Part shown: positions 1 through 39,134 of the stretch, piece after piece
How the letters are laid out: every line of letters starts with the position of its first letter
How positions within the stretch are numbered: position 1 is the stretch's first letter
NCBI GenBank assembly: GCA_964014485.1
Contig: CAXHAT010000062.1
Span: 1 to 39,134, forward strand
DNA from: an uncultured Deferribacteres bacterium
GTDB lineage: Bacteria > Zhuqueibacterota > Zhuqueibacteria > Zhuqueibacterales > Geothermadaptataceae
Length of the DNA: 39,134 bases
Direction of reading: 5' to 3'
Program-made: the position numbers and the translations under genes
Notes under the pieces: model-generated
The model's input: the letters and a program-made list of their open reading frames with translations, nothing else
Told to the model about the DNA's origin: nothing
Databases searched by the model: none

Positions 1-109
1 CCCCATCTGTTCATTCAGCCGTCATCATTTATGACTCGCTCACGATCCCCGCAACGAAGATTTGGAGGTGGGCCACCTCGCAATCCCCATCTGTTCATTC
101 AGCTGTCAG
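1..109 (-). CRISPR. Start of CRISPR array A, running off the left window edge; repeat about CTGACAGCTGAATGAACAGATGGGGATTGCGAG (33 nt)
   Basis: 1-24 repeats 85-108 with one mismatch. The full copy at 77-109 ends in GGGGATTGCGAG, as does array B. The 52-nt intervening segment holds a degenerate handle (39-52). Only about 1.7 repeats are visible. Confidence 0.7.
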
Positions 110-371
110 GGCGGGGATCGTAAACCTTTTCCCCACAACGACTTACGACCAGGTTTTCGAGCGGTCGGCCTGTCTTACTTACGGAACGCTCTTTTTTCAC
201 TCGCAATCCCGTCACACCCAGAACTTCATCGCGACCGCTCGCAATCCCCACGTATCGGTAACAGCCGTTTTTTCGGCAAACGGGTTGTTCTTCGGCGCTC
301 CACAGCGCCAACGCCCGCTTGCGACTTAGTTTTACCGGCTCCCCGCATACTTTGCAATCTATGTACGGCAT
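99..371 (-). CDS. Small putative Zn-binding protein (CxxC...CxxxxC); C-terminal half overlaps the CRISPR leader
   Basis: AGGAG RBS before ATG at 371; MPYIDCKVCG...PVCRKNGC. Confidence 0.4.
   Translation of the reverse strand: MPYIDCKVCGEPVKLSRKRALALWSAEEQPVCRKNGCYRYVGIASGRDEVLGVTGLRVKKERSVSKTGRPLENLVVSRCGEKVYDPRPDS
110..245 (-). promoter_or_regulatory. CRISPR leader-like sequence for array A
   Basis: Inverted repeat CGACCGCTCG (232-241) / CGAGCGGTCG (158-167), then an IHF-site-like CGTAAGTCGTTGTGGGGAAAAGGTTTACG (minus strand) next to the first repeat. This resembles type I-C/I-G-style leaders. Confidence 0.6.
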
Positions 372-436
372 GCTTTTCTCCTCTGTTGTGCTCGCTCCCC
401 AGCGGCCGAACCGGGTAGGTCTCGCTATCCCCACCT

Positions 437-697
437 TCATTCCACGATTCCTAATGCTTTCCTAATTTCACGCTGCGCATCCTTGTAACCCATGGCGTAC
501 ATCTCCGACGCCATCAGCGACACAGCTTCTTCCGGCGTGCGGACAGTCATGTCAATCACGACCCCCGACAGTTTGTGATAAATTTCGCACGGGCTTTCAT
601 CGTTCTCATTGTCCACAAAACCGAACTGTCCGATCAAGTCTAATACCTCCGCTTTCTTTTCAAGCAATTCGTCATATTCTGTTTTTATTTTTTTCAT
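437..697 (-). CDS. Hypothetical protein (86 aa) directly downstream of the dCas12f-like gene
   Basis: Starts 2 nt after the upstream stop; typical small phage ORF. Confidence 0.7.
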   Translation of the reverse strand: MKKIKTEYDELLEKKAEVLDLIGQFGFVDNENDESPCEIYHKLSGVVIDMTVRTPEEAVSLMASEMYAMGYKDAQREIRKALGIVE

Positions 698-699
698 TT

Positions 700-1923
700 T
701 TAACCTGCAATCTTTACTTTCGGCGGCGGCTCAATGCCCCAAACCTCGCGCCACTCGGATAGTTTGATGCCCACTTTAGAAAACACGATATGGTTGCACT
801 CAAGCTTCCATTTCAGATGACTCTCAAGCCGCGTCCAATCGAACGGTGCTCCCTTCGCTGACAGCCAACACGCATCACGGACGGGTGTGGTGGGCGAACG
901 ATATATCACCTTGCCGCAGTTGTTTTTGACGCACGATCTTATCACGTCCGCCACCATCATCTTCACAAATCGATCCTCCATGTCTTGCACTGCGCGGGAG
1001 TCGGGACGCAACGCGCGGTAAAACTGCTTTTTCCCCCTCCCCTTCGCCGCCGCGCCGTCTCGGTAGCGATACCGCGTCGCTTTGCGGCGAATCTCCAAAC
1101 GGCGGAAACCCTCCGCCAAGGGCAATCCGTCGCCCATCCACCAGCGCCATCGTTTGTCTTCCGCGCCGGGAAAAAAGAACGCAAACGGTCTGCGACCGTC
1201 CGGCGACGCCGGTACAATCTCCGCCACTCGCTCCGCATCCAGATTGTGGTCCTTCGTCGGGACGGGGTAGCTAAGCTGAAAAAACCACTTGCCTTTTTTG
1301 AAAACGAAAGAACTATCGCCCGCCTTATATTCCTTGCGGACTATCTTCTTTAAAATCTCTCTCTCGCCGTGCGACATCTGCCTCACTTCGAGCCGGCACA
1401 AGCCACGCATCTCTTTGCGTCCTGCCTGCTGAGAATAGATCGGGAAGCTCAGCACCGCTGAATCTTCGCCCATCCACAAATTACGCTGCGTCGCTTTTGC
1501 ATTACTGGCCAAACCGTCGTAGTAAATGCAAAAATCCTGACACGGCGCTGGCAGAAATATCGATCGGTGCGACGGTAACGAAAACTCGTTGGAAAGTATC
1601 GCCTTCCAGCGGTACTTTTCGCCGCGATGATTCCACGGCGTCTTGCCCCGCAGCCACTTCTCCACGCCGCGCTTGCATGCGCTGACGATCTTCGAGTTGA
1701 GCCGCGGGGCGGCGTCGCGTCCAGAGTTATAGATCGGTATTCCCCACGGTTTCTCCGCGAACTTGTCCGTGTCTTCGTCTTCGTGAAAACGTTGCCAGCG
1801 ACGCGCTACGGCGTTGCGGGCCACGTTGGCCATATCCGCCGCCTCTTGCAGGTCGGCGTGCAGGCGAGCGGTCGTTGTGTTGAGCGCAGCGCCGAGTTTA
1901 ATTTGTAGCGTACCTTGCGGCAT
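700..1923 (-). CDS. cas12f: Cas12f1/TnpB-family RNA-guided protein, predicted nuclease-dead and C-terminally truncated (407 aa)
   Basis: Colinear motif matches to AsCas12f1 as recalled: RLNSKIVS~RLNSGNLS; ILSNEFSLPSHR~ILRGDMSIPSYK; KKGKWFFQLSY~KNKWYLNISY; KGRGKK~GGHGRD; NCGKVIY~GCGTIQM; LESHLKWK~LQQKIIYK. RuvC-I D position is V237 (VAEIVPA) and RuvC-II E position is R342 (VIYRSP). No CxxC Zn finger or NAD/RuvC-III motif. Confidence 0.85.
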   Translation of the reverse strand: MPQGTLQIKLGAALNTTTARLHADLQEAADMANVARNAVARRWQRFHEDEDTDKFAEKPWGIPIYNSGRDAAPRLNSKIVSACKRGVEKWLRGKTPWNHRGEKYRWKAILSNEFSLPSHRSIFLPAPCQDFCIYYDGLASNAKATQRNLWMGEDSAVLSFPIYSQQAGRKEMRGLCRLEVRQMSHGEREILKKIVRKEYKAGDSSFVFKKGKWFFQLSYPVPTKDHNLDAERVAEIVPASPDGRRPFAFFFPGAEDKRWRWWMGDGLPLAEGFRRLEIRRKATRYRYRDGAAAKGRGKKQFYRALRPDSRAVQDMEDRFVKMMVADVIRSCVKNNCGKVIYRSPTTPVRDACWLSAKGAPFDWTRLESHLKWKLECNHIVFSKVGIKLSEWREVWGIEPPPKVKIAG

Positions 1924-1978
1924 ATTATCCCCCCCCGTGTTAAAGCAATGTTGCGGTCTTCTCGCCCTCGCATCCCCG

Positions 1979-2497
1979 TTAGGCCATCTGTCTCTCTACC
2001 AATTTTTCTAGTTCTGCTAGTCTTCCGCGAAGCTCCGCGTTCTCGATCTCCAGGTCGTTGATGCGCTGGATCAGCGTCTTTCGATCGGAGATGGCCGTTG
2101 TAGCTTCGTCGAGTTCCTTCTTTAGCTTCTCTGCCTCTTTCTTCCATGATGTGCGGTGTCCTTGGAGTGTTTCCTTGGACTCTTCCGCGCGGCTGTCTTC
2201 CCACTCCGCGTGCATCGCGGAAAGGTTGTAGTTCCGCTCGATCCACTGATTCTCGCTTGGGAAATGCCGATAAATATCCAGCAGCGTTCCGAGCGTCAGC
2301 AGGCCGGAGATAGCGGAGAAATACTCGCTCTCGATAGCGGCTTCGGCTGCGTCCAAATTTCCGCCGTGGACTTGAGCGATCCAATCGGTATCGCTCAGAA
2401 TCTCCGCCGCCAGCTTGACGCTGCGGTAGATGTTGCGTCGTAGATTGCGCGAAACTTCTTTGAGTTCTGCGATTTTTTGCGTTGTGGTTTTTGGCAC
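1979..2497 (-). CDS. Hypothetical protein with C-terminal coiled coil (172 aa)
   Basis: Heptad-rich C-terminus (LKKELDEA...LEIENAELRGRLAELEKL); tightly packed operon upstream of cas12f. Confidence 0.7.
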   Translation of the reverse strand: MPKTTTQKIAELKEVSRNLRRNIYRSVKLAAEILSDTDWIAQVHGGNLDAAEAAIESEYFSAISGLLTLGTLLDIYRHFPSENQWIERNYNLSAMHAEWEDSRAEESKETLQGHRTSWKKEAEKLKKELDEATTAISDRKTLIQRINDLEIENAELRGRLAELEKLVERQMA

Positions 2498-2499
2498 AA

Positions 2500-2877
2500 T
2501 TAAAACCTTTCTAATATGTTAGTCTGACAGTCATAGGGATTAAAACCGATAAACACGACTTTTTCGAAGCTGTACGTTTCTTTTAGCCACGCCGAGATCT
2601 TGTCCAGAATTTTCGGCGGCGTCCACGCGGATTGAAACTTGATCAGAATCGGCGTCCCGTCGCCGTCCAGGTCGAACGCTTTCACCCGATACGTACCCCA
2701 CTTTGTGCCCCAATTATGCATCGCCCAATCGTACCAATCATCTGTTGCCTTCACTGCTTCAGGCATAGGCAATAAGTCCCTACACGGATTCTTTTCTTCA
2801 TATTCCACATTAAATGCCTCCACATCAAACTCGTCGCCGGGCGAGCAGACAGCCATTGTGGTGTAGTGATTCGGCAT
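2500..2877 (-). CDS. DUF1281/YubB-like ferredoxin-fold protein (125 aa)
   Basis: MPNHY start after a GGAGG RBS; WYDWAMHNWGTKW and FQSAWTPP motifs. Confidence 0.75.
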   Translation of the reverse strand: MPNHYTTMAVCSPGDEFDVEAFNVEYEEKNPCRDLLPMPEAVKATDDWYDWAMHNWGTKWGTYRVKAFDLDGDGTPILIKFQSAWTPPKILDKISAWLKETYSFEKVVFIGFNPYDCQTNILERF

Positions 2878-2906
2878 ACGGTTTTGACTTCGCCTCCCCC
2901 GAAGAT

Positions 2907-2950
2907 AAAAAAACCGCGCCGCCGCGTGGGGGTAAACAACGACGGCGCGG
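2907..2950 (-). terminator. Rho-independent terminator ending the candidate tracrRNA
   Basis: GC-rich stem CCGCGCCG...CGGCGCGG followed by T7 on the minus strand. Confidence 0.8.
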
Positions 2951-3178
2951 CAATGGGGATCGACCGGGCCTTGCGCTCTGCGCCACGTCTCAAGGACGCC
3001 TGCATATCCGGTCTTCGTTTCGGTGGCCTTCTGCGAGAGTTGCCGGGCGCTTGCTACAGGGTCATGGATTCCGCAGGGGACTTTGGAATACGCACGATTG
3101 ATCCTGTCTTGCGACACCGGTACTTGCTCGCCACTCAATGGGCCTGCGAGCGGCCCAAACGCGACGTTTGCCGCGTCT
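2907..3178 (-). ncRNA. Candidate tracrRNA/scaffold for the Cas12f-like protein (~270 nt)
   Basis: Has its own promoter and terminator. Hairpin UGGGCC-GCUCGCA-GGCCCA (3139-3157) has a loop complementary to the repeat 3' end UGCGAG. GAUCCCCAU (2953-2961), just before the terminator, is complementary to repeat AUGGGGAUU. Confidence 0.7.
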
Positions 3179-3184
3179 AATCTA

Positions 3185-3212
3185 ATTGTATCAAGTGTGG
3201 CTTGTTGGGCAA
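3185..3212 (-). promoter_or_regulatory. Sigma-70-like promoter
   Basis: TTGCCC-N16-TACAAT with extended -10 TG, just after the helicase stop. Confidence 0.65.
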
Positions 3213-3227
3213 GTGTTTTTTTGAAGA

Positions 3228-4811
3228 TTATTTCTCGGGTTGCCATTCCTCTAAAATGTAAGAAATAATCTCCCGCTTCTTTTCGATCGCGCGATACAAC
3301 GAATGATCGACCGTGTTCTTCGCGACGAGCCGATAGAACACGCACGGCCTCTCCTGCCCTGGTCGCAGAATGCGAGCCAACATCTGATCGTATTTATCCA
3401 GGCGAAATCCGATGGAGTACAGCACACACAAACGGCTGCGGGTCAGGTCGATACCCTCCGCACCGCTGTCAATCTGCACGCCGCACACGTCCACTTCCGC
3501 CATGCGCCCCATATCGTCCAGGCCGTCCCTGCGCCTCCCGCTCACTTCGCCGTAGTGCAAGCCGAGTTTCCGCGCCACCATCTGCACGCTTTGCAGACAA
3601 TGCCGAAACCGACAAGCAACAACAACCGGCTCGTTGACATCCGTTAAAATGTCCGCCAGCACGGCTTCCTTGCCGCTCTCGAACTCATGGATTTTATCTG
3701 TGTCGTCCTTGATGTGCCCGCTCGTAATCTGCTGCAATCGCAACAGACGCACTAGCGCGTTCTCAGCAGTGATAACGCCGGCGGCAATCTCGGTAATTAG
3801 CTCTTCCTCAAGCTGATCGTAGAGCGTTCTCGCCTCCTTGCTCAGTTCGAACTTGCGAGTCTCGTGCATCGCTTTGGGAAGGTCGAGCACGTCGCCGGCC
3901 ATCACGCGAAATGAATATTGTTGGTAGATGCCGTTCAACTCTTCCTGATTAATCCATCGGTCCACCTTGCTCGGAAACATCTCGTTAAATACAGCATACT
4001 TACGAGAGAAGTCGCCGTAATTTGTGCCAAGGATGCCAGAATCGAGGAACCTAAATTGCCCAAACAAGTCCAGCGGGTTATTGCCCATCGGTGTGCCGGT
4101 GAGACACAGCCTACGCTTGGCCGTCAGTCCCAATCGATACGCCGCTTTCGACTGCTTACTTCCGTGCTTGCCGATGCGATGACTCTCATCGCAAACCATC
4201 AAGTCGCAGTCGCGGTTTTTCAGGCGATCAAACAACGGCTCGCGCCATGCCGACTCGTAATTCGCGACCACCGCGCATTGCGGGCCGTTCGCCTCCTCTA
4301 GAGTGGTTAGCTTGCGATCCATCGTGGATTGGTCAAGGCATACTACGTCGTAAGGCAAGGGCGAGTGTTTCTCGAACTCGCGCCGCCACACGCCGATCAC
4401 CGACTTCGGGCAGAGAATAAGCACTTGATCGGCCAGCCACGAATTGGCCAGCGCGATTGTGACGGCGCTTTTCATGGTGCCCATGTCCATCGCCAGCATG
4501 CCGGCATGCCGTTCCACCATCGAATTGAACGCGTCCACTTGATGCGGAAGCGGCGGCAGTTTCATAGGCACACGGCAGGCTTGAAAATCGCCGAAAAACT
4601 GCTTTCCTCGCAACGCGAGCAGATTAACTTCGCTGTTGACATCAAAACCTTCAACCATAATCCTTAGCGCCGTAATCGGCGTGGCCGTGCAGGTCCACTT
4701 ACAGCGGTCCTTGCGGCCTTGCCGCGCATCCGGCAGCGTGCGCAGAAATCCAGCGCGTTCGCCGGGTATGCGCGTCGTCAGAATTAACCGTCCGTCTTTT
4801 ATTTCGACCAT
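3228..4811 (-). CDS. SNF2-family (DEXH) helicase
   Basis: Q motif PHQ; Walker A-like MGTMKS; CDESH; LTGTP; GAEGIDL; QMLARILRPGQ. Confidence 0.92.
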   Translation of the reverse strand: MVEIKDGRLILTTRIPGERAGFLRTLPDARQGRKDRCKWTCTATPITALRIMVEGFDVNSEVNLLALRGKQFFGDFQACRVPMKLPPLPHQVDAFNSMVERHAGMLAMDMGTMKSAVTIALANSWLADQVLILCPKSVIGVWRREFEKHSPLPYDVVCLDQSTMDRKLTTLEEANGPQCAVVANYESAWREPLFDRLKNRDCDLMVCDESHRIGKHGSKQSKAAYRLGLTAKRRLCLTGTPMGNNPLDLFGQFRFLDSGILGTNYGDFSRKYAVFNEMFPSKVDRWINQEELNGIYQQYSFRVMAGDVLDLPKAMHETRKFELSKEARTLYDQLEEELITEIAAGVITAENALVRLLRLQQITSGHIKDDTDKIHEFESGKEAVLADILTDVNEPVVVACRFRHCLQSVQMVARKLGLHYGEVSGRRRDGLDDMGRMAEVDVCGVQIDSGAEGIDLTRSRLCVLYSIGFRLDKYDQMLARILRPGQERPCVFYRLVAKNTVDHSLYRAIEKKREIISYILEEWQPEK

Positions 4812-5143
4812 TCACATTCCCCGTATGCGCGAGCCGCAGCTACAAAACACCCGAACTCACTGCTGTAGTAACTCGCAACACTATTGACTCGAAGCGGCGA
4901 ACTCAGAAGACGATATATTTTGATTGGCAGTTCACTTTTAATGCCTGGGTTCGGATCAGAGAACCAACACCACCAACCATTAAATTTGCCGCTTTTCCAA
5001 GGTTTCTTTTCTTCACTGACGATCCAGCGCCAGCCTTCCGCCTCCGGCCGGTTGCCCCATTCTTCCAACGCGTCTGCGTAGGCGAGCATGGCCGGATAAC
5101 CCTCGTCCTCAATCAGGCGGTGATAGTCTGCGTCGGTCAGCAT
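4799..5143 (-). CDS. TIGR02996-like (Planctomycete repeat-companion) domain protein
   Basis: LAYADALEEWGNRPEAEGWRW resembles the LvYADWLeErGd...AefiR signature. Confidence 0.65.
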   Translation of the reverse strand: MLTDADYHRLIEDEGYPAMLAYADALEEWGNRPEAEGWRWIVSEEKKPWKSGKFNGWWCWFSDPNPGIKSELPIKIYRLLSSPLRVNSVASYYSSEFGCFVAAARAYGECEWSK

Positions 5144-5153
5144 ATTTTCGCTT

Positions 5154-5185
5154 AAAAAATCCCCGCCGCCACAATGGCGGCGGGG
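5154..5185 (-). terminator. Rho-independent terminator
   Basis: 11-bp perfect stem CCCCGCCGCCA/TGGCGGCGGGG followed by a T-run. Confidence 0.8.
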
Positions 5186-5219
5186 GCCGTCGCATTAACC
5201 CGGCTAACATCACCGAGTA

Positions 5220-6039
5220 TCAAGGGAATTCTCGCACTTGTATTTCACGCGGGAACTCGTTTATGTCGCCGCCTTTTTTGTCTTTAATTTTTCCACCAAC
5301 AACATTTGCGCCCAACTGCTTCACGAACACCGGCACTTTCGCCGATCGGCATTCTTCGACAATCGAGTGCGCCCACCGCACATCAAACGGGCGGGCGTTT
5401 CGGCCGCTCTCTCCACCGACAATTACCCAATCCACGGGCGGCGGGTCAGAAAAGTTAAGCGTAATTGGGCTAACCTGCGGTTCGATCGAGAGGAAAAGTT
5501 TTCTTACGAAAGGACGCAGTGCAGCAAGCCGAGGAAGCCACTCGTTAAATGTGTCTTGGTCTGAAACCGACGACCCGAGCCAAACGTTAGGGCGTCGGTT
5601 TACGCCATAACGTTCTTTTCGTATTTTTGTAACAGTCTGATGCGCTGTTGCATCTATTTTCGGCATTGGCCAAAACCGCCGCACGTTTTCCGGGCGCTTC
5701 GTTAATATCAGCCAGGCCAGCATGTAGCAATCGTCGATCAGATCAAACAGGTCTTTCCGCCACGGGATTAGCTCGTCGCGATCCTCGAAAATGTCGGCCA
5801 GCGATGCGCAAAATACGCGACGAATCTCGTTGCTTTCCCACGCCTCTTGGTTCCACTTGTGCGGCTCGCCCCACGTCTTCGTGCGGCGTCGCGTACCGTT
5901 ATCGCCCCACTCGACTGAATGGAACCGCTTGTCCATCAGTTCTTCGGCATAACAATTTTTGCAGCCCGTATGCACCTTAGTGCAACCGATCCACGGATTG
6001 AAACGTATGGTCAGTCCATTCGATTTTACTATTTCTCAT
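5220..6039 (-). pseudogene. Gp37/Gp68-family (DUF5131) radical-SAM-like protein with a 1-nt frameshift near codon 13
   Basis: MRNSKIEWTDHTF lies in one frame and NPWIGCTKVHTGCKNCYAE in another, due to an extra T at ~6001-6003. Also has VFCASLAD, LTKRP, SIEP and VGGESG motifs. Confidence 0.85.
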
Positions 6040-6269
6040 GAACTGACCCCTCCTTTCTCTTGCTGTTCGTTCGGCAGGGGTACGCCCCACCGCGCGGCGA
6101 ATTCGTCCAGCGCTTGCTCCGGTATGCGGCGGTGACTGCTCATCGGCAGTCGGCGACATTGCAAGCCATTCTTTCCGCCACTGTGCTCGTAAGCGTCGCA
6201 CCACTTGTGGATGGCCGACACCGATACTCCAAGCCGCTCTGCGGCCTGCATAGAGGTTAATTCTTTCAT
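6036..6269 (-). CDS. MerR/excisionase-like helix-turn-helix protein
   Basis: LTSMQAAERLGVSVSAIHKWC...HRRIP; GGAGG RBS. Confidence 0.8.
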   Translation of the reverse strand: MKELTSMQAAERLGVSVSAIHKWCDAYEHSGGKNGLQCRRLPMSSHRRIPEQALDEFAARWGVPLPNEQQEKGGVSS

Positions 6270-6275
6270 GCCTCC

Positions 6276-6304
6276 ATTGTAGACATGTTCTCCAAGTGCG
6301 TCAA
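6276..6304 (-). promoter_or_regulatory. Sigma-70-like promoter for the HTH/DUF5131 operon
   Basis: TTGACG-N17-TACAAT immediately downstream of a terminator. Confidence 0.75.
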
Positions 6305-6319
6305 GTGCGATAATCGCAT

Positions 6320-6354
6320 AAAAAAAAGCCCACGCGCTAAATAACGCGTGGGCT
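6320..6354 (-). terminator. Rho-independent terminator ending the early region
   Basis: AGCCCACGCG...CGCGTGGGCT stem plus T8. Confidence 0.8.
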
Positions 6355-6358
6355 AGGG

Positions 6359-6709
6359 TTATTTTTCCGAACCGGTTAGGCGGAATTTGCGCCAGCCAAT
6401 TTTTTCGAAAGTCATCACGCCGCGGGAAGGGCTGACGCCCTCCCAAACGATTTCGCCGCGCGGGTGGATTGTGATCTCTTCCCCGTCATGGACTATCGTT
6501 CGGCACCTCTCAAAAGGATATATCTGCGCGGGAGCCGTGGCGTACGGAATCGACCACGCGTAGCCTGCGGGAGTCTTCTCCACGATCCAAGGATTACCCT
6601 CGGCGTCAAACAAGCCGAGGAGAGCACCGTATTTGCGACGCCGCAAAACGTCATGGGCGTGCGTTATGCAGGCGCGATTGTCGATGTAATTTTTCAGTTT
6701 TTTAATCAT
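6359..6709 (-). CDS. Hypothetical protein
   Basis: ORF overlapping the upstream stop; start taken at MIKKLK. Confidence 0.6.
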   Translation of the reverse strand: MIKKLKNYIDNRACITHAHDVLRRRKYGALLGLFDAEGNPWIVEKTPAGYAWSIPYATAPAQIYPFERCRTIVHDGEEITIHPRGEIVWEGVSPSRGVMTFEKIGWRKFRLTGSEK

Positions 6710-7235
6710 GGAAATGCTCTCTTTCTTCGATTTCGCGGTCGAGTTCATAGTTTCCCACCCAGTGAGTGGAGTCACTGCCGTGCCGGCAGTGTTCTCCGCC
6801 CTCGCAAAGATAGCCGCGGGGACGGTCAGTTCTACGGGTCTTGCACGTGCAAAGTTGTGCGGGGACGCCGCAGGCGGAACAGATCAGGTTTGGATTGTAT
6901 CCCGTTTCAAACGGGAACATTTCCACGAACTTGTCTCGGGCCTGCATAACCTGCTCAAAGGAGGTGGCGTTCAAAATCTCGACGACCAGCCAGCGCAGGG
7001 CTGACTCGCCCATCGGCGCCTGCGAGAGAGTATCGATCATCGCGGGGGTGATGGTCGTCGCCAGAGGATCATCGGGCGGGCGAAACGCCGCCGCGGCGAT
7101 ATTCCGCACTTCCGCCGCGGGAAGCGGCTCGGTCAACAGGTGGCGGTTGGCCGACTGGAGTCTATCGCACAGGTCATCCACGCTCGAAGCGTGAATCTGC
7201 TCGGCGATTGAAAAAAGTTCTTCGTATTGGTTCAT
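6702..7235 (-). CDS. Hypothetical protein with possible PriCT-1-like helical domain and Cys-rich C-terminus
   Basis: LQSANRHLLTEPLPAAEVRNIA resembles PriCT-1; CSAC...CTC; preceded by the conserved TTGGAGG leader. Confidence 0.5.
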   Translation of the reverse strand: MNQYEELFSIAEQIHASSVDDLCDRLQSANRHLLTEPLPAAEVRNIAAAAFRPPDDPLATTITPAMIDTLSQAPMGESALRWLVVEILNATSFEQVMQARDKFVEMFPFETGYNPNLICSACGVPAQLCTCKTRRTDRPRGYLCEGGEHCRHGSDSTHWVGNYELDREIEEREHFHD

Positions 7236-7335
7236 TTTTTTCCTAATCAATCCTCCAAGTGTAAAGGTAACGAAACAGAAAGCACCCCGCCGAGTTGCGA
7301 AGCTCGGTTACGCGTCGGGGTGGCGAGCGTCGGTG

Positions 7336-7914
7336 TTACGAGATACGCTTTTGGCGCTGAGCCGCGAGCAATTTCGCGGCGCGGCTTACGTCGCTGATCT
7401 CCTCTTCGGGGGCGGGCAGGGCTTCAAAAATCGGCTCGTCGCCGAAAAGCGACTCCATAGCCTTCATCTTCTCATTCGCCTCGCGGGCGGCCTGCACGTC
7501 CTCTTGCGTGATGTCGGCGGTGATCCTCTCAATGACGGGCAGCATGGCCTTGCCAACTCTAACGTCTACGGACCGCTGCGCGATTTGGAGCGTGCGTTGG
7601 TGGGCCTGCCGGACAAGCTCGGCTGCTCGGCGCGGCAGTTCGACTTGCGATCTTACGATATCTGCCAACGCGGCTCGAAGCTGCTCACACGCCGTCTTCG
7701 TGTCGACGTCAATGCTCATCTCCTTCACCGCTTGGCGCAAAGCGGCGGCAACCGCCTCCCCGCTTTCGCCGCTAATCTGCTCGGCCAGTTGGCCGACCTC
7801 AGCCAGAGTGGCCGCCGTCTGCTCTGCGGAATTGGACGCCGCGCGGGCGAGGGCGTCAATGGCGTTGGTTTCGGCGGGTTGGGAAGCGATTTCAAACTCG
7901 TTGCGATGTGACAT
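7336..7914 (-). CDS. Hypothetical Ala-rich helical protein
   Basis: TTTGGAGA RBS before MSHRNEF. Confidence 0.7.
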   Translation of the reverse strand: MSHRNEFEIASQPAETNAIDALARAASNSAEQTAATLAEVGQLAEQISGESGEAVAAALRQAVKEMSIDVDTKTACEQLRAALADIVRSQVELPRRAAELVRQAHQRTLQIAQRSVDVRVGKAMLPVIERITADITQEDVQAAREANEKMKAMESLFGDEPIFEALPAPEEEISDVSRAAKLLAAQRQKRIS

Positions 7915-8009
7915 TTTCAAATCTCCAAAAAGTAAAGTGTAAGCCCCTGAAACGAAACAGAGCGGCGAGCCGGAGTCGAACCGGCGTGGACCAATCGCCG
8001 CTGCGCCGC

Positions 8010-8138
8010 CTACAGCAATGAAATTGCCAGGGCGGCGAACGCCACGCAGCTGCCGCATCCCTTCCAATCCCGGTCGCGGGCAGCGGACACGAAGCCTACG
8101 GAAGCGCTAACAAGCAAAAAAATGGCCAAAGTAAACAT
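8010..8138 (-). CDS. Small hydrophobic protein (42 aa), not in the ORF track
   Basis: TTTGGAGGATTG RBS; MFTLAIFLLVSASVGFVSAARDRDWKGCGSCVAFAALAISLL. Confidence 0.65.
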   Translation of the reverse strand: MFTLAIFLLVSASVGFVSAARDRDWKGCGSCVAFAALAISLL

Positions 8139-8232
8139 AACAATCCTCCAAAGTTAAAACCGAACAAACCTACAAACTGAAAAAGCGGCGCGCCGGAGTC
8201 GAACCGGCGTGATACCGTCGCCGCTGCGCCCG

Positions 8233-8448
8233 CTATCTTTCATAAAGCGGCACAATGTAGCCAAACTCAGGGCCCTGGCAATAGTACAGCGCGTACTCAC
8301 CGTCCTCGCTGCGATATAGTGCGGGCTCGTCATCGTGCGACGCGTGGCCGGGCTCCGCAACCAGCCGATAGTGAGTGTGGTTGGTCCAGATGTTTCGGCC
8401 GCATGGGGTGGCTGCGATGACTTTGAGCGTTTCTTTTTTTGTAATCAT
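8233..8448 (-). CDS. Hypothetical protein, first gene after sigma-54 promoter 1
   Basis: AAGGA RBS; MITKKETLK start. Confidence 0.65.
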   Translation of the reverse strand: MITKKETLKVIAATPCGRNIWTNHTHYRLVAEPGHASHDDEPALYRSEDGEYALYYCQGPEFGYIVPLYER

Positions 8449-8492
8449 AATTCGTTTCCTTGTGGTGTGGCGTGTTGACACGTGGCTATAGT

Positions 8493-8610
8493 TGCACGTC
8501 GTGTGCCAATCCGCAGAAAACCTTTGTTTTTGTTAGGTTTTCGGCGAATTGCTCTGTGGGTAGCTGTCTATAGATGGGACAGAAATCCCATTTAATTCCC
8601 ATTTTGGGAC
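8493..8610 (-). promoter_or_regulatory. Sigma-54 (-24/-12) promoter with upstream enhancer-like sites, copy 1
   Basis: TTGGCACACGACGTGCA (GG-N10-GC) at 8493-8509; upstream AT tract and GTCCCA motifs. Confidence 0.7.
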
Positions 8611-8852
8611 TCTCGCAACATAGCGCTAAGAGTTTTCTGTTCCGATTCGTGCAGTTCGGCGCGTTTGTGGTTGAGGGTTGAAGCCGTGACTCGCAGGATT
8701 TCAATTTCTTCGCGCAGCGTTCGCAGCCGGCGTAGGATGCACCAAGCCCAATCTGATTTTGTGATGCGGCTCTGAAAATGTTTCAACTGCGCGGCGGGTA
8801 CTTCGCCGTGATTCAAAAGTCGGCGAAGCTCGTTGGAAAGTGGTTGGTCCAT
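8592..8852 (-). CDS. Hypothetical protein (86 aa)
   Basis: ORF directly downstream of structured RNA copy 1. Confidence 0.55.
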   Translation of the reverse strand: MDQPLSNELRRLLNHGEVPAAQLKHFQSRITKSDWAWCILRRLRTLREEIEILRVTASTLNHKRAELHESEQKTLSAMLRESQNGN

Positions 8853-8886
8853 GATGGTTTTCTTTTTTGTTAGATGTGAAAAAAAT

Positions 8887-8991
8887 ATTCGCCGGACTCT
8901 CGCGCCCCCTCTGCTGATGCGGTTGGCGCGGGTGATCGGAATATCACGGCTACGGGTCAGCGCCTAGGACGCCACCCGTCGCCCGGCGAAT
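8887..8991 (-). ncRNA. Structured RNA motif, copy 1
   Basis: ~90-nt core nearly identical to 9455-9558, closed by a 9-bp stem ATTCGCCGG/CCGGCGAAT. Confidence 0.7.
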
Positions 8992-9006
8992 GGAAGGGGC
9001 GACTGC

Positions 9007-9294
9007 TCAGGATTGCTCAACGCGGCCAGCGACTTCGATCTCGAACAATTCGTTCTCATCTGAGAATCCTTCGAATAGGTCGCACGGCTCGAAAAAGTCT
9101 TCGTGGTATCCAGCGGTGAGCAACATGCCCAATTCTTCATCGGTCAAGTTGGAGACGGATCGAGTTCGGACGATTTGGCCCAACTGCTCGTGGGTGATAA
9201 TTTCTTCGGCCGCGGCGTGCATCAAGCAGTAGCCAAGTTGCTCATCGTTGAGGTTGGACAGTAAACCAAGGGGTTTTGCGGGAGTGTTGGTCAT
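9007..9294 (-). CDS. Small acidic hypothetical protein (95 aa)
   Basis: AAGGA RBS; internal repeat SNLNDEQLG / SNLTDEELG; acidic C-terminus. Confidence 0.7.
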   Translation of the reverse strand: MTNTPAKPLGLLSNLNDEQLGYCLMHAAAEEIITHEQLGQIVRTRSVSNLTDEELGMLLTAGYHEDFFEPCDLFEGFSDENELFEIEVAGRVEQS

Positions 9295-9333
9295 GGTCGC
9301 GGTTCCTTTTTTGGGAAGGGAAAGTAAAAGCGA

Positions 9334-9426
9334 TCAGTCAAAAATGCCAAGGATCGATTCCAGCACGATCCCCAGCAGCACGCCGATGGCCAGCGTTATC
9401 ACGGAAAGTACAAGTGCGATGCTCAT
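9334..9426 (-). CDS. Single-helix membrane peptide (30 aa), not in the ORF track
   Basis: AAGGAG RBS; MSIALVLSVITLAIGVLLGIVLESILGIFD. Confidence 0.65.
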   Translation of the reverse strand: MSIALVLSVITLAIGVLLGIVLESILGIFD

Positions 9427-9454
9427 TTTTTCTCCTTAGGAAGAGTAAAACAAA

Positions 9455-9558
9455 GCCTGCTGGACTCTCGCGCCCCCTCTGCTGATGCGGTTGGCGCGGG
9501 TGATCGTTTCTCACGGCTACGGGTCAGCGTGTACGGCGCTACCCGTCGCCCAGCAGGC
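9455..9558 (-). ncRNA. Structured RNA motif, copy 2
   Basis: Same core as copy 1, closed by a different but perfect 9-bp stem GCCTGCTGG/CCAGCAGGC. Confidence 0.7.
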
Positions 9559-9605
9559 AACAAAACGCCGCCGGGGAGTTGCACCCCGGCGAAGGCTGTG
9601 CGGCG

Positions 9606-9788
9606 TTAGGGCAAGCTTTTCAGCAACGTCTGCATGTCAACGTACGTTAGCTTTTCGGCGATTTTGGTTAGCTTGCGGGTGTGGTGGCGGGTGTCGTCCA
9701 GGTTCGGATCAGAATCCCTGTTTTTGAGAAATCGCGAAACGAACTCTTCGATCATCCAATCGCGTCCAGTCTTTTTTTCGTCTTGCAT
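9606..9788 (-). CDS. Hypothetical protein (60 aa)
   Basis: TTTGGAGGATTG RBS. Confidence 0.7.
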   Translation of the reverse strand: MQDEKKTGRDWMIEEFVSRFLKNRDSDPNLDDTRHHTRKLTKIAEKLTYVDMQTLLKSLP

Positions 9789-9904
9789 AATTCAATCCTC
9801 CAAAGTGTAAAAAGTGAAACCTCTGAACAGCCGACCGTCGCGGAATCGAACCGCGAAAAACCTCTCGGCCGGTGTGGGGTGATTGCGGCTCACCCCAAAG
9901 CCCT

Positions 9905-10015
9905 GGCTGTTTGCGACGAGCCTCGCGGCGGCGGCTAGATTTCGATAGCCTGCTAAACCGTCCAGCGTTTTTTCCGACCGGCTGGTGGCCACGGCTGTTT
10001 GCGACGAGCCTCGCG
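9905..10015. repeat. 23-nt perfect direct repeat GGCTGTTTGCGACGAGCCTCGCG
   Basis: Copies at 9905-9927 and 9993-10015. Confidence 0.8.
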
Positions 10016-10114
10016 TCGGGTCAATTGTCACCGCTGACTCCTCACGGGTGGGCCTTACTCCGCCCACAGGAAAAAGCGAGTGGCGGGAGTCGAACCCGCC
10101 AAAGCCGCGTCTCG

Positions 10115-10339
10115 CTAGGCTGAGGCGATTTTTGTTGGCCAGGGTATGCAGATAAAAATCAAAACTGCATACCAAAACCAGCCCCCGCCTAAGGCGCCGA
10201 GCATCGACCATCCGATCGGGAGCAGAAACAAAGCAGAACCGATTTGTAAAGTAAAGGCGCTGCGAAAGTGAACCCCGATCAACATGATCGAAACACAAAA
10301 AATCGTCCAAGCCAAAACAACAATCAAACTCAGCAACAT
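10115..10339 (-). CDS. Small multi-pass membrane protein
   Basis: TTTGGAGG RBS; about three hydrophobic segments. Confidence 0.7.
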   Translation of the reverse strand: MLLSLIVVLAWTIFCVSIMLIGVHFRSAFTLQIGSALFLLPIGWSMLGALGGGWFWYAVLIFICIPWPTKIASA

Positions 10340-10654
10340 GGGAACCTCCAAAAAGTAAAAGTGAAACTGTTGTTAAAAGCCGCTGCGGGAATCGAACCCG
10401 CGTTACCAGGGCGGCTTGTGTGTTGTCGTCGTCGTTTTCTCATCGCCGGGCGATCGTGTCGCAAAAACCAGCGGCCCTTACCGTTGCCGGCGGGCGTGAG
10501 AGGGCAGGCGAGCGAACCGAAGGACTCTCAACTACGCGTGAGAAGCGCCGCAGAGTGCGGGATTGTAATCTTCGGCCACCAATTTAATGGTGTGCATCGG
10601 CCAGCCGTTCGAATTTTAAAAGAGCAAGTTGTCGTGTTGACGATTGACTATAGA

Positions 10655-10782
10655 TGCACGTCGTGTGCCAATTCGCAGAAAACCCGCAAACCTTTGTTTT
10701 TATTGGGTTTGCGGCGAATCGCTCTGTGGTTAGTTGTCTACAAATGGGACGAAAATCGCAAAATGGGACCCATTATGGGACA
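10655..10782 (-). promoter_or_regulatory. Sigma-54 promoter with upstream enhancer-like sites, copy 2
   Basis: TTGGCACACGACGTGCA at 10655-10671; region ~10634-10760 is a diverged duplicate of ~8473-8590; repeated GTCCCA motifs. Confidence 0.7.
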
Positions 10783-10786
10783 GGGG

Positions 10787-11017
10787 TCAGCGCCCCCAAC
10801 GAATTTTGGCGCGCTGAATATCGGGATCACTCTCTCGCTCGGCGATATGGCGCTCGAGATCGTCACACGTGGTAAGCAGTACGCCGCTCACTTTGATGGA
10901 CGGAAGCGGGCCTCGCATAATCTGTACGGCGCGCTGCCGGCAAACGTTGAGGCGCGACGCCACTTCCTTGACGCCGATCAAGCGGCCGGCGATGTGTTTG
11001 GTGAGTAATTTTGGCAT
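10787..11017 (-). CDS. Helix-turn-helix (AlpA/excisionase-like) protein
   Basis: LIGVKEVASRLNVCRQRAVQIM...LPSIKVSG. Confidence 0.7.
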   Translation of the reverse strand: MPKLLTKHIAGRLIGVKEVASRLNVCRQRAVQIMRGPLPSIKVSGVLLTTCDDLERHIAERESDPDIQRAKIRWGR

Positions 11018-11074
11018 ATCTATAGGACAGGTTATTCGCGCCCCCCTCCTATTATATGGAGCGGCTATAGCGAA

Positions 11075-13255
11075 TCAACTAGTGATGATGTCGCGGAGGC
11101 GTGGAGCCTGCTTCGCCCACGATCGCCTTTCCGCCCATGCCCTCGCCTGCACGCTGGCCTCGCTGATGTCGCGTCTGTGCCAATGGCGCATTAATCCGGC
11201 TAGCGCCTCCGCATCACTCTCCGCGGCCTGAATCGTGCGCGCCAGCCGCTCGCTGCGATACACGCAGGGGATCTTGTCGAGGTGGTTGTATTCACTCATC
11301 GGAGGCGCGTCCGTGCAAATAAGCGGCATGCCGCACGCCTGAGCCTCGAGCGCCTGAAGGCCGATCCCCTCCCAACGGCTGGGAAAAAGCAACACGTCGC
11401 CGTGAGCGTACAGTTGCTCAGGACACGACGCCTCGCCCATAAAATTGACGTGTTGCGGCCATCGCACATTGCTAGCCCCATGACCACGATATTGCTGCTC
11501 GTATACGATTAGCGGTATTTCAGGACACATCTCTGCCGCGCGAGCTACAATGTCGCCGCCTTTGCGCCCCTTGCTGCCACGGTTGCCGTGTACAAATAAA
11601 TACGACCGGACACGATCGCGGCGGCGAAAAGAGAATCGCTCCGTATCCACCGGCCACGGAAAAAGATGGATGCGGTTGGCCGGAAAGTGCTGGTGCAAAA
11701 AACGATAGCAATACTCGTTGGGGGCAATCCACAAATCAACGGATTTAACCCACGACGCCCCTGGATCAAGCCACTCATGCATAGGCACACACGCCGTCTT
11801 CACGCCGCACTCTTTGGCGGCCTCAAAAAATCCCGATACCGGCATCAATTCGGCGAACACCACCACGCTCAGATTAGATAAAAACTCGCGCACTTCCTGC
11901 CCCGCATTGCCATCGCAAAAAATGCTCTGCGTGCATTCCAGGGAGTCGAGATGAGGCACTCGGTGCGCGGGAATCAACCACTTATCTGCCGGCAGATGAC
12001 GCACTAAATCACGGTTGAGATACCCCAATCCCTGCGCCGTATTGTAGCCCACAACGCCTATACCTGAATCTACTTTCTGTCGAGGCGTAGTAATCTCTAC
12101 GCGATTATTTTGCGGCCATTCTCCTTGAGTGCAATCAAAATCTTCGCCAACAAAAGTGGGAGCCATGCGGCTATGATTATGATCCAATGAGGCGGACAAT
12201 CCTGGATGCATTACGCTTGTCTCACCAATGTGTTGAGCGAGACTGGGTGAGTGGTAATAAACTTTATACCCCCTTTTATTCATCCATCCACCGATTGCAT
12301 TATCGAGGCAATGTCTACTCTTGCGGTCAATCAAGTCAGCGTCGGTGATTATCTCTTTTGCAACATGACGTGGAATAATCCACGCGCATGCTCCAACTAA
12401 TTGACGACCGCGATTCACCGGCTGAAATCCATACTCGTTCGATTCATATCCATGCGGTGTGTATAACGATAACAAACCAGCATCCCGCGGAAAATGCACA
12501 TTTTCTAGGTATGCGCGTACATATCTTGCAAAAACAACGTCATCCTGACACAACAAGATATGGCTTGACTGAGGGTTAGAAACATAAAGTTCGGTTAACG
12601 ATAAAAACCAATTCTGCCAACCGCCTGTTGTTCTTTGCCTGGTGGTTGTTACGGAATTTTCTGGAACGCTCGAATTTCCGTCCACGAAAATCACAAAATA
12701 ATTCCACCCTGCCAAATTCAAACTGCTTGTTGTACGAGTTAACGTCTCTTTGCGCCGTTGCGTGGTTGTTATGCCAACTGCATACACACGTTTTCTATCC
12801 TCACTTTTTTTTTTAATGTGGGGAATGGGGAACGCCATGGCGGAAATTAAATCGCCAGGATAAGAAGGAGTGTCTGGATCGTCCTCAGAAACCGAGCGAG
12901 CCAAAGATGGAGTGTAAAAATAAATAGAAAGACCATTTCTCTTGGCCCACCTGCCAAGGTTTTCATCGCCTGAATTCGCGAATTCTCTAAGAACGTCGGA
13001 GTTAAATAACAGGCAAAAATTGCAATTGAATCTTTCTCCGATATTGCAAGATGACAATTTACCCCACCTCGACTCAAAAGCGCGAGGTGTGAAAAAAGAG
13101 CAAGCCGCGGCGTCATCTGGGATCAAAAATTGCTCAGAAAAAGCAGAAATATCTTTGCAACATTTAACGCCGCGACGCCGCAAAAGGACTCTAGAATCTG
13201 GTCGAAAAAACCCCCCGCCTAATTCACCAATGTTGCTGAATTCAATGTCATACAT
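11075..13255 (-). CDS. Multidomain glycosyltransferase (GT-A/GT2-like plus GT-B/GT4-like)
   Basis: VIFVDG, LLCQDDVVF, GACAWII and PSLAQHIG (GT-A); RKGGD and PSRWEGIGLQALEAQACGMP (GT4 EX7E motif). Confidence 0.85.
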   Translation of the reverse strand: MYDIEFSNIGELGGGFFRPDSRVLLRRRGVKCCKDISAFSEQFLIPDDAAACSFFTPRAFESRWGKLSSCNIGERFNCNFCLLFNSDVLREFANSGDENLGRWAKRNGLSIYFYTPSLARSVSEDDPDTPSYPGDLISAMAFPIPHIKKKSEDRKRVYAVGITTTQRRKETLTRTTSSLNLAGWNYFVIFVDGNSSVPENSVTTTRQRTTGGWQNWFLSLTELYVSNPQSSHILLCQDDVVFARYVRAYLENVHFPRDAGLLSLYTPHGYESNEYGFQPVNRGRQLVGACAWIIPRHVAKEIITDADLIDRKSRHCLDNAIGGWMNKRGYKVYYHSPSLAQHIGETSVMHPGLSASLDHNHSRMAPTFVGEDFDCTQGEWPQNNRVEITTPRQKVDSGIGVVGYNTAQGLGYLNRDLVRHLPADKWLIPAHRVPHLDSLECTQSIFCDGNAGQEVREFLSNLSVVVFAELMPVSGFFEAAKECGVKTACVPMHEWLDPGASWVKSVDLWIAPNEYCYRFLHQHFPANRIHLFPWPVDTERFSFRRRDRVRSYLFVHGNRGSKGRKGGDIVARAAEMCPEIPLIVYEQQYRGHGASNVRWPQHVNFMGEASCPEQLYAHGDVLLFPSRWEGIGLQALEAQACGMPLICTDAPPMSEYNHLDKIPCVYRSERLARTIQAAESDAEALAGLMRHWHRRDISEASVQARAWAERRSWAKQAPRLRDIITS

Positions 13256-15542
13256 TTGGCATTTTAATAATCAACAAAGTAAAATCGTTTATCAAAGCAC
13301 TGCTTGAAGTATTTACCCATGCGCCTTGAAACCTCACTCGAAAATTCTGGTAGCCTTCATTCGGCCCCATAAAAAGGCAATATGCCACTCCGGGAACCGT
13401 GCTGGTCCTAGAAAATCCAGCTGGCGAACTCGGTAAAGAACCACCGCTCATTATTTCGCGTTGATAGTAGCTTTCCGTTGACTGCCCTACTGCGGCAAAC
13501 CCGCCTCCACCAGCTTCAACTTCCATCCATACGTGAAACGAATCTCTTGCGCCCTGTGAAGTGTCAATTGCACCCGGATTGATATTAGACCACCAAATAA
13601 AGCTATAAACACCATCTTCGTTGATAGAATATTCGTCGTCACCCTCGTCAGTCACCAAGTCGCTGGTACAACCAGCGATTGTCCCTGTAATATCTAGCGT
13701 CTGCGCATATATTTCAAAATGTTGATTAGAAGCATTCTGGTGCAAAATGTCAAACTTTATGCCCGGCATACATCTCTCGATAATCCTCCATTTTTGATCT
13801 TCCGGGAACCAGCCGATAAATACCTCTTCCGGCGTGCTGGCGCTGGCGTCAACCGCGATGTCGCAATCCGCCCACGAATTATGAACAGTCACCGTCGGGC
13901 CGCTCGGTTGGATCACACCGTCGCCACTTCCACCCGCTGATATTTCCGTTGATATTTGCGCTCGATAAATCTTGGTGGCCTCATGCACAATATAACTTGG
14001 CCGCGTGTCGCCGCTGTGCGTCTCGTAGCCATACAGACGACCCTGATAATACTCCTTACTCGGCAAAGCTGTGCTGCCGCCCATGCCTGGATAAAAAGAG
14101 TTGTACCGTATCCAGCAGTCGTCTTGAGTCTGTACCGTTCCCGCAGTCTTGCGGATCGCCACACGGCCTGGTATCAACCCGCTAGCGTTCTCCGCTACCG
14201 CCTCTAGGCTGTCGGTGGACCCATCCCACACTTGCACCATCTGATCGGTGCGAGGCCATGTTGGTCGAATGGCGTCGCTGATCGCCGCCGGCGTCAATAT
14301 CTCGCCGCGTGTAATCAGCCCGCTCCCTTTGGTGGGTTTGTCCGCCGGAGAACGCATGCGATGCCGCGGGCTGACTTCCACCTCAGTCACAAGCCCTCCC
14401 TGATGGCCCTGATCGCCGTGATTGCGCCATCGAACCAACGACACCTCGGTATCAGGCAATATCGTGGTGACAACACCGCTGTAGCGTTTCTTTTTGCGCC
14501 CGTTGCCGGCCTCGAGCGCGTCAACGTACTCCGCTGCCACTTCCGTCGCCCTGGTAGTCAGCGCCCCTGAATTCGACGGCGTAGAACTTGTTTCGCTGGT
14601 AATTGTGGCCGTTAAATCGTCCCACAAACACACGTTGGTGTTCGCCAATGCGCCGGTTGATCCAGTGTTGACAGTCACCGAGTGGATCGCATTAAGCTCC
14701 CACTCGTTGCCCGCTCCGCGGACAGTATCACGCTCCGTCCCGTATTGACCCGCCTTGCGAAACAGCACCGTAATTTGCTTGGGCAAATTCGCCGCGCCGG
14801 CCACCTTGGGGTCGTAATCGTAAATCAGCCTCTTTTTGACGGCGTTCATCCGCGCTGCCAAGTCCGCCTCCGGCGCCGACACTACCACGGTAAAAGTGTC
14901 GGTCAAGGGCTGATACTTGACCTTGCAGCCGATCTTGTCCAGCAGTTCTTCGATCGCCCGCCAGGCCGACACACCAACAAAGCGAAAATTTTCCGGCGTA
15001 CCGTCGGGCGCATAGGGTAGCGATGGAGCCGCCCCCATGCTCCCCAAGTGCGTATCCCACAAATCCTGAAACAGTGTTTCCCACGTCCAGATTGTCGGGC
15101 CGGAATCAAGAGAATCGACGTAGTACAACCCCGCGCCGCTGGTCGTCGACGGGGCGGGCATGCGTACGTTGTACTGTGCGTTGACGTGCGACATCTCTGC
15201 GATGCGGCGTTTGTCCGCCAACTCCACCAAATACGCCGCTTTTTTGTCGCTGTCAAAAATTAGAGTGACGGCGTGCGCCCGCACAATATAGAGTGCTTGA
15301 ATTTCCGCCGACGTTTTCCCGTCGTCGAATTTCATCTTGTGCGAGGCGTCAATATCTAATTTGTCCAATTCCTCGCGCGTGATCAGCGCCCAGCCCTCGC
15401 CGGCATCGCTGCCGATGGGACACTCGTAGCTATTGGCCTTGCCCATCCAGTCTCGCGGCGTCCCCCACTCGGATGAGTAAGACACCAGGCCGGAGGGATC
15501 AAGTAGCTTTTTGCCGCCGAGCGTGATGAGGGACTTGGGCAT
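13248..15542 (-). CDS. Putative tail/baseplate structural protein (764 aa)
   Basis: Size, G/S/T-rich beta-type composition and position in the virion module; no recognisable motif. Confidence 0.45.
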   Translation of the reverse strand: MPKSLITLGGKKLLDPSGLVSYSSEWGTPRDWMGKANSYECPIGSDAGEGWALITREELDKLDIDASHKMKFDDGKTSAEIQALYIVRAHAVTLIFDSDKKAAYLVELADKRRIAEMSHVNAQYNVRMPAPSTTSGAGLYYVDSLDSGPTIWTWETLFQDLWDTHLGSMGAAPSLPYAPDGTPENFRFVGVSAWRAIEELLDKIGCKVKYQPLTDTFTVVVSAPEADLAARMNAVKKRLIYDYDPKVAGAANLPKQITVLFRKAGQYGTERDTVRGAGNEWELNAIHSVTVNTGSTGALANTNVCLWDDLTATITSETSSTPSNSGALTTRATEVAAEYVDALEAGNGRKKKRYSGVVTTILPDTEVSLVRWRNHGDQGHQGGLVTEVEVSPRHRMRSPADKPTKGSGLITRGEILTPAAISDAIRPTWPRTDQMVQVWDGSTDSLEAVAENASGLIPGRVAIRKTAGTVQTQDDCWIRYNSFYPGMGGSTALPSKEYYQGRLYGYETHSGDTRPSYIVHEATKIYRAQISTEISAGGSGDGVIQPSGPTVTVHNSWADCDIAVDASASTPEEVFIGWFPEDQKWRIIERCMPGIKFDILHQNASNQHFEIYAQTLDITGTIAGCTSDLVTDEGDDEYSINEDGVYSFIWWSNINPGAIDTSQGARDSFHVWMEVEAGGGGFAAVGQSTESYYQREIMSGGSLPSSPAGFSRTSTVPGVAYCLFMGPNEGYQNFRVRFQGAWVNTSSSALINDFTLLIIKMPNV

Positions 15543-17569
15543 TATTCGTAATCAGAGAGAAAGATTACCTCGTCAGGCTGAATATGGAATTTGTTGTAGC
15601 CTTTTTTCTTCGCCTCCTCATACTCTCGCTCCATCTCTTCGTCGCTCTTCTTTTTCGCCTTATTTCTTTGAAGCCCGAGAATCGTAGCTTTTTGTTTCCC
15701 AAGTTCTTCGGGGGGAATTTCCACCATTTTTACCACCTGTATTTTATCGCCCCAGGCTGTTGTTTCGACTTGACTATATACCGGTCGATATTGAGTCAAA
15801 TGAGATTGCAGTAATTCCATTTCTTCGGGATAACTGCTGTGTTCCGCTAAATAATACCCCGTACTGGCCACAATATCAAATCGTACGCCGCTTGGTTCAC
15901 CGGGTTTTCTGTTGAGATCATGCTGGAAATTACTCGCATGCGCAGAACTGAACGACGTAGAACCCATGCCGCGCAAAGAAATTGCACCACCTTCCGCAAT
16001 CGCCTTGTCAATCCCCGCCGCCAATGTGGAAGAAAAAAGACTATAAGGCACACCGCGATACACCGTTTTCGGTGTGTCTAGTTTCTGCTTGGTGAGATGC
16101 TGCAAGTTTTTGAAGTGTGATGTTTGCTCGCTGTCAAGACATGTAAGCGTCTCCGGGCAATGTCTTAAACGAGCGTTGAAATCTTCGTGGAAGTAAGTGC
16201 TATATCTTTTTATCGATTGACTTGGATTGTGATTCCCTTTTTTGTTTCCCGGAAAATCTGGTGGATTCTTCTTTTGCCAAAACTGCATTCTCTTATCGAT
16301 TAATTTTACATCATCGTACGAACGCAACTCTTTAGGGAACTGAGAAAGCAACTCCTCGTTGGTCTTCGCGAAAATTCCGGTCTTATTTTCCTTGGCCGCC
16401 TTGGCCGCTGCGGCTTGCTCGCCGACCGGCGTGAAGCCAAACATTTCTCCTACCTTGCTTATAAAACTAGAGGTAGGCGTAGGAGTAGGAGTAGGATGCG
16501 CAGGAGAACTTTTGCCGCCAGTATTCTTTTCAAGCGACTCTTTAAAAACGTCTTCAATGTGGTTTTTGATGTTTATTATAGTAAATTTCTTTCCATGAAT
16601 ACTGATCTTCACCCCAAGTTTTTCGGCTACAGAGTCTACGACGCCCTCGGTTTCCAAAAGCAAATTCATCTCTGCTTGATCTTTAAAAAACTGCAATGTC
16701 TTGTCGTAACCGACATCACCAGCGTTTTCTTTAATTTTGTTTATTAACGTTTTAAATTTTTCATGATGTTCGTTTAATTTCTCTGGTGTTTCCTTTGCCG
16801 CATCGTGGGAGTTTTTGGCAAGATTGTATGATTCAATCAAATGCTTTGAAAGAATTTCGATATTATCATATTTAGTGGTGGCCTGCTTCATGCCAAGCGA
16901 CTTAACAACCTCTTTCAAATGCGCCGCTTTTTGGTTTTTAAGTTCAGACTTCGCCGCTAATAAATTCATTGACATCCCTTGGCCATTTAGACCAAGCTTG
17001 TTTAATTTGTCTTTGTATTCATCAAACAGTTTGATCGCATCCTTAGCATCCTCCTTCAGCTTGGCCGCTTTTTCCTTGGCCGCCGCTTCTTTTTCGGCTT
17101 TCTTCTTCGCCTTTTCTTCGGCTTGCTGTTTTTTGAGTTTTTCTTTTTCCAATTGGTCGGCGGATTTTTTCTTTACTGTTTTTTTCTTTACTGTTTTTTT
17201 CTTCGCGGTTTTTTTCTTCACCGCCTTTTTCACCGCTTTCTTCGCCTTGACGGCCTTTTTGGCAGTTTTCGCCTTCTTCGCCGTTCCCACGGCAGTCTTC
17301 TTCTTAGGCGCGGCCTTCTTCTTTTCTACCTTGACGAGCGTTCCCTCTTCGAGCGCCTGCGCACCCACAAACGCGCCTCCTTTGTATGTCTTGCCTTGGT
17401 ACGTTAACGTGTGTCCAGCCGGAACACGCGCAGCCGCTAACCGCTCGATACGCAACGACAAGAGACGAATCATTACCTTTTTGCCGGCGCGAGTCGATAC
17501 ATCGATCTTCGGCGCAGAAATGCCGAGACGCTGGAAACAGTTGAGTGAGAGGCGGTTAATCGTCTTCAT
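15542..17569 (-). CDS. Head-associated protein with a Lys-rich histone-like tract and C-terminal VIP2/C3-type (R-S-E) ADP-ribosyltransferase
   Basis: FNARLR, TVYRGV, GSTS and EEMELL motifs; KKAVKKKTAKKKTVKKK tract; overlaps the muF stop. Confidence 0.85.
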   Translation of the reverse strand: MKTINRLSLNCFQRLGISAPKIDVSTRAGKKVMIRLLSLRIERLAAARVPAGHTLTYQGKTYKGGAFVGAQALEEGTLVKVEKKKAAPKKKTAVGTAKKAKTAKKAVKAKKAVKKAVKKKTAKKKTVKKKTVKKKSADQLEKEKLKKQQAEEKAKKKAEKEAAAKEKAAKLKEDAKDAIKLFDEYKDKLNKLGLNGQGMSMNLLAAKSELKNQKAAHLKEVVKSLGMKQATTKYDNIEILSKHLIESYNLAKNSHDAAKETPEKLNEHHEKFKTLINKIKENAGDVGYDKTLQFFKDQAEMNLLLETEGVVDSVAEKLGVKISIHGKKFTIINIKNHIEDVFKESLEKNTGGKSSPAHPTPTPTPTSSFISKVGEMFGFTPVGEQAAAAKAAKENKTGIFAKTNEELLSQFPKELRSYDDVKLIDKRMQFWQKKNPPDFPGNKKGNHNPSQSIKRYSTYFHEDFNARLRHCPETLTCLDSEQTSHFKNLQHLTKQKLDTPKTVYRGVPYSLFSSTLAAGIDKAIAEGGAISLRGMGSTSFSSAHASNFQHDLNRKPGEPSGVRFDIVASTGYYLAEHSSYPEEMELLQSHLTQYRPVYSQVETTAWGDKIQVVKMVEIPPEELGKQKATILGLQRNKAKKKSDEEMEREYEEAKKKGYNKFHIQPDEVIFLSDYE

Positions 17570-18582
17570 ATTGTCACCACTGCCCGACGCTGCGGACCCA
17601 CAAAGCCGCTATCTGGACGAAACGGAATATCATCTAGCCGATGCTCTGGGAAGTCCGGCGGAACTCCCGTTTCCACCCAACGCTGCGCCTCCGTAACGCC
17701 CAACGCTGCCGCTCGCTCTTTCGTGAGAAGAGTTACACCGCAGCGGCACTGAAAATCCCAGGGCGGCAGGAAGAGACTCCACATCGGGTCGTCTCGGCGG
17801 TAAATATTCGTGCCGTCCAATCCCAGCAACTCGAGCGCCAAGTGCTCATCTCGCACGCGGCCGTCGTGGATTGCGTGGTACGCTTGGTACGGAAACACGT
17901 CTCGCACCACCGGTTCGTTGGCCAACTGCTCGTGCGCCGCATGAAACGCCGATTGGATATTAGTGCGGTAAACATTTTCGAGATGCGCCGCGCCAATCGG
18001 CGAAGTTTCCAGCGTCTCAATTACGCGTGATTCGAAGCCGCGTAAACTGGCGCCCTCTCGCACCGTCTCCGCCAACGCTTCCCGGATAGCGCTAATCGTC
18101 TCCTCGCTATCAATGCGAGCAATCGTAAATGCATGCTGACGCGCGTCCTGCGCCATCTCGTCAAAATCCGCCCTGGTCACCACGCCCCGCTCAAGCAGAT
18201 CGTCGCGAGCACGCTCAATCAGTGGAAGGCGAACCATAGGCTCTTGGTCGTCCTCGTCGCCGAAGACCCCCCGCGGCGGATCGCGGGGCGGTGTTTTGTC
18301 CTCAATTTCACGCAGCGCGTCCGCCGGCAGACGGCTAACCACTTCCTCCCATCCCGCCACCGATGCCCATATTTCTGCGTCCGATAGAGTCTCGGCCAAT
18401 ATCGGCTCGTATTCCTGTAAGATTTCGCGCGCCGCCTCGATTACGTCAAAAGGGCGTAGGATCGTATCTGCCGCCAAAATAGCCTCAGCCAGACGCTCAC
18501 GCAGTTCGGCCGCCACCGTTTCGGCGACCAAAAGTGATTGACCAATTACCTGGTTGAGCGTATTGTCTTCGGCGTGCGGCAA
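17566..18582 (-). CDS. MuF / SPP1 gp7-family minor head protein
   Basis: AFTIA, YRTNIQSA, DGRVRDEH, PPWDFQCRC. Confidence 0.9.
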   Translation of the reverse strand: MPHAEDNTLNQVIGQSLLVAETVAAELRERLAEAILAADTILRPFDVIEAAREILQEYEPILAETLSDAEIWASVAGWEEVVSRLPADALREIEDKTPPRDPPRGVFGDEDDQEPMVRLPLIERARDDLLERGVVTRADFDEMAQDARQHAFTIARIDSEETISAIREALAETVREGASLRGFESRVIETLETSPIGAAHLENVYRTNIQSAFHAAHEQLANEPVVRDVFPYQAYHAIHDGRVRDEHLALELLGLDGTNIYRRDDPMWSLFLPPWDFQCRCGVTLLTKERAAALGVTEAQRWVETGVPPDFPEHRLDDIPFRPDSGFVGPQRRAVVTI

Positions 18583-18600
18583 AATATTTAACAGTCCATA

Positions 18601-18771
18601 CTATTTGGTTTTTTCTTTGCTTGATTCTTCTTCCTTACGCATGTCCAGGTCAACATATCGGCAAGATCCTTTTTCAACGCCAAATCTCTCTAGCCTTTTC
18701 GGGCGCTGCTCAATATGTTCTTCGATTTCTTTTTTGAATTTATTAACATGCTCTGATTTTTCGTTATTCAT
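18601..18771 (-). CDS. Small charged protein downstream of the second ART (possible immunity or partner protein)
   Basis: Start overlaps the ART stop. Confidence 0.5.
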   Translation of the reverse strand: MNNEKSEHVNKFKKEIEEHIEQRPKRLERFGVEKGSCRYVDLDMRKEEESSKEKTK

Positions 18772-19768
18772 TTGTTTCAATTTCATCAAGTTGATATACT
18801 ACCATGTTTTTACCAAGCGTCTTACGAGTTTTTTTCCCAACTACACGGTAATGCGTTCCATGCCTCTGCATAAGCTCCGTCTCCGGCTTGAATTGGGAAT
18901 ATGGCGCAACATAATGACCTGTTTTCGCACGGACTTCAAACATTGTTCCCTTACCCCATCCCGCATAAGAAATTGCCACATGTGGAGTTGTTGTTGTTGA
19001 GCGCATTCCGTCAAATGTCACCGCACCGTCATTTTTCAACGCTTTTTCAACATTTTCTATAATTGATGGGTCAGTTGTTTCTCGCAAACCAAAGTATACC
19101 GTTTCCGGCTCTGGAAGCTTCTGGGAGGCAAGTTTTTGGAGTTCGTCAAGTTTCCATTTATTGTGCTCGTCTACGCAATCAAGTGTTTCAGGGCATTCTC
19201 TTAATCTCCGATTGAGACGAGAATAGCTTGGAGAAGTATAGAACTTTATGGCTTGTAATTCTTTTTCGTTCAGCGGTCCCTGAGTTTTCTGCCATTTCGA
19301 CAAAGAAAAATACTTAAAAACTGAAGAGACTAACGAACGAAAGGATTTGGGGAATTCTCGCGCCGACTCCTCTTGGGATTTTGAAAACGCGCCCTGCTTG
19401 TTTTTCTTCAAAGATAAAATTTTGTCAACCGTTCTATTTTCTTTTCCTTTCGCCTTTTTGTCCTCATCACCTCCTGACAACTTTGCTTTTTCTTTCGGGG
19501 TGGCGCCATCCATCACTTCTTTGGGAATAAACTCACCGCCCTTGAAATTTTTTCCACCAATACTTACGCCACCCTTAGGGGCATGCACCGCTCCCATACG
19601 TCTTACTCGCAGCGCCAACAGTGTAATTGAAATTTTGCGCCCAGGACTCGATGACACATCAATGCATGCAGGCTGGATGACGTGCAGACGTTGGAAACAT
19701 GCCGCCGATAGCCGCGAAATATGCAATTTTTTTGCATCTCTCATCGACAACCTTTTTATTTTTTTCAT
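18764..19768 (-). CDS. Second ADP-ribosyltransferase-fold protein (paralog), with the conserved Arg position replaced by Phe
   Basis: YTSPSYSRLNRRLRECPETLDC, TVYFGL, RSTT, PETELMQ; N-terminus homologous to 15542-17569. Confidence 0.8.
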   Translation of the reverse strand: MKKIKRLSMRDAKKLHISRLSAACFQRLHVIQPACIDVSSSPGRKISITLLALRVRRMGAVHAPKGGVSIGGKNFKGGEFIPKEVMDGATPKEKAKLSGGDEDKKAKGKENRTVDKILSLKKNKQGAFSKSQEESAREFPKSFRSLVSSVFKYFSLSKWQKTQGPLNEKELQAIKFYTSPSYSRLNRRLRECPETLDCVDEHNKWKLDELQKLASQKLPEPETVYFGLRETTDPSIIENVEKALKNDGAVTFDGMRSTTTTPHVAISYAGWGKGTMFEVRAKTGHYVAPYSQFKPETELMQRHGTHYRVVGKKTRKTLGKNMVVYQLDEIETNE

Positions 19769-20019
19769 TGTATTATCTCCGCCCGCACTCGCGATCCGCT
19801 GTAATGCGCCGCCGCTAATTCCAAAAACTTATCCCCGTCTGACGGTATAATTAACTCTTCCATCGTCGCGTCGGCCGGAAACGCGTCCGAAAGGATCGTC
19901 TTGGCGAGCGCATTATTAGGATCACCGCCTGTAACTTTTGCTTCGCCGTCCACAACTCCCAAGGTAAAAATCTTGCGAGGTTTATGATCAAAATTATACG
20001 AGTAAAAGTCGACTTTCAT
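19765..20019 (-). CDS. Hypothetical protein (84 aa) downstream of the kinase fusion
   Basis: Stop overlaps the ART2 start. Confidence 0.65.
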   Translation of the reverse strand: MKVDFYSYNFDHKPRKIFTLGVVDGEAKVTGGDPNNALAKTILSDAFPADATMEELIIPSDGDKFLELAAAHYSGSRVRAEIIQ

Positions 20020-20034
20020 AATTTCTATCTTGCG

Positions 20035-23000
20035 CTAAAACACTGCTGTGGAAGTGTGTTTGCTCCATATCCTCCCGAAACCCTTCGATCCGAATCGCAC
20101 CTTATCGACTCGCTCCCAAAACGCATCGATCTCTTTTTTTGTAAGCAACTCCCCCTGCTCACCTTGCGTTAATTCGGCAGTAATTTTTTCCTTATTCTCC
20201 GCCAAATTATCAAGCGCTGCCACGGTCTCGCGAGATAAATTCTCATTTTCTCCAATCAAATCATGTGCAAATGTGCGAATCTTGGGATAATACTGACCGC
20301 GGCCGTCTTTGCGTGGCTTTGGCTCTTTTGCTCCATTTAAAGTATATCCCCCAGGTTCTCCAAATGAAAGGCCATTGTCAATTAGCGCAATCTCCAATCC
20401 GCCCCCTTCTTTGGGACGCGCCATAATATTAGCGGAATGCCGATCCTTATTACCTGTTATCAGATCGAATACAGCCAATCTCTCTCGCGTGCGTTTCCCT
20501 GCCGATTCAACCAATCCCTTGTACGAAAACCTTGGGTCGCCGCCTGACATCTCTTGCAAATCTGAAAAAGTATTTCCGCCGCCAAAAAATTCCTGGACGC
20601 TTCCAAGGCCCTTGTGTCCTTCGCTGAGCACCGTTTCCGGGACAAGCCCAAAGCCAAGCGCCTTGTCGATAATCGACGCCGCCGCCTCACGCTTATACTG
20701 CTGATCATGCGGAAAGCCTGATCTCAGGATGTTCATGTTTTCTCCGATCTTCGGCTTGTAGACCCCCTGAGAACCGTTTTCTAACTTGACCATATACGCG
20801 CTGTTTGTCCCCTTTTGAGCGCCGATCGGACCATGCGATACGATTTTCGATCGCACCCCTTTGCCAGTGGTTTTCGCCGCAGCAATTCTTTCCTTTCGCT
20901 TGCCGCCTAATTTAGAAAAAGCAGAAAACACGGCGTTTATCACGCCTGCATTTTTTCCTGTTTTCTCGCCTTCATCCTCCATCAGCGCATCGGTCGATTG
21001 CGAAGCGCCCGCCTGCGATTGTTTCTTTTGAGTCGGTTCGTCCCCCGTCTCTGCATGCTGCTGAGCGGCTACCTGATCCACTTCCGTTTGACTCTTGCCC
21101 GGAATAAACTGCCCGCCAGGGTAGAATTTGCCGTCGATGTTCACGCCGCCCTTCGGGGCTTGAGCAAGTTTTTTGCGATTTGTGCTCAACTTTTCCCACA
21201 CCGCGTCTAAAATCGCATCATCTTCTTCGCTCAAAAAGATTTCTTCGCCAGCTCCGCCTGACTTTTGCTTAGTGCTTAGCGCCATTTTCTGTTTCCGATT
21301 CTTTTTTTCCTCTTGGTAAGCCGACAGCACCCTCCGCGACAAACTCCCCTCGCTTAAATCAAATGTAGCCAAAAATGAGTCGCCGTTTTCTTTCCACCAT
21401 TCCCGACCCTCTTTCGATTTCATCAAGTCCGAAATGCGATTCGCCGAAGAAAGCGACTTCGGCAATTTGCTTTTTAGTTTGGGGTTAATTTCTCCGTCGT
21501 ATCCCAAGCGAGGCCAAACGTAATAACCAAACATTTTGTTGTCTGGGTCGTCTTCTCGCGCCGCCCAGCATTCTATCCTTTTGAATCCCGACTCAATCAT
21601 TTTTTCCACTTGCGCAGAAAAAACTTGCATCCCTAACCCGCCGCCTTGATGTTGGGGGGGGATTTCAAACGACTCGTTGTAAATCCAGTCTTCATAAACC
21701 TGACGATTGAATTTAGCTTCGCTTTCATCGTCAAATTCAATTGTGCCCTGCGCATAAATGTGATCGCCGTAAGAACTTAACAGCACATGGGCATCGTCCG
21801 GCGCACCCACAACATCAGCAAACTTTTCATCTGGGAAATCTGCACCAAAAAGATTGGCCTTGGTTCGTTGGTATGCCTCTTTTTGGTCTTTTGTAAAATC
21901 CTTGACTTTAACCGTGGCTTTCGAGCGGCGTGAAGAATGAATTTCAGCCTGACCACCACTCGGCTTATTAGTGTTACTTTCGTTTTCATCCAAATGCCAT
22001 CGACCGCCCCGCAGCACTTCCCGATGACCCGCACGATTGACACGAGTATCCCCCTCTCTAGCCAATCGCTGCGCCGACAACCTTGCCGCAATCTTTCGCC
22101 GCGTCCGCTGCACAATCTTTTCCGCACCGTCCTGCGCCACCTTGCTCCGCAACGACATCTGCATAGCGCCCGGATCGGCGCCCGGAGGCGGAGCCTGCTC
22201 ACCTCCAGGCGGTTGCTCGCCGCCTTGATGCCGCTCCATCGCTTGCTCACCGAGCGGCTGGAATGGACAATTAAAATCGATCGCCTTGCCAAAATTGTAA
22301 TATACCGCCGGCTCCGCCACCTGCGTTTCGAAGTCGTCCACAATCCGAGACAACCACAAATCCAGACCCGTAAAGTAGGCATCCATCGGGACTTGTTTGC
22401 CCTGCCAAGCGCCGGTCGCCTGGCTCATTAGCACGTCGTCAGGTATCTCCAGCCCGCGCAAAATCTCCACATCGCAGTCTTTAGGATACTGCAAGATATG
22501 CGCCGGATTAGCTGACACCTGCGCCGGAGTCCAATCCCACATCTCTCGACCGCCCTCGTCATACACCCTCGGCAGCGCCACCACGTTACCGGCCATCGCC
22601 TGCTCAATCATCTCCCGCATAATGTCGCGATTCGGCACTTCCCCCTTGCCGTCAATATTCGTGGTGCCCGGAGGATACGCGCCGCGCACGCCCGTGTACG
22701 AGTCCTTGCGCATGAACAAACGCCGCACATCCAATGCACCGCCGTCTAGCCACTTGTCCGCCCACGGAGAATAAGCGCCATGACAAATAGATTGACCATA
22801 GTACGAATCGCTCTCCGGCTGATAAGAATGCCAGAACGCTTTAGGCTTTCTCAAATCAACATGACTCTCTCCTGCCACACGTTTGAACCGCACTCCCGCC
22901 AACCGTCCACGCGACTCGAGCGCAATTACGTCCCTTGCATGACGCTCCAACAAATCGTCAAAGAGAATTTTGTCGCCCTGTTGCTTCCAGATTATTTCGC

Positions 23001-23364
23001 CCGCCATCCACCCCCACGTTTGCGCCTTAATCACCTTCGGCAACGCTTTTTTCCAAAATTGCTTTCTCAGGTCATCAACAAACTTCGCAACTTCCTCGCT
23101 GGGACTTTCCGCGCCGTCCACCCACTGCCCGTCTTGATCGCGACCAAACTTCGCGCCTACAATTGCCGCGGCGCGCATGGCCAGACCCAGCTTAACCGTT
23201 TGGTCCATCAACATAGCCTCGATGGTCGCAAACGTAAAATAGGGCAGGTCGCGGGGCTGTCGAAACAGACGAACGGGCAGAGGCCGGTAACCCTCGGTCG
23301 CCGGATGTTTGTCTGTTGTAAATAACGCCTTGACGGCGTTTTTAACGCGCCCCATAAGTGGCAT
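20035..23364 (-). CDS. Portal protein (Mu gp29/DUF935-like) fused to GNAT acetyltransferase and PI3/4-kinase/HipA-like kinase domains (1109 aa)
   Basis: N-terminal ~400 aa are portal-like (MLMDQTVKLGLAMR, GWMAGEIIW, YYGQSI, PAVYYNFG). GNAT motif A QHQGGGLG and GYYVWPRLGY. Kinase motifs GVYKP, REAAA, VPET, NKDRHSAN, IDNGLSF. Confidence 0.8.
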   Translation of the reverse strand: MPLMGRVKNAVKALFTTDKHPATEGYRPLPVRLFRQPRDLPYFTFATIEAMLMDQTVKLGLAMRAAAIVGAKFGRDQDGQWVDGAESPSEEVAKFVDDLRKQFWKKALPKVIKAQTWGWMAGEIIWKQQGDKILFDDLLERHARDVIALESRGRLAGVRFKRVAGESHVDLRKPKAFWHSYQPESDSYYGQSICHGAYSPWADKWLDGGALDVRRLFMRKDSYTGVRGAYPPGTTNIDGKGEVPNRDIMREMIEQAMAGNVVALPRVYDEGGREMWDWTPAQVSANPAHILQYPKDCDVEILRGLEIPDDVLMSQATGAWQGKQVPMDAYFTGLDLWLSRIVDDFETQVAEPAVYYNFGKAIDFNCPFQPLGEQAMERHQGGEQPPGGEQAPPPGADPGAMQMSLRSKVAQDGAEKIVQRTRRKIAARLSAQRLAREGDTRVNRAGHREVLRGGRWHLDENESNTNKPSGGQAEIHSSRRSKATVKVKDFTKDQKEAYQRTKANLFGADFPDEKFADVVGAPDDAHVLLSSYGDHIYAQGTIEFDDESEAKFNRQVYEDWIYNESFEIPPQHQGGGLGMQVFSAQVEKMIESGFKRIECWAAREDDPDNKMFGYYVWPRLGYDGEINPKLKSKLPKSLSSANRISDLMKSKEGREWWKENGDSFLATFDLSEGSLSRRVLSAYQEEKKNRKQKMALSTKQKSGGAGEEIFLSEEDDAILDAVWEKLSTNRKKLAQAPKGGVNIDGKFYPGGQFIPGKSQTEVDQVAAQQHAETGDEPTQKKQSQAGASQSTDALMEDEGEKTGKNAGVINAVFSAFSKLGGKRKERIAAAKTTGKGVRSKIVSHGPIGAQKGTNSAYMVKLENGSQGVYKPKIGENMNILRSGFPHDQQYKREAAASIIDKALGFGLVPETVLSEGHKGLGSVQEFFGGGNTFSDLQEMSGGDPRFSYKGLVESAGKRTRERLAVFDLITGNKDRHSANIMARPKEGGGLEIALIDNGLSFGEPGGYTLNGAKEPKPRKDGRGQYYPKIRTFAHDLIGENENLSRETVAALDNLAENKEKITAELTQGEQGELLTKKEIDAFWERVDKVRFGSKGFGRIWSKHTSTAVF

Positions 23365-23922
23365 TTGTTTTTTGCTCCACTAAACTTTCTAAAAACTTCA
23401 ATCGCATGTCTTCCGCCAAATCATTATCGCCATACGCGGCATAAAACAAGTCGTATATCCCTTGGTGATCTAACCCTTCAAACTGCTCATTTTCAATTCT
23501 TTTTTGCGCCTTGATCCGCGGCAAATTGGATTTCAACGCGTACAACTGTTTCCGCGTCATGTCAAACGCATTAATGCCGTATTCGCGGCTTATGTCGGCG
23601 GCAAGCTCATTTTTTTTTGCAGTTCACCCCATACTTTTCCGATCTGTCCCCAAATTTGATACGCCATCGTTGGAGTACATACCGGCATCACCGTACGATA
23701 CGACTTGGCCACGGCCTGATAAAACTCAGGGGACGTGTTTACCATCGTTTTGCCGGCGTCCCCTGGTACGGAATACTCACGCTCGGCGTCCGCTGATAAC
23801 GCCATAAGCTCCAAAATATCTACGCGTATTTCTTCTCGCTCTCCTTGATCGTTGGGCGGCATTACGATGGAAACCGTACCATCATTGTCCAGTACAAGCC
23901 CTTGTGTATTGTTTTCCGACAT
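23342..23922 (-). CDS. Tail assembly chaperone pair (G/GT-like) joined by a -1 frameshift
   Basis: ORF 23590-23922 ends after C AAA AAA AAA TG (A9 at 23610-23618); the -1 frame stays open (KNELAADISREYGINAFDMTRKQL) into ORF 23342-23560. Confidence 0.7.
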
Positions 23923-23932
23923 AAAAACCTTG

Positions 23933-25585
23933 TTACAATTGGATTGGCCCCAGAGTGTTTTTCACGATGTATTGTACCAGCCACGAAGCGGAGTATAAAG
24001 GTTGCCCAAAAAACACACCTAGTACTTGGTTGGTAAATATCGCCTTTTTTTCAATAGCCTTTTGACCACCCACTTGTATTATTTTTGGTCGCGGGATTGT
24101 GTGCCCGAATCTCAAAGCGTTGCCATGAAACCACACGCTGTTTTTGGGTACGCCGCCCTCTTGTATCACATCGTCTTCGTCCGCAAACGCGCCGTGTCCC
24201 TGTCCTCCAGAAAACGGCTGCGGATTGACGATATTGTCGCCAGCGTTGTCCGTCACCGGGTCTTGTAAAATGCCATGTTGCGCTACTGGATTGTTTTTTC
24301 CGATTGTAAGCGCCGAGTTGAATTTGAGCCACGAAATTGCTGGGGGCGGCTTGGGATTGGTGATCGACTGCAAAAAATCCCCTTGCGGAGGATATTGGCC
24401 TGTCTGCCGTGGTTTTAGCGTGGCCTTCGCGGGCGTGCAAAGGTCAATAATCACGTCGTTTTGAGCGCCGTAGTGTATCCCCGTGTTACCATAAGCGTTG
24501 TACATGGTGTTGCCCATCGATATCGCCCATTCTGACCAATCTAGGCTTAACGGACGCCACAAGCCCGCCTTGATGGTAATATCGTTTAGGGCGATCTTGT
24601 TGAGCGCAGCCACACCGTTTAAGACATTCAGGGTCCACCAAGACGCACGGAAAGAGGCTGGCCAACCATATAAATCTTCTTCAACTTCCAACTCTTTTAG
24701 CATGGTGCGCATGCCAAGCGTGTCTTGATAATTCCTGCGCGAAAAAAGAATCTTGAGGAATTCCGCCCACGGCTTTGCTGCCGACACCCCCCGGCGCCGT
24801 TCGGCGGTCACATTGAGCGTATTAACAAAACCCGCGATTGTCGCTGGTCCTTTATACGCCCATCGCACTCGATGCTTGCCGCTAACTTTTACAATCGATG
24901 TGGGGTAAGGGTTGGGTGAAGCTATTTGCGTATCGTTAATTGAAAAACTAATTCGCCTCTTGTCTTTCGATAGTCGCCAATCTTGTGTGCGTTTGAACCC
25001 CAGTATTACAGGCGGTTGAAATTGACGACGATACAAGTCAGCGTTGTCCGGTATCTTCTCGCCTCGCCGCGTCATGGCGATTTCGATATAGCCGCTGATT
25101 GTCCTTGCAAGGTCGCCCCGCTCGTCGTATTTGTAATCGACTTCGTAATTAATGGCCATCACGCCCTGAAACCGCTGATCCCCACAGCAGTCAGGTATGT
25201 GCGTCACCACTTGCCAATTGACCGCCACGGTCTGTGACGATCCGATGGGACGCCAGCCCAGCATTAATGGTTTGGGACCGAATTTCACATCCCACATTTT
25301 CCCCATGTTGACCTTGATATCCTGCCCGAAACCCTTGTCGATAAATACAAGTTTTTCTCCGTCCTTGGTCAGTTTACAACGGATATCTTCAAGCTGTTCG
25401 TCGGTGTCGCCTGTAGGCGCAGCGTCGCTAGTGACCACTGCTTGCACATTAATTTGATGACGAGAATAAATCGGCGTGCGGTCTGCCTCGTCGCGCACAA
25501 TCGTTGTTTCAACGGTTATCTTCGCAGAACCGTCAAAAGTAAAGCCGTTGTACGTGAGTTCACCTACCGCCGGATGGCCAACCAT
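23933..25585 (-). CDS. Putative tail/baseplate protein (550 aa)
   Basis: Follows the tape-measure-like gene; beta-rich composition. Confidence 0.45.
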   Translation of the reverse strand: MVGHPAVGELTYNGFTFDGSAKITVETTIVRDEADRTPIYSRHQINVQAVVTSDAAPTGDTDEQLEDIRCKLTKDGEKLVFIDKGFGQDIKVNMGKMWDVKFGPKPLMLGWRPIGSSQTVAVNWQVVTHIPDCCGDQRFQGVMAINYEVDYKYDERGDLARTISGYIEIAMTRRGEKIPDNADLYRRQFQPPVILGFKRTQDWRLSKDKRRISFSINDTQIASPNPYPTSIVKVSGKHRVRWAYKGPATIAGFVNTLNVTAERRRGVSAAKPWAEFLKILFSRRNYQDTLGMRTMLKELEVEEDLYGWPASFRASWWTLNVLNGVAALNKIALNDITIKAGLWRPLSLDWSEWAISMGNTMYNAYGNTGIHYGAQNDVIIDLCTPAKATLKPRQTGQYPPQGDFLQSITNPKPPPAISWLKFNSALTIGKNNPVAQHGILQDPVTDNAGDNIVNPQPFSGGQGHGAFADEDDVIQEGGVPKNSVWFHGNALRFGHTIPRPKIIQVGGQKAIEKKAIFTNQVLGVFFGQPLYSASWLVQYIVKNTLGPIQL

Positions 25586-25633
25586 TGTAAAATCTAACTC
25601 TCCCTATTTGTAACCACTACCCACAAATGAAAA

Positions 25634-25945
25634 ATGACACCACTACCACCGCCTCCGCCAATGACACGGCAAATAAGTCGTCATTTGCATCAGACATCTC
25701 AACCCAAAAGACAGACAGGACTGATTGTAGTCAGCATTTTGTTTTACGTATTGTTCGGCTTGTGCCTTTGTTTTCTTTTTTTCATGGTCGCCAACATACC
25801 TCAAACGCTTTCCACCGCAAACACATCAATTCAAAAACAAATTGTGATACAAAACATAATTTCTCAAATCGTCACTGTAAGCGTTGCAAGTTGTGCGTTT
25901 GTTTTTTGTGCTGAAATATCTCGGTTTTTGTGGAAAAAATCATAA
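25634..25945 (+). CDS. Possible small membrane protein on the opposite strand (moron-like)
   Basis: Hydrophobic GLIVVSILFYVLFGLCLCFLFFMV in an AT-rich gap between minus-strand genes. Confidence 0.4.
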   Translation: MTPLPPPPPMTRQISRHLHQTSQPKRQTGLIVVSILFYVLFGLCLCFLFFMVANIPQTLSTANTSIQKQIVIQNIISQIVTVSVASCAFVFCAEISRFLWKKS

Positions 25946-25947
25946 CG

Positions 25948-27234
25948 TTATGGTCCAGGCGCCGGAGCAAAAATGGCCGGCGCGTCGAGTCCAAAGCCAA
26001 GATTCGCTGCCTGCGCAATAAACGCCTTTTGCAATTCCTCGAAAAACGGATCGTTCAGCGGAATGGGATCGTCGTCGTCTTTCATGGCCGCTTCAAACTT
26101 CTCTACTACCTTATTTAGCATCTGCTGTAACGGGCTTTCTCCCCCAGCCAAGGCAACACCGATTGCTTGGCCAATTACGGCTCCTAAGTTAGCGCCGCCG
26201 CCAGCCGCAATCCCACCAATATGCACAAAAACTTCAATGATTTCCGGCAACGCGGCAGCCATTGCCAGCGTGGCCTTGGTTGCCGGTTCGATTTCGTCAA
26301 AAATATTTAAAAGTATTTCAAGTATCTTCGTCCAGGCCTCCATCATGCGTTCTTCGAATTTTCCCCGAAAACGTTCGAAATTCGCCAATTGCGGACCAAG
26401 CGACTCGCTTCTTCTCAGGATAGCAAACTGCTCGCGGATTTCGCTTTCCGCCGACGCCGCAGCAACCGGAGCAGAATAAGGCTTAACTTGCTCGACGGCG
26501 CTAGTAAACGCCGATACCAAACTCTTAACCGCAACTACGGCTCCACCCACTGCCACAGCAAGAGCACCGACTGCAAAGCCCGCTTTGCCGAAAGAACTCG
26601 TCAAAGACGAAACGGCTGTGGCCGCCTCACTTGACGCGCCCACAGTTCTCGCAACAGGCCCACCTATCCGCCCCGCAACGGTCTGAGCGCCTTGCTGATA
26701 TTTCCGAAAGGTGTCAAAAGGTGCTTGACGTTGTTTTTTTTCCTCTTGTTCGGCTTCTCGTTGTTCTCGCGCAAGCCGTCGTTCTTCCGCCTCTTGCTGT
26801 GATATTAATTGCCTTGCCAACGCTTGCTTTTTGCTTGCAATCGCCAGTGCTTGTGCGTCCGCATTTTCGTCTTGCAAAACATTTGCTGATTGCTGAGTAA
26901 CGTCTTGCGTTATTTTTGCCAATGGAGTGCTATGAGCACTGATCGGAGGAAAGTCAGTATCTTGTTTCGGTGCTTGCTGAGAAAATGCACCTGTTTGTTG
27001 AGGAGACTGGCTTTTTTTAGAATCGTCACTAACGATGGCAACTTTAATCGGTTGCTGTTCCGACTCACTTTGAATCGAGGAATCACCGGAAGATGGTGCA
27101 ACTACCTGTTGTGGTTGATTAACCGACGGCGCTGGTGCAAATGACGACGATTGATTAACCGCCGGCTGCGCAGATGGCTGCGAGGTGTTGCCGATTTGAT
27201 CGACCAGTACAATTTCCAGCGCTGCTTTCGCCAC
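25948..27234 (-). CDS. Short tape-measure-like / ejection protein (428 aa)
   Basis: Ala/Gln-rich helical protein with GAVGALAVAVGGAVV-type hydrophobic segments; lies in the tail module. Confidence 0.45.
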   Translation of the reverse strand: MAKAALEIVLVDQIGNTSQPSAQPAVNQSSSFAPAPSVNQPQQVVAPSSGDSSIQSESEQQPIKVAIVSDDSKKSQSPQQTGAFSQQAPKQDTDFPPISAHSTPLAKITQDVTQQSANVLQDENADAQALAIASKKQALARQLISQQEAEERRLAREQREAEQEEKKQRQAPFDTFRKYQQGAQTVAGRIGGPVARTVGASSEAATAVSSLTSSFGKAGFAVGALAVAVGGAVVAVKSLVSAFTSAVEQVKPYSAPVAAASAESEIREQFAILRRSESLGPQLANFERFRGKFEERMMEAWTKILEILLNIFDEIEPATKATLAMAAALPEIIEVFVHIGGIAAGGGANLGAVIGQAIGVALAGGESPLQQMLNKVVEKFEAAMKDDDDPIPLNDPFFEELQKAFIAQAANLGFGLDAPAIFAPAPGP

Positions 27235-27265
27235 AACCTACGCCTCTCATCAAATAAAATCCGCA

Positions 27266-27658
27266 TTAAGAGCGATACAAGTTTTTCGTTTTAATCTCAA
27301 ACACCACATGATACGCCTCGCCGCTCGCCGGCGTAAATTTGTACTCCGCGCGATATATTTTTCCGCCCGCCGCCAATGTCGCAGCCGCCACATCATGGCG
27401 AAAATTATAACCCGTCGTGTCGCGATCCCAACGGTTGTCCGTCTGCAATGTGTCATACACCACATCGGAGACCGTTAACGACCCGCTGGTGGCCTCACTG
27501 CTCGAACCAAGGGTCGTGATATCGTATACCGAATAGGCGATTGAAGACACGTCCGCTTGCTGAATGTTCGCGCCGTCAGTGCCCTCGACGCGAGCCATCA
27601 GACTCACACCGGTGTCTTCCCAGGCAGTTACCTCGTATATTTTTGCAAAATCTGGCAT
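27266..27658 (-). CDS. Virion-associated Ig-like/hypothetical protein
   Basis: Beta-rich 130-aa ORF coupled to the tail tube gene. Confidence 0.5.
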   Translation of the reverse strand: MPDFAKIYEVTAWEDTGVSLMARVEGTDGANIQQADVSSIAYSVYDITTLGSSSEATSGSLTVSDVVYDTLQTDNRWDRDTTGYNFRHDVAAATLAAGGKIYRAEYKFTPASGEAYHVVFEIKTKNLYRS

Positions 27659-28131
27659 TAAGTCACTGTCCCAAACACACCACTCCCGTTCGGGTAAATT
27701 TGTTGCCTAATCGGAACTCGCCGTAACATCGGTGCAAACAAAATCTCGACGGGGAAATTAGGAGCAAGGATCGTCAACGGGAAAGTCAGCGTGGCCGGAG
27801 TTGCCGCGGCCGGAGTGCCGGAGAGCGCCGTCATCACTGTCTGAGCCGCGTTGGCGCTGTCCAGCGTGCCGATCACTGTGTCCATATCTGGATACGACGA
27901 TCCGTAGGGCCAAAACGCCGATGCAGCAGCCGTAGCATTGTACTCCAACATCGTATACTGCAAAAACGCCGACATGCCGCGGAACACCGCATCTTGAGGC
28001 GTCTCGGCAAAATTATCACCGGTAATTATTTCCTTGAACACCTGGTGCGAAACGCGAACGGTATCGTTGCCCGTCTGGCCAACCGTCGACGCTCCGAGCG
28101 TTATCGCATACTTTCCGGCTATAAAAGACAT
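27658..28131 (-). CDS. Putative tail tube protein
   Basis: 157 aa, T/A/G-rich, located after the tail terminator. Confidence 0.5.
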   Translation of the reverse strand: MSFIAGKYAITLGASTVGQTGNDTVRVSHQVFKEIITGDNFAETPQDAVFRGMSAFLQYTMLEYNATAAASAFWPYGSSYPDMDTVIGTLDSANAAQTVMTALSGTPAAATPATLTFPLTILAPNFPVEILFAPMLRRVPIRQQIYPNGSGVFGTVT

Positions 28132-28141
28132 AATTATTTTC

Positions 28142-28570
28142 TCACTTAGTTAATTTCAGCGCTACGCCGTTCACGAAACACTTTCGCCCGACTTTAGATA
28201 AACATGTTGGGCAGTTTATCGCCGACGAATCGCCGCTAGCCGCCTCGCCGTTATCCTCCGTCGCCAGCGTTACGCGCTTATGATCGCAGGCCATTTTCCA
28301 ACGCAGGCCAAATTCGCCCACGATCGGACCTTTGTTGTCCCGGATCAACAAGTGAATCAACGCCCGCTTGGAAACCGTCGGCGGGCCGCACTTGCACTTT
28401 GGGCATTCGGGATACTCGCCCTCAAACTCGTAATATCTCGCCGTCGATATTTCCTTGCATTCGGGATTGCGACAACGCCACACCACCGGCTGTTTGAGCG
28501 TCTGCCCTTCAAGCACAAGCGGAGGGGGATGCAACACCGGCACTTCGATATGTGGTTCGCCTTGAATCAT
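28142..28570 (-). CDS. Zn-finger protein
   Basis: CRNPEC, CPKC and CPTC motifs. Confidence 0.65.
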   Translation of the reverse strand: MIQGEPHIEVPVLHPPPLVLEGQTLKQPVVWRCRNPECKEISTARYYEFEGEYPECPKCKCGPPTVSKRALIHLLIRDNKGPIVGEFGLRWKMACDHKRVTLATEDNGEAASGDSSAINCPTCLSKVGRKCFVNGVALKLTK

Positions 28571-29124
28571 GAATAAGTTCGCGTTTGTATGCGTCTAGCT
28601 TTAATATAAGTCGCTTCCCGCATAATACCAGCTTGCGACTCACTTCGCGAATCGGCGAAAAACTCTGCGCCAATAGCCTGCGGATGACCATTGCCGGACC
28701 ACTGAAGCGGTTCAATAAAGCCCTCCGATGATCCGGCCTCATCAGTCAGTATAGTATTCGCATCGTCGTTCACCGTGTATTGAAAATCAATTTGATCTTT
28801 AATCTCTTGCAAGTACGCGTTAATTGACGTTAATGTGTTGAAGTACAAGTTGCGTCGTCGGTCGCGAGGATACATCGGCGCTCGCATTACTACGGCGATA
28901 CGCACGCTCACGAGTTCGTCAATTACCGTTCCCGCGATGTATTCTGGCCCCGCCTGCACGCCTCCGCTTAACACGCATACGTACACGTTGCCGGCTGCGC
29001 TGGGCGCCATCGCGTCGTACTCGACGTTGACTTGATGCGACTCGAACTGCGTGTAATCGCGGATACGGTTCCGCACCGCTCGAAGCAACGCGCTCTCCGT
29101 GTCGTTTACGCCTTGCTGCGCCAT
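28567..29124 (-). CDS. Putative tail terminator/completion protein
   Basis: Size and position after the gpG-like gene. Confidence 0.5.
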   Translation of the reverse strand: MAQQGVNDTESALLRAVRNRIRDYTQFESHQVNVEYDAMAPSAAGNVYVCVLSGGVQAGPEYIAGTVIDELVSVRIAVVMRAPMYPRDRRRNLYFNTLTSINAYLQEIKDQIDFQYTVNDDANTILTDEAGSSEGFIEPLQWSGNGHPQAIGAEFFADSRSESQAGIMREATYIKARRIQTRTYS

Positions 29125-29900
29125 TAATTACCTCCCTGCGTATACACTTCTTCCGCAGCAACTCGCAAGGACGCAACGCCAATGTCAATCCAGCGCTGCC
29201 ACCACGTTTCCGGTATGCTCGATTCAGTCGGCGGCAAAAAAGGCCGGGCTGGAATGTTTCTCGCGCTATCACCTTGTTGGTGAGTAGCTGCATACTGTAC
29301 GTTTGTGCCTACGATCACGCCGTTTTGATGCACGTCAAACACCTGCTGATCGCCGCCATCTTGTGAGGGACGTTGATACGTTGCTGACGCCCCCGCACCT
29401 GACAATAACCCAGGGGAAAGCGAGTTGAACAGTACGCCGGTGTCCCGCAAAATCTCCACCTCGCGTCCGCCCAGTGTCTCCACCTTTGTTTTGCCGGTCT
29501 CCCGCGTGGCTACCTGTGCGGCGGCGCGGCGCGCCCTTGCCCTCGCCTCCGATTCCGGCATGCTAAGCCGAAAGCGTTTGAACAAACGTCGCTCCGCATT
29601 CCGCCGCACACGCTCCCTCTCTTTAATATCCGCATCGTTGTCCTTGTCTCTCGGCCCCACGCGGCGGTTAGCGATGGTCGCCGGCTTAAGCGGTTCCCAC
29701 TTGATCCCCATCTCATCGGTTCCGCCGCGGGCCTTTTCGATGTATGCTTGTTTTATGTCGGACAGCGCGCCGAAACCCAGCGAAAGCAAAAAACCGCGGC
29801 GCACGCCGAACGTGTCTGCCTCGCGCCCGGCCAACATGTTAGCCAGCGCGAAACTTACTGCTCGTAACTCTTGCCGTGTCCCTCGAAAATAAATGGCCAT
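29124..29900 (-). CDS. Virion morphogenesis protein (Mu gpG / tail completion S-like)
   Basis: KWEPLKPAT, ILRDTGVL, VGTNVQYAATHQQG, IPARPFL. Confidence 0.85.
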   Translation of the reverse strand: MAIYFRGTRQELRAVSFALANMLAGREADTFGVRRGFLLSLGFGALSDIKQAYIEKARGGTDEMGIKWEPLKPATIANRRVGPRDKDNDADIKERERVRRNAERRLFKRFRLSMPESEARARARRAAAQVATRETGKTKVETLGGREVEILRDTGVLFNSLSPGLLSGAGASATYQRPSQDGGDQQVFDVHQNGVIVGTNVQYAATHQQGDSARNIPARPFLPPTESSIPETWWQRWIDIGVASLRVAAEEVYTQGGN

Positions 29901-30117
29901 TACTCTTTTAACGCCGACGCCGACACCAACAAAACTCACTTACACCGAAGTCGCCGAAGCGCTTGGAATTGACGACGCCGAAACGTTTCGTCGAATGTTG
30001 CAGCAAGAGTGGTTTTGCCCAAAGGAGGTTAAACGCGTTCTATCAAAAAAATCAAACATATCCGCTCTTCGCTCAGCAACTTTATTTCACGCGAATCAGT
30101 CCCAAACACCTGGATAA
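29893..30117 (+). CDS. Possible small HTH protein on the opposite strand
   Basis: LTYTEVAEALGIDD in the gap between two minus-strand genes. Confidence 0.4.
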   Translation: MAITLLTPTPTPTKLTYTEVAEALGIDDAETFRRMLQQEWFCPKEVKRVLSKKSNISALRSATLFHANQSQTPG

Positions 30118-30605
30118 TCGTTCGCCACGTCCTGCGTAAGCTCCGTGGTGGGATCGCTGCTGTTGGCCTGCGACACTCGCGCCTTGCTGCGACGATAACG
30201 CCGATCGATCACCACATTACTCATCGTCGGGCGCATGTCCGCTCTCAACGATACGCCTGGCAGTTTGAGCGTCCCCGATGCAATCTTGGTCAAATTATCG
30301 TACAGACGCTTGACCATCTCTTCCCACGCAGCCGGCGGCGGGTTGCCTCGCGTCTGCGATAAGAAGTAAGCGGCCAACAACGTACACCAACGGCTCACAA
30401 GCTCACTGCCCGACAGACCACTCTCGCTGTAACGCTGCGTGGCGTACATATCAATTTCTTCGGTCGCCCAATTGATCGCATCCTCGATCACGTCCGAATT
30501 CGGTTCTCCATCCTCCTCGTGATCGGACGCCATCAAGGCAAACGCATGCGACATGAACCGCTGCACTTTGGCTACTGAGGTATAAACAGTTGCTAATAAA
30601 GCCAT
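30096..30605 (-). CDS. Head-tail adaptor (Mu gp36/DUF1320-like)
   Basis: IEDAINWATEEIDMYATQRY...WCTLLAAYFL...LTKIASG. Confidence 0.8.
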   Translation of the reverse strand: MALLATVYTSVAKVQRFMSHAFALMASDHEEDGEPNSDVIEDAINWATEEIDMYATQRYSESGLSGSELVSRWCTLLAAYFLSQTRGNPPPAAWEEMVKRLYDNLTKIASGTLKLPGVSLRADMRPTMSNVVIDRRYRRSKARVSQANSSDPTTELTQDVANDYPGVWD

Positions 30606-30616
30606 GCTTTTTCCAC

Positions 30617-30653
30617 AAAAAAAGCCGACGCGCGATTGAACGCGTCGCCGGCT
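30617..30653 (-). terminator. Terminator after the capsid genes
   Basis: GC stem with GACGCG/CGCGTC followed by T7. Confidence 0.6.
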
Positions 30654-30674
30654 TAACACAAAGGAAAGGCGTTG

Positions 30675-31091
30675 TTATGTCATTTTACCGTCTGCCGATG
30701 TCGGTAAATAATAAGCTACTATTTCAAGCACGCCGGCAGACACTGCCGCCGTCGCCACCGTAATAATCACATTTCCCTCAAGCGATTTGTCGGCCAAGGG
30801 CGCGCTAACACCCACTTCCGGCGTTGCGTCGTGCCACCAATCGCCGTCGTCAATATCAGTAGCAGTCGTTTGCGCCACTAGAGACGCAGTGTTACCCGAT
30901 ACTCCCATCTCAACGGTGGCCGTCGCACCCGCCAAATCCGTCGTACATCGCACGGACATGTGTTGAAGCCACACCCCGCCCGTAACGGTGAAAATCGCTA
31001 CGGTCCCAACCGCGCCGCTACCTGATCCGCCGTCAAAAGTTACCGTTTTGGTAACTTTCTTCGGCACCCTTGCTGTAAAAGGAACTGCCAT
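30675..31091 (-). CDS. Small capsid-associated structural protein
   Basis: T/A/G/V-rich, directly after the MCP. Confidence 0.55.
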   Translation of the reverse strand: MAVPFTARVPKKVTKTVTFDGGSGSGAVGTVAIFTVTGGVWLQHMSVRCTTDLAGATATVEMGVSGNTASLVAQTTATDIDDGDWWHDATPEVGVSAPLADKSLEGNVIITVATAAVSAGVLEIVAYYLPTSADGKMT

Positions 31092-31128
31092 AGTTCTAAG
31101 TTATATTTTGTTAATGTTACCCGAACAA

Positions 31129-32265
31129 TTAGAACACAACGGTTCCATACGCAACCGACTTAGGAATGTAGTTGCACGGCAAGGCGTTGTCGAGTGTGAA
31201 CATCTCCCATCCCGTGGGGTTGAAGCTCGTTTTCGTCCAAGAGTCCGCGCCCACCTTGACCACTTGCGGGGCGTTTTCGTATTCGGCAATCGGCTCGCTC
31301 CCAAGCAGCATTTCAAAGTTCTGGTTGGTTGGGTCGCCCATAAATACCGCGGCCGTGTCTTCCCAGTGTTTTGTATACGTTTCGCTGCCCGGCGCACCAA
31401 TCTCCAAGCCTGAATCAGAAATGTGAAACTCCACGTAGGGAACTGCGCGGATAGTGCCGATTTTCTCATTAATCGGTCTGCCGTCTGGACCCTCGCCGAT
31501 CTTGCGCTTGAACGTTTCGAAAGGAGTGTTTGCAATGCCCGCACCGGCCGCAACGTAATCGTTTGTAACGACGTGGTTCCAGATTGTGCTCGTGCAATGT
31601 ACGTGCTCTAATCGTCCGCCCCAAAGCTCTTGGAAAGCCGCGTCAATATCCAGCAAGTGCTTGGGAATATTTGCGCCCGCATTGTCCCAACTCACATCGA
31701 TAATGTCGCCGTCGCCCAGCATATCAAGTTGGCTTTTGTTGCCAGCCGGCATCTGATAATTGATTTGAGCGAGGTTGCCGCTAGAAGTGTAAGACGGATA
31801 CCACACATCGCCTTGCGTGTGAAGATAAAGCGAGTCGCGAAGCATTCCCACCACCAGCGCTGTACGCCAGTTGCCGAGTCGCTGCGCGGGAGGGACCATC
31901 TGCTTTTTCAAATAATCCGCGCCCATCTCGTCGCGTGCGGCGTCGCTGACACCAAGGCGAGCGAAGTTGTGGATTTCTTCAGCGAGCAAATACACCGCTT
32001 CGTGATGCCGCGGGAAAGTGAACGGCACACGACCAACGGAATTACGCGCGCGGTTGGCCGCGGCCGTTCCAGGCGCGCGTCCCCACCCCGCCGTTCGAAC
32101 GTTGTTGAAAACCTCGAACGTCCCTGATCGGCCACCCACTACGTATTCGTTGGGTCCGCCGGGCTGCATGCCCATAAAATTCAGAACGCTGTTGGTCGTC
32201 GCAGCAATCTGCGACACCAACCGCGCTACAACTCTTGGCCGAAGAATGTCGTGGATACTTGCCAC
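31129..32265 (-). CDS. Major capsid protein (lambda gpE-like, HK97 fold)
   Basis: 378 aa; position after protease and decoration genes; INYQMP and SWDNAGANI resemble capsid-E motifs. Confidence 0.8.
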   Translation of the reverse strand: MASIHDILRPRVVARLVSQIAATTNSVLNFMGMQPGGPNEYVVGGRSGTFEVFNNVRTAGWGRAPGTAAANRARNSVGRVPFTFPRHHEAVYLLAEEIHNFARLGVSDAARDEMGADYLKKQMVPPAQRLGNWRTALVVGMLRDSLYLHTQGDVWYPSYTSSGNLAQINYQMPAGNKSQLDMLGDGDIIDVSWDNAGANIPKHLLDIDAAFQELWGGRLEHVHCTSTIWNHVVTNDYVAAGAGIANTPFETFKRKIGEGPDGRPINEKIGTIRAVPYVEFHISDSGLEIGAPGSETYTKHWEDTAAVFMGDPTNQNFEMLLGSEPIAEYENAPQVVKVGADSWTKTSFNPTGWEMFTLDNALPCNYIPKSVAYGTVVF

Positions 32266-32374
32266 AATTAAACCCTATGTCCGCCCCACGGACGCACTCC
32301 CTGTTATAAGACGGTGGAAGCTTCCTGGGGGGGAAGGATTCAGGGGCCAGCCTATCCACCGTTTGTTCGTTACA

Positions 32375-33211
32375 CTACTCTGTCGCCGTCGCCACCGTCA
32401 GATAATCGTCGGTGCTAAACGGAACCTTATCGATACGCACCAACCACTTGAGGGTTGTCGCAAAGTATATGCATTCAAAAGTCAATCTCGCACCAATTTG
32501 CTCGCTTGCAGTCGTGTAAGTTACGCTGTCAGCGCTTAAATCGTTTCCGATGATAATATCATCGCCAGCCGCGCTGGAAACTTTTAATTCCTGATCCGCC
32601 GCCATCACAAACTGATACTTGAGTCCCGGATGGATCGTGGGCAACGTGTATTCGGTGTCCGCGCCGCTCGACACAAAAATTGTGCCGTTGTCAGCTTCGA
32701 CCACTGTATAATCCGCAGTCTTGTTCGCAAATCGTTCGTTGCCAGCCTTCCAGCCCATCGGGTCATCGTCAAACACAAACCCGGCACTCCACATCATGCG
32801 CCGCGCCAAAAACTCATCGACGTGTGTTGTAAAAGCAGTGCCTTGAATAAGCAATTCATTCACGCGCACCGGTCCGCGGAGCAAAACACGCCAAGCGCGG
32901 TCCGCGTTGTTGGCGTTGAAATCCTGCATGCGAAGCTCTTCGGCCAAAATGCCGTAAATCTTCTCACTGCCATCGCTCGCGTCGGCATCCCACTCTTCCA
33001 GTTCGCTGCCGGAAGTGAGTTGTCCTAGCAAAAGACCGGGGCGCAAAACCGTAGTGGGCGAATTGCCCGCATCACGCGCAGCGCCGGAAATGATCGCCGA
33101 GCCAAACAATGCCTGCCCCTTGGCGCGGTCATCGACCCAAAGGATTTCCTTCTCGGTGGTCTGTTCAAGCGAGCCGAAACCGGGCGCGCTGGGTCCGCCT
33201 AAAAATGTCAT
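32375..33211 (-). CDS. Head decoration protein with C-terminal extension
   Basis: TVLRPGLLLGQLT...DASDGSEKIYGIL resembles the lambda gpD-like pattern. Confidence 0.7.
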   Translation of the reverse strand: MTFLGGPSAPGFGSLEQTTEKEILWVDDRAKGQALFGSAIISGAARDAGNSPTTVLRPGLLLGQLTSGSELEEWDADASDGSEKIYGILAEELRMQDFNANNADRAWRVLLRGPVRVNELLIQGTAFTTHVDEFLARRMMWSAGFVFDDDPMGWKAGNERFANKTADYTVVEADNGTIFVSSGADTEYTLPTIHPGLKYQFVMAADQELKVSSAAGDDIIIGNDLSADSVTYTTASEQIGARLTFECIYFATTLKWLVRIDKVPFSTDDYLTVATATE

Positions 33212-33227
33212 AGTTTGCCTCTAATGG

Positions 33228-34538
33228 CTATACTTTGGTGGTCTCAGATGAAAACATGCGATTCTTTTTGAAGACATCATCAATTACTTTTTGCGCGTCT
33301 TCGTCGCTGATATCGTCGAACTTCCCGCTGACGTGCGGAGGTTGATCTTTCGCCGTGATCGTCGGGCTTGCCATACGCAAATGCTGCTGCAAATCCACCA
33401 CGCTGTTTTCCGGGATTGCTTCGCGGCTTTCGATCCACTTTTCCGGGTCGGTCTTTCCAACAGTGCCGTTGGCCTTCACCGATAATCTCTGAACTTTAAT
33501 GAGCGACATCTGCCGCTTCATCTCGGACGGCGTGCATCGGCCTGTTTGCGATAAATGTTCAAGACGCTCCATCAGCGACAAGCGATGACGGCCAGTGAAC
33601 ATTTTCTCTTGAGCGACCATTTGTTGTTTCATGCCCTTTAGCTGCTTGTCATATCGCTGAGACAACGCGGCAAATTCAGGCGGAACTGCGTTCATTTCTT
33701 CGGTCCCTTCTTCTGGAACATCCTCGGTCATATCTTCCTCTTCGTACTCATCCATCTCTTCCTCGTTGGCGTTGAGCGCGTTAATAACCGCGGTCATGAG
33801 GAGTACAAATCCTTCGTCGCTCATCGGGTCGAAATCAACCGGGATCTCCGCGCCGACGCGGCTCATGACTTCTTCCGCTAAAGTCTTGTACTGCCCGCCG
33901 TCGTCCTCACCCGGCCCGTCGTTGTCGGACTCAACAGACTCGTCGGTGAAGTCTTCTTCGCCTTCCATTTCGTCTTCGTTGTCGTAATCCATTTCGTCGT
34001 CATCGCCCATGCGGTACACTTTCGGTTTTCCCATATCCAATCCCATTCGTATGGCGCATGCGATCGCGCCGGATTCAACAGGCTCAAAAGGGCTTTGCGA
34101 ATCATCAACGGGATGATTCACGAAATCTACGTGTGTGATCGTATCTTTGTAGTTTCTACCTCGGCCGTCCTGCCACTCCGAAAAAATGACCGGCGAAACA
34201 TAAACGCTATTCGACTCCGCCTTGGCCGCGGCTGCGGGATCGTGAATATCCATCAGAATTTCGGCCTGACCATTCTTCACCGAAAAATTTTCCAGCTTTC
34301 CGACCGTGTTGGATGCCGACCTCTTCTTAAAATCGTTGATCGAGAGCGGGACGGCGTTGGTTGGGTCGTCGTCATGGTCCCAGTCGATCGGCACAATCTG
34401 GTTATTGCGTCGCAACCGATTGAACTGCTTTTCCCAATGCTTGAGCCTCTGCGGCGTAACGTCCACTACGCCGTCGGGCGAGACATATCGTCCCGGTTTG
34501 AGAATCGCCTTGCGAAATTTTTTAGATGAAGCAACCAT
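33228..34538 (-). CDS. Prohead protease/scaffold (Mu gpI-like)
   Basis: PIDWDH, YVSPVI, THVDFVNHP; acidic scaffold-like C-terminal half. Confidence 0.8.
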   Translation of the reverse strand: MVASSKKFRKAILKPGRYVSPDGVVDVTPQRLKHWEKQFNRLRRNNQIVPIDWDHDDDPTNAVPLSINDFKKRSASNTVGKLENFSVKNGQAEILMDIHDPAAAAKAESNSVYVSPVIFSEWQDGRGRNYKDTITHVDFVNHPVDDSQSPFEPVESGAIACAIRMGLDMGKPKVYRMGDDDEMDYDNEDEMEGEEDFTDESVESDNDGPGEDDGGQYKTLAEEVMSRVGAEIPVDFDPMSDEGFVLLMTAVINALNANEEEMDEYEEEDMTEDVPEEGTEEMNAVPPEFAALSQRYDKQLKGMKQQMVAQEKMFTGRHRLSLMERLEHLSQTGRCTPSEMKRQMSLIKVQRLSVKANGTVGKTDPEKWIESREAIPENSVVDLQQHLRMASPTITAKDQPPHVSGKFDDISDEDAQKVIDDVFKKNRMFSSETTKV

Positions 34539-34652
34539 TACTATAGATGTAACGGATGCTTGCTATTACAAAAAGGAAGATATTTTAAAAGAAGTCACTA
34601 AATGTGATTGAACGCTACCAAACACTACCAAACAGATGCAAAAAAAGCGCAT

Positions 34653-34680
34653 AAAAAAAACGCCCCGTGAAAGGGGCGTT
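34653..34680 (-). terminator. Rho-independent terminator closing array B
   Basis: AACGCCCC-TTTCAC-GGGGCGTT followed by a T-run on the minus strand. Confidence 0.85.
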
Positions 34681-34708
34681 AAGAAAAATTGTCATTGCGT
34701 GCGCTTAT

Positions 34709-35149
34709 CTCGCAATCCCCACGTGCGCGCGAATCGAAGCGCACCGCCAACACTCTCGCCAACACTCTCGCAATCCCCACGTGCACGCGAAGTGCACCTC
34801 CCTTGACATTATTTCGCTACGCGGACGCCTGGTCTCGCAATCCCCACGTGCGCGCGAAGCGCACCGTGCTCTCCGGTCGGCAATCAATATTGCCGGTGAT
34901 ACTCGCAATCCCCGCGTGCGCGCGAATCGCACCTTTTTGCTTCTTTTATCTCGCAATCCCCGCGTACGCGCGAAGCGCACCCTGGCTGAGCATGGGCGAC
35001 TACAAGAGGCTGTGGCGCTCGCAATCCCCGCGTGCGCGCGAAGCACGCCATTTATTTATGACCGTAATCTCGCAATCCCCACGTGCGCGCGAAACGCACC
35101 TTGAACAAACCTATCCAAAAGCATCGAAACCCGCACTCGCAATCCCCAC
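34709..35149 (-). CRISPR. CRISPR array B: 7 full repeats plus one 3'-half repeat; consensus GGTGCGCTTCGCGCGCACGTGGGGATTGCGAG (32 nt)
   Basis: Repeat starts (+) at 34709, 34767, 34834, 34902, 34950, 35018, 35069 and 35136. Spacers are 21, 35, 36, 16, 36, 19 and 35 nt. Repeats carry a GTGCGC/GCGCAC hairpin. Confidence 0.93.
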
Positions 35150-35155
35150 ATCTCT

Positions 35156-35800
35156 CTAGTTTTGCGCTAAATTTCGCAAACTGTCAATCCCATAGTCGTA
35201 ATTTTCGTCGTCACTGGTACGCCATTTTGCAGACTGTTCGCTTGTATAAAGATGTGATGCGAGCTTGCGCGAATAACGCTCATCCTTCGTTACGAAATTC
35301 GGGTCGAATAACCTTACGCGATTGTTCGGCTGAATCGCAAAATTGCCATTGTCCAATTGTAAAACGTGGCCGCACTTATGCTGGCCCGGTGTCTCCGAAA
35401 AACCGTAACTGCGCAGGTCGTCGCCGAACCAATCAAGAGTAAATAAATACACGCCCACGTGTTCTTTTCTGTTTCTATCTACGTACGAAAGGCGTTTATG
35501 TTTCAAAATATCAAATACACATACATGACAGTTGTAAGAAAACGAATCCCATAAGCACACCTCGTCAAGAGATACTCGCCGCGCGTCTCGCTTATGACAA
35601 AAAGCGTGAATCGGCATACGCCACCATATACCGCCGTCGTCTGCGAAAAAATGAAAGAGCGGCGTTTGACCGGGGATCGAAGCAACGCCAAATATCTGAA
35701 CCGGCACAAACTCGCCGACATACTCCGCGCCGTGTTGATTCATAAACTCAAGACGGCAAAACGCTTCAATTGTCGGTATATTAATGTTCATCGCACGCAA
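35156..35800 (-). CDS. Conserved hypothetical phage protein
   Basis: WRMPIHAF, LWDSFSY, YLFTLDW and NGNFAIQPNNRV motifs recall a widespread uncharacterised phage family. Confidence 0.7.
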   Translation of the reverse strand: MRAMNINIPTIEAFCRLEFMNQHGAEYVGEFVPVQIFGVASIPGQTPLFHFFADDGGIWWRMPIHAFCHKRDARRVSLDEVCLWDSFSYNCHVCVFDILKHKRLSYVDRNRKEHVGVYLFTLDWFGDDLRSYGFSETPGQHKCGHVLQLDNGNFAIQPNNRVRLFDPNFVTKDERYSRKLASHLYTSEQSAKWRTSDDENYDYGIDSLRNLAQN

Positions 35801-35801
35801 T

Positions 35802-37034
35802 CTAACCTGACACTATCTCAATCGTGTCCGCGTGTTTTGTAATCCCGTTGGTAACGGTCAAAGTGTTGTGCGGGTCGCGAACCATCGAATTAGGCTTGAT
35901 CGTCAAATCGGTAAACGTCCTTGACGAGGGATCGTTTTCAAATGTCAATAACGACTGCTCTCGTCCGCCGCCCACCGTCCCCGCAGTGCAAGTGCCACTA
36001 GAGCGATAATCACAAATCCCGCCGGTGTGTGTGAGCGTCGTCACCGTCGCCGTTCCGTAAATAGTTGAACTTCCTCCGCTTTGCGTCAGCGTGGTTACAT
36101 TGCTATCTATCTGGATAGACCCTCCTCGCTGCTGCACGGTGGCCAGCGTCACCGCGGCGGACATCAACAAATCACCAGCGTTTCGCACGGTGGTATACTG
36201 CGCCGCCTCCCCGCCGTAAATGGCAACACCGACGCTCCCCTCTTGCACTTCCAGCGTGTTGCTTGCGTGTGAACCTTTAAGCAGCAGCGCTGCAACGCCG
36301 TCCTCTGTTCCTCCACCGGTCTTTATCACCTCAATGGCGGTCTGAACTGTTCCCGAATTAATTTTAATCCGCGGACTGCCCGAACCGTCACCTACGCCAA
36401 TGCGAATCGTAGAACAATCAATCTCGAGGAAGTCCGCGCGATATTCGTTGTAACCGTTGGCGTTGGTTTTCGGTAAACCAATCTCGCCCGTAAAACTGGC
36501 GTCAACGGTGAAACTCGTCAGCGTCGCACCAGAGAGTTGATCCAAATTATAGAGCAACGACACGTTTGTGTTTTCCACAAAAACGTCATCCGCCGCCCCC
36601 GGCACACTCCCCTCGCTCCAATTGTTGGCATTGTTCACATCATTGGGGCCAGTCGCCGCCTGACTCTGCGCACCCGTCGCCGTGCCGCTCCCGGCAGTCG
36701 ACTCCGTGACCGTAATCGCAAACGGCAATCCGTCGGTGCTACCAGTCAACGTTACCACCGACCCCGAAACCGTAGAATCAAACTCACTGAATTGTGGAAT
36801 GTTGTCGCCCGTGTTTGTGCGGCTCTCATCGCCCACCAAGGCATCGCCCTCGAGCATCGCTTTCAGCGCTGCTGCCACGTCGGTGGTCGCAACGCTGGTG
36901 CCGACTGTAAGCACCAATGACGCACCACCAATTGTAACCGTCAGCGTGTCGTTCTGCGCCCAAGTGTTTGCGATAGTGATGGTGCGTATTTCGGGTATCG
37001 CAGCCGCGCGTCCGATCCAACGTGAGTTTGCCAT
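35802..37034 (-). CDS. Putative virion structural protein (T/G-rich beta-helix-like, 410 aa)
   Basis: Composition and repeated TxTxxGG turns. Confidence 0.55.
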   Translation of the reverse strand: MANSRWIGRAAAIPEIRTITIANTWAQNDTLTVTIGGASLVLTVGTSVATTDVAAALKAMLEGDALVGDESRTNTGDNIPQFSEFDSTVSGSVVTLTGSTDGLPFAITVTESTAGSGTATGAQSQAATGPNDVNNANNWSEGSVPGAADDVFVENTNVSLLYNLDQLSGATLTSFTVDASFTGEIGLPKTNANGYNEYRADFLEIDCSTIRIGVGDGSGSPRIKINSGTVQTAIEVIKTGGGTEDGVAALLLKGSHASNTLEVQEGSVGVAIYGGEAAQYTTVRNAGDLLMSAAVTLATVQQRGGSIQIDSNVTTLTQSGGSSTIYGTATVTTLTHTGGICDYRSSGTCTAGTVGGGREQSLLTFENDPSSRTFTDLTIKPNSMVRDPHNTLTVTNGITKHADTIEIVSG

Positions 37035-37044
37035 TATTTAAACC

Positions 37045-37326
37045 TTACTTTTTTTTATGCACAAACTTTTGTTCGCACTCATACAACGTCAAAAACGCCT
37101 CCGCGACGCATTTTGGAATTTTTGCGCGGCCCGACGGAGTGCGTACAAACTTGATGCGGCCCGTGTCTTTCCAATTTTGCACTTGCGATTTTGTAACCGA
37201 AAACATATCCGCCACTTCCTGAAAAGTCAAAAGCGGCTCGCCGAACATGACGGTCTCGCCCGTGTTCTTCTCCACAGTGACAAATGACCCCTGATTATCT
37301 CGCGATTGTGTGCGTTTCTTAGCCAT
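37045..37326 (-). CDS. MerR/excisionase-like HTH protein
   Basis: LLTFQEVADMFSVTKSQVQNWKDTGRIKFVRTPSG. Confidence 0.8.
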   Translation of the reverse strand: MAKKRTQSRDNQGSFVTVEKNTGETVMFGEPLLTFQEVADMFSVTKSQVQNWKDTGRIKFVRTPSGRAKIPKCVAEAFLTLYECEQKFVHKKK

Positions 37327-38855
37327 CAAAATTTAATTACTCCCCCCCAGGTTTGTTTTTTCTTCTTTTTGCAGCAATACGCTGCGTAACTGCTCACGTC
37401 GATTTGATCCGCAGGCTCCTCGTCCAGCCCCGTCCACGACACCAATTCCGCCTCGTAAGCCGCCAACCACTCGGCCTCAATCGGAAGGAAAATACGACCC
37501 TCCTCAAGCATATTGAGCAGACCCGAAGCAACAGCCCGCTCAAGTTTCGCGCCGCCGTTCGTTCCCGCCCCTTTCTGCGTCGGCAACACCGGTCCCACCA
37601 AGTGTACGTTCGATTTGTTCAATTCCTCTTTCAACGCCGGGCCGAAGTGTGCGTTCTCGATATAAATCGCCGCGGGGTTCCACACACCCGTATAATAGAT
37701 TATTCTATTTTTCAAGCTGTTCCAACTTACTCGGTATCTCCACATATACCTTAAAAATAACCGATGTGAAGTCGCGTCGTAATCCCAAATACCCATCGTC
37801 GACCAGGACGCCTTTTTTCCTTTTTTCTCCTCAGCTTTTTCCTTCGACGTCCCCGCCGTGTCGATGGTGGCAAGGCGAGTGCAAAGTCTTGCATCAATGG
37901 CGTTATATGCTTTGTCGTCACGGACCTCTCGTAAAATCTCTCCCTGCAAGCTGTATCGCCGAAACCACGCTTGGTTGATTATCGAGTCCTCGCGGATCGT
38001 CCAGTCGCCCTCGATCAGACGTTGGCGGGTCACCTTGGGCAAGTGCCATAGCTTGGCGACGTACTCTTGTTCATCGATGGCGGGATTGTCGCGGATAAGC
38101 GCCGGAATAAACGCGCGGCGAGCGTCCACCCAATACGCCCTTGGCGTCGGGTCGCCGATCGATGCAATCGATTCGTCGGTAATAAATCGGTTCTTCACAA
38201 ATTCATGGCCGATGTTTCCCGGATTACTCGCCGCGCGAAAACGCAAAGGTATATCGCTATCTTTAGTTCGTCGTAATCGAGAAAACAAAAACAAGTAAGG
38301 ATTATCTTCGCTTGGATTATCTTCGTCCGCCGGCAATCGAAACTCGGTTAGTTCGTCCCAGCCGATAAACTGATACTCCGCCGAAGCGTAACGAAAACGA
38401 TCGTTTGGACTGTCGATATAACCAAACTGAATCGTTGCTCCGGACGCGAAAGTAAACGTTTTCTGCTGCTCATTCCAGTTCACCCCGCGCGGCAAAAGCC
38501 AACTCTTTGCCCGGTCCATAATCGCACCGGACAAGCTGAGCCGTGCATAATCGCGACGCAAAATCAACGCTGAATAATCAGGGCAGTCAACATACTGTAG
38601 CGCCGCCATTAACAGCCATTCAGTTTTTCCGGGGCCGGCGCTCCCGCCATAAAGTAATTCTTCGCAATCGATCGAAAGCGCCAATGCTTGCTTGGGCCAA
38701 GGGACGTGTGGGCAGTATTTAAGTATCTGCTCCCACCCGACCATTGCCGCCATTGTTTGGTGCAGGCCGGCTATTTCGTCCGTCGTTGACTGCGGCGATT
38801 GCAGCCAAGAGCTGAGCAAACCGATCTCGCTGTTGCTCGGGGGTAAAATCGTCAT
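37326..38855 (-). CDS. terL: Terminase large subunit
   Basis: YGGSAGPGKT Walker A, IGWDELT Walker B, ASNPG, nuclease IDTA...DQID. Confidence 0.92.
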   Translation of the reverse strand: MTILPPSNSEIGLLSSWLQSPQSTTDEIAGLHQTMAAMVGWEQILKYCPHVPWPKQALALSIDCEELLYGGSAGPGKTEWLLMAALQYVDCPDYSALILRRDYARLSLSGAIMDRAKSWLLPRGVNWNEQQKTFTFASGATIQFGYIDSPNDRFRYASAEYQFIGWDELTEFRLPADEDNPSEDNPYLFLFSRLRRTKDSDIPLRFRAASNPGNIGHEFVKNRFITDESIASIGDPTPRAYWVDARRAFIPALIRDNPAIDEQEYVAKLWHLPKVTRQRLIEGDWTIREDSIINQAWFRRYSLQGEILREVRDDKAYNAIDARLCTRLATIDTAGTSKEKAEEKKGKKASWSTMGIWDYDATSHRLFLRYMWRYRVSWNSLKNRIIYYTGVWNPAAIYIENAHFGPALKEELNKSNVHLVGPVLPTQKGAGTNGGAKLERAVASGLLNMLEEGRIFLPIEAEWLAAYEAELVSWTGLDEEPADQIDVSSYAAYCCKKKKKQTWGGVIKF

Positions 38856-39134
38856 CGTTCGGATTCTTTAGGGGTGCTTTTTTCAAACCTTGCAGTTCAG
38901 ACTTTTGATCGAGGGCTTTGAGTATTTTTTCCAGGTAGGCCGGATTGCCGGTGTTGGTGCGCGTGGTGCGCTTGGCCTTTTTGCTATCGCCGTCGGTGTT
39001 GATCTCCGTAATCACCGTGTCCTCTCGCGATGCATCCCAGTCTATCCACGCTTCTTTGATTACGTCGTCGAGTTGTTCCAGTTGCTGCGTAATCAGCGTG
39101 TCGCAGTCGTCTATGCGAGACTCGCGCCACTCTT
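38719..39134 (-). CDS. Putative terminase small subunit (5' end outside the window)
   Basis: QQLEQLDDVIKEAWIDW...GNPAYLEKILKALDQKSELQGL immediately upstream of terL. Confidence 0.65.
   Translation of the reverse strand, partial: EWRESRIDDCDTLITQQLEQLDDVIKEAWIDWDASREDTVITEINTDGDSKKAKRTTRTNTGNPAYLEKILKALDQKSELQGLKKAPLKNPNDDDFTPEQQRDRFAQLLAAIAAVNDGRNSRPAPNNGGNGRVGADT

Follow-up and report, generated by a model that had tools for sequence, protein, structure and literature searches.

How might a single small CRISPR effector make use of two repeat arrays that agree only in the last few bases of their repeats? The question is raised by contig CAXHAT010000062.1 (C62) of an uncultured Deferribacteres bacterium (GCA_964014485.1), in which an array-like left end (array A) adjoins a gene for a Cas12f-like protein and a second array (array B) lies 34 kb away. 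The window, by which we mean the whole stretch of DNA analyzed (forward positions 1 to 39,134), is the entire contig, one part of a metagenome-assembled genome of 8.4 Mb. Nearly all of its genes are on the minus strand, and its ORFs included matches to a large terminase subunit, a Mu-type portal, a Mu F-like head protein, a head-tail adaptor, a head decoration protein, a Mu gp36-like head gene, an SNF2 helicase, and a glycosyltransferase. Judged by this terminase, portal, and head gene content, C62 is a piece of a phage or prophage. A 55-nt overlap links its right end to contig C222, and no contig of the assembly joins its left end. Across the window, no tRNA was found by ARAGORN and no Rfam family matched at the gathering score; none of the 30 window ORFs scanned matched a Cas family.

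The two arrays do share a 3′ handle, as an initial annotation of this DNA had claimed: the final 13 nt of the repeat in array A (77 to 89; hereafter, the tag) are identical to the 3′ end of seven hairpin repeats in array B (34709 to 35103), and the repeat bodies differ. The 12-nt core of the tag occurred exactly in 10 window copies (77 to 88, 238 to 249, and eight between 34709 and 35147). With up to 2 mismatches allowed, 19 window copies were counted versus 4.62 ± 2.02 in shuffled sequence, and none of 100 shuffles reached 19. The whole assembly held 13 exact copies of the core, 10 of them in C62, and not one of the reversed control pattern. Because the copy counts exceed those of the shuffles and are concentrated in C62, the common tag is real and far beyond chance.

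Array B (34709 to 35147, minus strand) contains eight exact copies of the tag. Seven of these are preceded by a G+C-rich hairpin of 6 to 7 bp in place of the 5′ part typical of the family, and the most upstream copy (35136 to 35147) is tag-only. Start-to-start spacing is irregular (48 to 68 nt), and three of the seven intervals leave only about 15 to 20 nt of guide. The array begins 8 nt past the stop codon of the gene at 35156 to 35800 (minus strand), which bears out the earlier remark that no leader-like region precedes it, and it is closed by an intrinsic terminator (34659 to 34680, minus strand) with an 8-bp stem, including 6 G-C pairs, followed by a T run. Neither of two nearby genes had a family match: the one adjoining array B (33228 to 34538, minus strand) was considered as a second effector and rejected, its sequence being acidic and scaffold-like, and the 410-residue protein encoded at 35802 to 37034 (minus strand) is repetitive, of low complexity, and structural looking.

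The left end of the contig is a real array start that is far thinner than the word “array” implies, consisting of one whole repeat and one cut repeat within positions 1 to 112. The complete repeat (77 to 112, minus strand) is 36 nt long in the register of the family, of which 33 nt (77 to 109) had been annotated initially, and the second (1 to 28, minus strand) is cut by the contig end, with 28 of 36 nt present. The interval between them (29 to 76, minus strand; 48 nt) is atypical compared to the 35 to 39 nt usual in relatives; it is made up of a 26-nt stretch (51 to 76), a tag-only copy with 2 mismatches (39 to 50), and then 10 nt. Further copies lie beyond the first repeat, all on the minus strand. 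Two are diverged but full length: one at 238 to 273, with an exact tag at 238 to 249, and one at 421 to 456, with a tag carrying 1 mismatch at 421 to 432 and an overlap with the stop of an 86-residue ORF. A 26-nt interval (212 to 237) separates the first of these from a tag-only copy with 1 mismatch (200 to 211), and a 20-nt interval separates the second from a shortened tag copy (391 to 400) that ends 19 nt before the start of a small ORF. The proposed second array at the left end thus stands in the form of a whole repeat and a cut copy, and not as a clean array, given the diverged and tag-only copies around them.

A search of the assembly for further copies of the array A repeat recovered its 21-nt core at just two places in the 8.4 Mb, both in C62 (1 to 21 and 85 to 105, with one mismatch between them), and nowhere else in the assembly. 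The full 34-nt repeat string occurred once in the assembly, and the repeat core had no exact match in IMG/VR. Public sequencing runs (three, from one study) yielded low-depth contig pieces that covered parts of 242 to 1200 and nothing of 1 to 241. The array A repeat does align, in its middle part and 3′ end, with repeats of L019 and L016 and with those of the downstream array of L020, all of them viral contigs that carry relatives of the effector; it is therefore family typical and, as far as such alignments go, is homologous to the repeats of the effector’s viral relatives.

So thin an array might be a decaying remnant, that is, a local duplication with degraded copies left by a module now defunct in this phage. 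The presence of only one whole and one cut repeat would fit such decay, as would the degraded state of the two full-length and three tag-only copies around them. Against it, two loci separated by 34 kb carry 10 exact copies of the 12-nt core, and the contig breaks within a repeat, which is a common break point for assemblers in arrays. The neighboring genes bear on this alternative as well.

The effector gene (700 to 1923, minus strand; 407 residues) was assigned from an AlphaFold2 model, a profile, and an alignment. The protein had no match in Pfam or PHROG, and its sequence alone retrieved Cas12f chains from the PDB weakly (E = 1e-4). The best PDB matches of its model (pLDDT 74) in Foldseek were Cas12f chains (AsCas12f, E = 2.5e-16), with the natural dCas12f structures 9n9c (E = 2.1e-13) and 9n9m among the top matches. 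ISDra2 TnpB (8exa; E = 5e-6) ranked below Cas12f, as did other TnpB and Cas12 types, and Cas12m (8hhm) was a weak match (E = 2.3e-5). When the family profile was compared with PDB sequences, OsCas12f was recovered at 1.6e-17 and the dCas12f structures at 4.2e-12. In an alignment of 40 family sequences, the RuvC-I aspartate was absent from all members, and all 40 proteins ended before the zinc finger and RuvC-III. The RuvC-II glutamate was kept in at least 90% of family members and is a serine in the window’s protein. Taken together, the predicted structure and the alignments indicate that the effector has a Cas12f fold with a broken, truncated RuvC and that it belongs to a nuclease-dead family. 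Loss of a glutamate that most relatives keep would suit a remnant; the intactness of the effector ORF, which is 39 to 46% identical to its relatives over its whole length, argues the other way.

An exhaustive profile search placed 584 cluster representatives in the effector family at E ≤ 1e-3 and 156 at E ≤ 1e-30. Within the assembly, the only match to the family profile was the gene at 700 to 1923. No member was found in 166 other genomes of the phylum or, in two scans, in reference genome contigs, and a three-sequence effector alignment retrieved no relative from viral contigs. Among GenBank phages, the effector had only a borderline, TnpB-like match (27% identity over 48% of the query, E = 1e-3). 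A protein identical to the effector is recorded on 3 contigs, of which the longest measures 52,338 nt. The DNA of relatives that we compared comprised one metagenome contig (L015) and six IMG/VR viral contigs in four lineages (L016 to L018, L019, L020, and L021).

Upstream of the effector gene lies a partner gene of 172 residues (1979 to 2497, minus strand), recognized by BLASTP against the upstream ORFs of L016 (E = 8e-25, 39% identity) and L015 (E = 1e-32, 34% identity). On its other side, a small ORF of 90 residues (99 to 371, minus strand), with an N-terminal four-cysteine zinc-ribbon motif, is conserved by the effector gene in five lineages; its relatives are 29 to 40% identical to the window’s copy, and in all five lineages its frame is open to a stop inside the first repeat. 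A predicted complex of the effector with this zinc-ribbon protein scored 0.00 versus a mark of 0.32, the fold of the smaller partner being itself uncertain. The gene order is conserved: the 172-residue partner, the effector, the zinc-ribbon small ORF, a conserved element, and the array. The window adds to it, between the effector gene and the small ORF, the 86-residue ORF (437 to 697, minus strand), which had no family match; in the relatives whose gene order was checked (L015 and L016), no such ORF was seen at this place. Such an insertion is what one might expect of a module in decay, whereas the retained synteny of partner gene, small ORF, and conserved element is not, and we regard a nonfunctional remnant as quite unlikely.

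Arrays adjoined the effector gene in all the relatives that were fetched; the window had them too, as did each of the six lineages examined. Many are far longer than array A: 15 repeats of 36 nt with 14 spacers in L016; more than 40 repeats with 43 spacers in the L019 record (G168), in arrays flanking the gene on either side and at other places; and 19 repeats with 18 spacers in L021. In L015, 4 repeats lie downstream and 3 degraded ones lie upstream. Repeat spacing in the relatives is mostly 72 to 75 nt, with a minority of short units (10 of the 43 spacers in the L019 record are ≤32 nt). L020 carries six repeats upstream and two downstream of the gene; the two sets differ in body and share about 19 nt at the 3′ end. 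Because this independent relative has the arrangement too, we take two repeat bodies with one 3′ end to be a trait of the family, as compared across these sequences, and not an accident of C62.

The region between the effector gene and array A had been read initially as a canonical leader with inverted repeats and an IHF-like site. Short inverted repeats are indeed present. The rest of that description did not hold, since the region is instead composed of degraded repeats, tag-only copies, the small ORF, and the conserved element, and the IHF consensus had no match in positions 1 to 500 and two in the whole window (11972 and 13715) versus 2.19 expected. No sigma-70-type promoter was found in positions 1 to 2100.

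The conserved element (113 to 215, minus strand) lies directly upstream of the first good repeat, and the small ORF reads through it. A stretch that lies about 60 nt upstream of the first repeat is conserved in all five aligned lineages. Within the element, a 7-nt stretch (155 to 161) is complementary to the tag, and RNAalifold paired the two, with neighboring positions pairing with the start of the repeat; the pairing of tag and 7-nt stretch holds in 3 to 5 of the five lineages, depending on the position. In the predicted structure of the element, 77.8% of cells were paired versus 66.3% in shuffles (none of 500 reached 77.8%) and 11 pairs had changed on both sides (1 of 500 shuffles), statistics that are modest, coming from five sequences with the structure predicted from the same alignment as the pair counts. 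When the partners were slid, 31 to 50% of cells were paired. No compensatory change was seen in the helix between tag and 7-nt stretch across the five lineages, and a mismatch interrupts this helix in the window. A reading by eye of the more distant L021 shows part of the conserved stretch retained there, next to repeats that end in a different tag; stretch and tag therefore do not appear to change together. As the element sits inside an ORF that is open in all five lineages, part of its conservation may therefore be protein coding. From its conservation and predicted folding, 113 to 215 is probably a structured scaffold or leader RNA.

The initial annotation had further proposed that one effector and one tracrRNA serve both repeat types. 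Duplex scans of five loci returned no outlier of the kind expected of a classical anti-repeat, the best z values (about −3.2 to −4.0) falling in inconsistent places. The 7 nt complementary to the tag are conserved, and the element could therefore act as a tracr-like anti-repeat, as far as the predicted pairing goes. Of the original proposal, the single effector, the common tag, the parallel in L020, and the tag-complementary element speak in favor, and the lack of a classical anti-repeat and of compensatory change in these sequences speaks against. One effector serving two repeat types remains plausible.

The tag is also found apart from arrays. Right behind the stop codon of the upstream gene, 43 nt before the effector start codon, is an 11-mer that resembles the tag and is one base shorter (1967 to 1977, minus strand), and a repeat or tag stands directly before the effector start in five of six lineages (the window, L015, L019, L020, and L021, and not L016). 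Elsewhere in the same assembly, an exact tag lies on contig C424, 36 nt ahead of a primase-polymerase gene. In the 61-kb record of L019, the 3′ 15 nt of the repeat occurred 77 times, 27 of them solitary, and 13 of these 27 lie 4 to 12 nt behind a −10-like hexamer, compared with 4.7% of random positions (binomial p = 6e-11). Since solitary copies in L019 sit behind such hexamers, the short 3′ end seems to work without the rest of the repeat, precisely the property that a pair of arrays with unlike repeat bodies would require. Strong matches of the L019 array elsewhere in its own record, which might have been taken for protospacers, were rejected as such when they proved to be solitary repeats and further arrays.

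These solitary copies suggest a different role, in which the tag's main function, on ordinary phage transcripts, would be that of a docking or regulatory signal and not that of a handle on immunity-style guides. Arrays A and B would then be batteries of signals, or small regulatory RNAs, and the effector would feed back through the tagged 5′ ends of mRNAs. The tag-only copies ahead of the effector (by 43 nt) and of the small ORF (by 19 nt) are placed as this would predict, as are the exact copy 36 nt ahead of the primase-polymerase gene on C424 and the 13 of 27 solitary tags of L019 behind −10-like hexamers; irregular spacing in both arrays and window intervals that lack an external target also agree with it. 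A fixed self-regulatory circuit would have no need of the long, regular arrays of relatives, with their 14 to 43 different spacers, nor does it account for one spacer that has a perfect, distant match in its own phage. On balance, we consider it unlikely that the tag serves mainly in this way. This role and use of the tag on array guides are not mutually exclusive.

That match was the only one of its kind among the 90 spacers of five records compared with their own phage records: a spacer of the L016 phage matches over 38 of 38 nt inside a 193-residue ORF adjoining the portal gene, antisense to the ORF. The window intervals had only chance-level matches (12 to 20 nt) in the whole assembly, none of nine matched the phage contigs, and neither array region matched GenBank phages. 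As to whether array A is expanded by host Cas1-Cas2 in trans, as had been suggested, no support emerged. No Cas1 was found in the four related viral records; the assembly's single Cas1 lies on contig C60, beside 37-nt repeats of unrelated sequence; and 96 host spacers had only short partial matches to the phage contigs (the best being 13/13 and 16/17 nt, E about 0.02). With no phage Cas1, a host Cas1 beside unrelated repeats, and host spacers without a phage match, growth of array A driven by the host is unsupported, and there is no support for spacer gain by array A or B.

We favor, at a probability of roughly 0.6, a reading in which positions 1 to 253 are the effector-proximal start of a phage CRISPR module that descends from Cas12f (type V-F) systems, lacks adaptation genes, carries a noncutting effector, and serves tag-guided DNA binding. 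Both arrays would be transcribed on the minus strand, array B together with structural genes and up to its own terminator, and the transcripts would be processed to guides with the 13-nt tag retained at the 5′ end. Of the repeat, the effector complex would need the tag alone, which may pair with the 7-nt stretch of the element at 113 to 215, in cis in the case of the first repeat and in trans with all other repeats. A complex so loaded would bind matching DNA and block transcription without cutting, and the tag-only copies before the effector gene and the small ORF would let it act on its own operon. Weighing against this module-start reading are the irregularity of array A, the irregular spacing of array B, the window intervals and array regions that matched neither the assembly nor GenBank phages, the single spacer in 90 with a target in its own phage, and a tag pairing that lacks compensatory change.

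A broader and more speculative version, which we hold to be somewhat improbable, would make the tag a general docking signal, such that any tagged phage transcript, whether an array guide or a message of the effector, small ORF, or primase gene, is captured by the noncutting Cas12f through pairing with the element at 113 to 215. In that case, the 5′ ends of mRNAs would act as guides that lead the effector back to the very genes from which those mRNAs derive, and the phage would possess an RNA-guided circuit for its own transcription beside array guides aimed at other DNA.

On the favored reading of a module with a noncutting effector, the arrangement suggests that the 13-base tag is what the guide RNAs of the effector need. 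One effector beside two arrays that agree only in their last 13 to 19 bases (in the window and in L020), together with the solitary 3′ ends in L019, points to a very short tag sufficing for guide loading. Such a short loading tag would explain how these phages spread guides over their genomes and would be useful in a programmable DNA binder of 400 residues. It also raises the question of what phages silence with such systems, almost no target having been found. Natural nuclease-dead Cas12f proteins were shown only recently to steer transcription, and array-linked forms are mentioned, and not studied, in those portions of the literature that the search covered.

How does this module compare with systems already described? 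Type V-F Cas12f nucleases have an active RuvC, a zinc finger, and a separate tracrRNA with a long anti-repeat, usually along with cas1, cas2, and cas4. The window effector is like these nucleases (AsCas12f, OsCas12f, SpCas12f1, and Un1Cas12f1) in that they provide its best structure and sequence matches, are of similar size, and have repeats of 36 to 37 nt, but it lacks the RuvC-I and RuvC-II acidic residues, the zinc finger, and RuvC-III, and its locus lacks cas1, cas2, and cas4.

Among nuclease-dead relatives, TldR proteins are TnpB-like repressors, some of them phage encoded, that use one fixed omega-type guide and no arrays, so far as the available descriptions go. A phage-borne, nuclease-dead, RNA-guided DNA binder with a proposed role as a transcriptional repressor is common to both. 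TldR is, however, TnpB derived, whereas the window effector is far nearer to Cas12f (2.5e-16) than to TnpB (5e-6) and has arrays. Type V-M Cas12m (PMC11656645 and PMC10442227) is found on mobile elements and silences by binding, leaving double-stranded DNA uncut. Carriage on a mobile element and proposed silencing are features in common with the window module; Cas12m is larger, belongs to another Cas12 branch, and, in the structure 8hhm, is a weak match.

The closest parallels in proposed mode of action are those of Hoffmann et al. 2026 (PMC13472631), who describe a truncated, nuclease-dead Cas12f that acts with an ECF sigma factor. These dCas12f-sigmaE systems of Bacteroidota (structures 9n9c and 9n9m) are operonic with the sigma factor, use single chimeric guides, and mostly have no arrays. 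The window effector shares with them the truncated, nuclease-dead Cas12f, but it is accompanied by arrays and no sigma gene lies beside it: none of 30 window ORFs had a sigma domain, and one ORF with a sigma-70 region 4 was found on a separate contig, C365. The same source places a separate dCas12f cluster, drawn from bacterial genomes, beside CRISPR arrays and suggests that it may repress efflux genes, as exemplified by a guide in a Chitinophagaceae MAG that is directed at an efflux promoter. Going by that description, the window module is like this array-linked cluster in its Cas12f fold, in the loss of part of the RuvC site by truncation at the C terminus, in adjoining arrays, in a predicted structured RNA upstream of the array, and in proposed transcriptional repression. 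It is unlike it in being phage borne, in the two repeat bodies that share a tag, in the tag-only copies ahead of genes, and in the conserved small zinc-ribbon ORF.

The remaining comparison is with CasMu-V (Altae-Tran et al. 2023; PMC10910872), described as a small Cas12 that loss of RuvC-III has inactivated and that is associated with Mu transposases; its listed effector genes are about 375 to 385 codons long. A small type V effector without RuvC-III, near that size across its family, CRISPR arrays, and a mobile-element context with Mu-type genes (here the Mu F-like, Mu gp36-like, and Mu-type portal genes) recur in the window, and the module might accordingly be pictured as a CRISPR-associated transposon of this kind, with a dead Cas12 guiding Mu-type transposition of the phage. 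CasMu-V is, by its description, defined by MuA/MuB and transposon ends, none of which was found in the window or in the four related viral records. An rve-type transposase was likewise absent from C62, C222, and those four records, the genome of this phage being incomplete; the Mu transposase model PF02914 had no match, although control genomes were equally silent. The relative G167, which is 95% complete, encodes a tyrosine integrase together with a portal and a terminase of lambda type, and the gene behind the exact tag on C424 is a primase-polymerase. Guided transposition thus appears very unlikely.

In the titles, abstracts, and passages of the literature that were searched, we found no account of a phage-borne, array-linked dead Cas12f, of two repeat bodies with one tag, or of promoter-fused tags. 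By analogy with the systems compared here, the favored module, a noncutting effector with tag-bearing guides, most resembles the dCas12f of Hoffmann et al. in its proposed working and CasMu-V in its protein.

In all but one of six lineages, a copy of the repeat or of its tag (in the window, the 3'-terminal 13 nt common to the repeats of arrays A and B) lay 2-45 nt ahead of the start of the effector gene, which encodes a nuclease-dead Cas12f-like protein (407 residues in the window); the exception was the viral-contig locus L016. These copies were located at 1967-1977 (minus strand) in the window, at 1202-1237 in the metagenome contig locus L015, and at 5934-5975, 2598-2633, and about 560-586 in the viral-contig loci L019, L020, and L021, respectively. 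Their recurrence before the effector start hints that the gene regulates itself. An exact 12-nt tag core also occurred on a second contig of the same assembly (C424, locus L035) at positions 1552-1563, in the gap that separates a DHH-family gene from a primase-polymerase gene, 36 nt ahead of the start of the latter. Contig C365, which encodes a UvrD-type helicase and an ORF with sigma-70 region 4, carried one exact tag; both contigs may be additional pieces of the phage represented by the window.

Solitary repeat ends also occurred in the 61,344-nt viral record of L019 (G168). With up to 2 mismatches allowed, the final 15 nt (3' end) of the CRISPR repeat matched 77 times when both strands of the whole record were counted; 27 of the 77 copies were solitary. 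A -10-like hexamer was found 4-12 nt ahead of 13 of the 27 solitary copies, compared with 4.7% of random positions, and many of the solitary copies were followed by an ORF start.

Genes flanking the effector were also conserved. Upstream, a 172-residue protein (1979-2497, minus strand) kept the same position in L016 (E 8e-25) and L015 (E 1e-32); its sole family match was a weak one to phrog_383, a PHROG of unknown function. Downstream, the effector gene was followed in five lineages by a short ORF, 90-114 residues long, with a zinc-ribbon motif (window 99-371, minus strand; L015 2542-2880; L016 7281-7613; L019 7257-7577; L020 3880-4224), and in all five its frame remained open until a stop within the first CRISPR repeat. 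The conserved pre-array element (window 113-215, minus strand) may therefore be coding and RNA at once. L021 lacked the zinc-ribbon ORF, and there the effector's own frame continued to a stop within the first repeat.

One of the 14 spacers of L016 (8577-8614) was identical over 38 of 38 nt to that phage's own genome (G167 32950-32987, equivalent to 1451-1488 of locus L024). The matching site fell within a 193-residue ORF that adjoins the portal gene, and the match was antisense to that ORF; identity also reached into the flanking repeat sequence, by 3 nt at the 5' end and by 2 nt at the 3' end.

Several other features of the window were observed. T-arm-like motifs in several copies (7956-8235, 10070-10107, and 10384-10409) and two blocks, 55 and 73 nt long, each duplicated with 85-87% identity (8468-8590 versus 10630-10760), sat where long ORFs are few; ARAGORN found no tRNA in the window, and Rfam likewise gave no match. 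A 15-nt T-rich unit was repeated in 4-5 tandem copies on the plus strand (17162-17239), within the ORF of a 675-residue protein (15542-17569, minus strand). A 1109-residue protein (20035-23364, minus strand) had an N-terminal Mu-type portal domain and, around residues 961-1006, matched a PI3/PI4-kinase domain weakly and below the threshold. The gene for the Mu F-like head protein was immediately followed by an ORF with an ADP-ribosyltransferase domain (18764-19768, minus strand; Pfam ADPrib_exo_Tox, E 2.1e-9), whose predicted product may be a virion-carried enzyme.

Follow-up and report, generated by a model that had tools for sequence, protein, structure and literature searches.

Solo repeat handles around a phage-borne dcas12f gene as candidate minimal tracrRNA-pairing tags

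The solo repeat handles that lie around a dcas12f gene on a phage contig (C62) appear to be the minimal tracrRNA-pairing tag of a nuclease-dead, V-F-like system, and their most likely role, which we put forward tentatively and with slightly less than even confidence, is in negative feedback through the capture of mRNA leaders. The window referred to below is the whole stretch of DNA that was analyzed, 39,134 nt in length.

The first-pass annotation had called the 407-aa gene at 700..1923 (minus strand) cas12f. An AlphaFold2 model of the protein, with 120 relatives in the alignment, had a pLDDT of 94.9; its top Foldseek match was AsCas12f (8j1j, E 1.1e-19, TM 0.61), it matched the dCas12f structure 9n9c with an E value of 3.9e-14, and a search of the PDB with the family profile found Cas12f 9nzq (E 8e-21). 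These matches established the identity of the protein as far as the fold is concerned, but the implied nuclease did not stand, because both the intact RuvC D-E-D triad and the C-terminal TNB domain were tested for and found to be absent. The column aligned to the aspartate of the AsCas12f GIDLG motif is non-acidic, and the neighboring column is Leu in 97 of the 120 members. In the RuvC-II strand the window protein (P0001) has Ser343, at a position where 96/120 members have Glu, and RuvC-III is missing from the protein and from its C-terminally truncated family. The tails past W363 have a median length of 47.5 residues in the 120 members (~45 residues in the window protein), and none of the 120 contains two CxxC motifs, so that the zinc finger (TNB) is absent. 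By its sequence, the 407-aa protein is thus a natural dCas12f and, since the effector is truncated and nuclease-dead, the system should bind rather than cut. With a cutoff of E <= 0.001, 605 proteins of the family were retrieved from a library of 1.84 billion cluster representatives (clustering at 50% identity).

Upstream of dcas12f lies a 172-aa gene (1979..2497, minus strand), the product of which begins with a helical domain and ends in a coiled coil; homologues adjoin dcas12f in all five related loci (L001, L003, L004, L016, and L122). Searches of Pfam and PHROGs with the 172-aa protein gave coiled-coil noise only, and an Atlas search gave only sub-threshold leads. Downstream, an 86-aa gene (437..697, minus strand) is confined to the window locus, the other five loci having no such gene between dcas12f and the zinc-finger gene. 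The latter (99..371, minus strand) encodes 90 aa with a CxxC...CxxxxC pattern, is kept over its full length in 6/6 loci, and ends within the first repeat of array A, just as its stop falls in the first downstream repeat in 5/5 loci that have a downstream array. The zinc-finger protein was considered as a split-off Cas12f TNB and rejected, since its PDB profile search gave only an unrelated zinc ribbon (E 0.85). A prediction of its complex with dCas12f returned a score of 0.00 and no verdict. No match to Cas1, Cas2, or Cas4 was found by Pfam in 39 ORFs (5 around dcas12f and 34 in the window), and the same 34 window ORFs and five ORFs around dcas12f held no sigma factor. A Sigma70_r4 protein is present on a separate small contig (C365).

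Two arrays are present in the window. Array A (1..107, minus strand) has two copies of GAC[AG]GCTGAATGAACAGATGGGGATTGCGAG with a 53-nt spacer and continues past the contig end. Array B (34709..35150, minus strand) has 8 units of the repeat GGTGCGCTTCGCGCGCACGTGGGGATTGCGAG, in which a hairpin precedes the handle, and is closed by a terminator. Its spacers measure 35, 20, 36, 16, 36, 35, and 21 nt and are irregular in length (16-36 nt); arrays A and B both count as CRISPR arrays with variable spacers. As the first-pass annotation had noted, array B begins with a half-repeat just after a stop: the first unit is handle-only (35136-35150) and lies a few nucleotides past a TAG (35156-35158). Arrays A and B share the 14-nt handle but not the 5' part of the repeat, which is different in each. 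Both repeat types occur in array form on the phage contig only; the single looser match elsewhere, on contig C129 with 3 mismatches, is not an array.

The earlier proposal had assumed a tracrRNA, and a tracrRNA of ~270 nt, conserved in six loci, was predicted from sequence at 2907-3178 (minus strand). A promoter-like site (3185..3212, minus strand; TTGCCC-16-TACAAT with TG before the -10 hexamer), which is a consensus match only, stands ahead of it. From 5' to 3', the RNA would consist of a hairpin with a CUCGCA loop (AR-2), a long internal stem, the unpaired segment AUCCCCAU (AR-1), and a terminator made up of a 15-bp hairpin and then U7. AR-1 and AR-2 are both unpaired in its minimum-free-energy fold, and jointly they complement exactly the 14-nt handle, (A/G)UGGGGAU followed by UGCGAG, the 5' half pairing with AR-1 and the last 6 nt with AR-2. 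It is because the anti-repeats complement exactly the handle that the handle alone is common to array A, array B, and the solo copies. AR-1 and AR-2 each covary with the handle of their own locus across the related loci, of which there are only six and three share the UGCGAG ending, and 18 of the 43 predicted tracrRNA pairs show compensatory changes. In a complementarity matrix, AR-1 formed 7, 7, 9, 10, and 10 contiguous Watson-Crick pairs with cognate handles and 2-5 with non-cognate ones; the handles formed 6-7 pairs with the AR-2 segments of tracrRNAs whose handle shares the 3' end and 2-3 otherwise. The matrix was used in place of summed duplex energies of the handle with AR-1 and AR-2 (-20 to -26; control first percentile, -24.6), which were dropped because such sums can count the same handle bases twice. 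A candidate tracrRNA at 99-200 (minus strand) was rejected as well, since it corresponds to the C-terminal part of the zinc-finger protein conserved in the six loci, and at gathering thresholds Rfam gave no match in the window, the tracrRNA included.

All five solo handles reported around the gene by the first-pass annotation were found, each on the minus strand, which is the gene strand. H1 (1967-1978, CGGGGAT-GCGAG), within one edit of the handle, starts 0 nt past the TAA (1979-1981) of the 172-aa gene, ends 43 nt ahead of the dcas12f ATG (1921-1923), and retains both GGGGAU, the partner of AR-1, and GCGAG, the partner of AR-2. H2 (421-434, minus strand, GTGGGGATAGCGAG) lies 2 nt past the TGA (437-439) of the 86-aa gene. 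H3 (391-401, minus strand, TGGGGA--GCGAG) is degenerate, with two deletions, and on its own sequence alone would be a weak call; we counted it as a handle because it lies 19 nt from H2. It stands 19 nt ahead of the ATG (369-371) of the zinc-finger gene, which has the ribosome-binding site GAGGAG. H4 (238-253, minus strand, ACGTGGGGATTGCGAG) matches the 3' end of the array B repeat exactly over 16 nt and codes VGIAS, and H5 (200-213, minus strand, GACGGGATTGCGAG, with (C)GGGATTGCGAG at 200-211) starts 24 nt past the end of H4 and codes TGLRV. H1-H3 lie in gaps between genes, but the picture needs correcting for H4 and H5, which lie in frame within the conserved zinc-finger gene and are not non-coding; they overlap semi-conserved zinc-finger residues, and part of their conservation may reflect coding. 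A sixth, degenerate copy, H6 (39-56, minus strand, GCGGGGATCGTGAGCGAG), lies within the spacer of array A. The reported placement directly after stop codons was borne out at H1, H2, and array B unit 1 and recurs on contig C424 and in L001 and L003, so that a handle or half-repeat follows a stop by 0-7 nt in six places. The distance from window handles to the next start codon is 19-43 nt (dcas12f and the zinc-finger gene, and also a primase gene on contig C424).

The first-pass annotation had called for a genome-wide count against expectation, and the excess proved large: 4 solo sites within one edit lie in 200-1978 (1.8 kb), where ~0.005 would be expected. Contig C62 carries 13 sites within one edit, all on the minus strand, and the other 8.36 Mb of the assembly carry 51 on both strands, compared with 19 in a reversed-genome control. 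For the 12-mer with <=2 mismatches there were 19 occurrences versus 4.9 in shuffles (shuffle maximum, 12), and the bipartite pattern GGGGA-N0-3-GCGAG had 13 minus-strand occurrences and a single plus-strand one, against an average of 0.52 over 200 dinucleotide shuffles. Outside C62, the assembly contains the exact 12-mer only 3 times and has no array.

Conservation in relatives, one of the two points named by the earlier proposal as able to refute it, was found: in 5/6 loci the dcas12f leader contains a handle, no farther than 45 nt ahead of the start codon (43 nt in the window, 16 in L001, 25 in L003, 20 in L004, and 31 in L122), the exception being L016. At the position equivalent to H1, relatives have true arrays of 3, 13, and 6 units, and their arrays reach 15 and >35 units. 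L122 has no array; its tracrRNA is joined via a CAU triloop to a handle that runs into the dcas12f ribosome-binding site, and in its 4.4-Mb MAG handles are at background frequency (24 versus 20 in the control) and the guide 20-mer of L122 has no second match at <=3 mismatches. At the other extreme, phage G167 (61 kb) has 77 handles at <=2 mismatches (none in the reversed control), 25 of which lack the 5' repeat part and lie outside arrays. In 10 of its 11 extended -10-like modules a handle follows at exactly 5-6 or 10 nt, and many of its handles have a ribosome-binding site and an ATG 15-60 nt further on.

The tracrRNA and the recurrence of the leader handle fit both ideas offered by the first-pass annotation, namely, guides drawn from mRNA segments instead of arrays and regulation of the cas12f transcript by the RNP, and in that sense both appear partly supported. 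We infer from these arrangements that an RNP binds handle-bearing mRNAs and alters their fate. Any handle-bearing transcript would be captured by the tracrRNA-dCas12f complex, with the next ~20 nt taking the guide position. The window handles lie in a long minus-strand operon, after stops and ahead of the next start, and since they stand 19-43 nt before that start, the captured "guide" would consist of the leader of the following cistron with its ribosome-binding region. H1 corresponds, as a single unit, to the array found in relatives between the 172-aa gene and dcas12f. When dCas12f and tracrRNA were in excess of array crRNAs, they would bind the leaders of the dcas12f mRNA and its neighbor and lower expression. 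In G167 the distance from handle to ATG ranges from 1 to 60 nt, so that the ribosome-binding site would not always fall within a 20-nt guide.

It is rather unlikely, though deserving of full consideration, that the solo handles are instead non-functional debris, left by an eroded upstream array (H1), by small arrays (H2-H3, H4-H5, and H6), or by recombination between flanking arrays, and tolerated in short intergenic gaps or in an in-frame variable zinc-finger linker. Substitutions or deletions in 4/6 solo copies, the degeneracy of H1, H2, H3, and H5, and the real arrays at the H1 position in relatives are what erosion would leave. Phage G168 (95% complete) has 15 handles, all within one array, and zero solo copies, and the start codon of its dcas12f overlaps the preceding stop codon; the system can thus do without solo handles. 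Nor was a target found for any solo "guide": a blastn-short search with 15 guides (7 solo and 8 from array B) of the 8.4-Mb assembly, which may lack part of the host and whose organism is only assumed to be the phage's host, returned chance-level matches, the best (20 nt, 1 mismatch, E 0.037) coming from an array spacer. Against debris, the array-less L122 retains exactly one handle, fused to its tracrRNA and ahead of dcas12f, and G167 keeps a fixed spacing behind 10 of its 11 promoter-like modules. In the degenerate window copies, moreover, both pairing cores, GGG(G)A and GCGAG, are retained in every case, the differences falling at the AR-1/AR-2 junction or the 5' edge, and H4 is an exact 16-mer.

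A bolder form of leader capture, unlikely enough that we offer it as speculation, is that the mRNA leaders are themselves the guides, with the crRNA handle opening or punctuating transcription units and nascent transcripts arming tracrRNA-dCas12f in cis on their own message or on promoter-proximal DNA in a self-programming circuit. Nuclease-dead relatives of Cas12f and TnpB have been recognized only recently as natural RNA-guided transcription factors. If leaders do act as guides, such a circuit, with its 172-aa and zinc-finger partners, could time gene expression or make R-loops at chosen sites; H1-H5 would be a small version of it, the ~25 promoter-led handles of G167 a large one, and the L122 fusion the minimal one. 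Tagged mRNAs that serve as guides would also be a new coupling of a system's own transcript to RNA-guided control, whether by autoregulation through crRNA mimicry or by R-loops in cis, and would mark an evolutionary path from arrays to dispersed single-guide units. The locus in any case adds to the nuclease-dead relatives a phage-borne dCas12f family with a defined tracrRNA and a very small, bipartite 14-nt guide tag. In practical terms, a putative DNA-binding Cas12f scaffold of 407 aa and a 14-nt tag insertable into any transcript may lend themselves to compact regulators.

Self-targeting at the DNA level we judge improbable. Here, a handle transcript would load dCas12f and base-pair with the DNA strand from which its leader had been transcribed, with the terminal ...GAG of the handle as the TAM, and the resulting R-loop would block or modulate downstream transcription; in G167 such R-loops would amount to a switch that times expression across the genome. 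Known dCas12f and TldR proteins are described as working by RNA-guided DNA binding, with a minimal 5'-G TAM for dCas12f-sigmaE (PMC13472631), and the handles of all six loci end in AG. The own locus of each solo guide is its sole perfect match, and in G167, where handles lie 5-10 nt past -10-like boxes, a self R-loop would be promoter-proximal. In ordinary CRISPR systems, however, the repeat end is not a PAM, and every array spacer would self-bind too. No protospacer from which to derive the TAM of the family emerged from the target searches, in which 116 guides of five loci gave only E 0.026 matches in the assembly and all fetched loci, and the large G167 array gave 4 weak matches (E 0.1-0.5) in 50,697 phage records.

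Regulation in trans in the manner of CreR, crlRNA, tracr-L, or scaRNA, in which solo crRNA-like guides would pair partially with a distant promoter (cas, phage, or host) and repress it, is highly improbable. The precedent is that degenerate mini-arrays beside cas genes autorepress types I-B, I-E, and V-A (bioRxiv 10.1101/2023.03.10.532045; 10.1101/2023.03.03.530964); the preprint by Shmakov et al. makes no mention of V-F or Cas12f (0 occurrences). H1-H6 are likewise degenerate repeat units beside an effector gene with a proposed autoregulatory role, and H2-H3 and H4-H5 resemble two-handle mini-arrays with 19- and 24-nt spacers. Unlike the known RNAs, which act on a promoter by partial complementarity, the present units are handle-only and embedded in mRNA after stop codons, and no such match was found for the 15 guides in the 8.4-Mb assembly beyond chance level, although in a search made without a TAM a short seed match could escape, as could one in a missing part of the host genome. 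The G167 guides have no second match of >=15/18 nt in G167 except for paralogous units. That the handles are RNA-processing punctuation, tracrRNA:handle pairing after stops directing cleavage into handle-led units, is barely credible: the six stop-proximal copies agree with it, as do first array units without a 5' repeat part, which would be lacking there if it merely trailed the unit before it at the 3' side, but the duplexes, 6-10 bp in two pieces, are short for RNase III, which needs well longer ones, and the promoter-led handles of G167 need no processing.

Among the nearest known counterparts, type V-F Cas12f (AsCas12f and Un1Cas12f1) resembles the present system in fold, in the small size of the protein, in arrays flanking the gene, and in a tracrRNA with two segments that pair, beside the guide, with the repeat's 3' part; Cas12f guide RNAs likewise carry two repeat:anti-repeat duplexes. 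The present protein differs in lacking the RuvC-I Asp, the zinc finger/TNB, and RuvC-III, and the system differs in being phage-borne, in having no Cas1/2/4 among the 39 ORFs, in arrays with unlike 5' repeat parts and a common 14-nt handle, and in handle-only units outside arrays. TnpB processes its own mRNA into omegaRNA, and the omegaRNA of IscB is encoded in the 5' region of the gene. There, as is proposed here, an RNA-guided protein binds an element in its own transcript, coupling guide production to expression; only in L122 is the present scaffold not a stand-alone tracrRNA, and the present element is a 5' leader with the ribosome-binding region at the guide position.

Another close counterpart is dCas12f-sigmaE, described as RNA-guided transcription with a nuclease-dead, C-terminally truncated Cas12f, for which it was proposed that single chimeric guides gradually took the place of arrays (PMC13472631, Nature 2026). 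The same paper also mentions a dCas12f "distinct cluster near CRISPR arrays," which may or may not include the present family (PMC13472631). Both systems have a natural nuclease-dead, C-terminally truncated Cas12f, and L122 represents the single-guide case, a cis-fused tracrRNA-handle with no array; in the window the tracrRNA stands apart and arrays are present. No rpoE adjoins dcas12f in any of the six loci; the partners are instead the 172-aa coiled-coil protein and the small zinc-finger protein, and the solo guides are the genes' own leaders. Racrs, solitary repeat units in phages that act as RNA anti-CRISPRs mimicking host repeats (PMC10651486), share with the present handles their solitary occurrence in a phage genome. 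They differ in that the present handles match the phage's own arrays and own tracrRNA, and outside C62 the assembly contains no array of either repeat type.

Among 167 genomes of the host's phylum, dcas12f was found only in G000. Scans of viral sequences and genome contigs with alignment A1 yielded no further loci, and tblastn against cultured phages gave only a distant transposase-like match. A tracrRNA 16-mer occurred in 105 viral stretches; among the 80 that were scanned, those previously unseen and carrying the gene were L016, L019, and L047 (one new phage), and L003 and L004 were re-found as L026 and L055. With the two-part tracrRNA pattern, the viral matches were the same phages, and one (L122) of 8 genome stretches carried the gene. 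At the window locus itself, a search for RNA runs covering 1-3300 listed none, and three DNA runs gave only short, identical contigs, with zero variation from which to gauge constraint.

The 14-nt 3′ end of the array repeat (the handle) recurs outside the arrays as solo copies H1 to H5, and every handle sequence listed in the first-pass annotation was found in place on the minus strand. The position directly after a stop codon, as described there, was confirmed for H1 (1967-1978), which abuts the TAA that ends the 172-aa gene (1979-2497) and ends 43 nt upstream of the ATG of dcas12f (the 407-aa gene at 700-1923); for H2 (421-434), which begins 2 nt past the stop of the 86-aa gene; and for the first unit of array B (34709-35150, minus strand), which is handle-only and lies just past a TAG stop. 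H4 (238-253) is identical over 16 nt to the 3′-terminal stretch of the array B repeat, and H5 (200-213) starts 24 nt past the end of H4. The zinc-finger gene downstream of dcas12f (99-371) encodes a protein kept over its full length in all six loci (the window and five relatives), and H4 and H5 therefore lie in a coding region, in frame. This conservation as protein also led us to reject the stretch as a candidate tracrRNA. The stop codon of the gene falls in the first repeat of the downstream array in all five loci that have such an array. H3 (391-401, minus strand) sits 19 nt after H2 and 19 nt before the zinc-finger gene ATG, and a further degenerate copy (H6) lies within array A (1-107) at 39-56, again on the minus strand.

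The excess of handles over chance is large. The 12-mer, allowing up to two mismatches, occurs 19 times in the window versus 4.9 times in shuffles, and the bipartite handle pattern gives 13 minus-strand matches and 1 plus-strand match against a mean of 0.52 across 200 shuffles. When one edit is allowed, 13 sites fall on this contig, all on the minus strand, and 51 on both strands of the other 8.36 Mb, with 19 in a reversed-genome control. From these genome-wide counts, which the first-pass annotation had proposed as a check, ~0.005 solo sites would be expected where four were seen in 1.8 kb. Two other small contigs in this assembly, which look phage-like and may or may not come from the same phage, each carry an exact copy: that on C424 is 2 nt past a DHH-family gene stop and 38 nt upstream of a primase-polymerase gene, and that on C365 is within a UvrD-like ORF.

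The contig (39,134 bp, one of 465 in the 8.4-Mb assembly) is phage DNA; it carries, on the minus strand nearly throughout, genes for a terminase, a Mu-type portal, Mu F and gp36 homologues, a head-decoration-like protein and an SNF2 helicase. Its host is presumed from the binning of the contig. No Pfam match to Cas1, Cas2 or Cas4 was found among the 39 window ORFs scanned.

The 407-aa protein had no match in Pfam or PHROG and only two close relatives in a word-indexed search; searching 1.84 billion representative sequences with a profile returned 605 proteins at E ≤ 0.001. An AlphaFold2 model built on an alignment of 120 of these (pLDDT, 94.9) matched AsCas12f in Foldseek (E, 1.1e-19; TM, 0.61), other Cas12f structures and the solved nuclease-dead dCas12f 9n9c (E, 3.9e-14), and the family profile matched PDB Cas12f chains at 8e-21. 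The designation "cas12f" in the first-pass annotation is thus borne out for the fold but not for the catalytic aspartate and tail. The RuvC-I aspartate of AsCas12f (alanine in the mutant of entry 8dzj) aligns to a non-acidic column, the adjacent column is Leu in 97 of the 120 members, and the window protein has Ser at a column that is Glu in 96 of them. The protein ends shortly past the strand following RuvC-II, and none of the 120 members has the zinc-finger tail. Together, the missing aspartate, the early C-terminal end and the missing tail identify it as a naturally occurring dCas12f with a truncated C terminus.

The SNF2 gene and the gene after it flank a noncoding region predicted to be expressed as a tracrRNA (2907-3178, minus strand, ~270 nt), with a predicted promoter-like site (TTGCCC-16-TACAAT) and a predicted terminator (15-bp hairpin plus U7). 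This stretch has a conserved counterpart beside dcas12f in every related locus obtained: L001 (a metagenome contig), L003 (within the 61-kb phage record G167), L004, L016 (within the 37.7-kb phage record G168) and L122 (a contig of Planctomycetota MAG G170). The comparative claims on tracrRNA and handles rest on these loci and the window, six in all. RNAalifold predicted a hairpin at the 5′ end, a long internal stem bounded by two invariant motifs, a stem that covaries and the terminator, with compensatory changes in 18 of 43 predicted pairs. Two segments are unpaired, and each covaries with the local repeat. The 5′ hairpin loop (CUCGCA, CUCUCA or CUUGCA) is complementary to the six bases at the 3′ end of the handle (UGCGAG, UGAGAG or UGCAAG), and the preterminator stretch to the 5′ half of the handle (AUCCCCAU in the window, CUUCGAC in L001, ACACACUUC in L003, ACAUGCUCUC in L004 and UCAUUCCUGU in L016). 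In cross-matrices, the preterminator segment formed 7 to 10 contiguous Watson-Crick pairs with cognate handles versus 2 to 5 with noncognate ones, and the loop segment 6 or 7 versus 2 or 3. Both segments together span exactly the 14 nt that arrays A and B have in common with each other and with the solo copies, so that the 5′ parts of the array A and B repeats are free to differ completely; they likewise differ between the two arrays of L004. One reading frame is open across the whole tracrRNA region into the 128-aa gene (2500-3345, minus strand; 281 aa from a GTG); this is probably not a real extension, and it could mislead gene callers and hide the tracrRNA.

Between the 172-aa gene and dcas12f, the window has only H1. 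The same gap holds a three-unit mini-array in L001 (the first unit overlapping the stop, the last ending 16 nt before the ATG), a 13-unit array in L003 (a handle-only first unit 3 nt past the stop and, as last unit, a variant handle ending 25 nt upstream of the ATG) and a six-unit array ending 20 nt before the ATG in L004. In L122, where arrays are absent, the tracrRNA has no terminator, and its segment CACGU, which pairs with the 5′ half of the handle, is joined via a CAU triloop to the handle ACGUGAUGCGAG, with the dcas12f ATG 31 nt further on. The 20 nt after this handle had no second match at up to three mismatches in the 4.4-Mb genome, where the handle occurs at background frequency (24 versus 20 in the control). 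The handle in the dcas12f leader thus persists there after the rest of the array was lost. Conservation in relatives, whose absence the first-pass annotation had named among its refuting conditions, is present, a handle lying within 45 nt upstream of the dcas12f start in five of the six loci. In L016 the gap is empty, the 172-aa gene homologue and dcas12f overlapping, and all 15 handles across the G168 record fall within its only array, downstream.

G167 carries 77 handles at up to two mismatches (58 forward, 19 reverse), the reversed pattern giving none on either strand. About 45 lie in arrays flanking dcas12f and others in two mini-arrays; 25 have no 5′ repeat part. Genome-wide there are 11 copies of an extended −10-like module, RGTRYHATRYA; a handle follows 10 of them at exactly 5 to 6 or 10 nt, on both strands and in some cases as divergent pairs. 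Many G167 handles precede a long ORF with its Shine-Dalgarno sequence by 15 to 60 nt; among these ORFs are the 172-aa gene homologue and dcas12f. The G167 tracrRNA is itself preceded by a TGGTATAAT box (L003, 4065-4080), an extended −10, and similar boxes precede a subset of the solo handles (46608−, 53142−, 53353+), which suggests that the two are co-expressed. A CsrA domain (Pfam E, 6.4e-24) forms the C-terminal part of another G167 product, a 196-aa protein (L005, 14475-15062, minus strand) that is potentially a second regulator binding mRNA leaders amid the many that are handle tagged.

Structurally, two conclusions are solid: within a phage dCas12f system, the solo handles constitute the minimal tag for tracrRNA pairing, and H1 is the counterpart of the relatives' upstream array, cut to one unit. 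We tentatively infer that the tracrRNA-dCas12f complex binds handle-tagged leaders, since the tag is all that the tracrRNA recognizes, the sequence so marked is the next cistron's leader, and L122 keeps this arrangement fused to the tracrRNA. At H1, such binding would exert feedback on dcas12f, either at the RNA level, by occluding the ribosome-binding site, or at the DNA level, through a self-formed R-loop with the …GAG of the handle as the TAM. Comparison of the guides with the own assembly, G167, the related loci and phage records yielded no protospacers and hence no TAM. A serious rival, albeit one we think less likely, is that the degenerate handles of the window are plain decay of former arrays; in its favor, the dCas12f system of G168 dispenses with solo handles.

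Repeat-like regulatory elements beside cas genes are already known (CreR/crlRNA, tracr-L and scaRNA; 10.1101/2023.03.03.530964, which does not mention V-F or Cas12f), as are natural dCas12f proteins acting with a sigma factor (PMC13472631, which also briefly mentions a CRISPR-associated dCas12f cluster). A phage dCas12f with this tracrRNA, handle-only units in mRNA leaders and promoter-handle modules all lacked a description in the literature full text searched; a tree in PMC13472631 may already include the family.

Several minor features deserve mention. C365 (L114), which may or may not be linked to the window's phage, codes for a protein of 183 aa containing a Sigma70 region 4 domain (1421-1969, minus strand), noteworthy given that the known dCas12f proteins act together with sigma factors. 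In array B, long spacers (35 to 36 nt) alternate with short ones (20, 16 and 21 nt), an irregularity unusual for an acquired array, and TCATAAAT is common to the 20-nt spacer and the stretch after handle copy H6 in array A (24-38). Just after the first handle past the 172-aa gene, GGCGAGAAGACCG in the window (1937-1966) is similar to GGCGAGAACCGG in L003 (5079-5090); this stretch is reminiscent of an invariant tracrRNA motif, GGCGAG-AAGU, and is not shared by L001. A 334-aa ORF adjoining the Mu F-like head gene (18767-19768, minus strand) has an ADP-ribosyltransferase exoenzyme domain (Pfam E, 2.1e-9). Several copies of a GGAGTCGAACC-type stretch (7956-8235 and 10070-10107), read on the minus strand, would correspond to the T-arm of a tRNA; ARAGORN found no tRNA in the window. 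Within a long minus-strand ORF lies a T-rich repeat (17162-17239) of four to six copies at a period of 15 nt, and two ~125-nt blocks (8468-8590 and 10630-10760), 2.2 kb apart, share 85 to 87% identity.

Follow-up and report, generated by a model that had tools for sequence, protein, structure and literature searches.

To our knowledge, nearly all known cases of natural RNA-guided regulators derived from dead nucleases (TldR, dCas12f-sigmaE and Cas12m) are chromosomal or plasmid-borne. Among the type V-F systems, the cas1/cas2/cas4 adaptation genes are present in many, but not all, loci. The locus described here lies on a phage contig of 39,134 nucleotides, which is referred to as the window. 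Its effector gene encodes a truncated relative of Cas12f, and the described systems closest to it differ in their lineage, their guide RNAs or their genomic context.

TldR proteins, like the window effector, are nuclease-dead, RNA-guided members of the RuvC family, and according to the available portions of the literature their fliC-associated clade is prophage-encoded (Wiegand et al. 2024; PMC13622181). TldRs are described there as repressing by occlusion of RNA polymerase, with some members being phage-borne (PMC13622181). They descend directly from TnpB and, as far as these portions go, have no CRISPR arrays but take their guide from one omega-type RNA, which is fused to the 3' end of the gene, whereas the window family is Cas12f-like and is accompanied by arrays of many spacers.

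By fold, the window family is alike to dCas12f-sigmaE (PDB 9n9c; Hoffmann et al. 2026), a nuclease-dead truncated Cas12f which binds DNA through a guide RNA. In the accessible part of that report, dCas12f-sigmaE is operonic with rpoE, whose product bears a C-terminal extension, mostly lacks arrays and activates transcription, in contrast to the window, where arrays flank the effector gene and no ECF sigma (rpoE) or sigma-70-family domain was found among the scanned ORFs. Array-adjacent truncated Cas12f-like proteins have also been published, and their available description shares with the window the fold, partial RuvC loss, array adjacency and a proposed repressor role. The published example sits on a chromosome, in a Chitinophagaceae MAG, and one of its guides points to the promoter of an RND efflux gene, whereas the window case is phage-borne; the same portion of text describes no phage carriage, accessory genes or self-targeting. 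This comparison is one of descriptions, and the two clusters may be identical. Cas12m (type V-M) and type IV systems, as presented in the accessible sections of PMC11656645, are carried by mobile elements, silence transcription by binding DNA that they do not cleave and in many cases have no adaptation genes, but they are aimed at rival plasmids and their effectors differ from the window protein in lineage and size.

Natural RNA-guided regulators from dead nucleases are a young field, to which the window family adds phage carriage, together with arrays of its own, two conserved partner genes and, in one close relative, a guide at the carrier's own late genes. This raises the testable hypothesis that phages time or tune their own transcription with CRISPR-derived guides. 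With its natural lack of cutting and its size of about 400 amino acids, the effector could in addition be of practical use as a compact putative DNA-binding platform.

Table 1. Positions of the effector gene, its neighbours and the arrays in the window.
Feature	Position	Strand	Basis or detail
Irregular guide array, running off the contig end	1..432	minus	Repeat ends at 421-432, 238-249, 200-211, 77-88 and 39-50
Small ORF; first 40 residues (252-371) are a four-cysteine zinc ribbon	102..371	minus	Conservation
Conserved pre-array element, candidate guide-RNA scaffold/tracrRNA	109..199	minus	CTCGAAAAC at 153-161
86-aa ORF of no known family, between effector and zinc-ribbon ORF	437..697	minus	Window only
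Nuclease-dead truncated Cas12f-like effector, 407 aa	700..1923	minus	Profile alignment, AlphaFold model, Foldseek
GGGGATGCGAG, resembling a repeat end, ~43 nt before the effector ATG, within the 55 nt that separate X from the effector	1967..1977	minus	
Protein X, 172 aa; DWIAQVHGG motif in a conserved N-terminal domain, C-terminal coiled coil	1979..2497	minus	Synteny
Intrinsic-terminator-like hairpin and T-run, closing the second array	34659..34680	minus	
Second array; eight repeat ends GGGGATTGCGAG, seven inside a 33-nt hairpin-bearing repeat	34709..35147	minus	Spacers of 16-36 nt

Fold and catalytic sites of the effector

The effector ORF had no matches in Pfam or PHROG. A phmmer search against PDB sequences produced nine matches at E<=10, eight of which are Cas12f or OrfB/TnpB-type chains, with 9nzq_A at the top (E 9.9e-5). 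A profile of three effector sequences matched AsCas12f (7wju_A) at E 6.2e-13, whereas its match to the sigma-E type dCas12f was weaker (E 2.1e-7) than that to this cutting enzyme. The AlphaFold model of the effector, calculated with 120 relatives as input, has a mean pLDDT of 94.9 and a pTM of 0.87 (an earlier model from three sequences, with a pLDDT of 52.9, was discarded as poor). In Foldseek searches with this model, the best 16 matches listed were Cas12f or dCas12f chains throughout, including AsCas12f 8j1j_A (E 1.1e-19, TM 0.61, ~408 columns) and the dCas12f-sigmaE chain 9n9c_A (E 3.9e-14). TnpB (8iaz, E 4e-8) scored far lower than Cas12f, and Cas12m2 structures were matched at E ~1e-5 with a TM of ~0.3. 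By both Foldseek and profile comparison, the TnpB/Cas12f fold (WED, REC and RuvC core) is present over the full length of the effector.

The best full-length matches in sequence and fold are Cas12f1 proteins of type V-F (AsCas12f 7wju and 8j12, OsCas12f 9nzq and Un1Cas12f 7c7l), with which the window family also shares a miniature protein, an adjacent array and repeats of 36-37 nt. In contrast to these enzymes, the window effector has neither a zinc finger nor any of the three catalytic elements, and its locus lacks adaptation genes. In the profile alignment, the Asp of the RuvC-I motif GIDLG of 8j12 pairs with the column of V237 ('EIVPAS') and the Glu of the RuvC-II motif QMEDLT with R342 ('IYRSPT'). 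The residue following R342 is S343, and 112 of 140 relatives have Glu in this column; a one-residue offset of RuvC-II is thus possible for the family but, owing to the Ser, not for the window effector. The last strand of the model comprises residues 380-386 and the protein stops at residue 407, with no CxxC of a C-terminal zinc finger past the FDWTR motif. Both alignment and model indicate that RuvC-III is absent and that the RuvC D-E-D triad is not intact. Together, sequence comparison and modelling confirm the effector as a phage-encoded, C-terminally truncated Cas12f relative which is predicted to be nuclease-dead. The initial annotation had proposed a Cas12f-like ORF with V237 and R342 in place of the RuvC-I Asp and RuvC-II Glu, ending about 20 aa after the last RuvC strand without zinc finger or RuvC-III. 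The full-length Foldseek match to AsCas12f, the same two columns in the printed profile alignment and the short CxxC-free tail bear this out.

The truncation is a family trait rather than a local one, since 148 cluster representatives match the effector at E<=1e-30, with the full-length matches conserved, and a CxxC in the tail after FDWTR occurs in none of 140 full-length relatives. It is retained in relatives sharing 21-46% identity with the window protein. The RuvC-I position has no Asp in 138 of the 140 relatives, and the family alignment of 120 sequences contains no invariant or near-invariant acidic residues. A survey of the phylum found the effector gene in one of 167 genomes, solely the window's own, and 12 IMG/VR viral contigs bear relatives; based on this distribution we regard the gene as mobile. 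The identical protein is recorded on three contigs, one of which is 52 kb long, and the window contig is for this reason counted as incomplete. The dCas12f-like family is large, phage-carried and without a name in the sequence libraries searched. A locus search of viral and genome collections with the three-sequence alignment gave nothing, and the loci of relatives were retrieved with tighter sub-alignments of the effector family. The neighbourhood counts below cover 14 loci with DNA (~11 of them distinct), 12 of which are IMG/VR viral contigs.

Conserved neighbours, arrays and phage context

Protein X is encoded upstream of the effector and on the same strand in 13 of the 14 loci, and the zinc-ribbon ORF, in which cysteines C6, C9, C32 and C37 are invariant, was found in 12. 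These two companions do not fit the stand-alone system envisaged in the initial annotation. Both are tied to the effector by synteny alone, and the phages may share a backbone. Database matches of X are generic coiled coils only. Prediction of a complex between dCas12f and the zinc-ribbon core gave a score of 0.00, which counts neither for nor against binding, and a protein atlas gave X and the zinc ribbon scores of only 0.81-0.84, a level often reached by shuffled proteins. The tail of the zinc-ribbon ORF may be non-coding, because several repeat ends, as well as the conserved pre-array element, fall within it in part or whole. An origin of this ORF as a split-off Cas12f zinc finger was considered but is purely speculative, as its own profile retrieves no Cas12f/TnpB chain and it has no Pfam OrfB_Zn_ribbon match.

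The motif CTCGCAATCCCC, allowing up to two mismatches, occurs 19 times in the window compared to 4.6 +/- 2.0 expected, a count reached by none of 100 shuffles. The stretch 34709-35147 contains eight of these copies and the stretch 39-432 another five, in agreement with the two arrays noted initially for this genome; both are on the contig. The array next to the effector gene also includes longer type-1 repeats at 77-105 and 1-24, the latter cut by the contig end. The terminator-like hairpin lies on the strand of the effector gene, which fixes the direction of transcription of the second array. Among the relatives, a regular CRISPR array adjoins the effector gene in 11 of 14 loci. Repeats are homologous between loci (36-37 nt, GTTGCAG/GGTGCAG...TGCGAG), and both window arrays end their repeats with the ...TTGCGAG of the family. 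The arrays of relatives hold 15-23 unique spacers, and phages that are almost identical, although assembled from different metagenomes, have identical arrays. Those of the window are short and irregular, with mixed repeat types and spacers of 16-36 nt, and could be decaying. An upstream array occupies the gap between X and effector in five relatives, and the GGGGATGCGAG in this gap of the window is probably the remnant of such an array.

The least probable of the readings considered is that the locus is a decaying relic of a once-active phage Cas12f system, now functionless. It draws on the irregular window arrays, the single repeat-end remnant upstream of the effector gene and the Ser replacing the family's conserved Glu343. 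However, the ORF is intact and its model very confident, relatives with 21-46% identity to the window protein retain the truncation, 13 of 14 loci preserve the synteny of the module, and the identical protein has been recorded on three contigs.

Ahead of the downstream array, the sequence CTCGCAA is invariant in seven of seven loci at 51-56 nt from the first repeat, and CTCGAAAAC of the window matches it in this distance. Where repeat ends diverge, CTCGCAA does not change with them, and joint folding of the pre-array element gave weak structures (-7.2 and -1.7 kcal/mol). In a search for an anti-repeat by duplex energy, the best sense-strand duplex (~-35 kcal/mol) was no better than matches within coding sequence. 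With no covariation, weak folds and duplexes at background level, the tracr-like RNA of the initial annotation is to be read as a candidate element only. An Rfam and tRNA scan of the window returned nothing.

The contig carries a terminase and Mu-like head genes (Mu F, Mu portal and Mu gp36 domains) and is that of a phage, as had been proposed. No cas1/2/4, tnpA, Tn7 or sigma domains were detected in the ~45 main ORFs scanned, consistent with the earlier claim that genes for adaptation, transposition and sigma factors are absent from the window. In Cas12k systems of CRISPR-associated transposons, the effector has tnsB/tnsC/tniQ neighbours. A comparable role of the window effector, as the targeting subunit of a recombinase, Mu-type transposase or nuclease encoded elsewhere in the phage, appears highly improbable. 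The Mu-like head genes would suit such a role, and the partner could lie outside the incomplete contig, given the identical protein on the 52-kb contig. Against it, the scan of the 39-kb window revealed no tnsB/tnsC/tniQ, transposase or integrase domains, the conserved neighbours are X and the zinc ribbon rather than enzymes, and the family's arrays are long, whereas those of Cas12k systems are short according to the available part of PMC10691335.

Guide targets and proposed function

We consider it fairly probable that the effector is a phage-borne, array-associated, nuclease-dead Cas12f derivative serving as an RNA-guided DNA binder for gene control. We infer that it would work in the conserved module of three genes, with X and the zinc-ribbon protein, and would load short RNAs from the flanking arrays, each consisting of the repeat end ...TTGCGAG and then a guide, with the conserved element of ~150 nt before the downstream array probably providing the scaffold RNA. 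The loaded effector would find complementary double-stranded DNA, open an R-loop and remain bound without cutting, and the bound complex would block or modulate transcription. The guides have the look of a fixed set and not of recent acquisitions; some at least would be aimed at the phage's own genome for late-gene control, and others perhaps at competing elements or the host.

The 13 candidate guides of the window had no target in the contig or the 8.4-Mb assembly, where the best match was 20 nt with one mismatch (E 0.04). Searches of all spacers against all retrieved family loci, and of the arrays of the window and of relatives L004, L015 and L009 against cultured-phage records, gave no target either, and a 30-nt stretch of one window spacer, used as an exact pattern, had no match in IMG/VR. 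In L015, whose effector is 41% identical to that of the window, the 15 spacers include one with a perfect match, 38 of 38 positions, in the 95%-complete genome of the same phage. This target lies inside the late head-gene cluster, beside the portal gene and within the 3' end of a gene. A perfect self-target would be lethal for a cutting effector, so that only a non-cutting one could tolerate it. Since the sole target found for any relative is in its own late genes, self-regulation is indicated at least as much as the silencing of host or competitor loci put forward in the initial annotation. Self-targeting was present in one of the six relatives' records tested: it was absent from L004, L009, L011 (an 83-kb, 100%-complete phage record) and L013, and the self-match of L008 is merely a 23-nt direct repeat.

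L004 scatters copies of the repeat over its own genome. Six of its 14 solitary repeat ends are located just downstream of -10-like boxes, compared to 1.4% of random positions, which ties the handle sequence to transcription starts. Solitary handles were not found in five other relatives, suggesting a trait of the L004 phage and not of the family. In the window, a motif resembling the handle precedes the gene that starts at 19768. This motif (19788-19799) was rejected, as it is part of a small upstream ORF and matches with two mismatches occur at chance level.

The position of the L004 repeat ends would be in line with an activator or recruiter, in which the bound complex brings RNA polymerase or another factor through X or the zinc ribbon and induces phage genes. 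Among the natural nuclease-dead Cas12f proteins of solved structure, the nearest (9n9c) activates transcription, and two conserved accessory proteins accompany the effector. Nevertheless, we regard activation as unlikely: the window has no sigma-factor domain, X matches generic coiled coils only, the family resembles cutting Cas12f (E 6e-13) more than it does the sigma-E type (E 2e-7), and the L015 self-target is in the 3' end of a gene and not at an obvious promoter-less operon start.

Within the preferred reading of a guided DNA binder for gene control, a more specific version can be put forward tentatively, although it is rather unlikely as a whole. In this version X, dCas12f and the zinc ribbon would form a three-protein guided regulator of the phage's own expression with hard-wired guides, including some late-gene spacers as in L015. 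In some phages, such as L004, ordinary transcripts would begin with the crRNA handle, so that the effector could be loaded with the RNA of a gene and act back on the transcription of that gene. As the effector cannot cut, the target-adjacent motif may be the repeat end (...GAG), in which case self/non-self discrimination would have been abandoned.

The assembly of the putative host

No second relative of the effector was found in the 97%-complete assembly. Its sole Cas1 is encoded on another contig (C60), beside arrays whose repeat is unrelated, and neither of the window repeat types was found on any other contig of the assembly. These observations speak against a counter-defence decoy, in which the dead effector or the repeat RNAs would titrate guide RNAs or tracrRNA away from a type V-F system of the host, or would inactivate the complexes of that system, in the manner proposed for RNA anti-CRISPRs and the dead Cas9 of phages. 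A decoy would also have no need for arrays as long as those of the relatives, with their 15-23 unique spacers. The available part of PMC11656645 discusses an anti-CRISPR role both for inactivated phage Cas9 and for solitary repeat units, and the repeat copies scattered over the L004 genome recall the latter, but for the window locus we consider a decoy very unlikely. A comparison of 96 host spacers with the phage contig gave no match above chance, and the link between phage and host therefore rests on binning only. In three DNA runs from one marine-metagenome study, short contigs, uninformative on the arrays, cover parts of the locus and are identical to the window.

Cas12f fold of the effector

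The effector has no match in Pfam or PHROGs. A phmmer search against PDB sequences returned nine chains at E ≤ 10, eight of which are Cas12f or OrfB/TnpB-type proteins (best 9nzq_A, E 9.9e-5), and a three-sequence profile matched AsCas12f (E 6.2e-13), OsCas12f (1e-11) and 9n9c (2.1e-7), the sigma-E-type 'nuclease-deactivated Cas12f' chain in this comparison. The structure model built from three sequences was poor (pLDDT 52.9); that from 120 relatives reached a mean pLDDT of 94.9 and a pTM of 0.87. In the Foldseek comparison proposed by the initial annotation, the latter model matched AsCas12f over ~408 columns (E 1.1e-19, TM ~0.6). Ranks 1-16 among the matches listed were all Cas12f or dCas12f chains, with TnpB (4e-8) and then Cas12k (2e-6) at lower ranks.

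The same annotation had described a phage-encoded, truncated and nuclease-dead Cas12f, and this was confirmed. In the profile alignment, V237 occupies the column of the RuvC-I Asp (GIDLG in 8j12) and R342 that of the RuvC-II Glu (QMEDLT in 8j12). The final strand of the model spans residues 380-386, with the protein terminating at residue 407. The alignment of OsCas12f to the effector profile stops at residue 364 of 433, so its last ~70 residues, which we take to hold the zinc finger and RuvC-III, have no counterpart in the effector.

A word-indexed search found only two relatives; exhaustive HMMER searching of cluster representatives detected 605 at E ≤ 1e-3, 306 at ≤ 1e-10 and 148 at ≤ 1e-30. 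The family alignment contains 140 of the 150 relatives listed, each of at least 340 aa, ten short ones being left out. Its RuvC-I column is variable (T 22, E 17, V 15, R 12, W 11, and others), with Asp in two of 140, and the RuvC-II column holds Arg in 80; one position further on, 112 relatives have Glu ('YREP'), the window effector having Ser ('YRSP'). None of the 140 has a CxxC downstream of the FDWTR motif, after which a median of 43.5 residues follows. Loss of the nuclease elements is a family trait. An alternative triad for catalysis is unlikely given the 120-sequence alignment, which contains no invariant or near-invariant acidic residue. Some longer family members (e.g. P0032, P0044, P0113, P0051, P0122, P0106, P0107, P0030 and P0049) carry a conserved C-terminal peptide, G.G..GH..APLA.G, beyond the common end of the family, which could be a partner docking motif.

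A three-gene module in phage genomes

The contig (39,134 nt, one of 465 in an 8.4-Mb assembly) is a phage or prophage fragment with nearly all long ORFs on the minus strand. The identical 407-aa protein is recorded on three contigs; as the longest measures 52,338 nt, the window cannot cover the whole phage genome. The gene for the Mu F-like head protein is directly followed by a 334-aa ORF whose product carries an ADP-ribosyltransferase domain (PF03496, E 2e-9) and resembles the virion-carried ADP-ribosyltransferases injected by some phages. Two 52-nt elements (85% identical) look, read on the minus strand, like a tRNA 3' half (T-arm and acceptor); ARAGORN called no tRNA in the window. A stretch of ~1.7 kb (8068-9791) has a single ORF of at least 90 aa (9007-9294). 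The duplicated non-coding elements in and beyond it lack the repeat-end motif and its complement, and may represent small RNA genes or repeats with a regulatory role.

Coordinates of features (in the window unless another sequence is named)
Feature	Location	Strand	Details
Effector ORF	700..1923	-	407 aa
X, coiled-coil protein	1979..2497	-	
Zn-ribbon ORF	102..371	-	
86-aa acidic ORF	437-697	-	no known family; between effector and Zn-ribbon ORF
Irregular array	1-432		five repeat ends and a second, longer repeat type; cut by contig end
Single repeat-end-like GGGGATGCGAG	1967-1977		between X and effector; array at that position in five relatives
Second array	34709-35147		eight copies of GGGGATTGCGAG; spacers 16-36 nt
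Terminator-like hairpin	34680-34659	-	closes second array
CTCGAAA	153-161		window version of CTCGCAA
Terminase large subunit, Mu-type portal, Mu F-like head protein			domain matches
Mu gp36-like, tail-completion, head-decoration proteins			domain matches
SNF2 helicase, DUF5131 protein, two HTH proteins, glycosyltransferase			domain matches
ADP-ribosyltransferase ORF	18764-19768	-	
tRNA-half-like elements	7961-8012, 8184-8235		
Duplicated non-coding elements	8468-8590, 10630-10760		85-87% identical
Duplicated non-coding elements	8891-8987, 9459-9554		86-98% identical
Solitary GAAGTGTGTTGCGAG copies	L004: 798, 3438, 4351, 5584, 11760, 12061, 13349		
Solitary GAAGTGTGTTGCGAG copies, continued	L004: 13907, 14881, 15024, 15278, 17042, 17103, 17167		
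Cas1 of the assembly	C60:4982-5821		

Of 167 genomes from the phylum of the contig that were screened with a profile, only the window's own assembly carries the gene. In IMG/VR, pattern-seeded searching with three sub-alignments identified 12 viral contigs (9-83 kb) carrying relatives, and one more metagenome contig carries another. Of the resulting 14 loci with DNA, including the window, about 11 are distinct, since L009 and L010 are identical in coordinates and scores, as are L015, L016 and L017.

X is a protein of ~175 aa that combines a conserved N-terminal domain, marked by a DWIAQVHGG motif, with a coiled coil at its C terminus. It is encoded upstream of the effector on the same strand in 13 of the 14 loci; its only PDB matches are generic coiled coils. 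The small Zn-ribbon ORF has an invariant four-cysteine core (DCxxCGEPVxLS...P.CRKNGC) and neither a Pfam family nor a PDB relative. It was detected by HMM in 11 loci and by eye in a twelfth (L008), and directly follows or overlaps the effector stop in ten of the 11; L013 is the exception, the ORF being placed upstream, between X and the array. Between L004 and L005 its core differs at 7/5/14 sites by codon position, with 11 synonymous and six non-synonymous changed codons of 28, which speaks for a real protein. The 86-aa acidic ORF is absent from the corresponding position in the other loci. The genes on either side of the module vary among loci (RecT, Erf, SNF2 or DEAD helicases), so the three genes behave as one unit, and from this synteny we infer a functional link of X and the Zn-ribbon ORF to the effector. 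Thus, the initial interpretation holds for a phage-borne nuclease-dead Cas12f, but the stand-alone system it proposed gives way to a conserved three-gene module.

As part of this module, the effector most likely acts by RNA-guided DNA binding without cleavage, controlling transcription. Nuclease-dead Cas12f is already known: a recent study characterises sigma-E-associated dCas12f and gives one sentence to a distinct array-associated dCas12f cluster with a possible repressor role, exemplified in a Chitinophagaceae MAG (Hoffmann et al., Nature 2026, PMC13472631). The accessible text of a review of mobile-element CRISPR systems lists Cas12m, type IV systems and phage dead Cas9, and no phage dCas12f (PMC11656645). 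A phage type V system interfering with plasmids and phages is described in the abstract of the Thermus-virus Cas12r preprint. Literature searches of texts without figures and supplements returned no phage-borne array-associated dCas12f with X and Zn-ribbon genes. The present system is a new, phage-borne form of natural nuclease-dead Cas12f.

Arrays and a candidate scaffold RNA

Regular arrays adjoin the effector gene in 11 of 14 loci, as judged by a crude exact-k-mer detector that overlooks the irregular arrays of the window. In the relatives they lie upstream, downstream or on both sides of the gene and contain from four to more than 23 repeats. Repeats from different loci are homologous; they measure 36-37 nt, start with GTTGCAG or GGTGCAG and end with TGCGAG, TGTGAG, TGCAAG or TGAGAG. 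The two arrays that the initial annotation placed in the same genome were also found here, on the phage contig. In the second, seven of the eight GGGGATTGCGAG copies lie within a 33-nt repeat bearing a GTGCGC/GCGCAC hairpin. The window contains 19 copies of the repeat-end motif versus 4.6 ± 2.0 expected, which excludes chance; the rest of the assembly is at chance level (30 versus about 37 expected), and neither window repeat type occurs in its other contigs. Near-identical contigs from different metagenomes have arrays identical spacer for spacer, which suggests that the guides are fixed, as opposed to rapidly acquired.

The stretch separating the Zn-ribbon core from the first downstream repeat contains a block conserved at the nucleotide level. 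This block includes CTCGCAA, which exactly complements the commonest repeat end and lies 51-56 nt ahead of the first repeat in all seven loci examined (read from the sequences; the automatic best match named it in five). RNAalifold pairs the two. CTCGCAA is unchanged where the repeat end diverges: pairing is kept by a G.U wobble in L009, and one mismatch each is gained in L005 and L002. The window copy also has one mismatch. Joint folds of element and repeat are weak (-7.2 and -1.7 kcal/mol), and a duplex-energy scan for an anti-repeat gave nothing above background. For these reasons the tracr-like RNA of the initial annotation is reduced to a candidate scaffold or tracrRNA whose sequence and position are conserved.

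Solitary repeats and guide targets

In the phage of L004 (a 61-kb IMG/VR contig), repeat copies occur at more than 20 sites outside arrays. In the 17 kb examined, the 15-nt repeat end GAAGTGTGTTGCGAG occurs as a solitary copy 14 times, across both strands. A strict -10-like box lies 5-13 nt upstream of six of the 14, versus 1.4% of random positions (binomial P ~2e-8), and of none of the 41 array repeats. A ribosome-binding site and start codon lie within 20-30 nt downstream of several solitary copies. Together these features suggest that transcripts of this phage start with the crRNA handle. Solitary copies are absent from five other relatives, and none in the window withstood scrutiny.

The 13 window guides had no credible match in the contig or assembly and no target in the other loci or cultured phages; one spacer searched against IMG/VR also found none. 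The assembly has a CRISPR system of its own, with Cas1 on C60. Several assembly arrays, on contigs among C60, C111, C161, C185 and C457, share a ~37-nt repeat ending in GATCTTCGGTAGGCTTCCAC, unrelated to the phage repeats, and the 96 assembly spacers showed no match above chance to the phage contig.

The arrays of six relatives were compared with their own full viral records, with no spacer match in L004, L009, L011 and L013. In L015 (record of 37.7 kb, 95% complete), spacer 6565-6602 is identical at 38 of 38 positions to 1551-1588 of L018, another stretch of the same phage record. The effector of L015 is 41% identical to that of the window and has Thr at RuvC-I. The three nucleotides 5' of the protospacer, GAG, are also those that end the repeat. 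The site falls within the 3' end of a 193-aa gene adjoining a portal-like gene in the late head-gene cluster, ~70-105 nt ahead of the next ATG, and it is the coding strand with which the guide would pair. Such a perfect self-match cannot be reconciled with an effector that cuts and accords with a regulatory binder. As it occurs in one of six records, self-regulation is not established as the family's main job. In the sixth, L008, the search gave only a 23-nt perfect direct repeat, CCGCCGAAGCTGGTGGCACGAGC (5658-5680 and 6025-6047), with one copy ahead of each of two consecutive genes immediately downstream of the array.

Follow-up and report, generated by a model that had tools for sequence, protein, structure and literature searches.

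According to the cited part of PMC11246509, the guides of Cas12f1 combine a long repeat:anti-repeat duplex, made with the 3' part of the tracrRNA, with a 5-7-bp pseudoknot duplex beside the guide; such two-segment pairing with the repeat, given as background in a first-pass annotation of the locus described here, is thus in print. Among nuclease-dead relatives, the dCas12f-sigmaE systems (Hoffmann et al., Nature 2026, PMC13472631) of Bacteroidota are associated with rpoE and HTH genes and guided by single RNAs; in the sections cited the authors report that they found no tracrRNA-like species. The same sections describe a separate putative dCas12f cluster that lies beside CRISPR arrays and has putative guide RNAs proposed by covariance. 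TldR proteins, which derive from TnpB, are guided by a single omega-RNA-like RNA, which is encoded at the 3' end of the gene (bioRxiv 10.1101/2023.11.30.569447, part cited).

Here we describe a locus in a window of 39,134 nt (the whole stretch of DNA that was analysed), in which the minus strand of positions 2907-3178 very likely encodes a ~270-nt tracrRNA of a phage-borne CRISPR-like system, whose effector has a Cas12f fold but would lack a working RuvC site.

A Cas12f-fold effector that is probably nuclease-dead

Three genes recur beside the candidate RNA:

700..1923, minus strand: Cas12f-fold effector, 407 aa (AF2 model, pLDDT 94)
1979..2497, minus strand: coiled-coil protein, 172 aa, a conserved neighbour between the putative tracrRNA and the effector
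99..371, minus strand: small protein resembling a zinc ribbon (CxxC...C..GC), conserved on the downstream side of the effector

The best Foldseek match of the effector is AsCas12f (E 4e-19, TM 0.61-0.64, about 408 columns), whereas TnpB structures are matched far less well (E 5e-6). A profile of the effector family searched against the PDB likewise finds SpCas12f1 (9e-17), AsCas12f (1e-14) and a dCas12f (9n9c, 1.4e-12). Where AsCas12f has the aspartate of its GIDLG motif, the aligned residue of this effector is Val237, and family members carry T, V, L, M, R or E; the second catalytic position corresponds to R342/S343, with E at column 343 in 47 of 60 relatives; and the family alignment reveals no third RuvC motif (RuvC-III segment), so that the effector does not carry the RuvC D-E-D catalytic triad. 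The tail that follows RuvC-II measures 47-116 aa in 60 aligned members and holds 0-2 cysteines in 59 of them and four in one, and the C-terminal zinc finger of Cas12f is absent from these 60 sequences. Because a conserved RuvC-I aspartate, the zinc finger and RuvC-III are all lacking, the effector is probably nuclease-dead and probably binds DNA without cutting it. The label "cas12f" given to this gene earlier therefore holds for the fold, but the protein is a nuclease-dead relative without the catalytic residues.

The effector family comprises 605 representative clusters at E <= 1e-3. Within 167 genomes of the phylum the effector occurs in a single one (G000); no match was returned by a single-effector query against viral contigs or by effector alignments of three and ten sequences against genome contigs, and GenBank phages yielded only a TnpB-like "transposase" at E 1e-3.

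Homologues of the candidate RNA occupy the same position in four other independent loci, L009, L010, L011 and L024 (one metagenome contig and three viral contig families), where the RNA, ended by a terminator, stands upstream of the coiled-coil gene and the effector. The coiled-coil protein has BLASTP homologues in all four (E 2e-31 to 3e-23), belongs to no Pfam family and gives only a DUF3102 lead in the ESM Atlas, with a score below 0.9. The zinc-ribbon-like protein is matched by BLASTP in L010, L011 and L024 (E 4e-12 to 1e-8), and a counterpart in L009 (ORF 2536-2880) was spotted by eye. The 38 window ORFs scanned on this incomplete contig include no Pfam family of cas1, cas2 or cas4, and no sigma-factor domain was found among the ORFs scanned.

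Repeats that share a 14-nt handle

The 12-mer CTCGCAATCCCC has 11 copies in the window, always on the plus strand and in two clusters (77-249 and 34709-35147), which belong to the following arrays:

1..432, minus strand: array A, with two canonical repeats UGACRGCUGAAUGAACAGAUGGGGAUUGCGAG, of which the second is truncated where the contig ends
432-421, 249-238, 211-200 and 50-39, minus strand: handle-only or degenerate units of array A
34681..35147, minus strand: array B, a handle-only unit (35147-35136) followed by seven 33-nt repeats
34659..34680, minus strand: intrinsic terminator closing array B, with an 8-bp stem and a T-rich tail

The repeats of array B form a hairpin of their own, end in GUGGGGAUUGCGAG or GCGGGGAUUGCGAG and are separated by spacers of 15-35 nt. 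A contiguous 14-nt handle is the sole part common to both repeat types and to the handle-only units, which have no scaffold of their own. Some of these units precede genes: unit 432-421 lies before the zinc-ribbon gene, and a unit of L009 directly before the start codon of the effector. Of the 11 solo handles in the related phage L010, six follow closely on a TATAAT-like box, as against 1.7% of background windows. Single copies of the 12-mer are also present on contigs C4, C365 and C424, about one chance copy being expected in 16.8 Mb.

Compared with the 8.4-Mb genome, 13 spacers and unit tails of the window matched only themselves, apart from short hits, 14-20 nt long, at E >= 0.035. Within the DNA searched, the guides of L009, L010, L011 and L024 matched duplicated spacers only. 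The host genome holds no array carrying the window's repeats, and array B has no DNA match in GenBank phages. ARAGORN predicts no tRNA, although repeat family D3 resembles a tRNA arm.

A candidate tracrRNA upstream of the effector gene

The candidate RNA and its parts are listed below in 5' to 3' order after the RNA as a whole:

2907..3178, minus strand: predicted tracrRNA of ~272 nt, 5' end placed from the -10 box and 3' end from the U-tract
3185..3212, minus strand: promoter-like TTGCCC-N16-(TG)TACAAT, 9 of 12 consensus matches, TG preceding the -10 box
3158..3177, minus strand: 5' hairpin P0, a predicted fold specific to the window
3139..3157, minus strand: hairpin P1, UGGGCC-GCUCGCA-GGCCCA, whose 7-nt loop GCUCGCA (3145-3151) is the putative short anti-repeat
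3127..3136, minus strand: conserved core GAGUGGCGAG, 5' strand of the predicted long-range helix P2
3027..3041, minus strand: conserved core AACUCUCGCAGAAGG, 3' strand of P2, which includes CUCGCA 3032-3037
2962..3013, minus strand: helix P5, GACCGG 3013-3008 with CCGGUC 2967-2962 and a variable insert inside
2953..2961, minus strand: putative 3' anti-repeat GAUCCCCAU, its partner (A/G)UGGGGAU immediately preceding the terminal hexamer in the repeat
2907..2951, minus strand: intrinsic terminator, stem 2951-2914 followed by U7 at 2913-2907

The promoter-like site, hairpin 3139-3157, the GAUCCCCAU tail and the terminator, all noted in the first-pass annotation, are thus present as sequence features of the minus strand, and its estimate of about 1 kb to the effector agrees with the 984 nt measured from the 3' end of the RNA, which lies upstream, to the start of the effector gene (1923). 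With distances of 2.5 kb and about 31.5 kb to the two arrays, the RNA is encoded apart from both. That the RNA is read from the minus strand is supported by the U-tract terminators, by G-U pairs in its helices and by the minus-strand terminator of array B. A consensus scan did not list terminator 2907-2951, because it admits loops of 3-8 nt only.

The loop of P1 complements UGCGAG, the last six bases of the repeat, and GAUCCCCAU can form eight Watson-Crick pairs with the repeats of array A and seven with those of array B. These two anti-repeats lie about 185 nt apart, with a conserved, covarying scaffold between them. P0 has no counterpart in L009, L010, L011 or L024, and the sequence of promoter-like site 3185-3212 is not kept in the other loci; the RNA of L010 has an extended -10 box, TGGTATAAT, 12 nt ahead of its hairpin. 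Rfam contains no family that matches the window at gathering thresholds, and none that matches 2800-3300 at E <= 1. The sequencing runs listed as containing 600-3400 are three DNA runs from one marine-metagenome study, with no RNA run among them.

Within the window alone, the signal is not beyond chance as regards fold and complementarity. The RNA region folds with an MFE z-score of -1.29 and is equalled by 23 of 200 shuffles. It holds five separate handle-complementary sites of >= 6 nt, and is one of 27 among 3,758 sliding windows with at least five such sites; at least five other places in the window equal its handle-site score, and it does not appear among the 46 best places listed by a contiguous-duplex scan with the 15-nt handle. 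By consensus alone, the 9/12 promoter match occurs at chance frequency, the scan finding four promoter-like sites in 5.2 kb where 2.7 +/- 1.5 are expected. Because these window-only tests are weak, the RNA signal becomes significant only through comparison with related loci.

Covariation across five loci

A search with nhmmer found the RNA in 8 of 130 loci, that is, in the four distinct loci named above and their duplicates. A loose RNA pattern retrieved at least 119 stretches, and among the matches listed the RNA profile fits the known loci, L024 and duplicates only. A stricter pattern retrieved 14, of which five come from the three viral contig families already known; the nine that remain are judged to be chance matches, since they have neither the P1 hairpin nor repeats.

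The consensus structure has 46 pairs, with 90.5% of cells paired and 20 pairs changed on both sides, counts taken on the same five sequences from which the structure was derived. Sliding the partners by 1-3 columns lowers the paired fraction to 35-47%, and none of 500 consensus-fold shuffles is as good. P5 is paired in 100% of cells across its six pairs, with GC, AU, UA and CG all seen at one position. U-tract terminators follow the RNA in 5/5 loci, so the terminator first proposed for the window is both clear and conserved, and 8 of its 12 pairs are changed on both sides. GGCGAG of the GAGUGGCGAG core is invariant in 5/5 loci, and in the consensus structure CUCGC 3037-3033 pairs with GCGAG 3131-3127 to make P2, in which no position varies, so that covariation speaks neither for nor against it.

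The five loci all keep P1 as a 5-bp stem, itself covarying, with a 7-nt loop. In each of them the loop forms 6/6 Watson-Crick pairs with the terminal hexamer of its own repeat, which extends to other loci the complementarity of GCUCGCA and UGCGAG first noticed here. The pairs seen are UGCGAG/CUCGCA, UGAGAG/CUCUCA (L009) and UGCAAG/CUUGCA (L011), and the loops of L009 and L011 make only 2-3 matches with non-cognate hexamers. As UGCGAG is common to three of the five loci, the covariation of the loop rests on two independent substitutions.

The pre-terminator tail changes as well. In the four other loci it forms contiguous Watson-Crick runs of 7, 9, 10 and 10 with the repeat of its own locus, and the repeat bases that it pairs with are unrelated in sequence between loci; the pairing proposed for GAUCCCCAU thus has cognate equivalents in all of them. 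The 24 non-cognate combinations of tail and repeat give Watson-Crick runs of 2-5; when G-U is allowed, non-cognate runs reach 10 (L024 tail with array A of the window), so that cognate and non-cognate tails are told apart by Watson-Crick runs only. Although the duplexes are short (6 + 8 bp in the window), covariation in five independent loci supports a split anti-repeat that reads the handle common to all repeat types. The comparison of homologous loci that had been suggested as a check on this proposal finds loop, tail and fold all covarying.

The first-pass annotation had also pointed out a second CUCGCA (3032-3037), which might be taken for a further anti-repeat. That assignment is rejected: the hexamer sits in the invariant internal helix P2, and it is unchanged in L009 and L011 even though the repeats there end in UGAGAG and UGCAAG.

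Alternative explanations

The region might be thought to encode protein, as in the window one frame, that of a 281-aa ORF (2500-3345), is open across it and would make it the N-terminal part of the product. Such translation is almost certainly not its function: the N-terminal 156 aa match no Pfam or PHROG family, the PHROG match being confined to the last 125 aa, the frame crosses the terminator hairpin and U7, and the substitutions preserve RNA pairs. Since the homologous regions of three of the four other loci (L009, L010 and L024) have stops in all three frames, the extension of the ORF is, as had been suspected, spurious; the gene that follows the RNA in these three also differs from that of the window. 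A stretch directly downstream of the SNF2 helicase stop at 3228 could instead be a structured 3' UTR or terminator of that gene, or some other cis element, with handle matches that reflect chance or a decayed repeat, a reading with which the purely consensus-based promoter and the chance-level complementarity inside the window agree. It is nonetheless highly improbable, given that the other loci keep the RNA beside the coiled-coil gene and the effector, that the L010 RNA has an extended -10 box of its own, and that both anti-repeats change with the repeats in every locus, for which chance or decay offers no explanation.

Were the RNA made, it could still act as a regulator or decoy, for instance by sequestering the handle or by causing array transcripts to be processed by RNase or to decay, with crRNAs bound by the effector unaided. 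Complementarity and covariation show pairing with the handle and not the effect of that pairing; the repeats of array B bear their own hairpin, and the dCas12f-sigmaE systems work without a tracrRNA in the published sections cited (PMC13472631). We consider this improbable, because the layout is that of a Cas12f1 dual guide, with a long anti-repeat at the 3' end and a short one at the guide-proximal bases, because the conserved, covarying scaffold between the anti-repeats, at about 190 nt, far exceeds the needs of a decoy, because handle-only units bring no scaffold, and because the effector is closest to tracrRNA-dependent Cas12f1 proteins. A tracrRNA thus remains the preferred reading.

Proposed mechanism

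As a tracrRNA, the transcript would arise from the proposed promoter as a discrete RNA, fold into a conserved scaffold made of P1, P2, P5 and inner stems, and be bound by the effector. The loop of P1 would pair with the UGCGAG that adjoins the guide in every repeat, as a counterpart of the short pseudoknot duplex in Cas12f1 guides; GAUCCCCAU, single-stranded between P5 and the terminator, would pair with (A/G)UGGGGAU and correspond to the long repeat:anti-repeat duplex. Together the two anti-repeats would read exactly the contiguous 14-nt handle, so that any handle-bearing transcript could dock on the scaffold and load as a guide. The complex would be expected to bind DNA under RNA guidance and not to cleave it, most likely to control transcription of phage, rival or host genes.

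A bolder and rather doubtful extension, which draws on the handle-only units found ahead of genes and on the solo handles behind TATAAT-like boxes in L010, is that the 14-nt tag suffices, and that dead Cas12f with its tracrRNA captures nascent phage mRNAs by a 5' tag, their leaders guiding it to matching DNA. The phage could turn ordinary transcripts into guides in this way because the tracrRNA would need the 14-nt tag only. If true, the system would be a self-programming, genome-wide, phage-run circuit of transcription control and not an immune system.

Comparison with known systems

The RNA is a variation on the known tracrRNA design of Cas12f1. Like the dual guides of type V-F1 Cas12f1 (AsCas12f, SpCas12f1, Un1Cas12f1), as far as the cited descriptions go, it is encoded in trans near an effector with a Cas12f fold, and its short duplex would join 6 bp to the last six bases of the repeat, with a pseudoknot predicted. 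Unlike in Cas12f1, the "long" duplex measures only 7-10 bp and directly adjoins the short one, a 5-bp hairpin carries the short anti-repeat in its loop, and the handle that is read spans only 14-16 nt, so that handle-only units could be served, as could repeats whose 5' parts are unrelated. The effector further differs from Cas12f1 in having no RuvC-I aspartate, zinc finger or RuvC-III, and the locus in being carried by a phage, with no cas1, cas2 or cas4 in the 38 ORFs and with an RNA that has no Rfam match.

With dCas12f-sigmaE, as described in the sections cited, the system shares an effector that is a nuclease-dead homologue of Cas12f with a truncated C terminus, and that presumably binds DNA and leaves it uncut; it differs in its separate putative tracrRNA, its arrays, its coiled-coil and zinc-ribbon neighbours and the lack of a sigma-factor domain in the ORFs scanned, and the family profile scores dCas12f 9n9c (1.4e-12) below SpCas12f1 (9e-17). 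With TldR, to the extent covered by the preprint sections cited, it has in common a miniature, RuvC-dead, RNA-guided DNA binder that is partly phage-encoded and concerned with gene regulation, whereas the effector described here is nearer to Cas12f than to TnpB structures and comes with arrays and a putative tracrRNA.

The RNA would define the guide components of a large uncharacterised family of phage-borne, apparently non-cutting mini Cas12f-like proteins, which could not be reconstituted without their tracrRNA. A docking tag of 14 nt, split 8 + 6 nt, would be a very small programmable handle; because it is so short, one scaffold could serve repeats of unrelated sequence, and an effector of ~400 aa able to tag any RNA through it could be of use in tool building. 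In summary, the locus appears to hold a dead Cas12f with a dual guide, whereas the only dead Cas12f system to have been characterised works with single guides, and it thereby bears on the route from omega-RNA to crRNA plus tracrRNA to single guide that is proposed in the cited part of PMC13472631.

Phage setting of the candidate RNA

The stretch at 2907-3178 (-) is, to judge from comparison with homologous loci, very probably a tracrRNA-type scaffold. It lies in phage DNA, the window being the entire contig C62 (39,134 nt) of a genome of 8.4 Mb in 465 contigs. The contig has a large terminase gene, and further genes encode neck and adaptor proteins, Mu F-like and Gp36-like proteins and a portal of the Mu type. 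With few exceptions the genes lie on the minus strand, and neither cas1, cas2 or cas4 nor a sigma factor was found among the 38 window ORFs scanned. Features in and around the candidate, and the arrays obtained when the two clusters of the 12-mer CTCGCAATCCCC (11 copies, all on the plus strand) are read on the minus strand, are as follows.

37329-38855, large terminase gene
35147-34681 (-), array B: one handle-only unit and seven 33-nt repeats
34680-34659 (-), terminator closing array B
3228-4811, SNF2-family helicase gene (Pfam SNF2-rel_dom, E 5e-31), upstream neighbour of the candidate on the minus strand
3157-3139 (-), hairpin with loop GCUCGCA
3037-3032 (-), CUCGCA
2961-2953 (-), tail GAUCCCCAU
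2951-2914 (-), 38-nt terminator hairpin, followed by U7 at 2913-2907
2500-2877 (-), small gene (PHROG 20518), downstream neighbour
1979-2497 (-), gene for a 172-aa coiled-coil protein
700-1923 (-), "cas12f" gene for the 407-aa effector
between the "cas12f" gene and the next ORF (-), 86-aa gene
within 99-371 (-), small zinc-ribbon-like ORF, past which repeat units fill the contig end
1-432 (-), array A: two UGACRGCUGAAUGAACAGAUGGGGAUUGCGAG repeats (the contig end truncates the second) and several handle-only or degenerate units

In array B the 5′ part of the repeat is unlike that of array A and forms a hairpin, and the 3′ end is GUGGGGAUUGCGAG or GCGGGGAUUGCGAG; as the first-pass annotation had it, only the last 12-14 bases (the handle) are common to the two repeat types. 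The array B hairpin (34709-35101) varies among copies with compensation (GUGCGC/GCGCAC versus GUGCAC/GUGCAC at 34781), which suggests an RNA hairpin between guides. Spacers of this array are irregular in length (15-35 nt), unlike those of arrays built by Cas1-Cas2. No spacer has a significant match in the binned genome, the related-phage loci or GenBank phages. Directly downstream of the handle at 249-238, the 15 nt that open the stretch 212-237 (-) are identical to C122:9623-9637 in the same genome (E 0.087), a possible host target; over 13 guides about 0.2 anchored matches of this kind would be expected, and the match is not significant.

Elsewhere in the window, an ADP-ribosyltransferase exoenzyme-type domain (PF03496, E 2e-9) is encoded by the ORF at 18767-19768 (-), neighbour of the Mu F-like head protein gene; the product may be a virion-associated modifying enzyme. 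A 726-aa protein (11078-13255 (-)) contains a group-1 glycosyltransferase domain and also resembles, more weakly and at a score just below the family cut-off, "GT4 in conflict systems" (PF20706, E 8e-6). Several long direct repeats of 44-73 nt, 85-98% identical (8468-8590 / 10630-10760; 8891-8987 / 9459-9554), occupy a region without long ORFs, in which ARAGORN detected no tRNA.

Every element of the first-pass annotation was located at its given coordinates, including the promoter-like TTGCCC-N16-TACAAT at 3212-3185, but such a match is no commoner than chance (4 found versus 2.7 +/- 1.5 expected). The folding energy of the region is ordinary (z = -1.29), and the 46 places in the phage window best able to form an uninterrupted duplex with the handle do not include it. 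The region contains five separate complements of the handle of at least 6 nt, which puts it among the 27 highest-scoring of 3,758 sliding windows, a score equalled at several other places in the phage. By itself, the window proves nothing about the tracrRNA reading.

Loop and tail change with the repeats

Close relatives of the effector are few (two in a word-indexed search); a profile search returned 605 representative clusters at E <= 1e-3, of which 148 pass E <= 1e-30, and the proteins are almost all 370-550 aa long. In the host's phylum, none of the other 166 genomes searched has the effector gene, which fits a gene travelling with phages. The window was compared with the four independent loci whose surrounding DNA could be fetched: L009 (3.1-kb metagenome contig; effector 37% identical), L010 (61-kb viral contig), L011 (9-kb viral contig) and L024 (a 37.7-kb viral contig, one of a set of three that are near-identical, retrieved via a pattern from the RNA core). 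All four keep the order conserved RNA plus terminator, coiled-coil gene, effector, zinc-ribbon ORF and CRISPR array, with extra units upstream of the effector in L009, L010 and L011. The coiled-coil protein was detected in all five loci and the zinc-ribbon-like protein by BLAST in four of them, its counterpart in the remaining locus being recognised by eye; neither matches a Pfam family, and both may be effector partners.

The aligned RNA regions share the invariant blocks GAG(U/A)GGCGAG and AACUCUCGC(A/U)GAA. Because the repeats differ among the five loci, pairing can be tested directly.

Repeat 3′ ends, P1 loops and tails of the five loci. A hyphen marks the boundary of the handle's two parts; P1 is the hairpin presenting the loop, and the tail lies between helix P5 and the terminator.
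Locus; repeat 3′ end; P1 loop; tail
Window; (A/G)UGGGGAU-UGCGAG; GCUCGCA; AUCCCCAU
L009; AAGUCGAAG-UGAGAG; UCUCUCA; CUUCGAC
L010; GAAGUGUGU-UGCGAG; CCUCGCA; ACACACUUC
L011; GAGAGCAUGU-UGCAAG; ACUUGCA; ACAUGCUCUC
L024; ACAGGAAUGA-UGCGAG; ACUCGCA; UCAUUCCUGU

In each locus the P1 loop is a perfect 6-nt complement of that locus's own terminal hexamer; L009 and L011 carry the exact compensating base, and their loops form just 2-3 Watson-Crick pairs with foreign hexamers. The tail forms an unbroken run of 7-10 Watson-Crick pairs with the bases immediately preceding the hexamer of its own locus, versus 2-5 in the 24 non-cognate tail/repeat combinations. Allowing G-U pairs lengthens some non-cognate runs, to 10 at most, and discrimination therefore comes from Watson-Crick runs. 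The tails of the five loci have no sequence relationship to one another, which makes these matches strong evidence for pairing between tail and repeat. Covariation, proposed as a check on the first-pass reading, is present in loops and tails alike, and the five loci support a tracrRNA that reads the handle through a split anti-repeat.

Consensus fold and non-coding status

RNAalifold places the five sequences in six helices: P1 (5-bp stem, 7-nt loop), the long-range helix P2 (GGCGAG..AGU with ACUCUCGC), two inner stems, P5 (GACCGG with CCGGUC), which directly abuts the tail, and the terminator. The window's RNA has in addition a 5′ hairpin, P0 (3177-3158), and a longer insert within P5. In a structure derived from these same five sequences, with P2 invariant, 90.5% of 220 cells are paired and both partners have changed in 20 of 46 pairs; none of 500 column shuffles reached any of five measures, and sliding partners by 1-3 columns left 35-47% paired. 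The strand of the RNA follows from its G-U pairs and from the U-tract terminators.

The second CUCGCA (3037-3032), previously taken for a further anti-repeat segment, is instead the 3′ strand of P2; as it is unchanged in L009 and L011, where the repeats end differently, its role is structural. The 281-aa ORF 2500-3345 is an open frame in the window; the homologous regions of L009, L010 and L024 have stops in all three frames, the first 156 residues match no family, and the frame crosses the terminator; the gene that comes next in the other loci is a different one. The dismissal of the N-terminal extension as spurious therefore holds, and 2877 or 2856 is the most likely start of the actual gene.

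A predicted nuclease-dead effector

The AlphaFold model of the effector is confident (pLDDT 94.1, pTM 0.87) and best matches AsCas12f complexes (E 4e-19, TM 0.61-0.64), followed by SpCas12f1, OsCas12f and a published dCas12f, with TnpB structures far lower (5e-6); the family profile matches SpCas12f1 at 9e-17. The catalytic Asp of the AsCas12f GIDLG motif aligns to a hydrophobic, variable column, which holds Val237 in the effector and, across 60 relatives, T, V, L, M, R or E. The second catalytic position falls at Arg342/Ser343 (column 343 is Glu in 47 of the 60), and the protein ends 63 residues beyond it. Tails of the 60 relatives measure 47-116 aa, with 0-2 Cys in 59 and 4 Cys in one; both a zinc finger and a third RuvC motif are therefore missing. 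From alignment and model we infer a nuclease-dead Cas12f relative, contrary to the active nuclease assumed at first pass.

Proposed mechanism

The RNA would be transcribed from about 3178 to 2907, fold into a P1-P5 scaffold and be bound by the effector, probably as a dimer, as in Cas12f1. A handle-bearing RNA would dock at two sites, (A/G)UGGGGAU pairing with the tail and stacking on P5 and the last six bases, UGCGAG, pairing with the P1 loop, which would put the following guide where Cas12f1 guides lie. As the cleavage residues are absent, the expected outcome would be DNA binding, with transcriptional control most plausible.

L010 has 52 copies of its handle (15 nt, <= 1 mismatch), 41 in arrays and 11 solitary, the latter on both strands (e.g. 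4351(-), 13349(-), 13907(-), 14881(-), 15024(+) and 17042(-)). A TATAAT-like hexamer lies 4-20 nt upstream of 6 of the 11, versus 1.7% of background windows; these are putative promoter-plus-handle units, by which ordinary L010 transcripts may begin with a guide tag. A near-handle, GGGGAUAGCGAG, lies at window 421-432 (-), ~50 nt before the zinc-ribbon ORF start, and an L009 repeat unit (1211-1253) ends 13 nt ahead of the effector start codon, so gene leaders may double as guides.

Comparison with known Cas12f guides

The literature searched yielded no account of a dead Cas12f that is carried by a phage and has a tracrRNA; the nearest work is Hoffmann et al. 2026 (PMC13472631). In that article, dCas12f-sigmaE systems use single guides and tracrRNA-like species were not found; it also mentions in brief a separate putative dCas12f cluster beside CRISPR arrays, with putative guide RNAs identified by covariance.

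The Cas12f1 guide combines a long duplex with a 5-7-bp pseudoknot duplex (PMC11246509). The proposed two-site docking matches this combination; unlike in Cas12f1, the "long" duplex is here much shorter and the short anti-repeat is presented in a loop. The arrangement is a variation on the known Cas12f1 guide design and belongs to an uncharacterised phage system.

Follow-up and report, generated by a model that had tools for sequence, protein, structure and literature searches.

What reads a small CRISPR-type array that lies in the late operon of a phage? We addressed this question for an array in a 39,134-nt stretch of DNA (the window, by which we mean the whole stretch analysed), which an initial annotation had described as a leaderless, terminator-capped guide cassette of type V polarity.

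Anatomy of the array

The array and its immediate surroundings consist of the following features.

35156 to 35800, minus strand: gene upstream of the array, 214 aa, phrog_3704
34681 to 35149, minus strand: guide array of eight units, each an invariant handle plus a spacer (repeat search and reading)
35136 to 35149, minus strand: first unit, a half repeat GTGGGGATTGCGAG without the hairpin half, 6 nt past the TAG stop of ORF 35156-35800
34709 to 35100, minus strand: seven full repeats (35100-35069, 35049-35018, 34981-34950, 34933-34902, 34865-34834, 34798-34767 and 34745-34709), each a 6-bp GC hairpin followed by GY and GGGGATTGCGAG
34651 to 34680, minus strand: intrinsic terminator closing the array (8-bp stem 34680-34659, 6-nt loop, T8)
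33228 to 34538, minus strand: gene downstream of the array, 436 aa, without a family; head decoration and capsid-region genes come next

Reading of the sequence and a repeat-family search both yielded eight exact copies of the 12-mer GGGGATTGCGAG, the handle, on the minus strand between 35149 and 34681 (8/8 units), and the copies are likewise exact as the 14-mer GYGGGGATTGCGAG (8/8). Their start-to-start distances in transcript order are 67, 51, 68, 48, 68, 67 and 58 nt. Seven of the eight handles form the 3' end of a full 32-nt repeat, GGTGCGCTTCGCGCGCACGYGGGGATTGCGAG; the final repeat measures 37 nt and has a 5-nt insertion in its loop. The spacers, all eight different, are 35, 19, 36, 16, 36, 35, 21 and 28 nt long in transcript order. 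With seven full repeats, one half repeat and eight different spacers the locus is a CRISPR-type array, albeit one whose spacer lengths (16-36 nt) are unusually uneven. Reading and repeat search thereby confirmed the anatomy reported initially, namely eight units, a half repeat 6 nt past a stop, these spacer lengths, an invariant 12-nt handle and a variable hairpin, and the handle-then-guide polarity is supported as well. The count of eight guide units holds in that a 28-nt segment precedes the terminator, but this segment includes GCGCACG, identical to repeat positions 13-19, and may therefore derive in part from a terminal repeat that has decayed. Spacer 7 is an internal 12-nt duplication.

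The handle is not a chance motif, since it occurs 13 times exactly in the 8.4-Mb assembly, 10 of these on the minus strand of the 39-kb contig, and 42 times at ≤1 mismatch versus 9 matches for a reversed control pattern. While it is unchanged in all eight units, variation in one or more repeats affects 5 of the 6 stem pairs. In the repeat hairpin 34 of 36 stem cells pair (94.4%) and one pair has changed on both sides; this double change was matched by 67 of 500 shuffles, and pairing is just as good in a register shifted by 2. A single repeat folds like its own shuffles (z -0.19), and the last unit of the array folds at -20.7 kcal/mol (z -2.75). Statistical support for the repeat hairpin is weak.

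Consistent with the description as leaderless and terminator-capped, the terminator is present and a search of 34300-36000 gave no promoter-like site. Most likely the array shares a transcript with the phrog_3704 gene. Homologs of this gene at 80 viral loci were accompanied by neither an array nor a handle (0/80), nor by any shared synteny. We recognised neither a leader nor an adaptation module: the array starts directly behind a stop codon, and the 42 ORFs scanned in the window gave 0 matches to cas1, cas2, cas4 or any other Cas family. Sequencing reads from three DNA runs of one study held only short fragments nearly identical to the window, with no array variation to compare, and one 151-nt read fragment differed from the window at 18 letters.

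A Cas12f-like protein without a nuclease site

The window also encodes the type V-like protein expected from the initial annotation, together with two small ORFs.

700 to 1923, minus strand: 407-aa Cas12f/TnpB-like protein (P0001), predicted to be nuclease-dead, presumed user of the guides
437 to 697, minus strand: 86-aa ORF between the effector gene and the first downstream handle
99 to 371, minus strand: small zinc-ribbon ORF (CxxCGEPV...CRKNGC), conserved beside the effector in a second phage

Profile searches matched P0001 to PDB entry 9i8y (E 4e-18) and to dCas12f 9n9c (E 1.5e-13). Foldseek comparison of its predicted model (pLDDT 94.3) gave AsCas12f 8j12 (E 1.7e-19, TM 0.60) and again dCas12f 9n9c (E 2.7e-14). 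The WED-REC-RuvC fold of P0001 is similar to that of solved Cas12f proteins, as in members of the Cas12f/TnpB superfamily. In the profile alignment the column of the RuvC-I aspartate reads L/V-P across the P0001 family (IVP in P0001), the near-invariant E of the YREP motif is S in P0001, and the family stops shortly past PFDWT...GI. None of 53 family members matched the TNB zinc finger (PF07282; 0/53). P0001 does not have the complete RuvC D-E-D triad and the TNB domain of an active type V-F nuclease. Because the RuvC-I aspartate is absent and the chain ends before the zinc finger and RuvC-III, P0001 is, judged from its sequence, nuclease-dead. Binding without cutting, which had been proposed for the 16-21-nt guides, would accordingly hold for all guides and not just the short ones.

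The zinc-ribbon ORF has a counterpart in the phage contig IMGVR_UViG_3300033153_010600 (57% identity over 42 aa, E 5e-14), with only the first ~45 residues conserved. Given that it follows the effector gene both in the window and in this relative, whose effector is 33% identical, the two form a conserved module. The other neighbours of the effector gene, ORFs 1979-2497 and 2500-3345, have no Pfam family. Within the contig, the effector-like gene lies ~32.8 kb from the array, in line with the ~33 kb given initially; the true distance may be different, as the contig probably continues. A protein identical to P0001 is encoded on a 52,338-bp contig.

The P0001 family comprises 241 sequence clusters at E ≤ 0.001. 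Viral contigs contained no close relative of either the effector or the terminase; a search with a second family alignment gave no confirmed match and one with a third gave one locus. None of 166 further genomes from the assembly's phylum was found to encode a family protein, three weak matches were seen among 401 Bacteroidota genomes, and cultured phages gave only a weak transposase match. Our literature search found no paper describing this phage protein family.

Copies of the handle outside the array

The same handle stands beside the effector gene and at other intergenic sites, an observation that goes beyond the initial annotation.

1967 to 1977, minus strand: handle variant GGGGATGCGAG, immediately behind the stop codon of ORF 1979-2497, with the effector ATG 43 nt further on
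1 to 432, minus strand: hairpin-less handle units downstream of the effector, at 432-421 (GGGGATAGCGAG), 400-391, 249-238, 211-200, 88-77 and 50-35, with GGGG at the contig end

The downstream copies begin 270 nt past the effector stop, on the same strand as the effector, and three of these hairpin-less units share the layout handle, 20-26 nt, degenerate handle. A loose pattern found 15 copies on the minus strand of the contig versus 1 on the plus strand. Contig bases 1-24 repeat bases 85-108, so the assembly broke inside a repeat. Handles lie 36-49 nt ahead of the start codons of the effector gene, the zinc-ribbon ORF, a primase-like ORF on contig C424 and an ORF on contig C222. No promoter-like boxes were found before handle copies within the window.

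Arrays beside P0001 homologs in other phages

IMGVR_UViG_3300033153_010600 encodes a full-length relative of P0001 (33% identity, E 4e-68) with arrays on both sides of it. Their repeat end, GTGTGTTGCGAG, aligns with ACGTGGGGATTGCGAG, the last 7 nt being common to both. As a comparison of arrays among related phages, proposed at the outset, this revealed the same mixture of long spacers (36-39 nt) and short ones (18, 19, 22, 22, 23, 28 and 30 nt), and one short spacer is present in both arrays. The GTGTGTTGCGAG end occurs in 74 copies over 61 kb on both strands, compared with 0 for the control. By eye, many solitary copies of this type lie ~12 nt past TATAAT- or TACAAT-like boxes, with an ORF 1-60 nt further on.

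A second contig, IMGVR_UViG_3300019360_000147, begins inside a distant P0001 homolog (hhalign 93.6%, E 2.2e-7; the gene is partial). An 8-repeat array with the identical 12-mer end follows the homolog, and two more small arrays stand further on; in the two larger arrays the last repeat is degenerate and runs directly into a ribosome-binding site and gene start. The homolog and P0001 are ~17% identical, yet the 12-mer is the same. A relaxed 9-mer pair scan of viral contigs returned 78 loci, among which the already-known phage was the only true array.

Targets, scaffold RNA and the CRISPR systems of the assembly

Searches of the eight spacers and seven solitary units against the 8.4-Mb assembly (blastn-short) gave chance-level matches only. 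The window spacers had no matches in the two related phages, nor did the reverse search, and none in INPHARED phages or PLSDB plasmids. Across 167 genomes of the phylum, this assembly included, there were just three matches outside the assembly, in a permease coding sequence and A-rich stretches. Nothing in INPHARED matched the arrays of IMGVR_UViG_3300033153_010600, and its 74 guides had 11 matches in its own genome versus 8 for shuffled guides. The check for a common target and PAM suggested initially thus returned neither from the assembly, phages, plasmids or phylum genomes.

A duplex scan for anti-handles and anti-repeats in contigs C62, C222 and C424 and the IMG/VR phage found none above the shuffled background. 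As a candidate scaffold RNA, the region between the effector gene and the first handle (437-697) folds like its shuffles (z -0.05); the equivalent region of the IMG/VR phage has z -0.97. Rfam gave 0 matches in the window.

The initial annotation had pointed to Planctomycete genomes. A Planctomycete host is not supported: the assembly binned with the contig carries type III-D CRISPR only, with unrelated 37-nt repeats and the tags ..ATTGATAC and ..ATTGAAAC. None of its 96 CRISPR spacers matches the phage contigs, and no type I or type V system was found in it (no Cas3 above the cut-off, no TNB domain).

The handle in cellular type III-associated arrays

The identical 12-mer also ends cellular arrays associated with type III genes, which had previously been overlooked. 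It forms the 3' repeat end (12/12) of array L035 beside Csm3/4/5, CARF and RT genes, of array L038 beside a CARF gene, and of the orphan cyanobacterial array L037. The 5' part of the repeat is entirely different from one of these cellular arrays to the next, as it is among the phage arrays. The 12-nt end carries an 8-nt 5' tag common to arrays beside csm/cmr genes; a literature search for the tag AUUGCGAG returned, among the matches listed, only unrelated siRNA and miRNA papers. No P0001-family homolog was found in the genomes holding L037 and L038, and no type III genes among the window ORFs.

A probable guide cassette for the phage's own DNA binder

We consider it probable, if only just, that the window array supplies a fixed set of guide RNAs to the nuclease-dead Cas12f-like protein which the phage itself encodes (ORF 700-1923), and that this protein acts as a DNA binder. 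The phage encodes an RNA-guided-type protein and no other source of guides is visible; handle copies flank the effector gene on its own strand; and arrays with a related repeat end stand beside P0001 homologs in two other phages. Cas6- or Cas5-type cutting needs an upstream hairpin that the first unit and the solitary units do not have, which argues against such cutting and for the cassette. The same reading is favoured by the assembly, with its lack of type I or V systems and the different repeats of its type III-D arrays. The connection between array and P0001 is suggested by co-occurrence in three phages, two beside this one, so that the guide-cassette interpretation given initially stands as regards anatomy and a predicted nuclease-dead effector, and its functional link is one of co-occurrence.

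Transcription, processing, loading, DNA binding and targets of the array we infer as follows. Having no promoter of its own, the array would be transcribed by read-through from the packaging and head operon, stopping at its own terminator. Each unit would comprise the invariant 5' handle of 12-14 nt, a guide and a GC hairpin, the latter being the 5' half of the next repeat; in the last unit the terminator would take the place of the hairpin. As the hairpin would belong to the 3' side of each unit, the first unit needs a half repeat only. P0001, or a partner not yet seen, would recognise the handle, and the hairpins may serve as spacers, end-protectors or cutting signals. The 5' ends of the guide RNAs would coincide with GGGGAUUGCGAG or precede it by a few nt, and the RNAs would contain about 16-20 nt of spacer. 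Loaded P0001 would then bind DNA that matches roughly the first 16-20 nt of the guide, without cutting, and act as a roadblock or regulator on DNA of the host or a rival element. If the 3' part of the spacer is dispensable, a mix of 16-21-nt and 35-36-nt spacers would result. The guide set may be curated, as the initial annotation proposed.

Several results weigh against this reading. The presence of the 12-mer in type III-associated cellular arrays means that a host class 1 system could be the real user, and an identical 12-mer beside phage proteins of ~17% identity points more readily to a conserved host machine. Long guide scaffolds are part of the solved Cas12f complexes, whereas neither an anti-repeat nor a scaffold RNA was detected here. 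The searches for a target and PAM were negative, and the co-occurrence extends to two further phages, one with a partial gene.

Alternative readings

The strongest alternative, kept alive by the 12-mer at the ends of type III-associated arrays, is that the window array feeds or jams a class 1 system of the host, most likely type III, whose Cas proteins recognise the AUUGCGAG tag. Its RNAs could be crRNAs against rival phages, short crRNA-like repressors of host defence genes, or decoys that tie up Cas proteins as RNA anti-CRISPRs. The complete divergence of the 5' repeat parts in cellular and phage arrays alike fits this proposal, as does the absence of the dead-Cas12f family from the L037 and L038 genomes. 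The 32-nt repeat, GC hairpin and 35-36-nt spacers resemble, we presume, those of class 1 arrays. Precedent exists, in the portions available of two reports, for viral crRNA-like arrays and RNA anti-CRISPRs (10.1101/2024.10.29.618823; PMC10651486). On the other side, no array with this phage's hairpin half was found among metagenome and genome arrays having the exact 12-nt end. Nor does the array mimic the repeats of the assembly, whose type III-D tags differ and whose spacers leave the phage unmatched (0/96), although the true host may differ from the assembly. The missing upstream repeat half in the first and all solitary units does not fit type III processing by Cas6, and spacers of 16-21 nt are short for type III targeting. 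Use by the host would also leave the phage's RNA-guided-type protein guideless and the arrays beside its gene in two other phages unexplained. We regard this alternative as unlikely.

It is less likely still, and indeed improbable, that the 12-14-nt motif serves chiefly as an RNA leader or processing signal at mRNA 5' ends or cistron boundaries, bound by the Cas12f-like or zinc-ribbon protein for control of stability or translation, with the array as a by-product or titrating sink. Such a role may be indicated by handles that shortly precede start codons and, in the related phage, follow -10-like boxes, as well as by the 74 dispersed copies of that phage and the fusion of the larger arrays of IMGVR_UViG_3300019360_000147 to a gene start. 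Against it, unique 35-39-nt spacers between regular repeats look like captured foreign DNA, the fold of P0001 is that of RNA-guided DNA binders, and the window copies have no preceding promoter-like boxes. Equally improbable is a functionless remnant decaying after recombination, with short spacers and half repeat as deletion scars: the missing adaptation module and targets, the diverged repeats, the duplication in spacer 7, the repeat fragment in the last segment and the 80 array-free loci with upstream-gene homologs would suit it, but the handle is exact throughout despite drift elsewhere in the repeat, 34 of 36 stem cells still pair with one double change among them, a clean terminator closes the array, and a related phage has the same mix of spacer lengths and keeps one short spacer in both of its arrays.

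Relation to known systems

By both profile and fold, the best matches of P0001 are type V-F Cas12f proteins (AsCas12f 8j12/7wju, SpCas12f1 9i8y, OsCas12f 9nzq), which share its size of about 400-430 aa and the polarity of the array. Unlike them, P0001 has no RuvC-I Asp, TNB or RuvC-III, and neither a tracrRNA or anti-repeat nor cas1, cas2 or cas4 was found. It is nearer to Cas12f than to TnpB (fold matches 8j12, E 2e-19, and 8h1j, E 2e-6).

The Bacteroidota dCas12f proteins (Hoffmann et al., Nature 2026, PMC13472631; 9n9c, 9n9m), as described in excerpts of that paper, are alike in having a Cas12f fold that is shortened C-terminally and so misses part of the RuvC site, a guide 3' of a repeat-derived handle, short guides and no tracrRNA found. 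Their role, RNA-guided DNA binding without cutting, is the one proposed here. The same excerpts report dCas12f guides of 14-16 nt, to which the shortest spacers in the window (16 nt) and in the related phage (18 nt) come close. Sequence identity between 9n9c and P0001 is only ~15%. The window system also differs in being phage-borne, with a small zinc-ribbon partner in the place of sigma-E/HTH: no adjacent ECF sigma (rpoE) and HTH genes were seen in the window at the Pfam level, and none of the 42 ORFs matched a sigma-70 region or sigma-factor Pfam family at E ≤ 0.01. Its guide units are spread over the genome with one array in the head operon, and they form arrays instead of the single chimeric guide RNAs in the excerpted account. 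An array-associated dCas12f cluster is also mentioned there (PMC13472631), with which the P0001 family may or may not coincide; a nuclease-dead homolog beside CRISPR arrays is what we see here.

TldRs have a single long scaffold RNA and one fixed guide beside the gene, and are not known to use repeat-spacer arrays. The window system resembles them in pairing a phage with a nuclease-dead protein of TnpB lineage thought to be an RNA-guided DNA binder that regulates genes; according to partial accounts, TldRs are TnpB-like nuclease-dead repressors, some of them prophage-encoded (10.1101/2023.11.30.569447; PMC13418256). Viral crRNA-like RNA ('Cracr') arrays, in the part of the report available, have spacer-like parts of mostly 17-21 nt and terminator-ended single units and concern types I and V-A (10.1101/2024.10.29.618823); repeat-mimicking RNA anti-CRISPRs are similarly described (PMC10651486, in part). 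Shared with both are phage mini-arrays without cas genes, short spacers, a rho-independent terminator and, as proposed here, binding without cleavage. Within these partial descriptions they imitate the repeat of the host and rely on its Cas proteins (types I and V-A), whereas the phage studied here encodes an effector-like protein itself, and no host array with the phage repeat turned up. Cas12m represents a different, larger Cas12 branch (8hhl versus P0001, fold E 2.5e-5) and keeps its RuvC site, which is used for crRNA processing. Like the system proposed here, Cas12m (type V-M) is a mobile-element type V effector, of plasmids and some prophages, that blocks by DNA binding, as far as the accessible text goes (PMC11013384, PMC11656645).

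Implications

A wider scheme, which we hold to be rather unlikely as a whole, is a phage 'guide regulon', in which the dead Cas12f-like protein and its zinc-ribbon partner would read one handle in arrays, in promoter-driven single-guide genes and at many mRNA 5' ends. Guide RNAs and mRNAs would then come from the same transcripts, coupling expression to RNA-guided DNA binding. Type III crRNAs carry this handle too, so that host type III immunity could be a further point of interference for these RNAs or for the protein.

If the array does serve P0001, phages would possess a large and as yet unnamed Cas12f branch, the 241 clusters above, whose members are miniature and naturally dead. Their guides would be scattered through operons, including the late head operon, and guide supply would be tied to the transcription programme of the phage. 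The spacer floor of 16-18 nt in two phages provides a testable estimate of the working guide length, and the handle common to type III arrays raises the question of phage capture of class 1 arrays versus interplay with host type III systems. In practical terms, a programmable DNA binder of 407 aa that uses a 12-14-nt handle would be attractive as a compact tool.

The phage contig and its array

The window is the whole of the 39,134-bp contig C62, part of an 8.4-Mb metagenome-assembled genome; it is a phage with nearly every gene on the minus strand. Its genes include a large terminase, a Mu-type portal, Mu F-like and Gp36-like proteins, and head decoration, neck and tail-completion proteins. 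Two of its genes are:

37326-38855, large terminase (phrog_979, E 3e-49)
35156-35800, minus strand, gene 5' of the array (214 aa, phrog_3704, labelled ferredoxin)

In viral contigs, 353 relatives of the phrog_3704 gene were confirmed (~48-64% identity). As none of the 40 phrog_3704 loci examined (of 80 kept) had neighbour genes in common with the window phage, it behaves like a mobile moron. The portal gene (20035-23364, minus strand) is very long (1109 aa), with the Mu-type portal domain at its N-terminus and a weak PI3/PI4-kinase-like match at residues ~960-1006 (E 2.6e-5, under the Pfam cut-off). A 334-aa ORF (18764-19768, minus strand) with an ADP-ribosyltransferase exoenzyme domain (PF03496, E 2e-9) separates the portal-region genes from the Mu F-like head genes; its product may be a host-modifying enzyme that is injected or carried in the capsid.

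Bases 1-24 of C62 are a copy of 85-108 with one change, which indicates that assembly stopped within a repeat unit, and the guide region 3' of the effector probably continues past the assembly end. The opposite end overlaps contig C222 by 55 nt. Together, C62, C222 and the sister contig C424 amount to ~53.5 kb, near the 52,338-bp contig that carries an identical effector protein. The distance of ~33 kb between array and effector in the initial annotation therefore holds for C62 only. Three DNA sequencing runs from one study yielded only fragments nearly identical to the window.

On the minus strand, GTGGGGATTGCGAG begins 6 nt past the TAG stop of the phrog_3704 gene and recurs in seven further copies, the last reaching 34709. 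Copies 2-8 form the 3' end of a 32-nt repeat, GGTGCGCTTCGCGCGCACGYGGGGATTGCGAG, the final one with a 5-nt insertion in its loop. The 12-mer GGGGATTGCGAG, hereafter the handle, is unchanged in all eight units. In transcript order the spacers measure 35, 19, 36, 16, 36, 35, 21 and 28 nt, and an intrinsic terminator (34680-34651; fold z -2.75) closes the array. The earlier description of the half-repeat start, spacer lengths and terminator was thus confirmed in every detail. No sigma-70-like promoter was found at 34300-36000, where shuffles average 1.5.

Variation among the repeats touches five of the six stem pairs, and pairing is kept in 34 of 36 stem cells. One double-sided change, G-C to A-U in repeat 7, was matched by 67 of 500 shuffles, and, since G and C alternate along the stem, a register moved by 2 nt gave equally good pairing. 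Covariation support for the repeat hairpin is weak. The number of eight guides is subject to two qualifications. Spacer 7 (34746-34766, minus strand) is a 12-nt tandem duplication, AGTGTTGGCGAG AGTGTTGGC, and part of the final 28-nt segment may be the remains of a terminal repeat, as it includes GCGCACG, identical to repeat positions 13-19. G+C content is low in the short spacers 2 and 4 (21% and 19%, respectively, vs 52% for the contig). On the plus strand, the repeat hairpins at 34916-34932 and 35030-35048, beside the AT-rich spacers 4 and 2, each precede a T-rich run, score as intrinsic terminators and could block antisense transcripts from entering the array.

The effector is a nuclease-dead Cas12f-like protein

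P0001, the 407-aa product of ORF 700-1923 (minus strand), matched no Pfam or PHROG family. Its own family comprises 241 clusters at E <= 0.001, and a 53-member profile matched the Cas12f structures 9i8y (E 4e-18), 7wju and 8j12 (AsCas12f) and 9nzq (OsCas12f), as well as a 'nuclease-deactivated Cas12f' (9n9c, E 1.5e-13). Matches of the AlphaFold model (pLDDT 94.3) had E values of 1.7e-19 to AsCas12f, 2.7e-14 to 9n9c and just 2e-6 to TnpB; a protein atlas pointed to the same Cas12f lead. The RuvC-I aspartate of GvDlG in 9i8y aligns to L-v-p in the family (EIVPAS in P0001), and the YREP glutamate, near-invariant across the family, is replaced by serine in P0001. Furthermore, family proteins stop ~40-60 residues past PFDWT..GI, short of the zinc finger and RuvC-III, and none of the 53 members matched PF07282. 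Given the missing aspartate, the glutamate-to-serine exchange and the C-terminal truncation, P0001 cannot cut and is a nuclease-dead Cas12f-like protein. The same type of truncation is reported for dCas12f (Hoffmann et al., PMC13472631).

Two related phages carry homologs next to arrays

A pattern scan of viral contigs for the exact 12-mer returned one further phage, IMGVR_UViG_3300019360_000147, with 10 copies, all forward (control, 0). This contig begins within an ORF collinear with the C-terminal half of the effector family (hhalign 93.6%, E 2.2e-7, 17% identity; hmmsearch E 8e-5), and an 8-repeat array with the repeat GGCACAATCGAATCCGAMACTCAGAGGGGATTGCGAG lies ~180 nt past it. Three array modules were found on this contig:

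830-1400, first array, starting with the 3' repeat part only, as the window array does
6300-6470, second array
10480-10760, third array

The smaller second and third arrays have a common ~90-nt leader with a GC hairpin. The two larger arrays, the first and third, end in an identical degenerate terminal repeat followed by TCTGATCAGAAAGGAGAG and a start codon, a fusion of the end repeats to a ribosome-binding site and start codon.

A protein scan identified a full-length effector relative (33% identity, E 4e-68) in the 61-kb phage contig IMGVR_UViG_3300033153_010600, with arrays of 14 and 24 repeats of GTGACGAYGGCTGAAATCNGAGAAGTGTGTTGCGAG on its two sides. The repeat end aligns to ACGTGGGGATTGCGAG of the window with a 2-nt gap, the last 7 nt being identical; as GTGTGTTGCGAG, it occurs in 74 copies on the contig (54 forward, 20 reverse; control, 0). 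Spacers of 36-39 nt are mixed with spacers of 18, 19, 22, 22, 23, 28 and 30 nt; mixed lengths are a family trait and not an accident of the window array. One 22-nt spacer is common to both effector-flanking arrays, with one base altered. Both the window phage and the 61-kb relative have a small zinc-ribbon ORF (CxxCGEPV..CRKNGC) 3' of the effector, and the two ORFs are 57% identical over 42 aa (E 5e-14). The duplicated unit of window spacer 7 resembles the handle of this relative (..AGTGTGTTGCGAG), and a handle copy on C424 (near 1563-1590, minus strand) is preceded by GAAGTGTG, the start of the relative's handle.

Handle copies outside the array

The exact 12-mer occurs 13 times in the 8.4-Mb assembly, 10 of these on the C62 minus strand, and a looser handle pattern gave 15 minus-strand copies on C62 vs one on the plus strand. 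The non-array copies on C62 cluster around the effector ORF. A variant one base shorter directly follows the preceding stop, 43 nt 5' of the effector ATG, and six or seven hairpin-less copies lie 3' of the effector, from 432 to the contig end; three of the latter follow the order handle, 20-26 nt, degenerate handle. Additional same-sense copies on C222 and C424 lie 36-38 nt 5' of ORF starts; over the window and its sister contigs, handles stand 36-49 nt 5' of four ORF starts.

Reading the 61-kb relative by eye, we found many solitary copies that lie ~12 nt past a TATAAT- or TACAAT-like box, with an ORF 1-60 nt further on. Some of these copies are followed by ~25-30 nt and a hairpin or T-run and resemble the last unit of the window array. 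Based on these boxes and positions, some units resemble single-guide genes with promoters of their own, and a handle may form the 5' end of some phage mRNAs. This may reflect nothing beyond the excision of guides from operon transcripts; the data also allow a bolder reading, with no distinction between guides and the 5' ends of mRNAs.

Which protein uses the guides

The first unit and every solitary unit lack the upstream hairpin, which leaves the handle as the sole common part of all units. Together with the array-linked homologs in two phages and the conserved zinc-ribbon ORF, these handle-only units make the phage's own protein the likeliest guide user, and judged from sequence this would be the most economical reading. 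The shortest spacers are 16 nt in the window and 18 nt in the 61-kb relative, and dCas12f guides were measured at 14-16 nt (PMC13472631), close to this floor. Short spacers would then be spacers that shed a dispensable 3' part. The earlier proposal of a special fit to binding is superfluous, as the effector cuts with no guide at all. Searches for guide targets returned none in the 8.4-Mb assembly, the two related phages, INPHARED, PLSDB or 167 genomes of the phylum, and the guides of the 61-kb relative showed no self-targeting of its own genome.

Alternatively, the array could be a host-system hijack, a regulatory mimic or a decoy, which we consider unlikely. Scans with the same 12-mer-end pattern returned 13 stretches from a metagenome collection and 21 from a genome collection. 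Most are coding or simple tandem repeats, and three are true cellular CRISPR arrays with 36-37-nt repeats that end in the identical 12-mer and are wholly different upstream:

L035, array beside csm3, csm4, csm5, CARF and reverse transcriptase genes
L038, array beside a TIGR02710 CARF gene
L037, 8081-11682, orphan array of 51 repeats in a Geitlerinema genome

Start-to-start spacing in L037 is irregular, with 37 and 60 nt among the usual 71-79 nt, implying some very short spacers. Effector family members were absent at all three loci and from the whole genomes holding L037 and L038. A 12-nt identity at the same repeat position cannot be chance, and the phage arrays are therefore related to this class 1 group of repeats, whether through common descent or through a host type III machine that reads the AUUGCGAG tag. 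Moreover, an identical handle with two proteins only ~17% identical is odd if each phage's own effector reads it, and a search for an anti-repeat or structured scaffold RNA found none, though solved Cas12f complexes carry long ones. For types I and V-A, 10.1101/2024.10.29.618823 reports such viral arrays, with units capped by terminators and spacer-like parts that mostly measure 17-21 nt.

However, the only CRISPR system of the window's own assembly is a type III-D locus with reverse transcriptase, Cas1 and Cas2, whose 37-nt repeats end in ..ATTGATAC or ..ATTGAAAC, unlike the phage handle. The assembly has no Cas3 above the cut-off and no TNB domain, and none of its 96 CRISPR spacers matched the phage. 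The hairpin half of the phage repeat was in no cellular array from the scans, which were keyed on the 12-nt end and not on the full repeat. The type III-D system (contigs C60, C111, C161, C185 and C457) includes Csx19, fused Cas7-like RAMPs and a Cas6-like protein, with a group II intron-type reverse transcriptase adjoining cas1-cas2 and at least five arrays in two variants of the 37-nt repeat.

Relation to known systems

Closest in function are dCas12f (including the array-associated cluster of Hoffmann et al.), TldR and Cas12m, all of which bind under RNA guidance and descend from TnpB or Cas12 nucleases. Without the RuvC triad and zinc finger, P0001 is not an active type V-F nuclease, and no sigma-E partner was seen on the contig. 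In the literature searched, including the available part of the review PMC11656645, we met no account of a dead-Cas12f family that is borne by phages and has dispersed arrays. New features in the window are a second guide cassette remote from the effector and inside the late operon, an array with a half-repeat start and a terminator end, mixed spacer lengths that recur in a relative, and a handle shared exactly with type III arrays.
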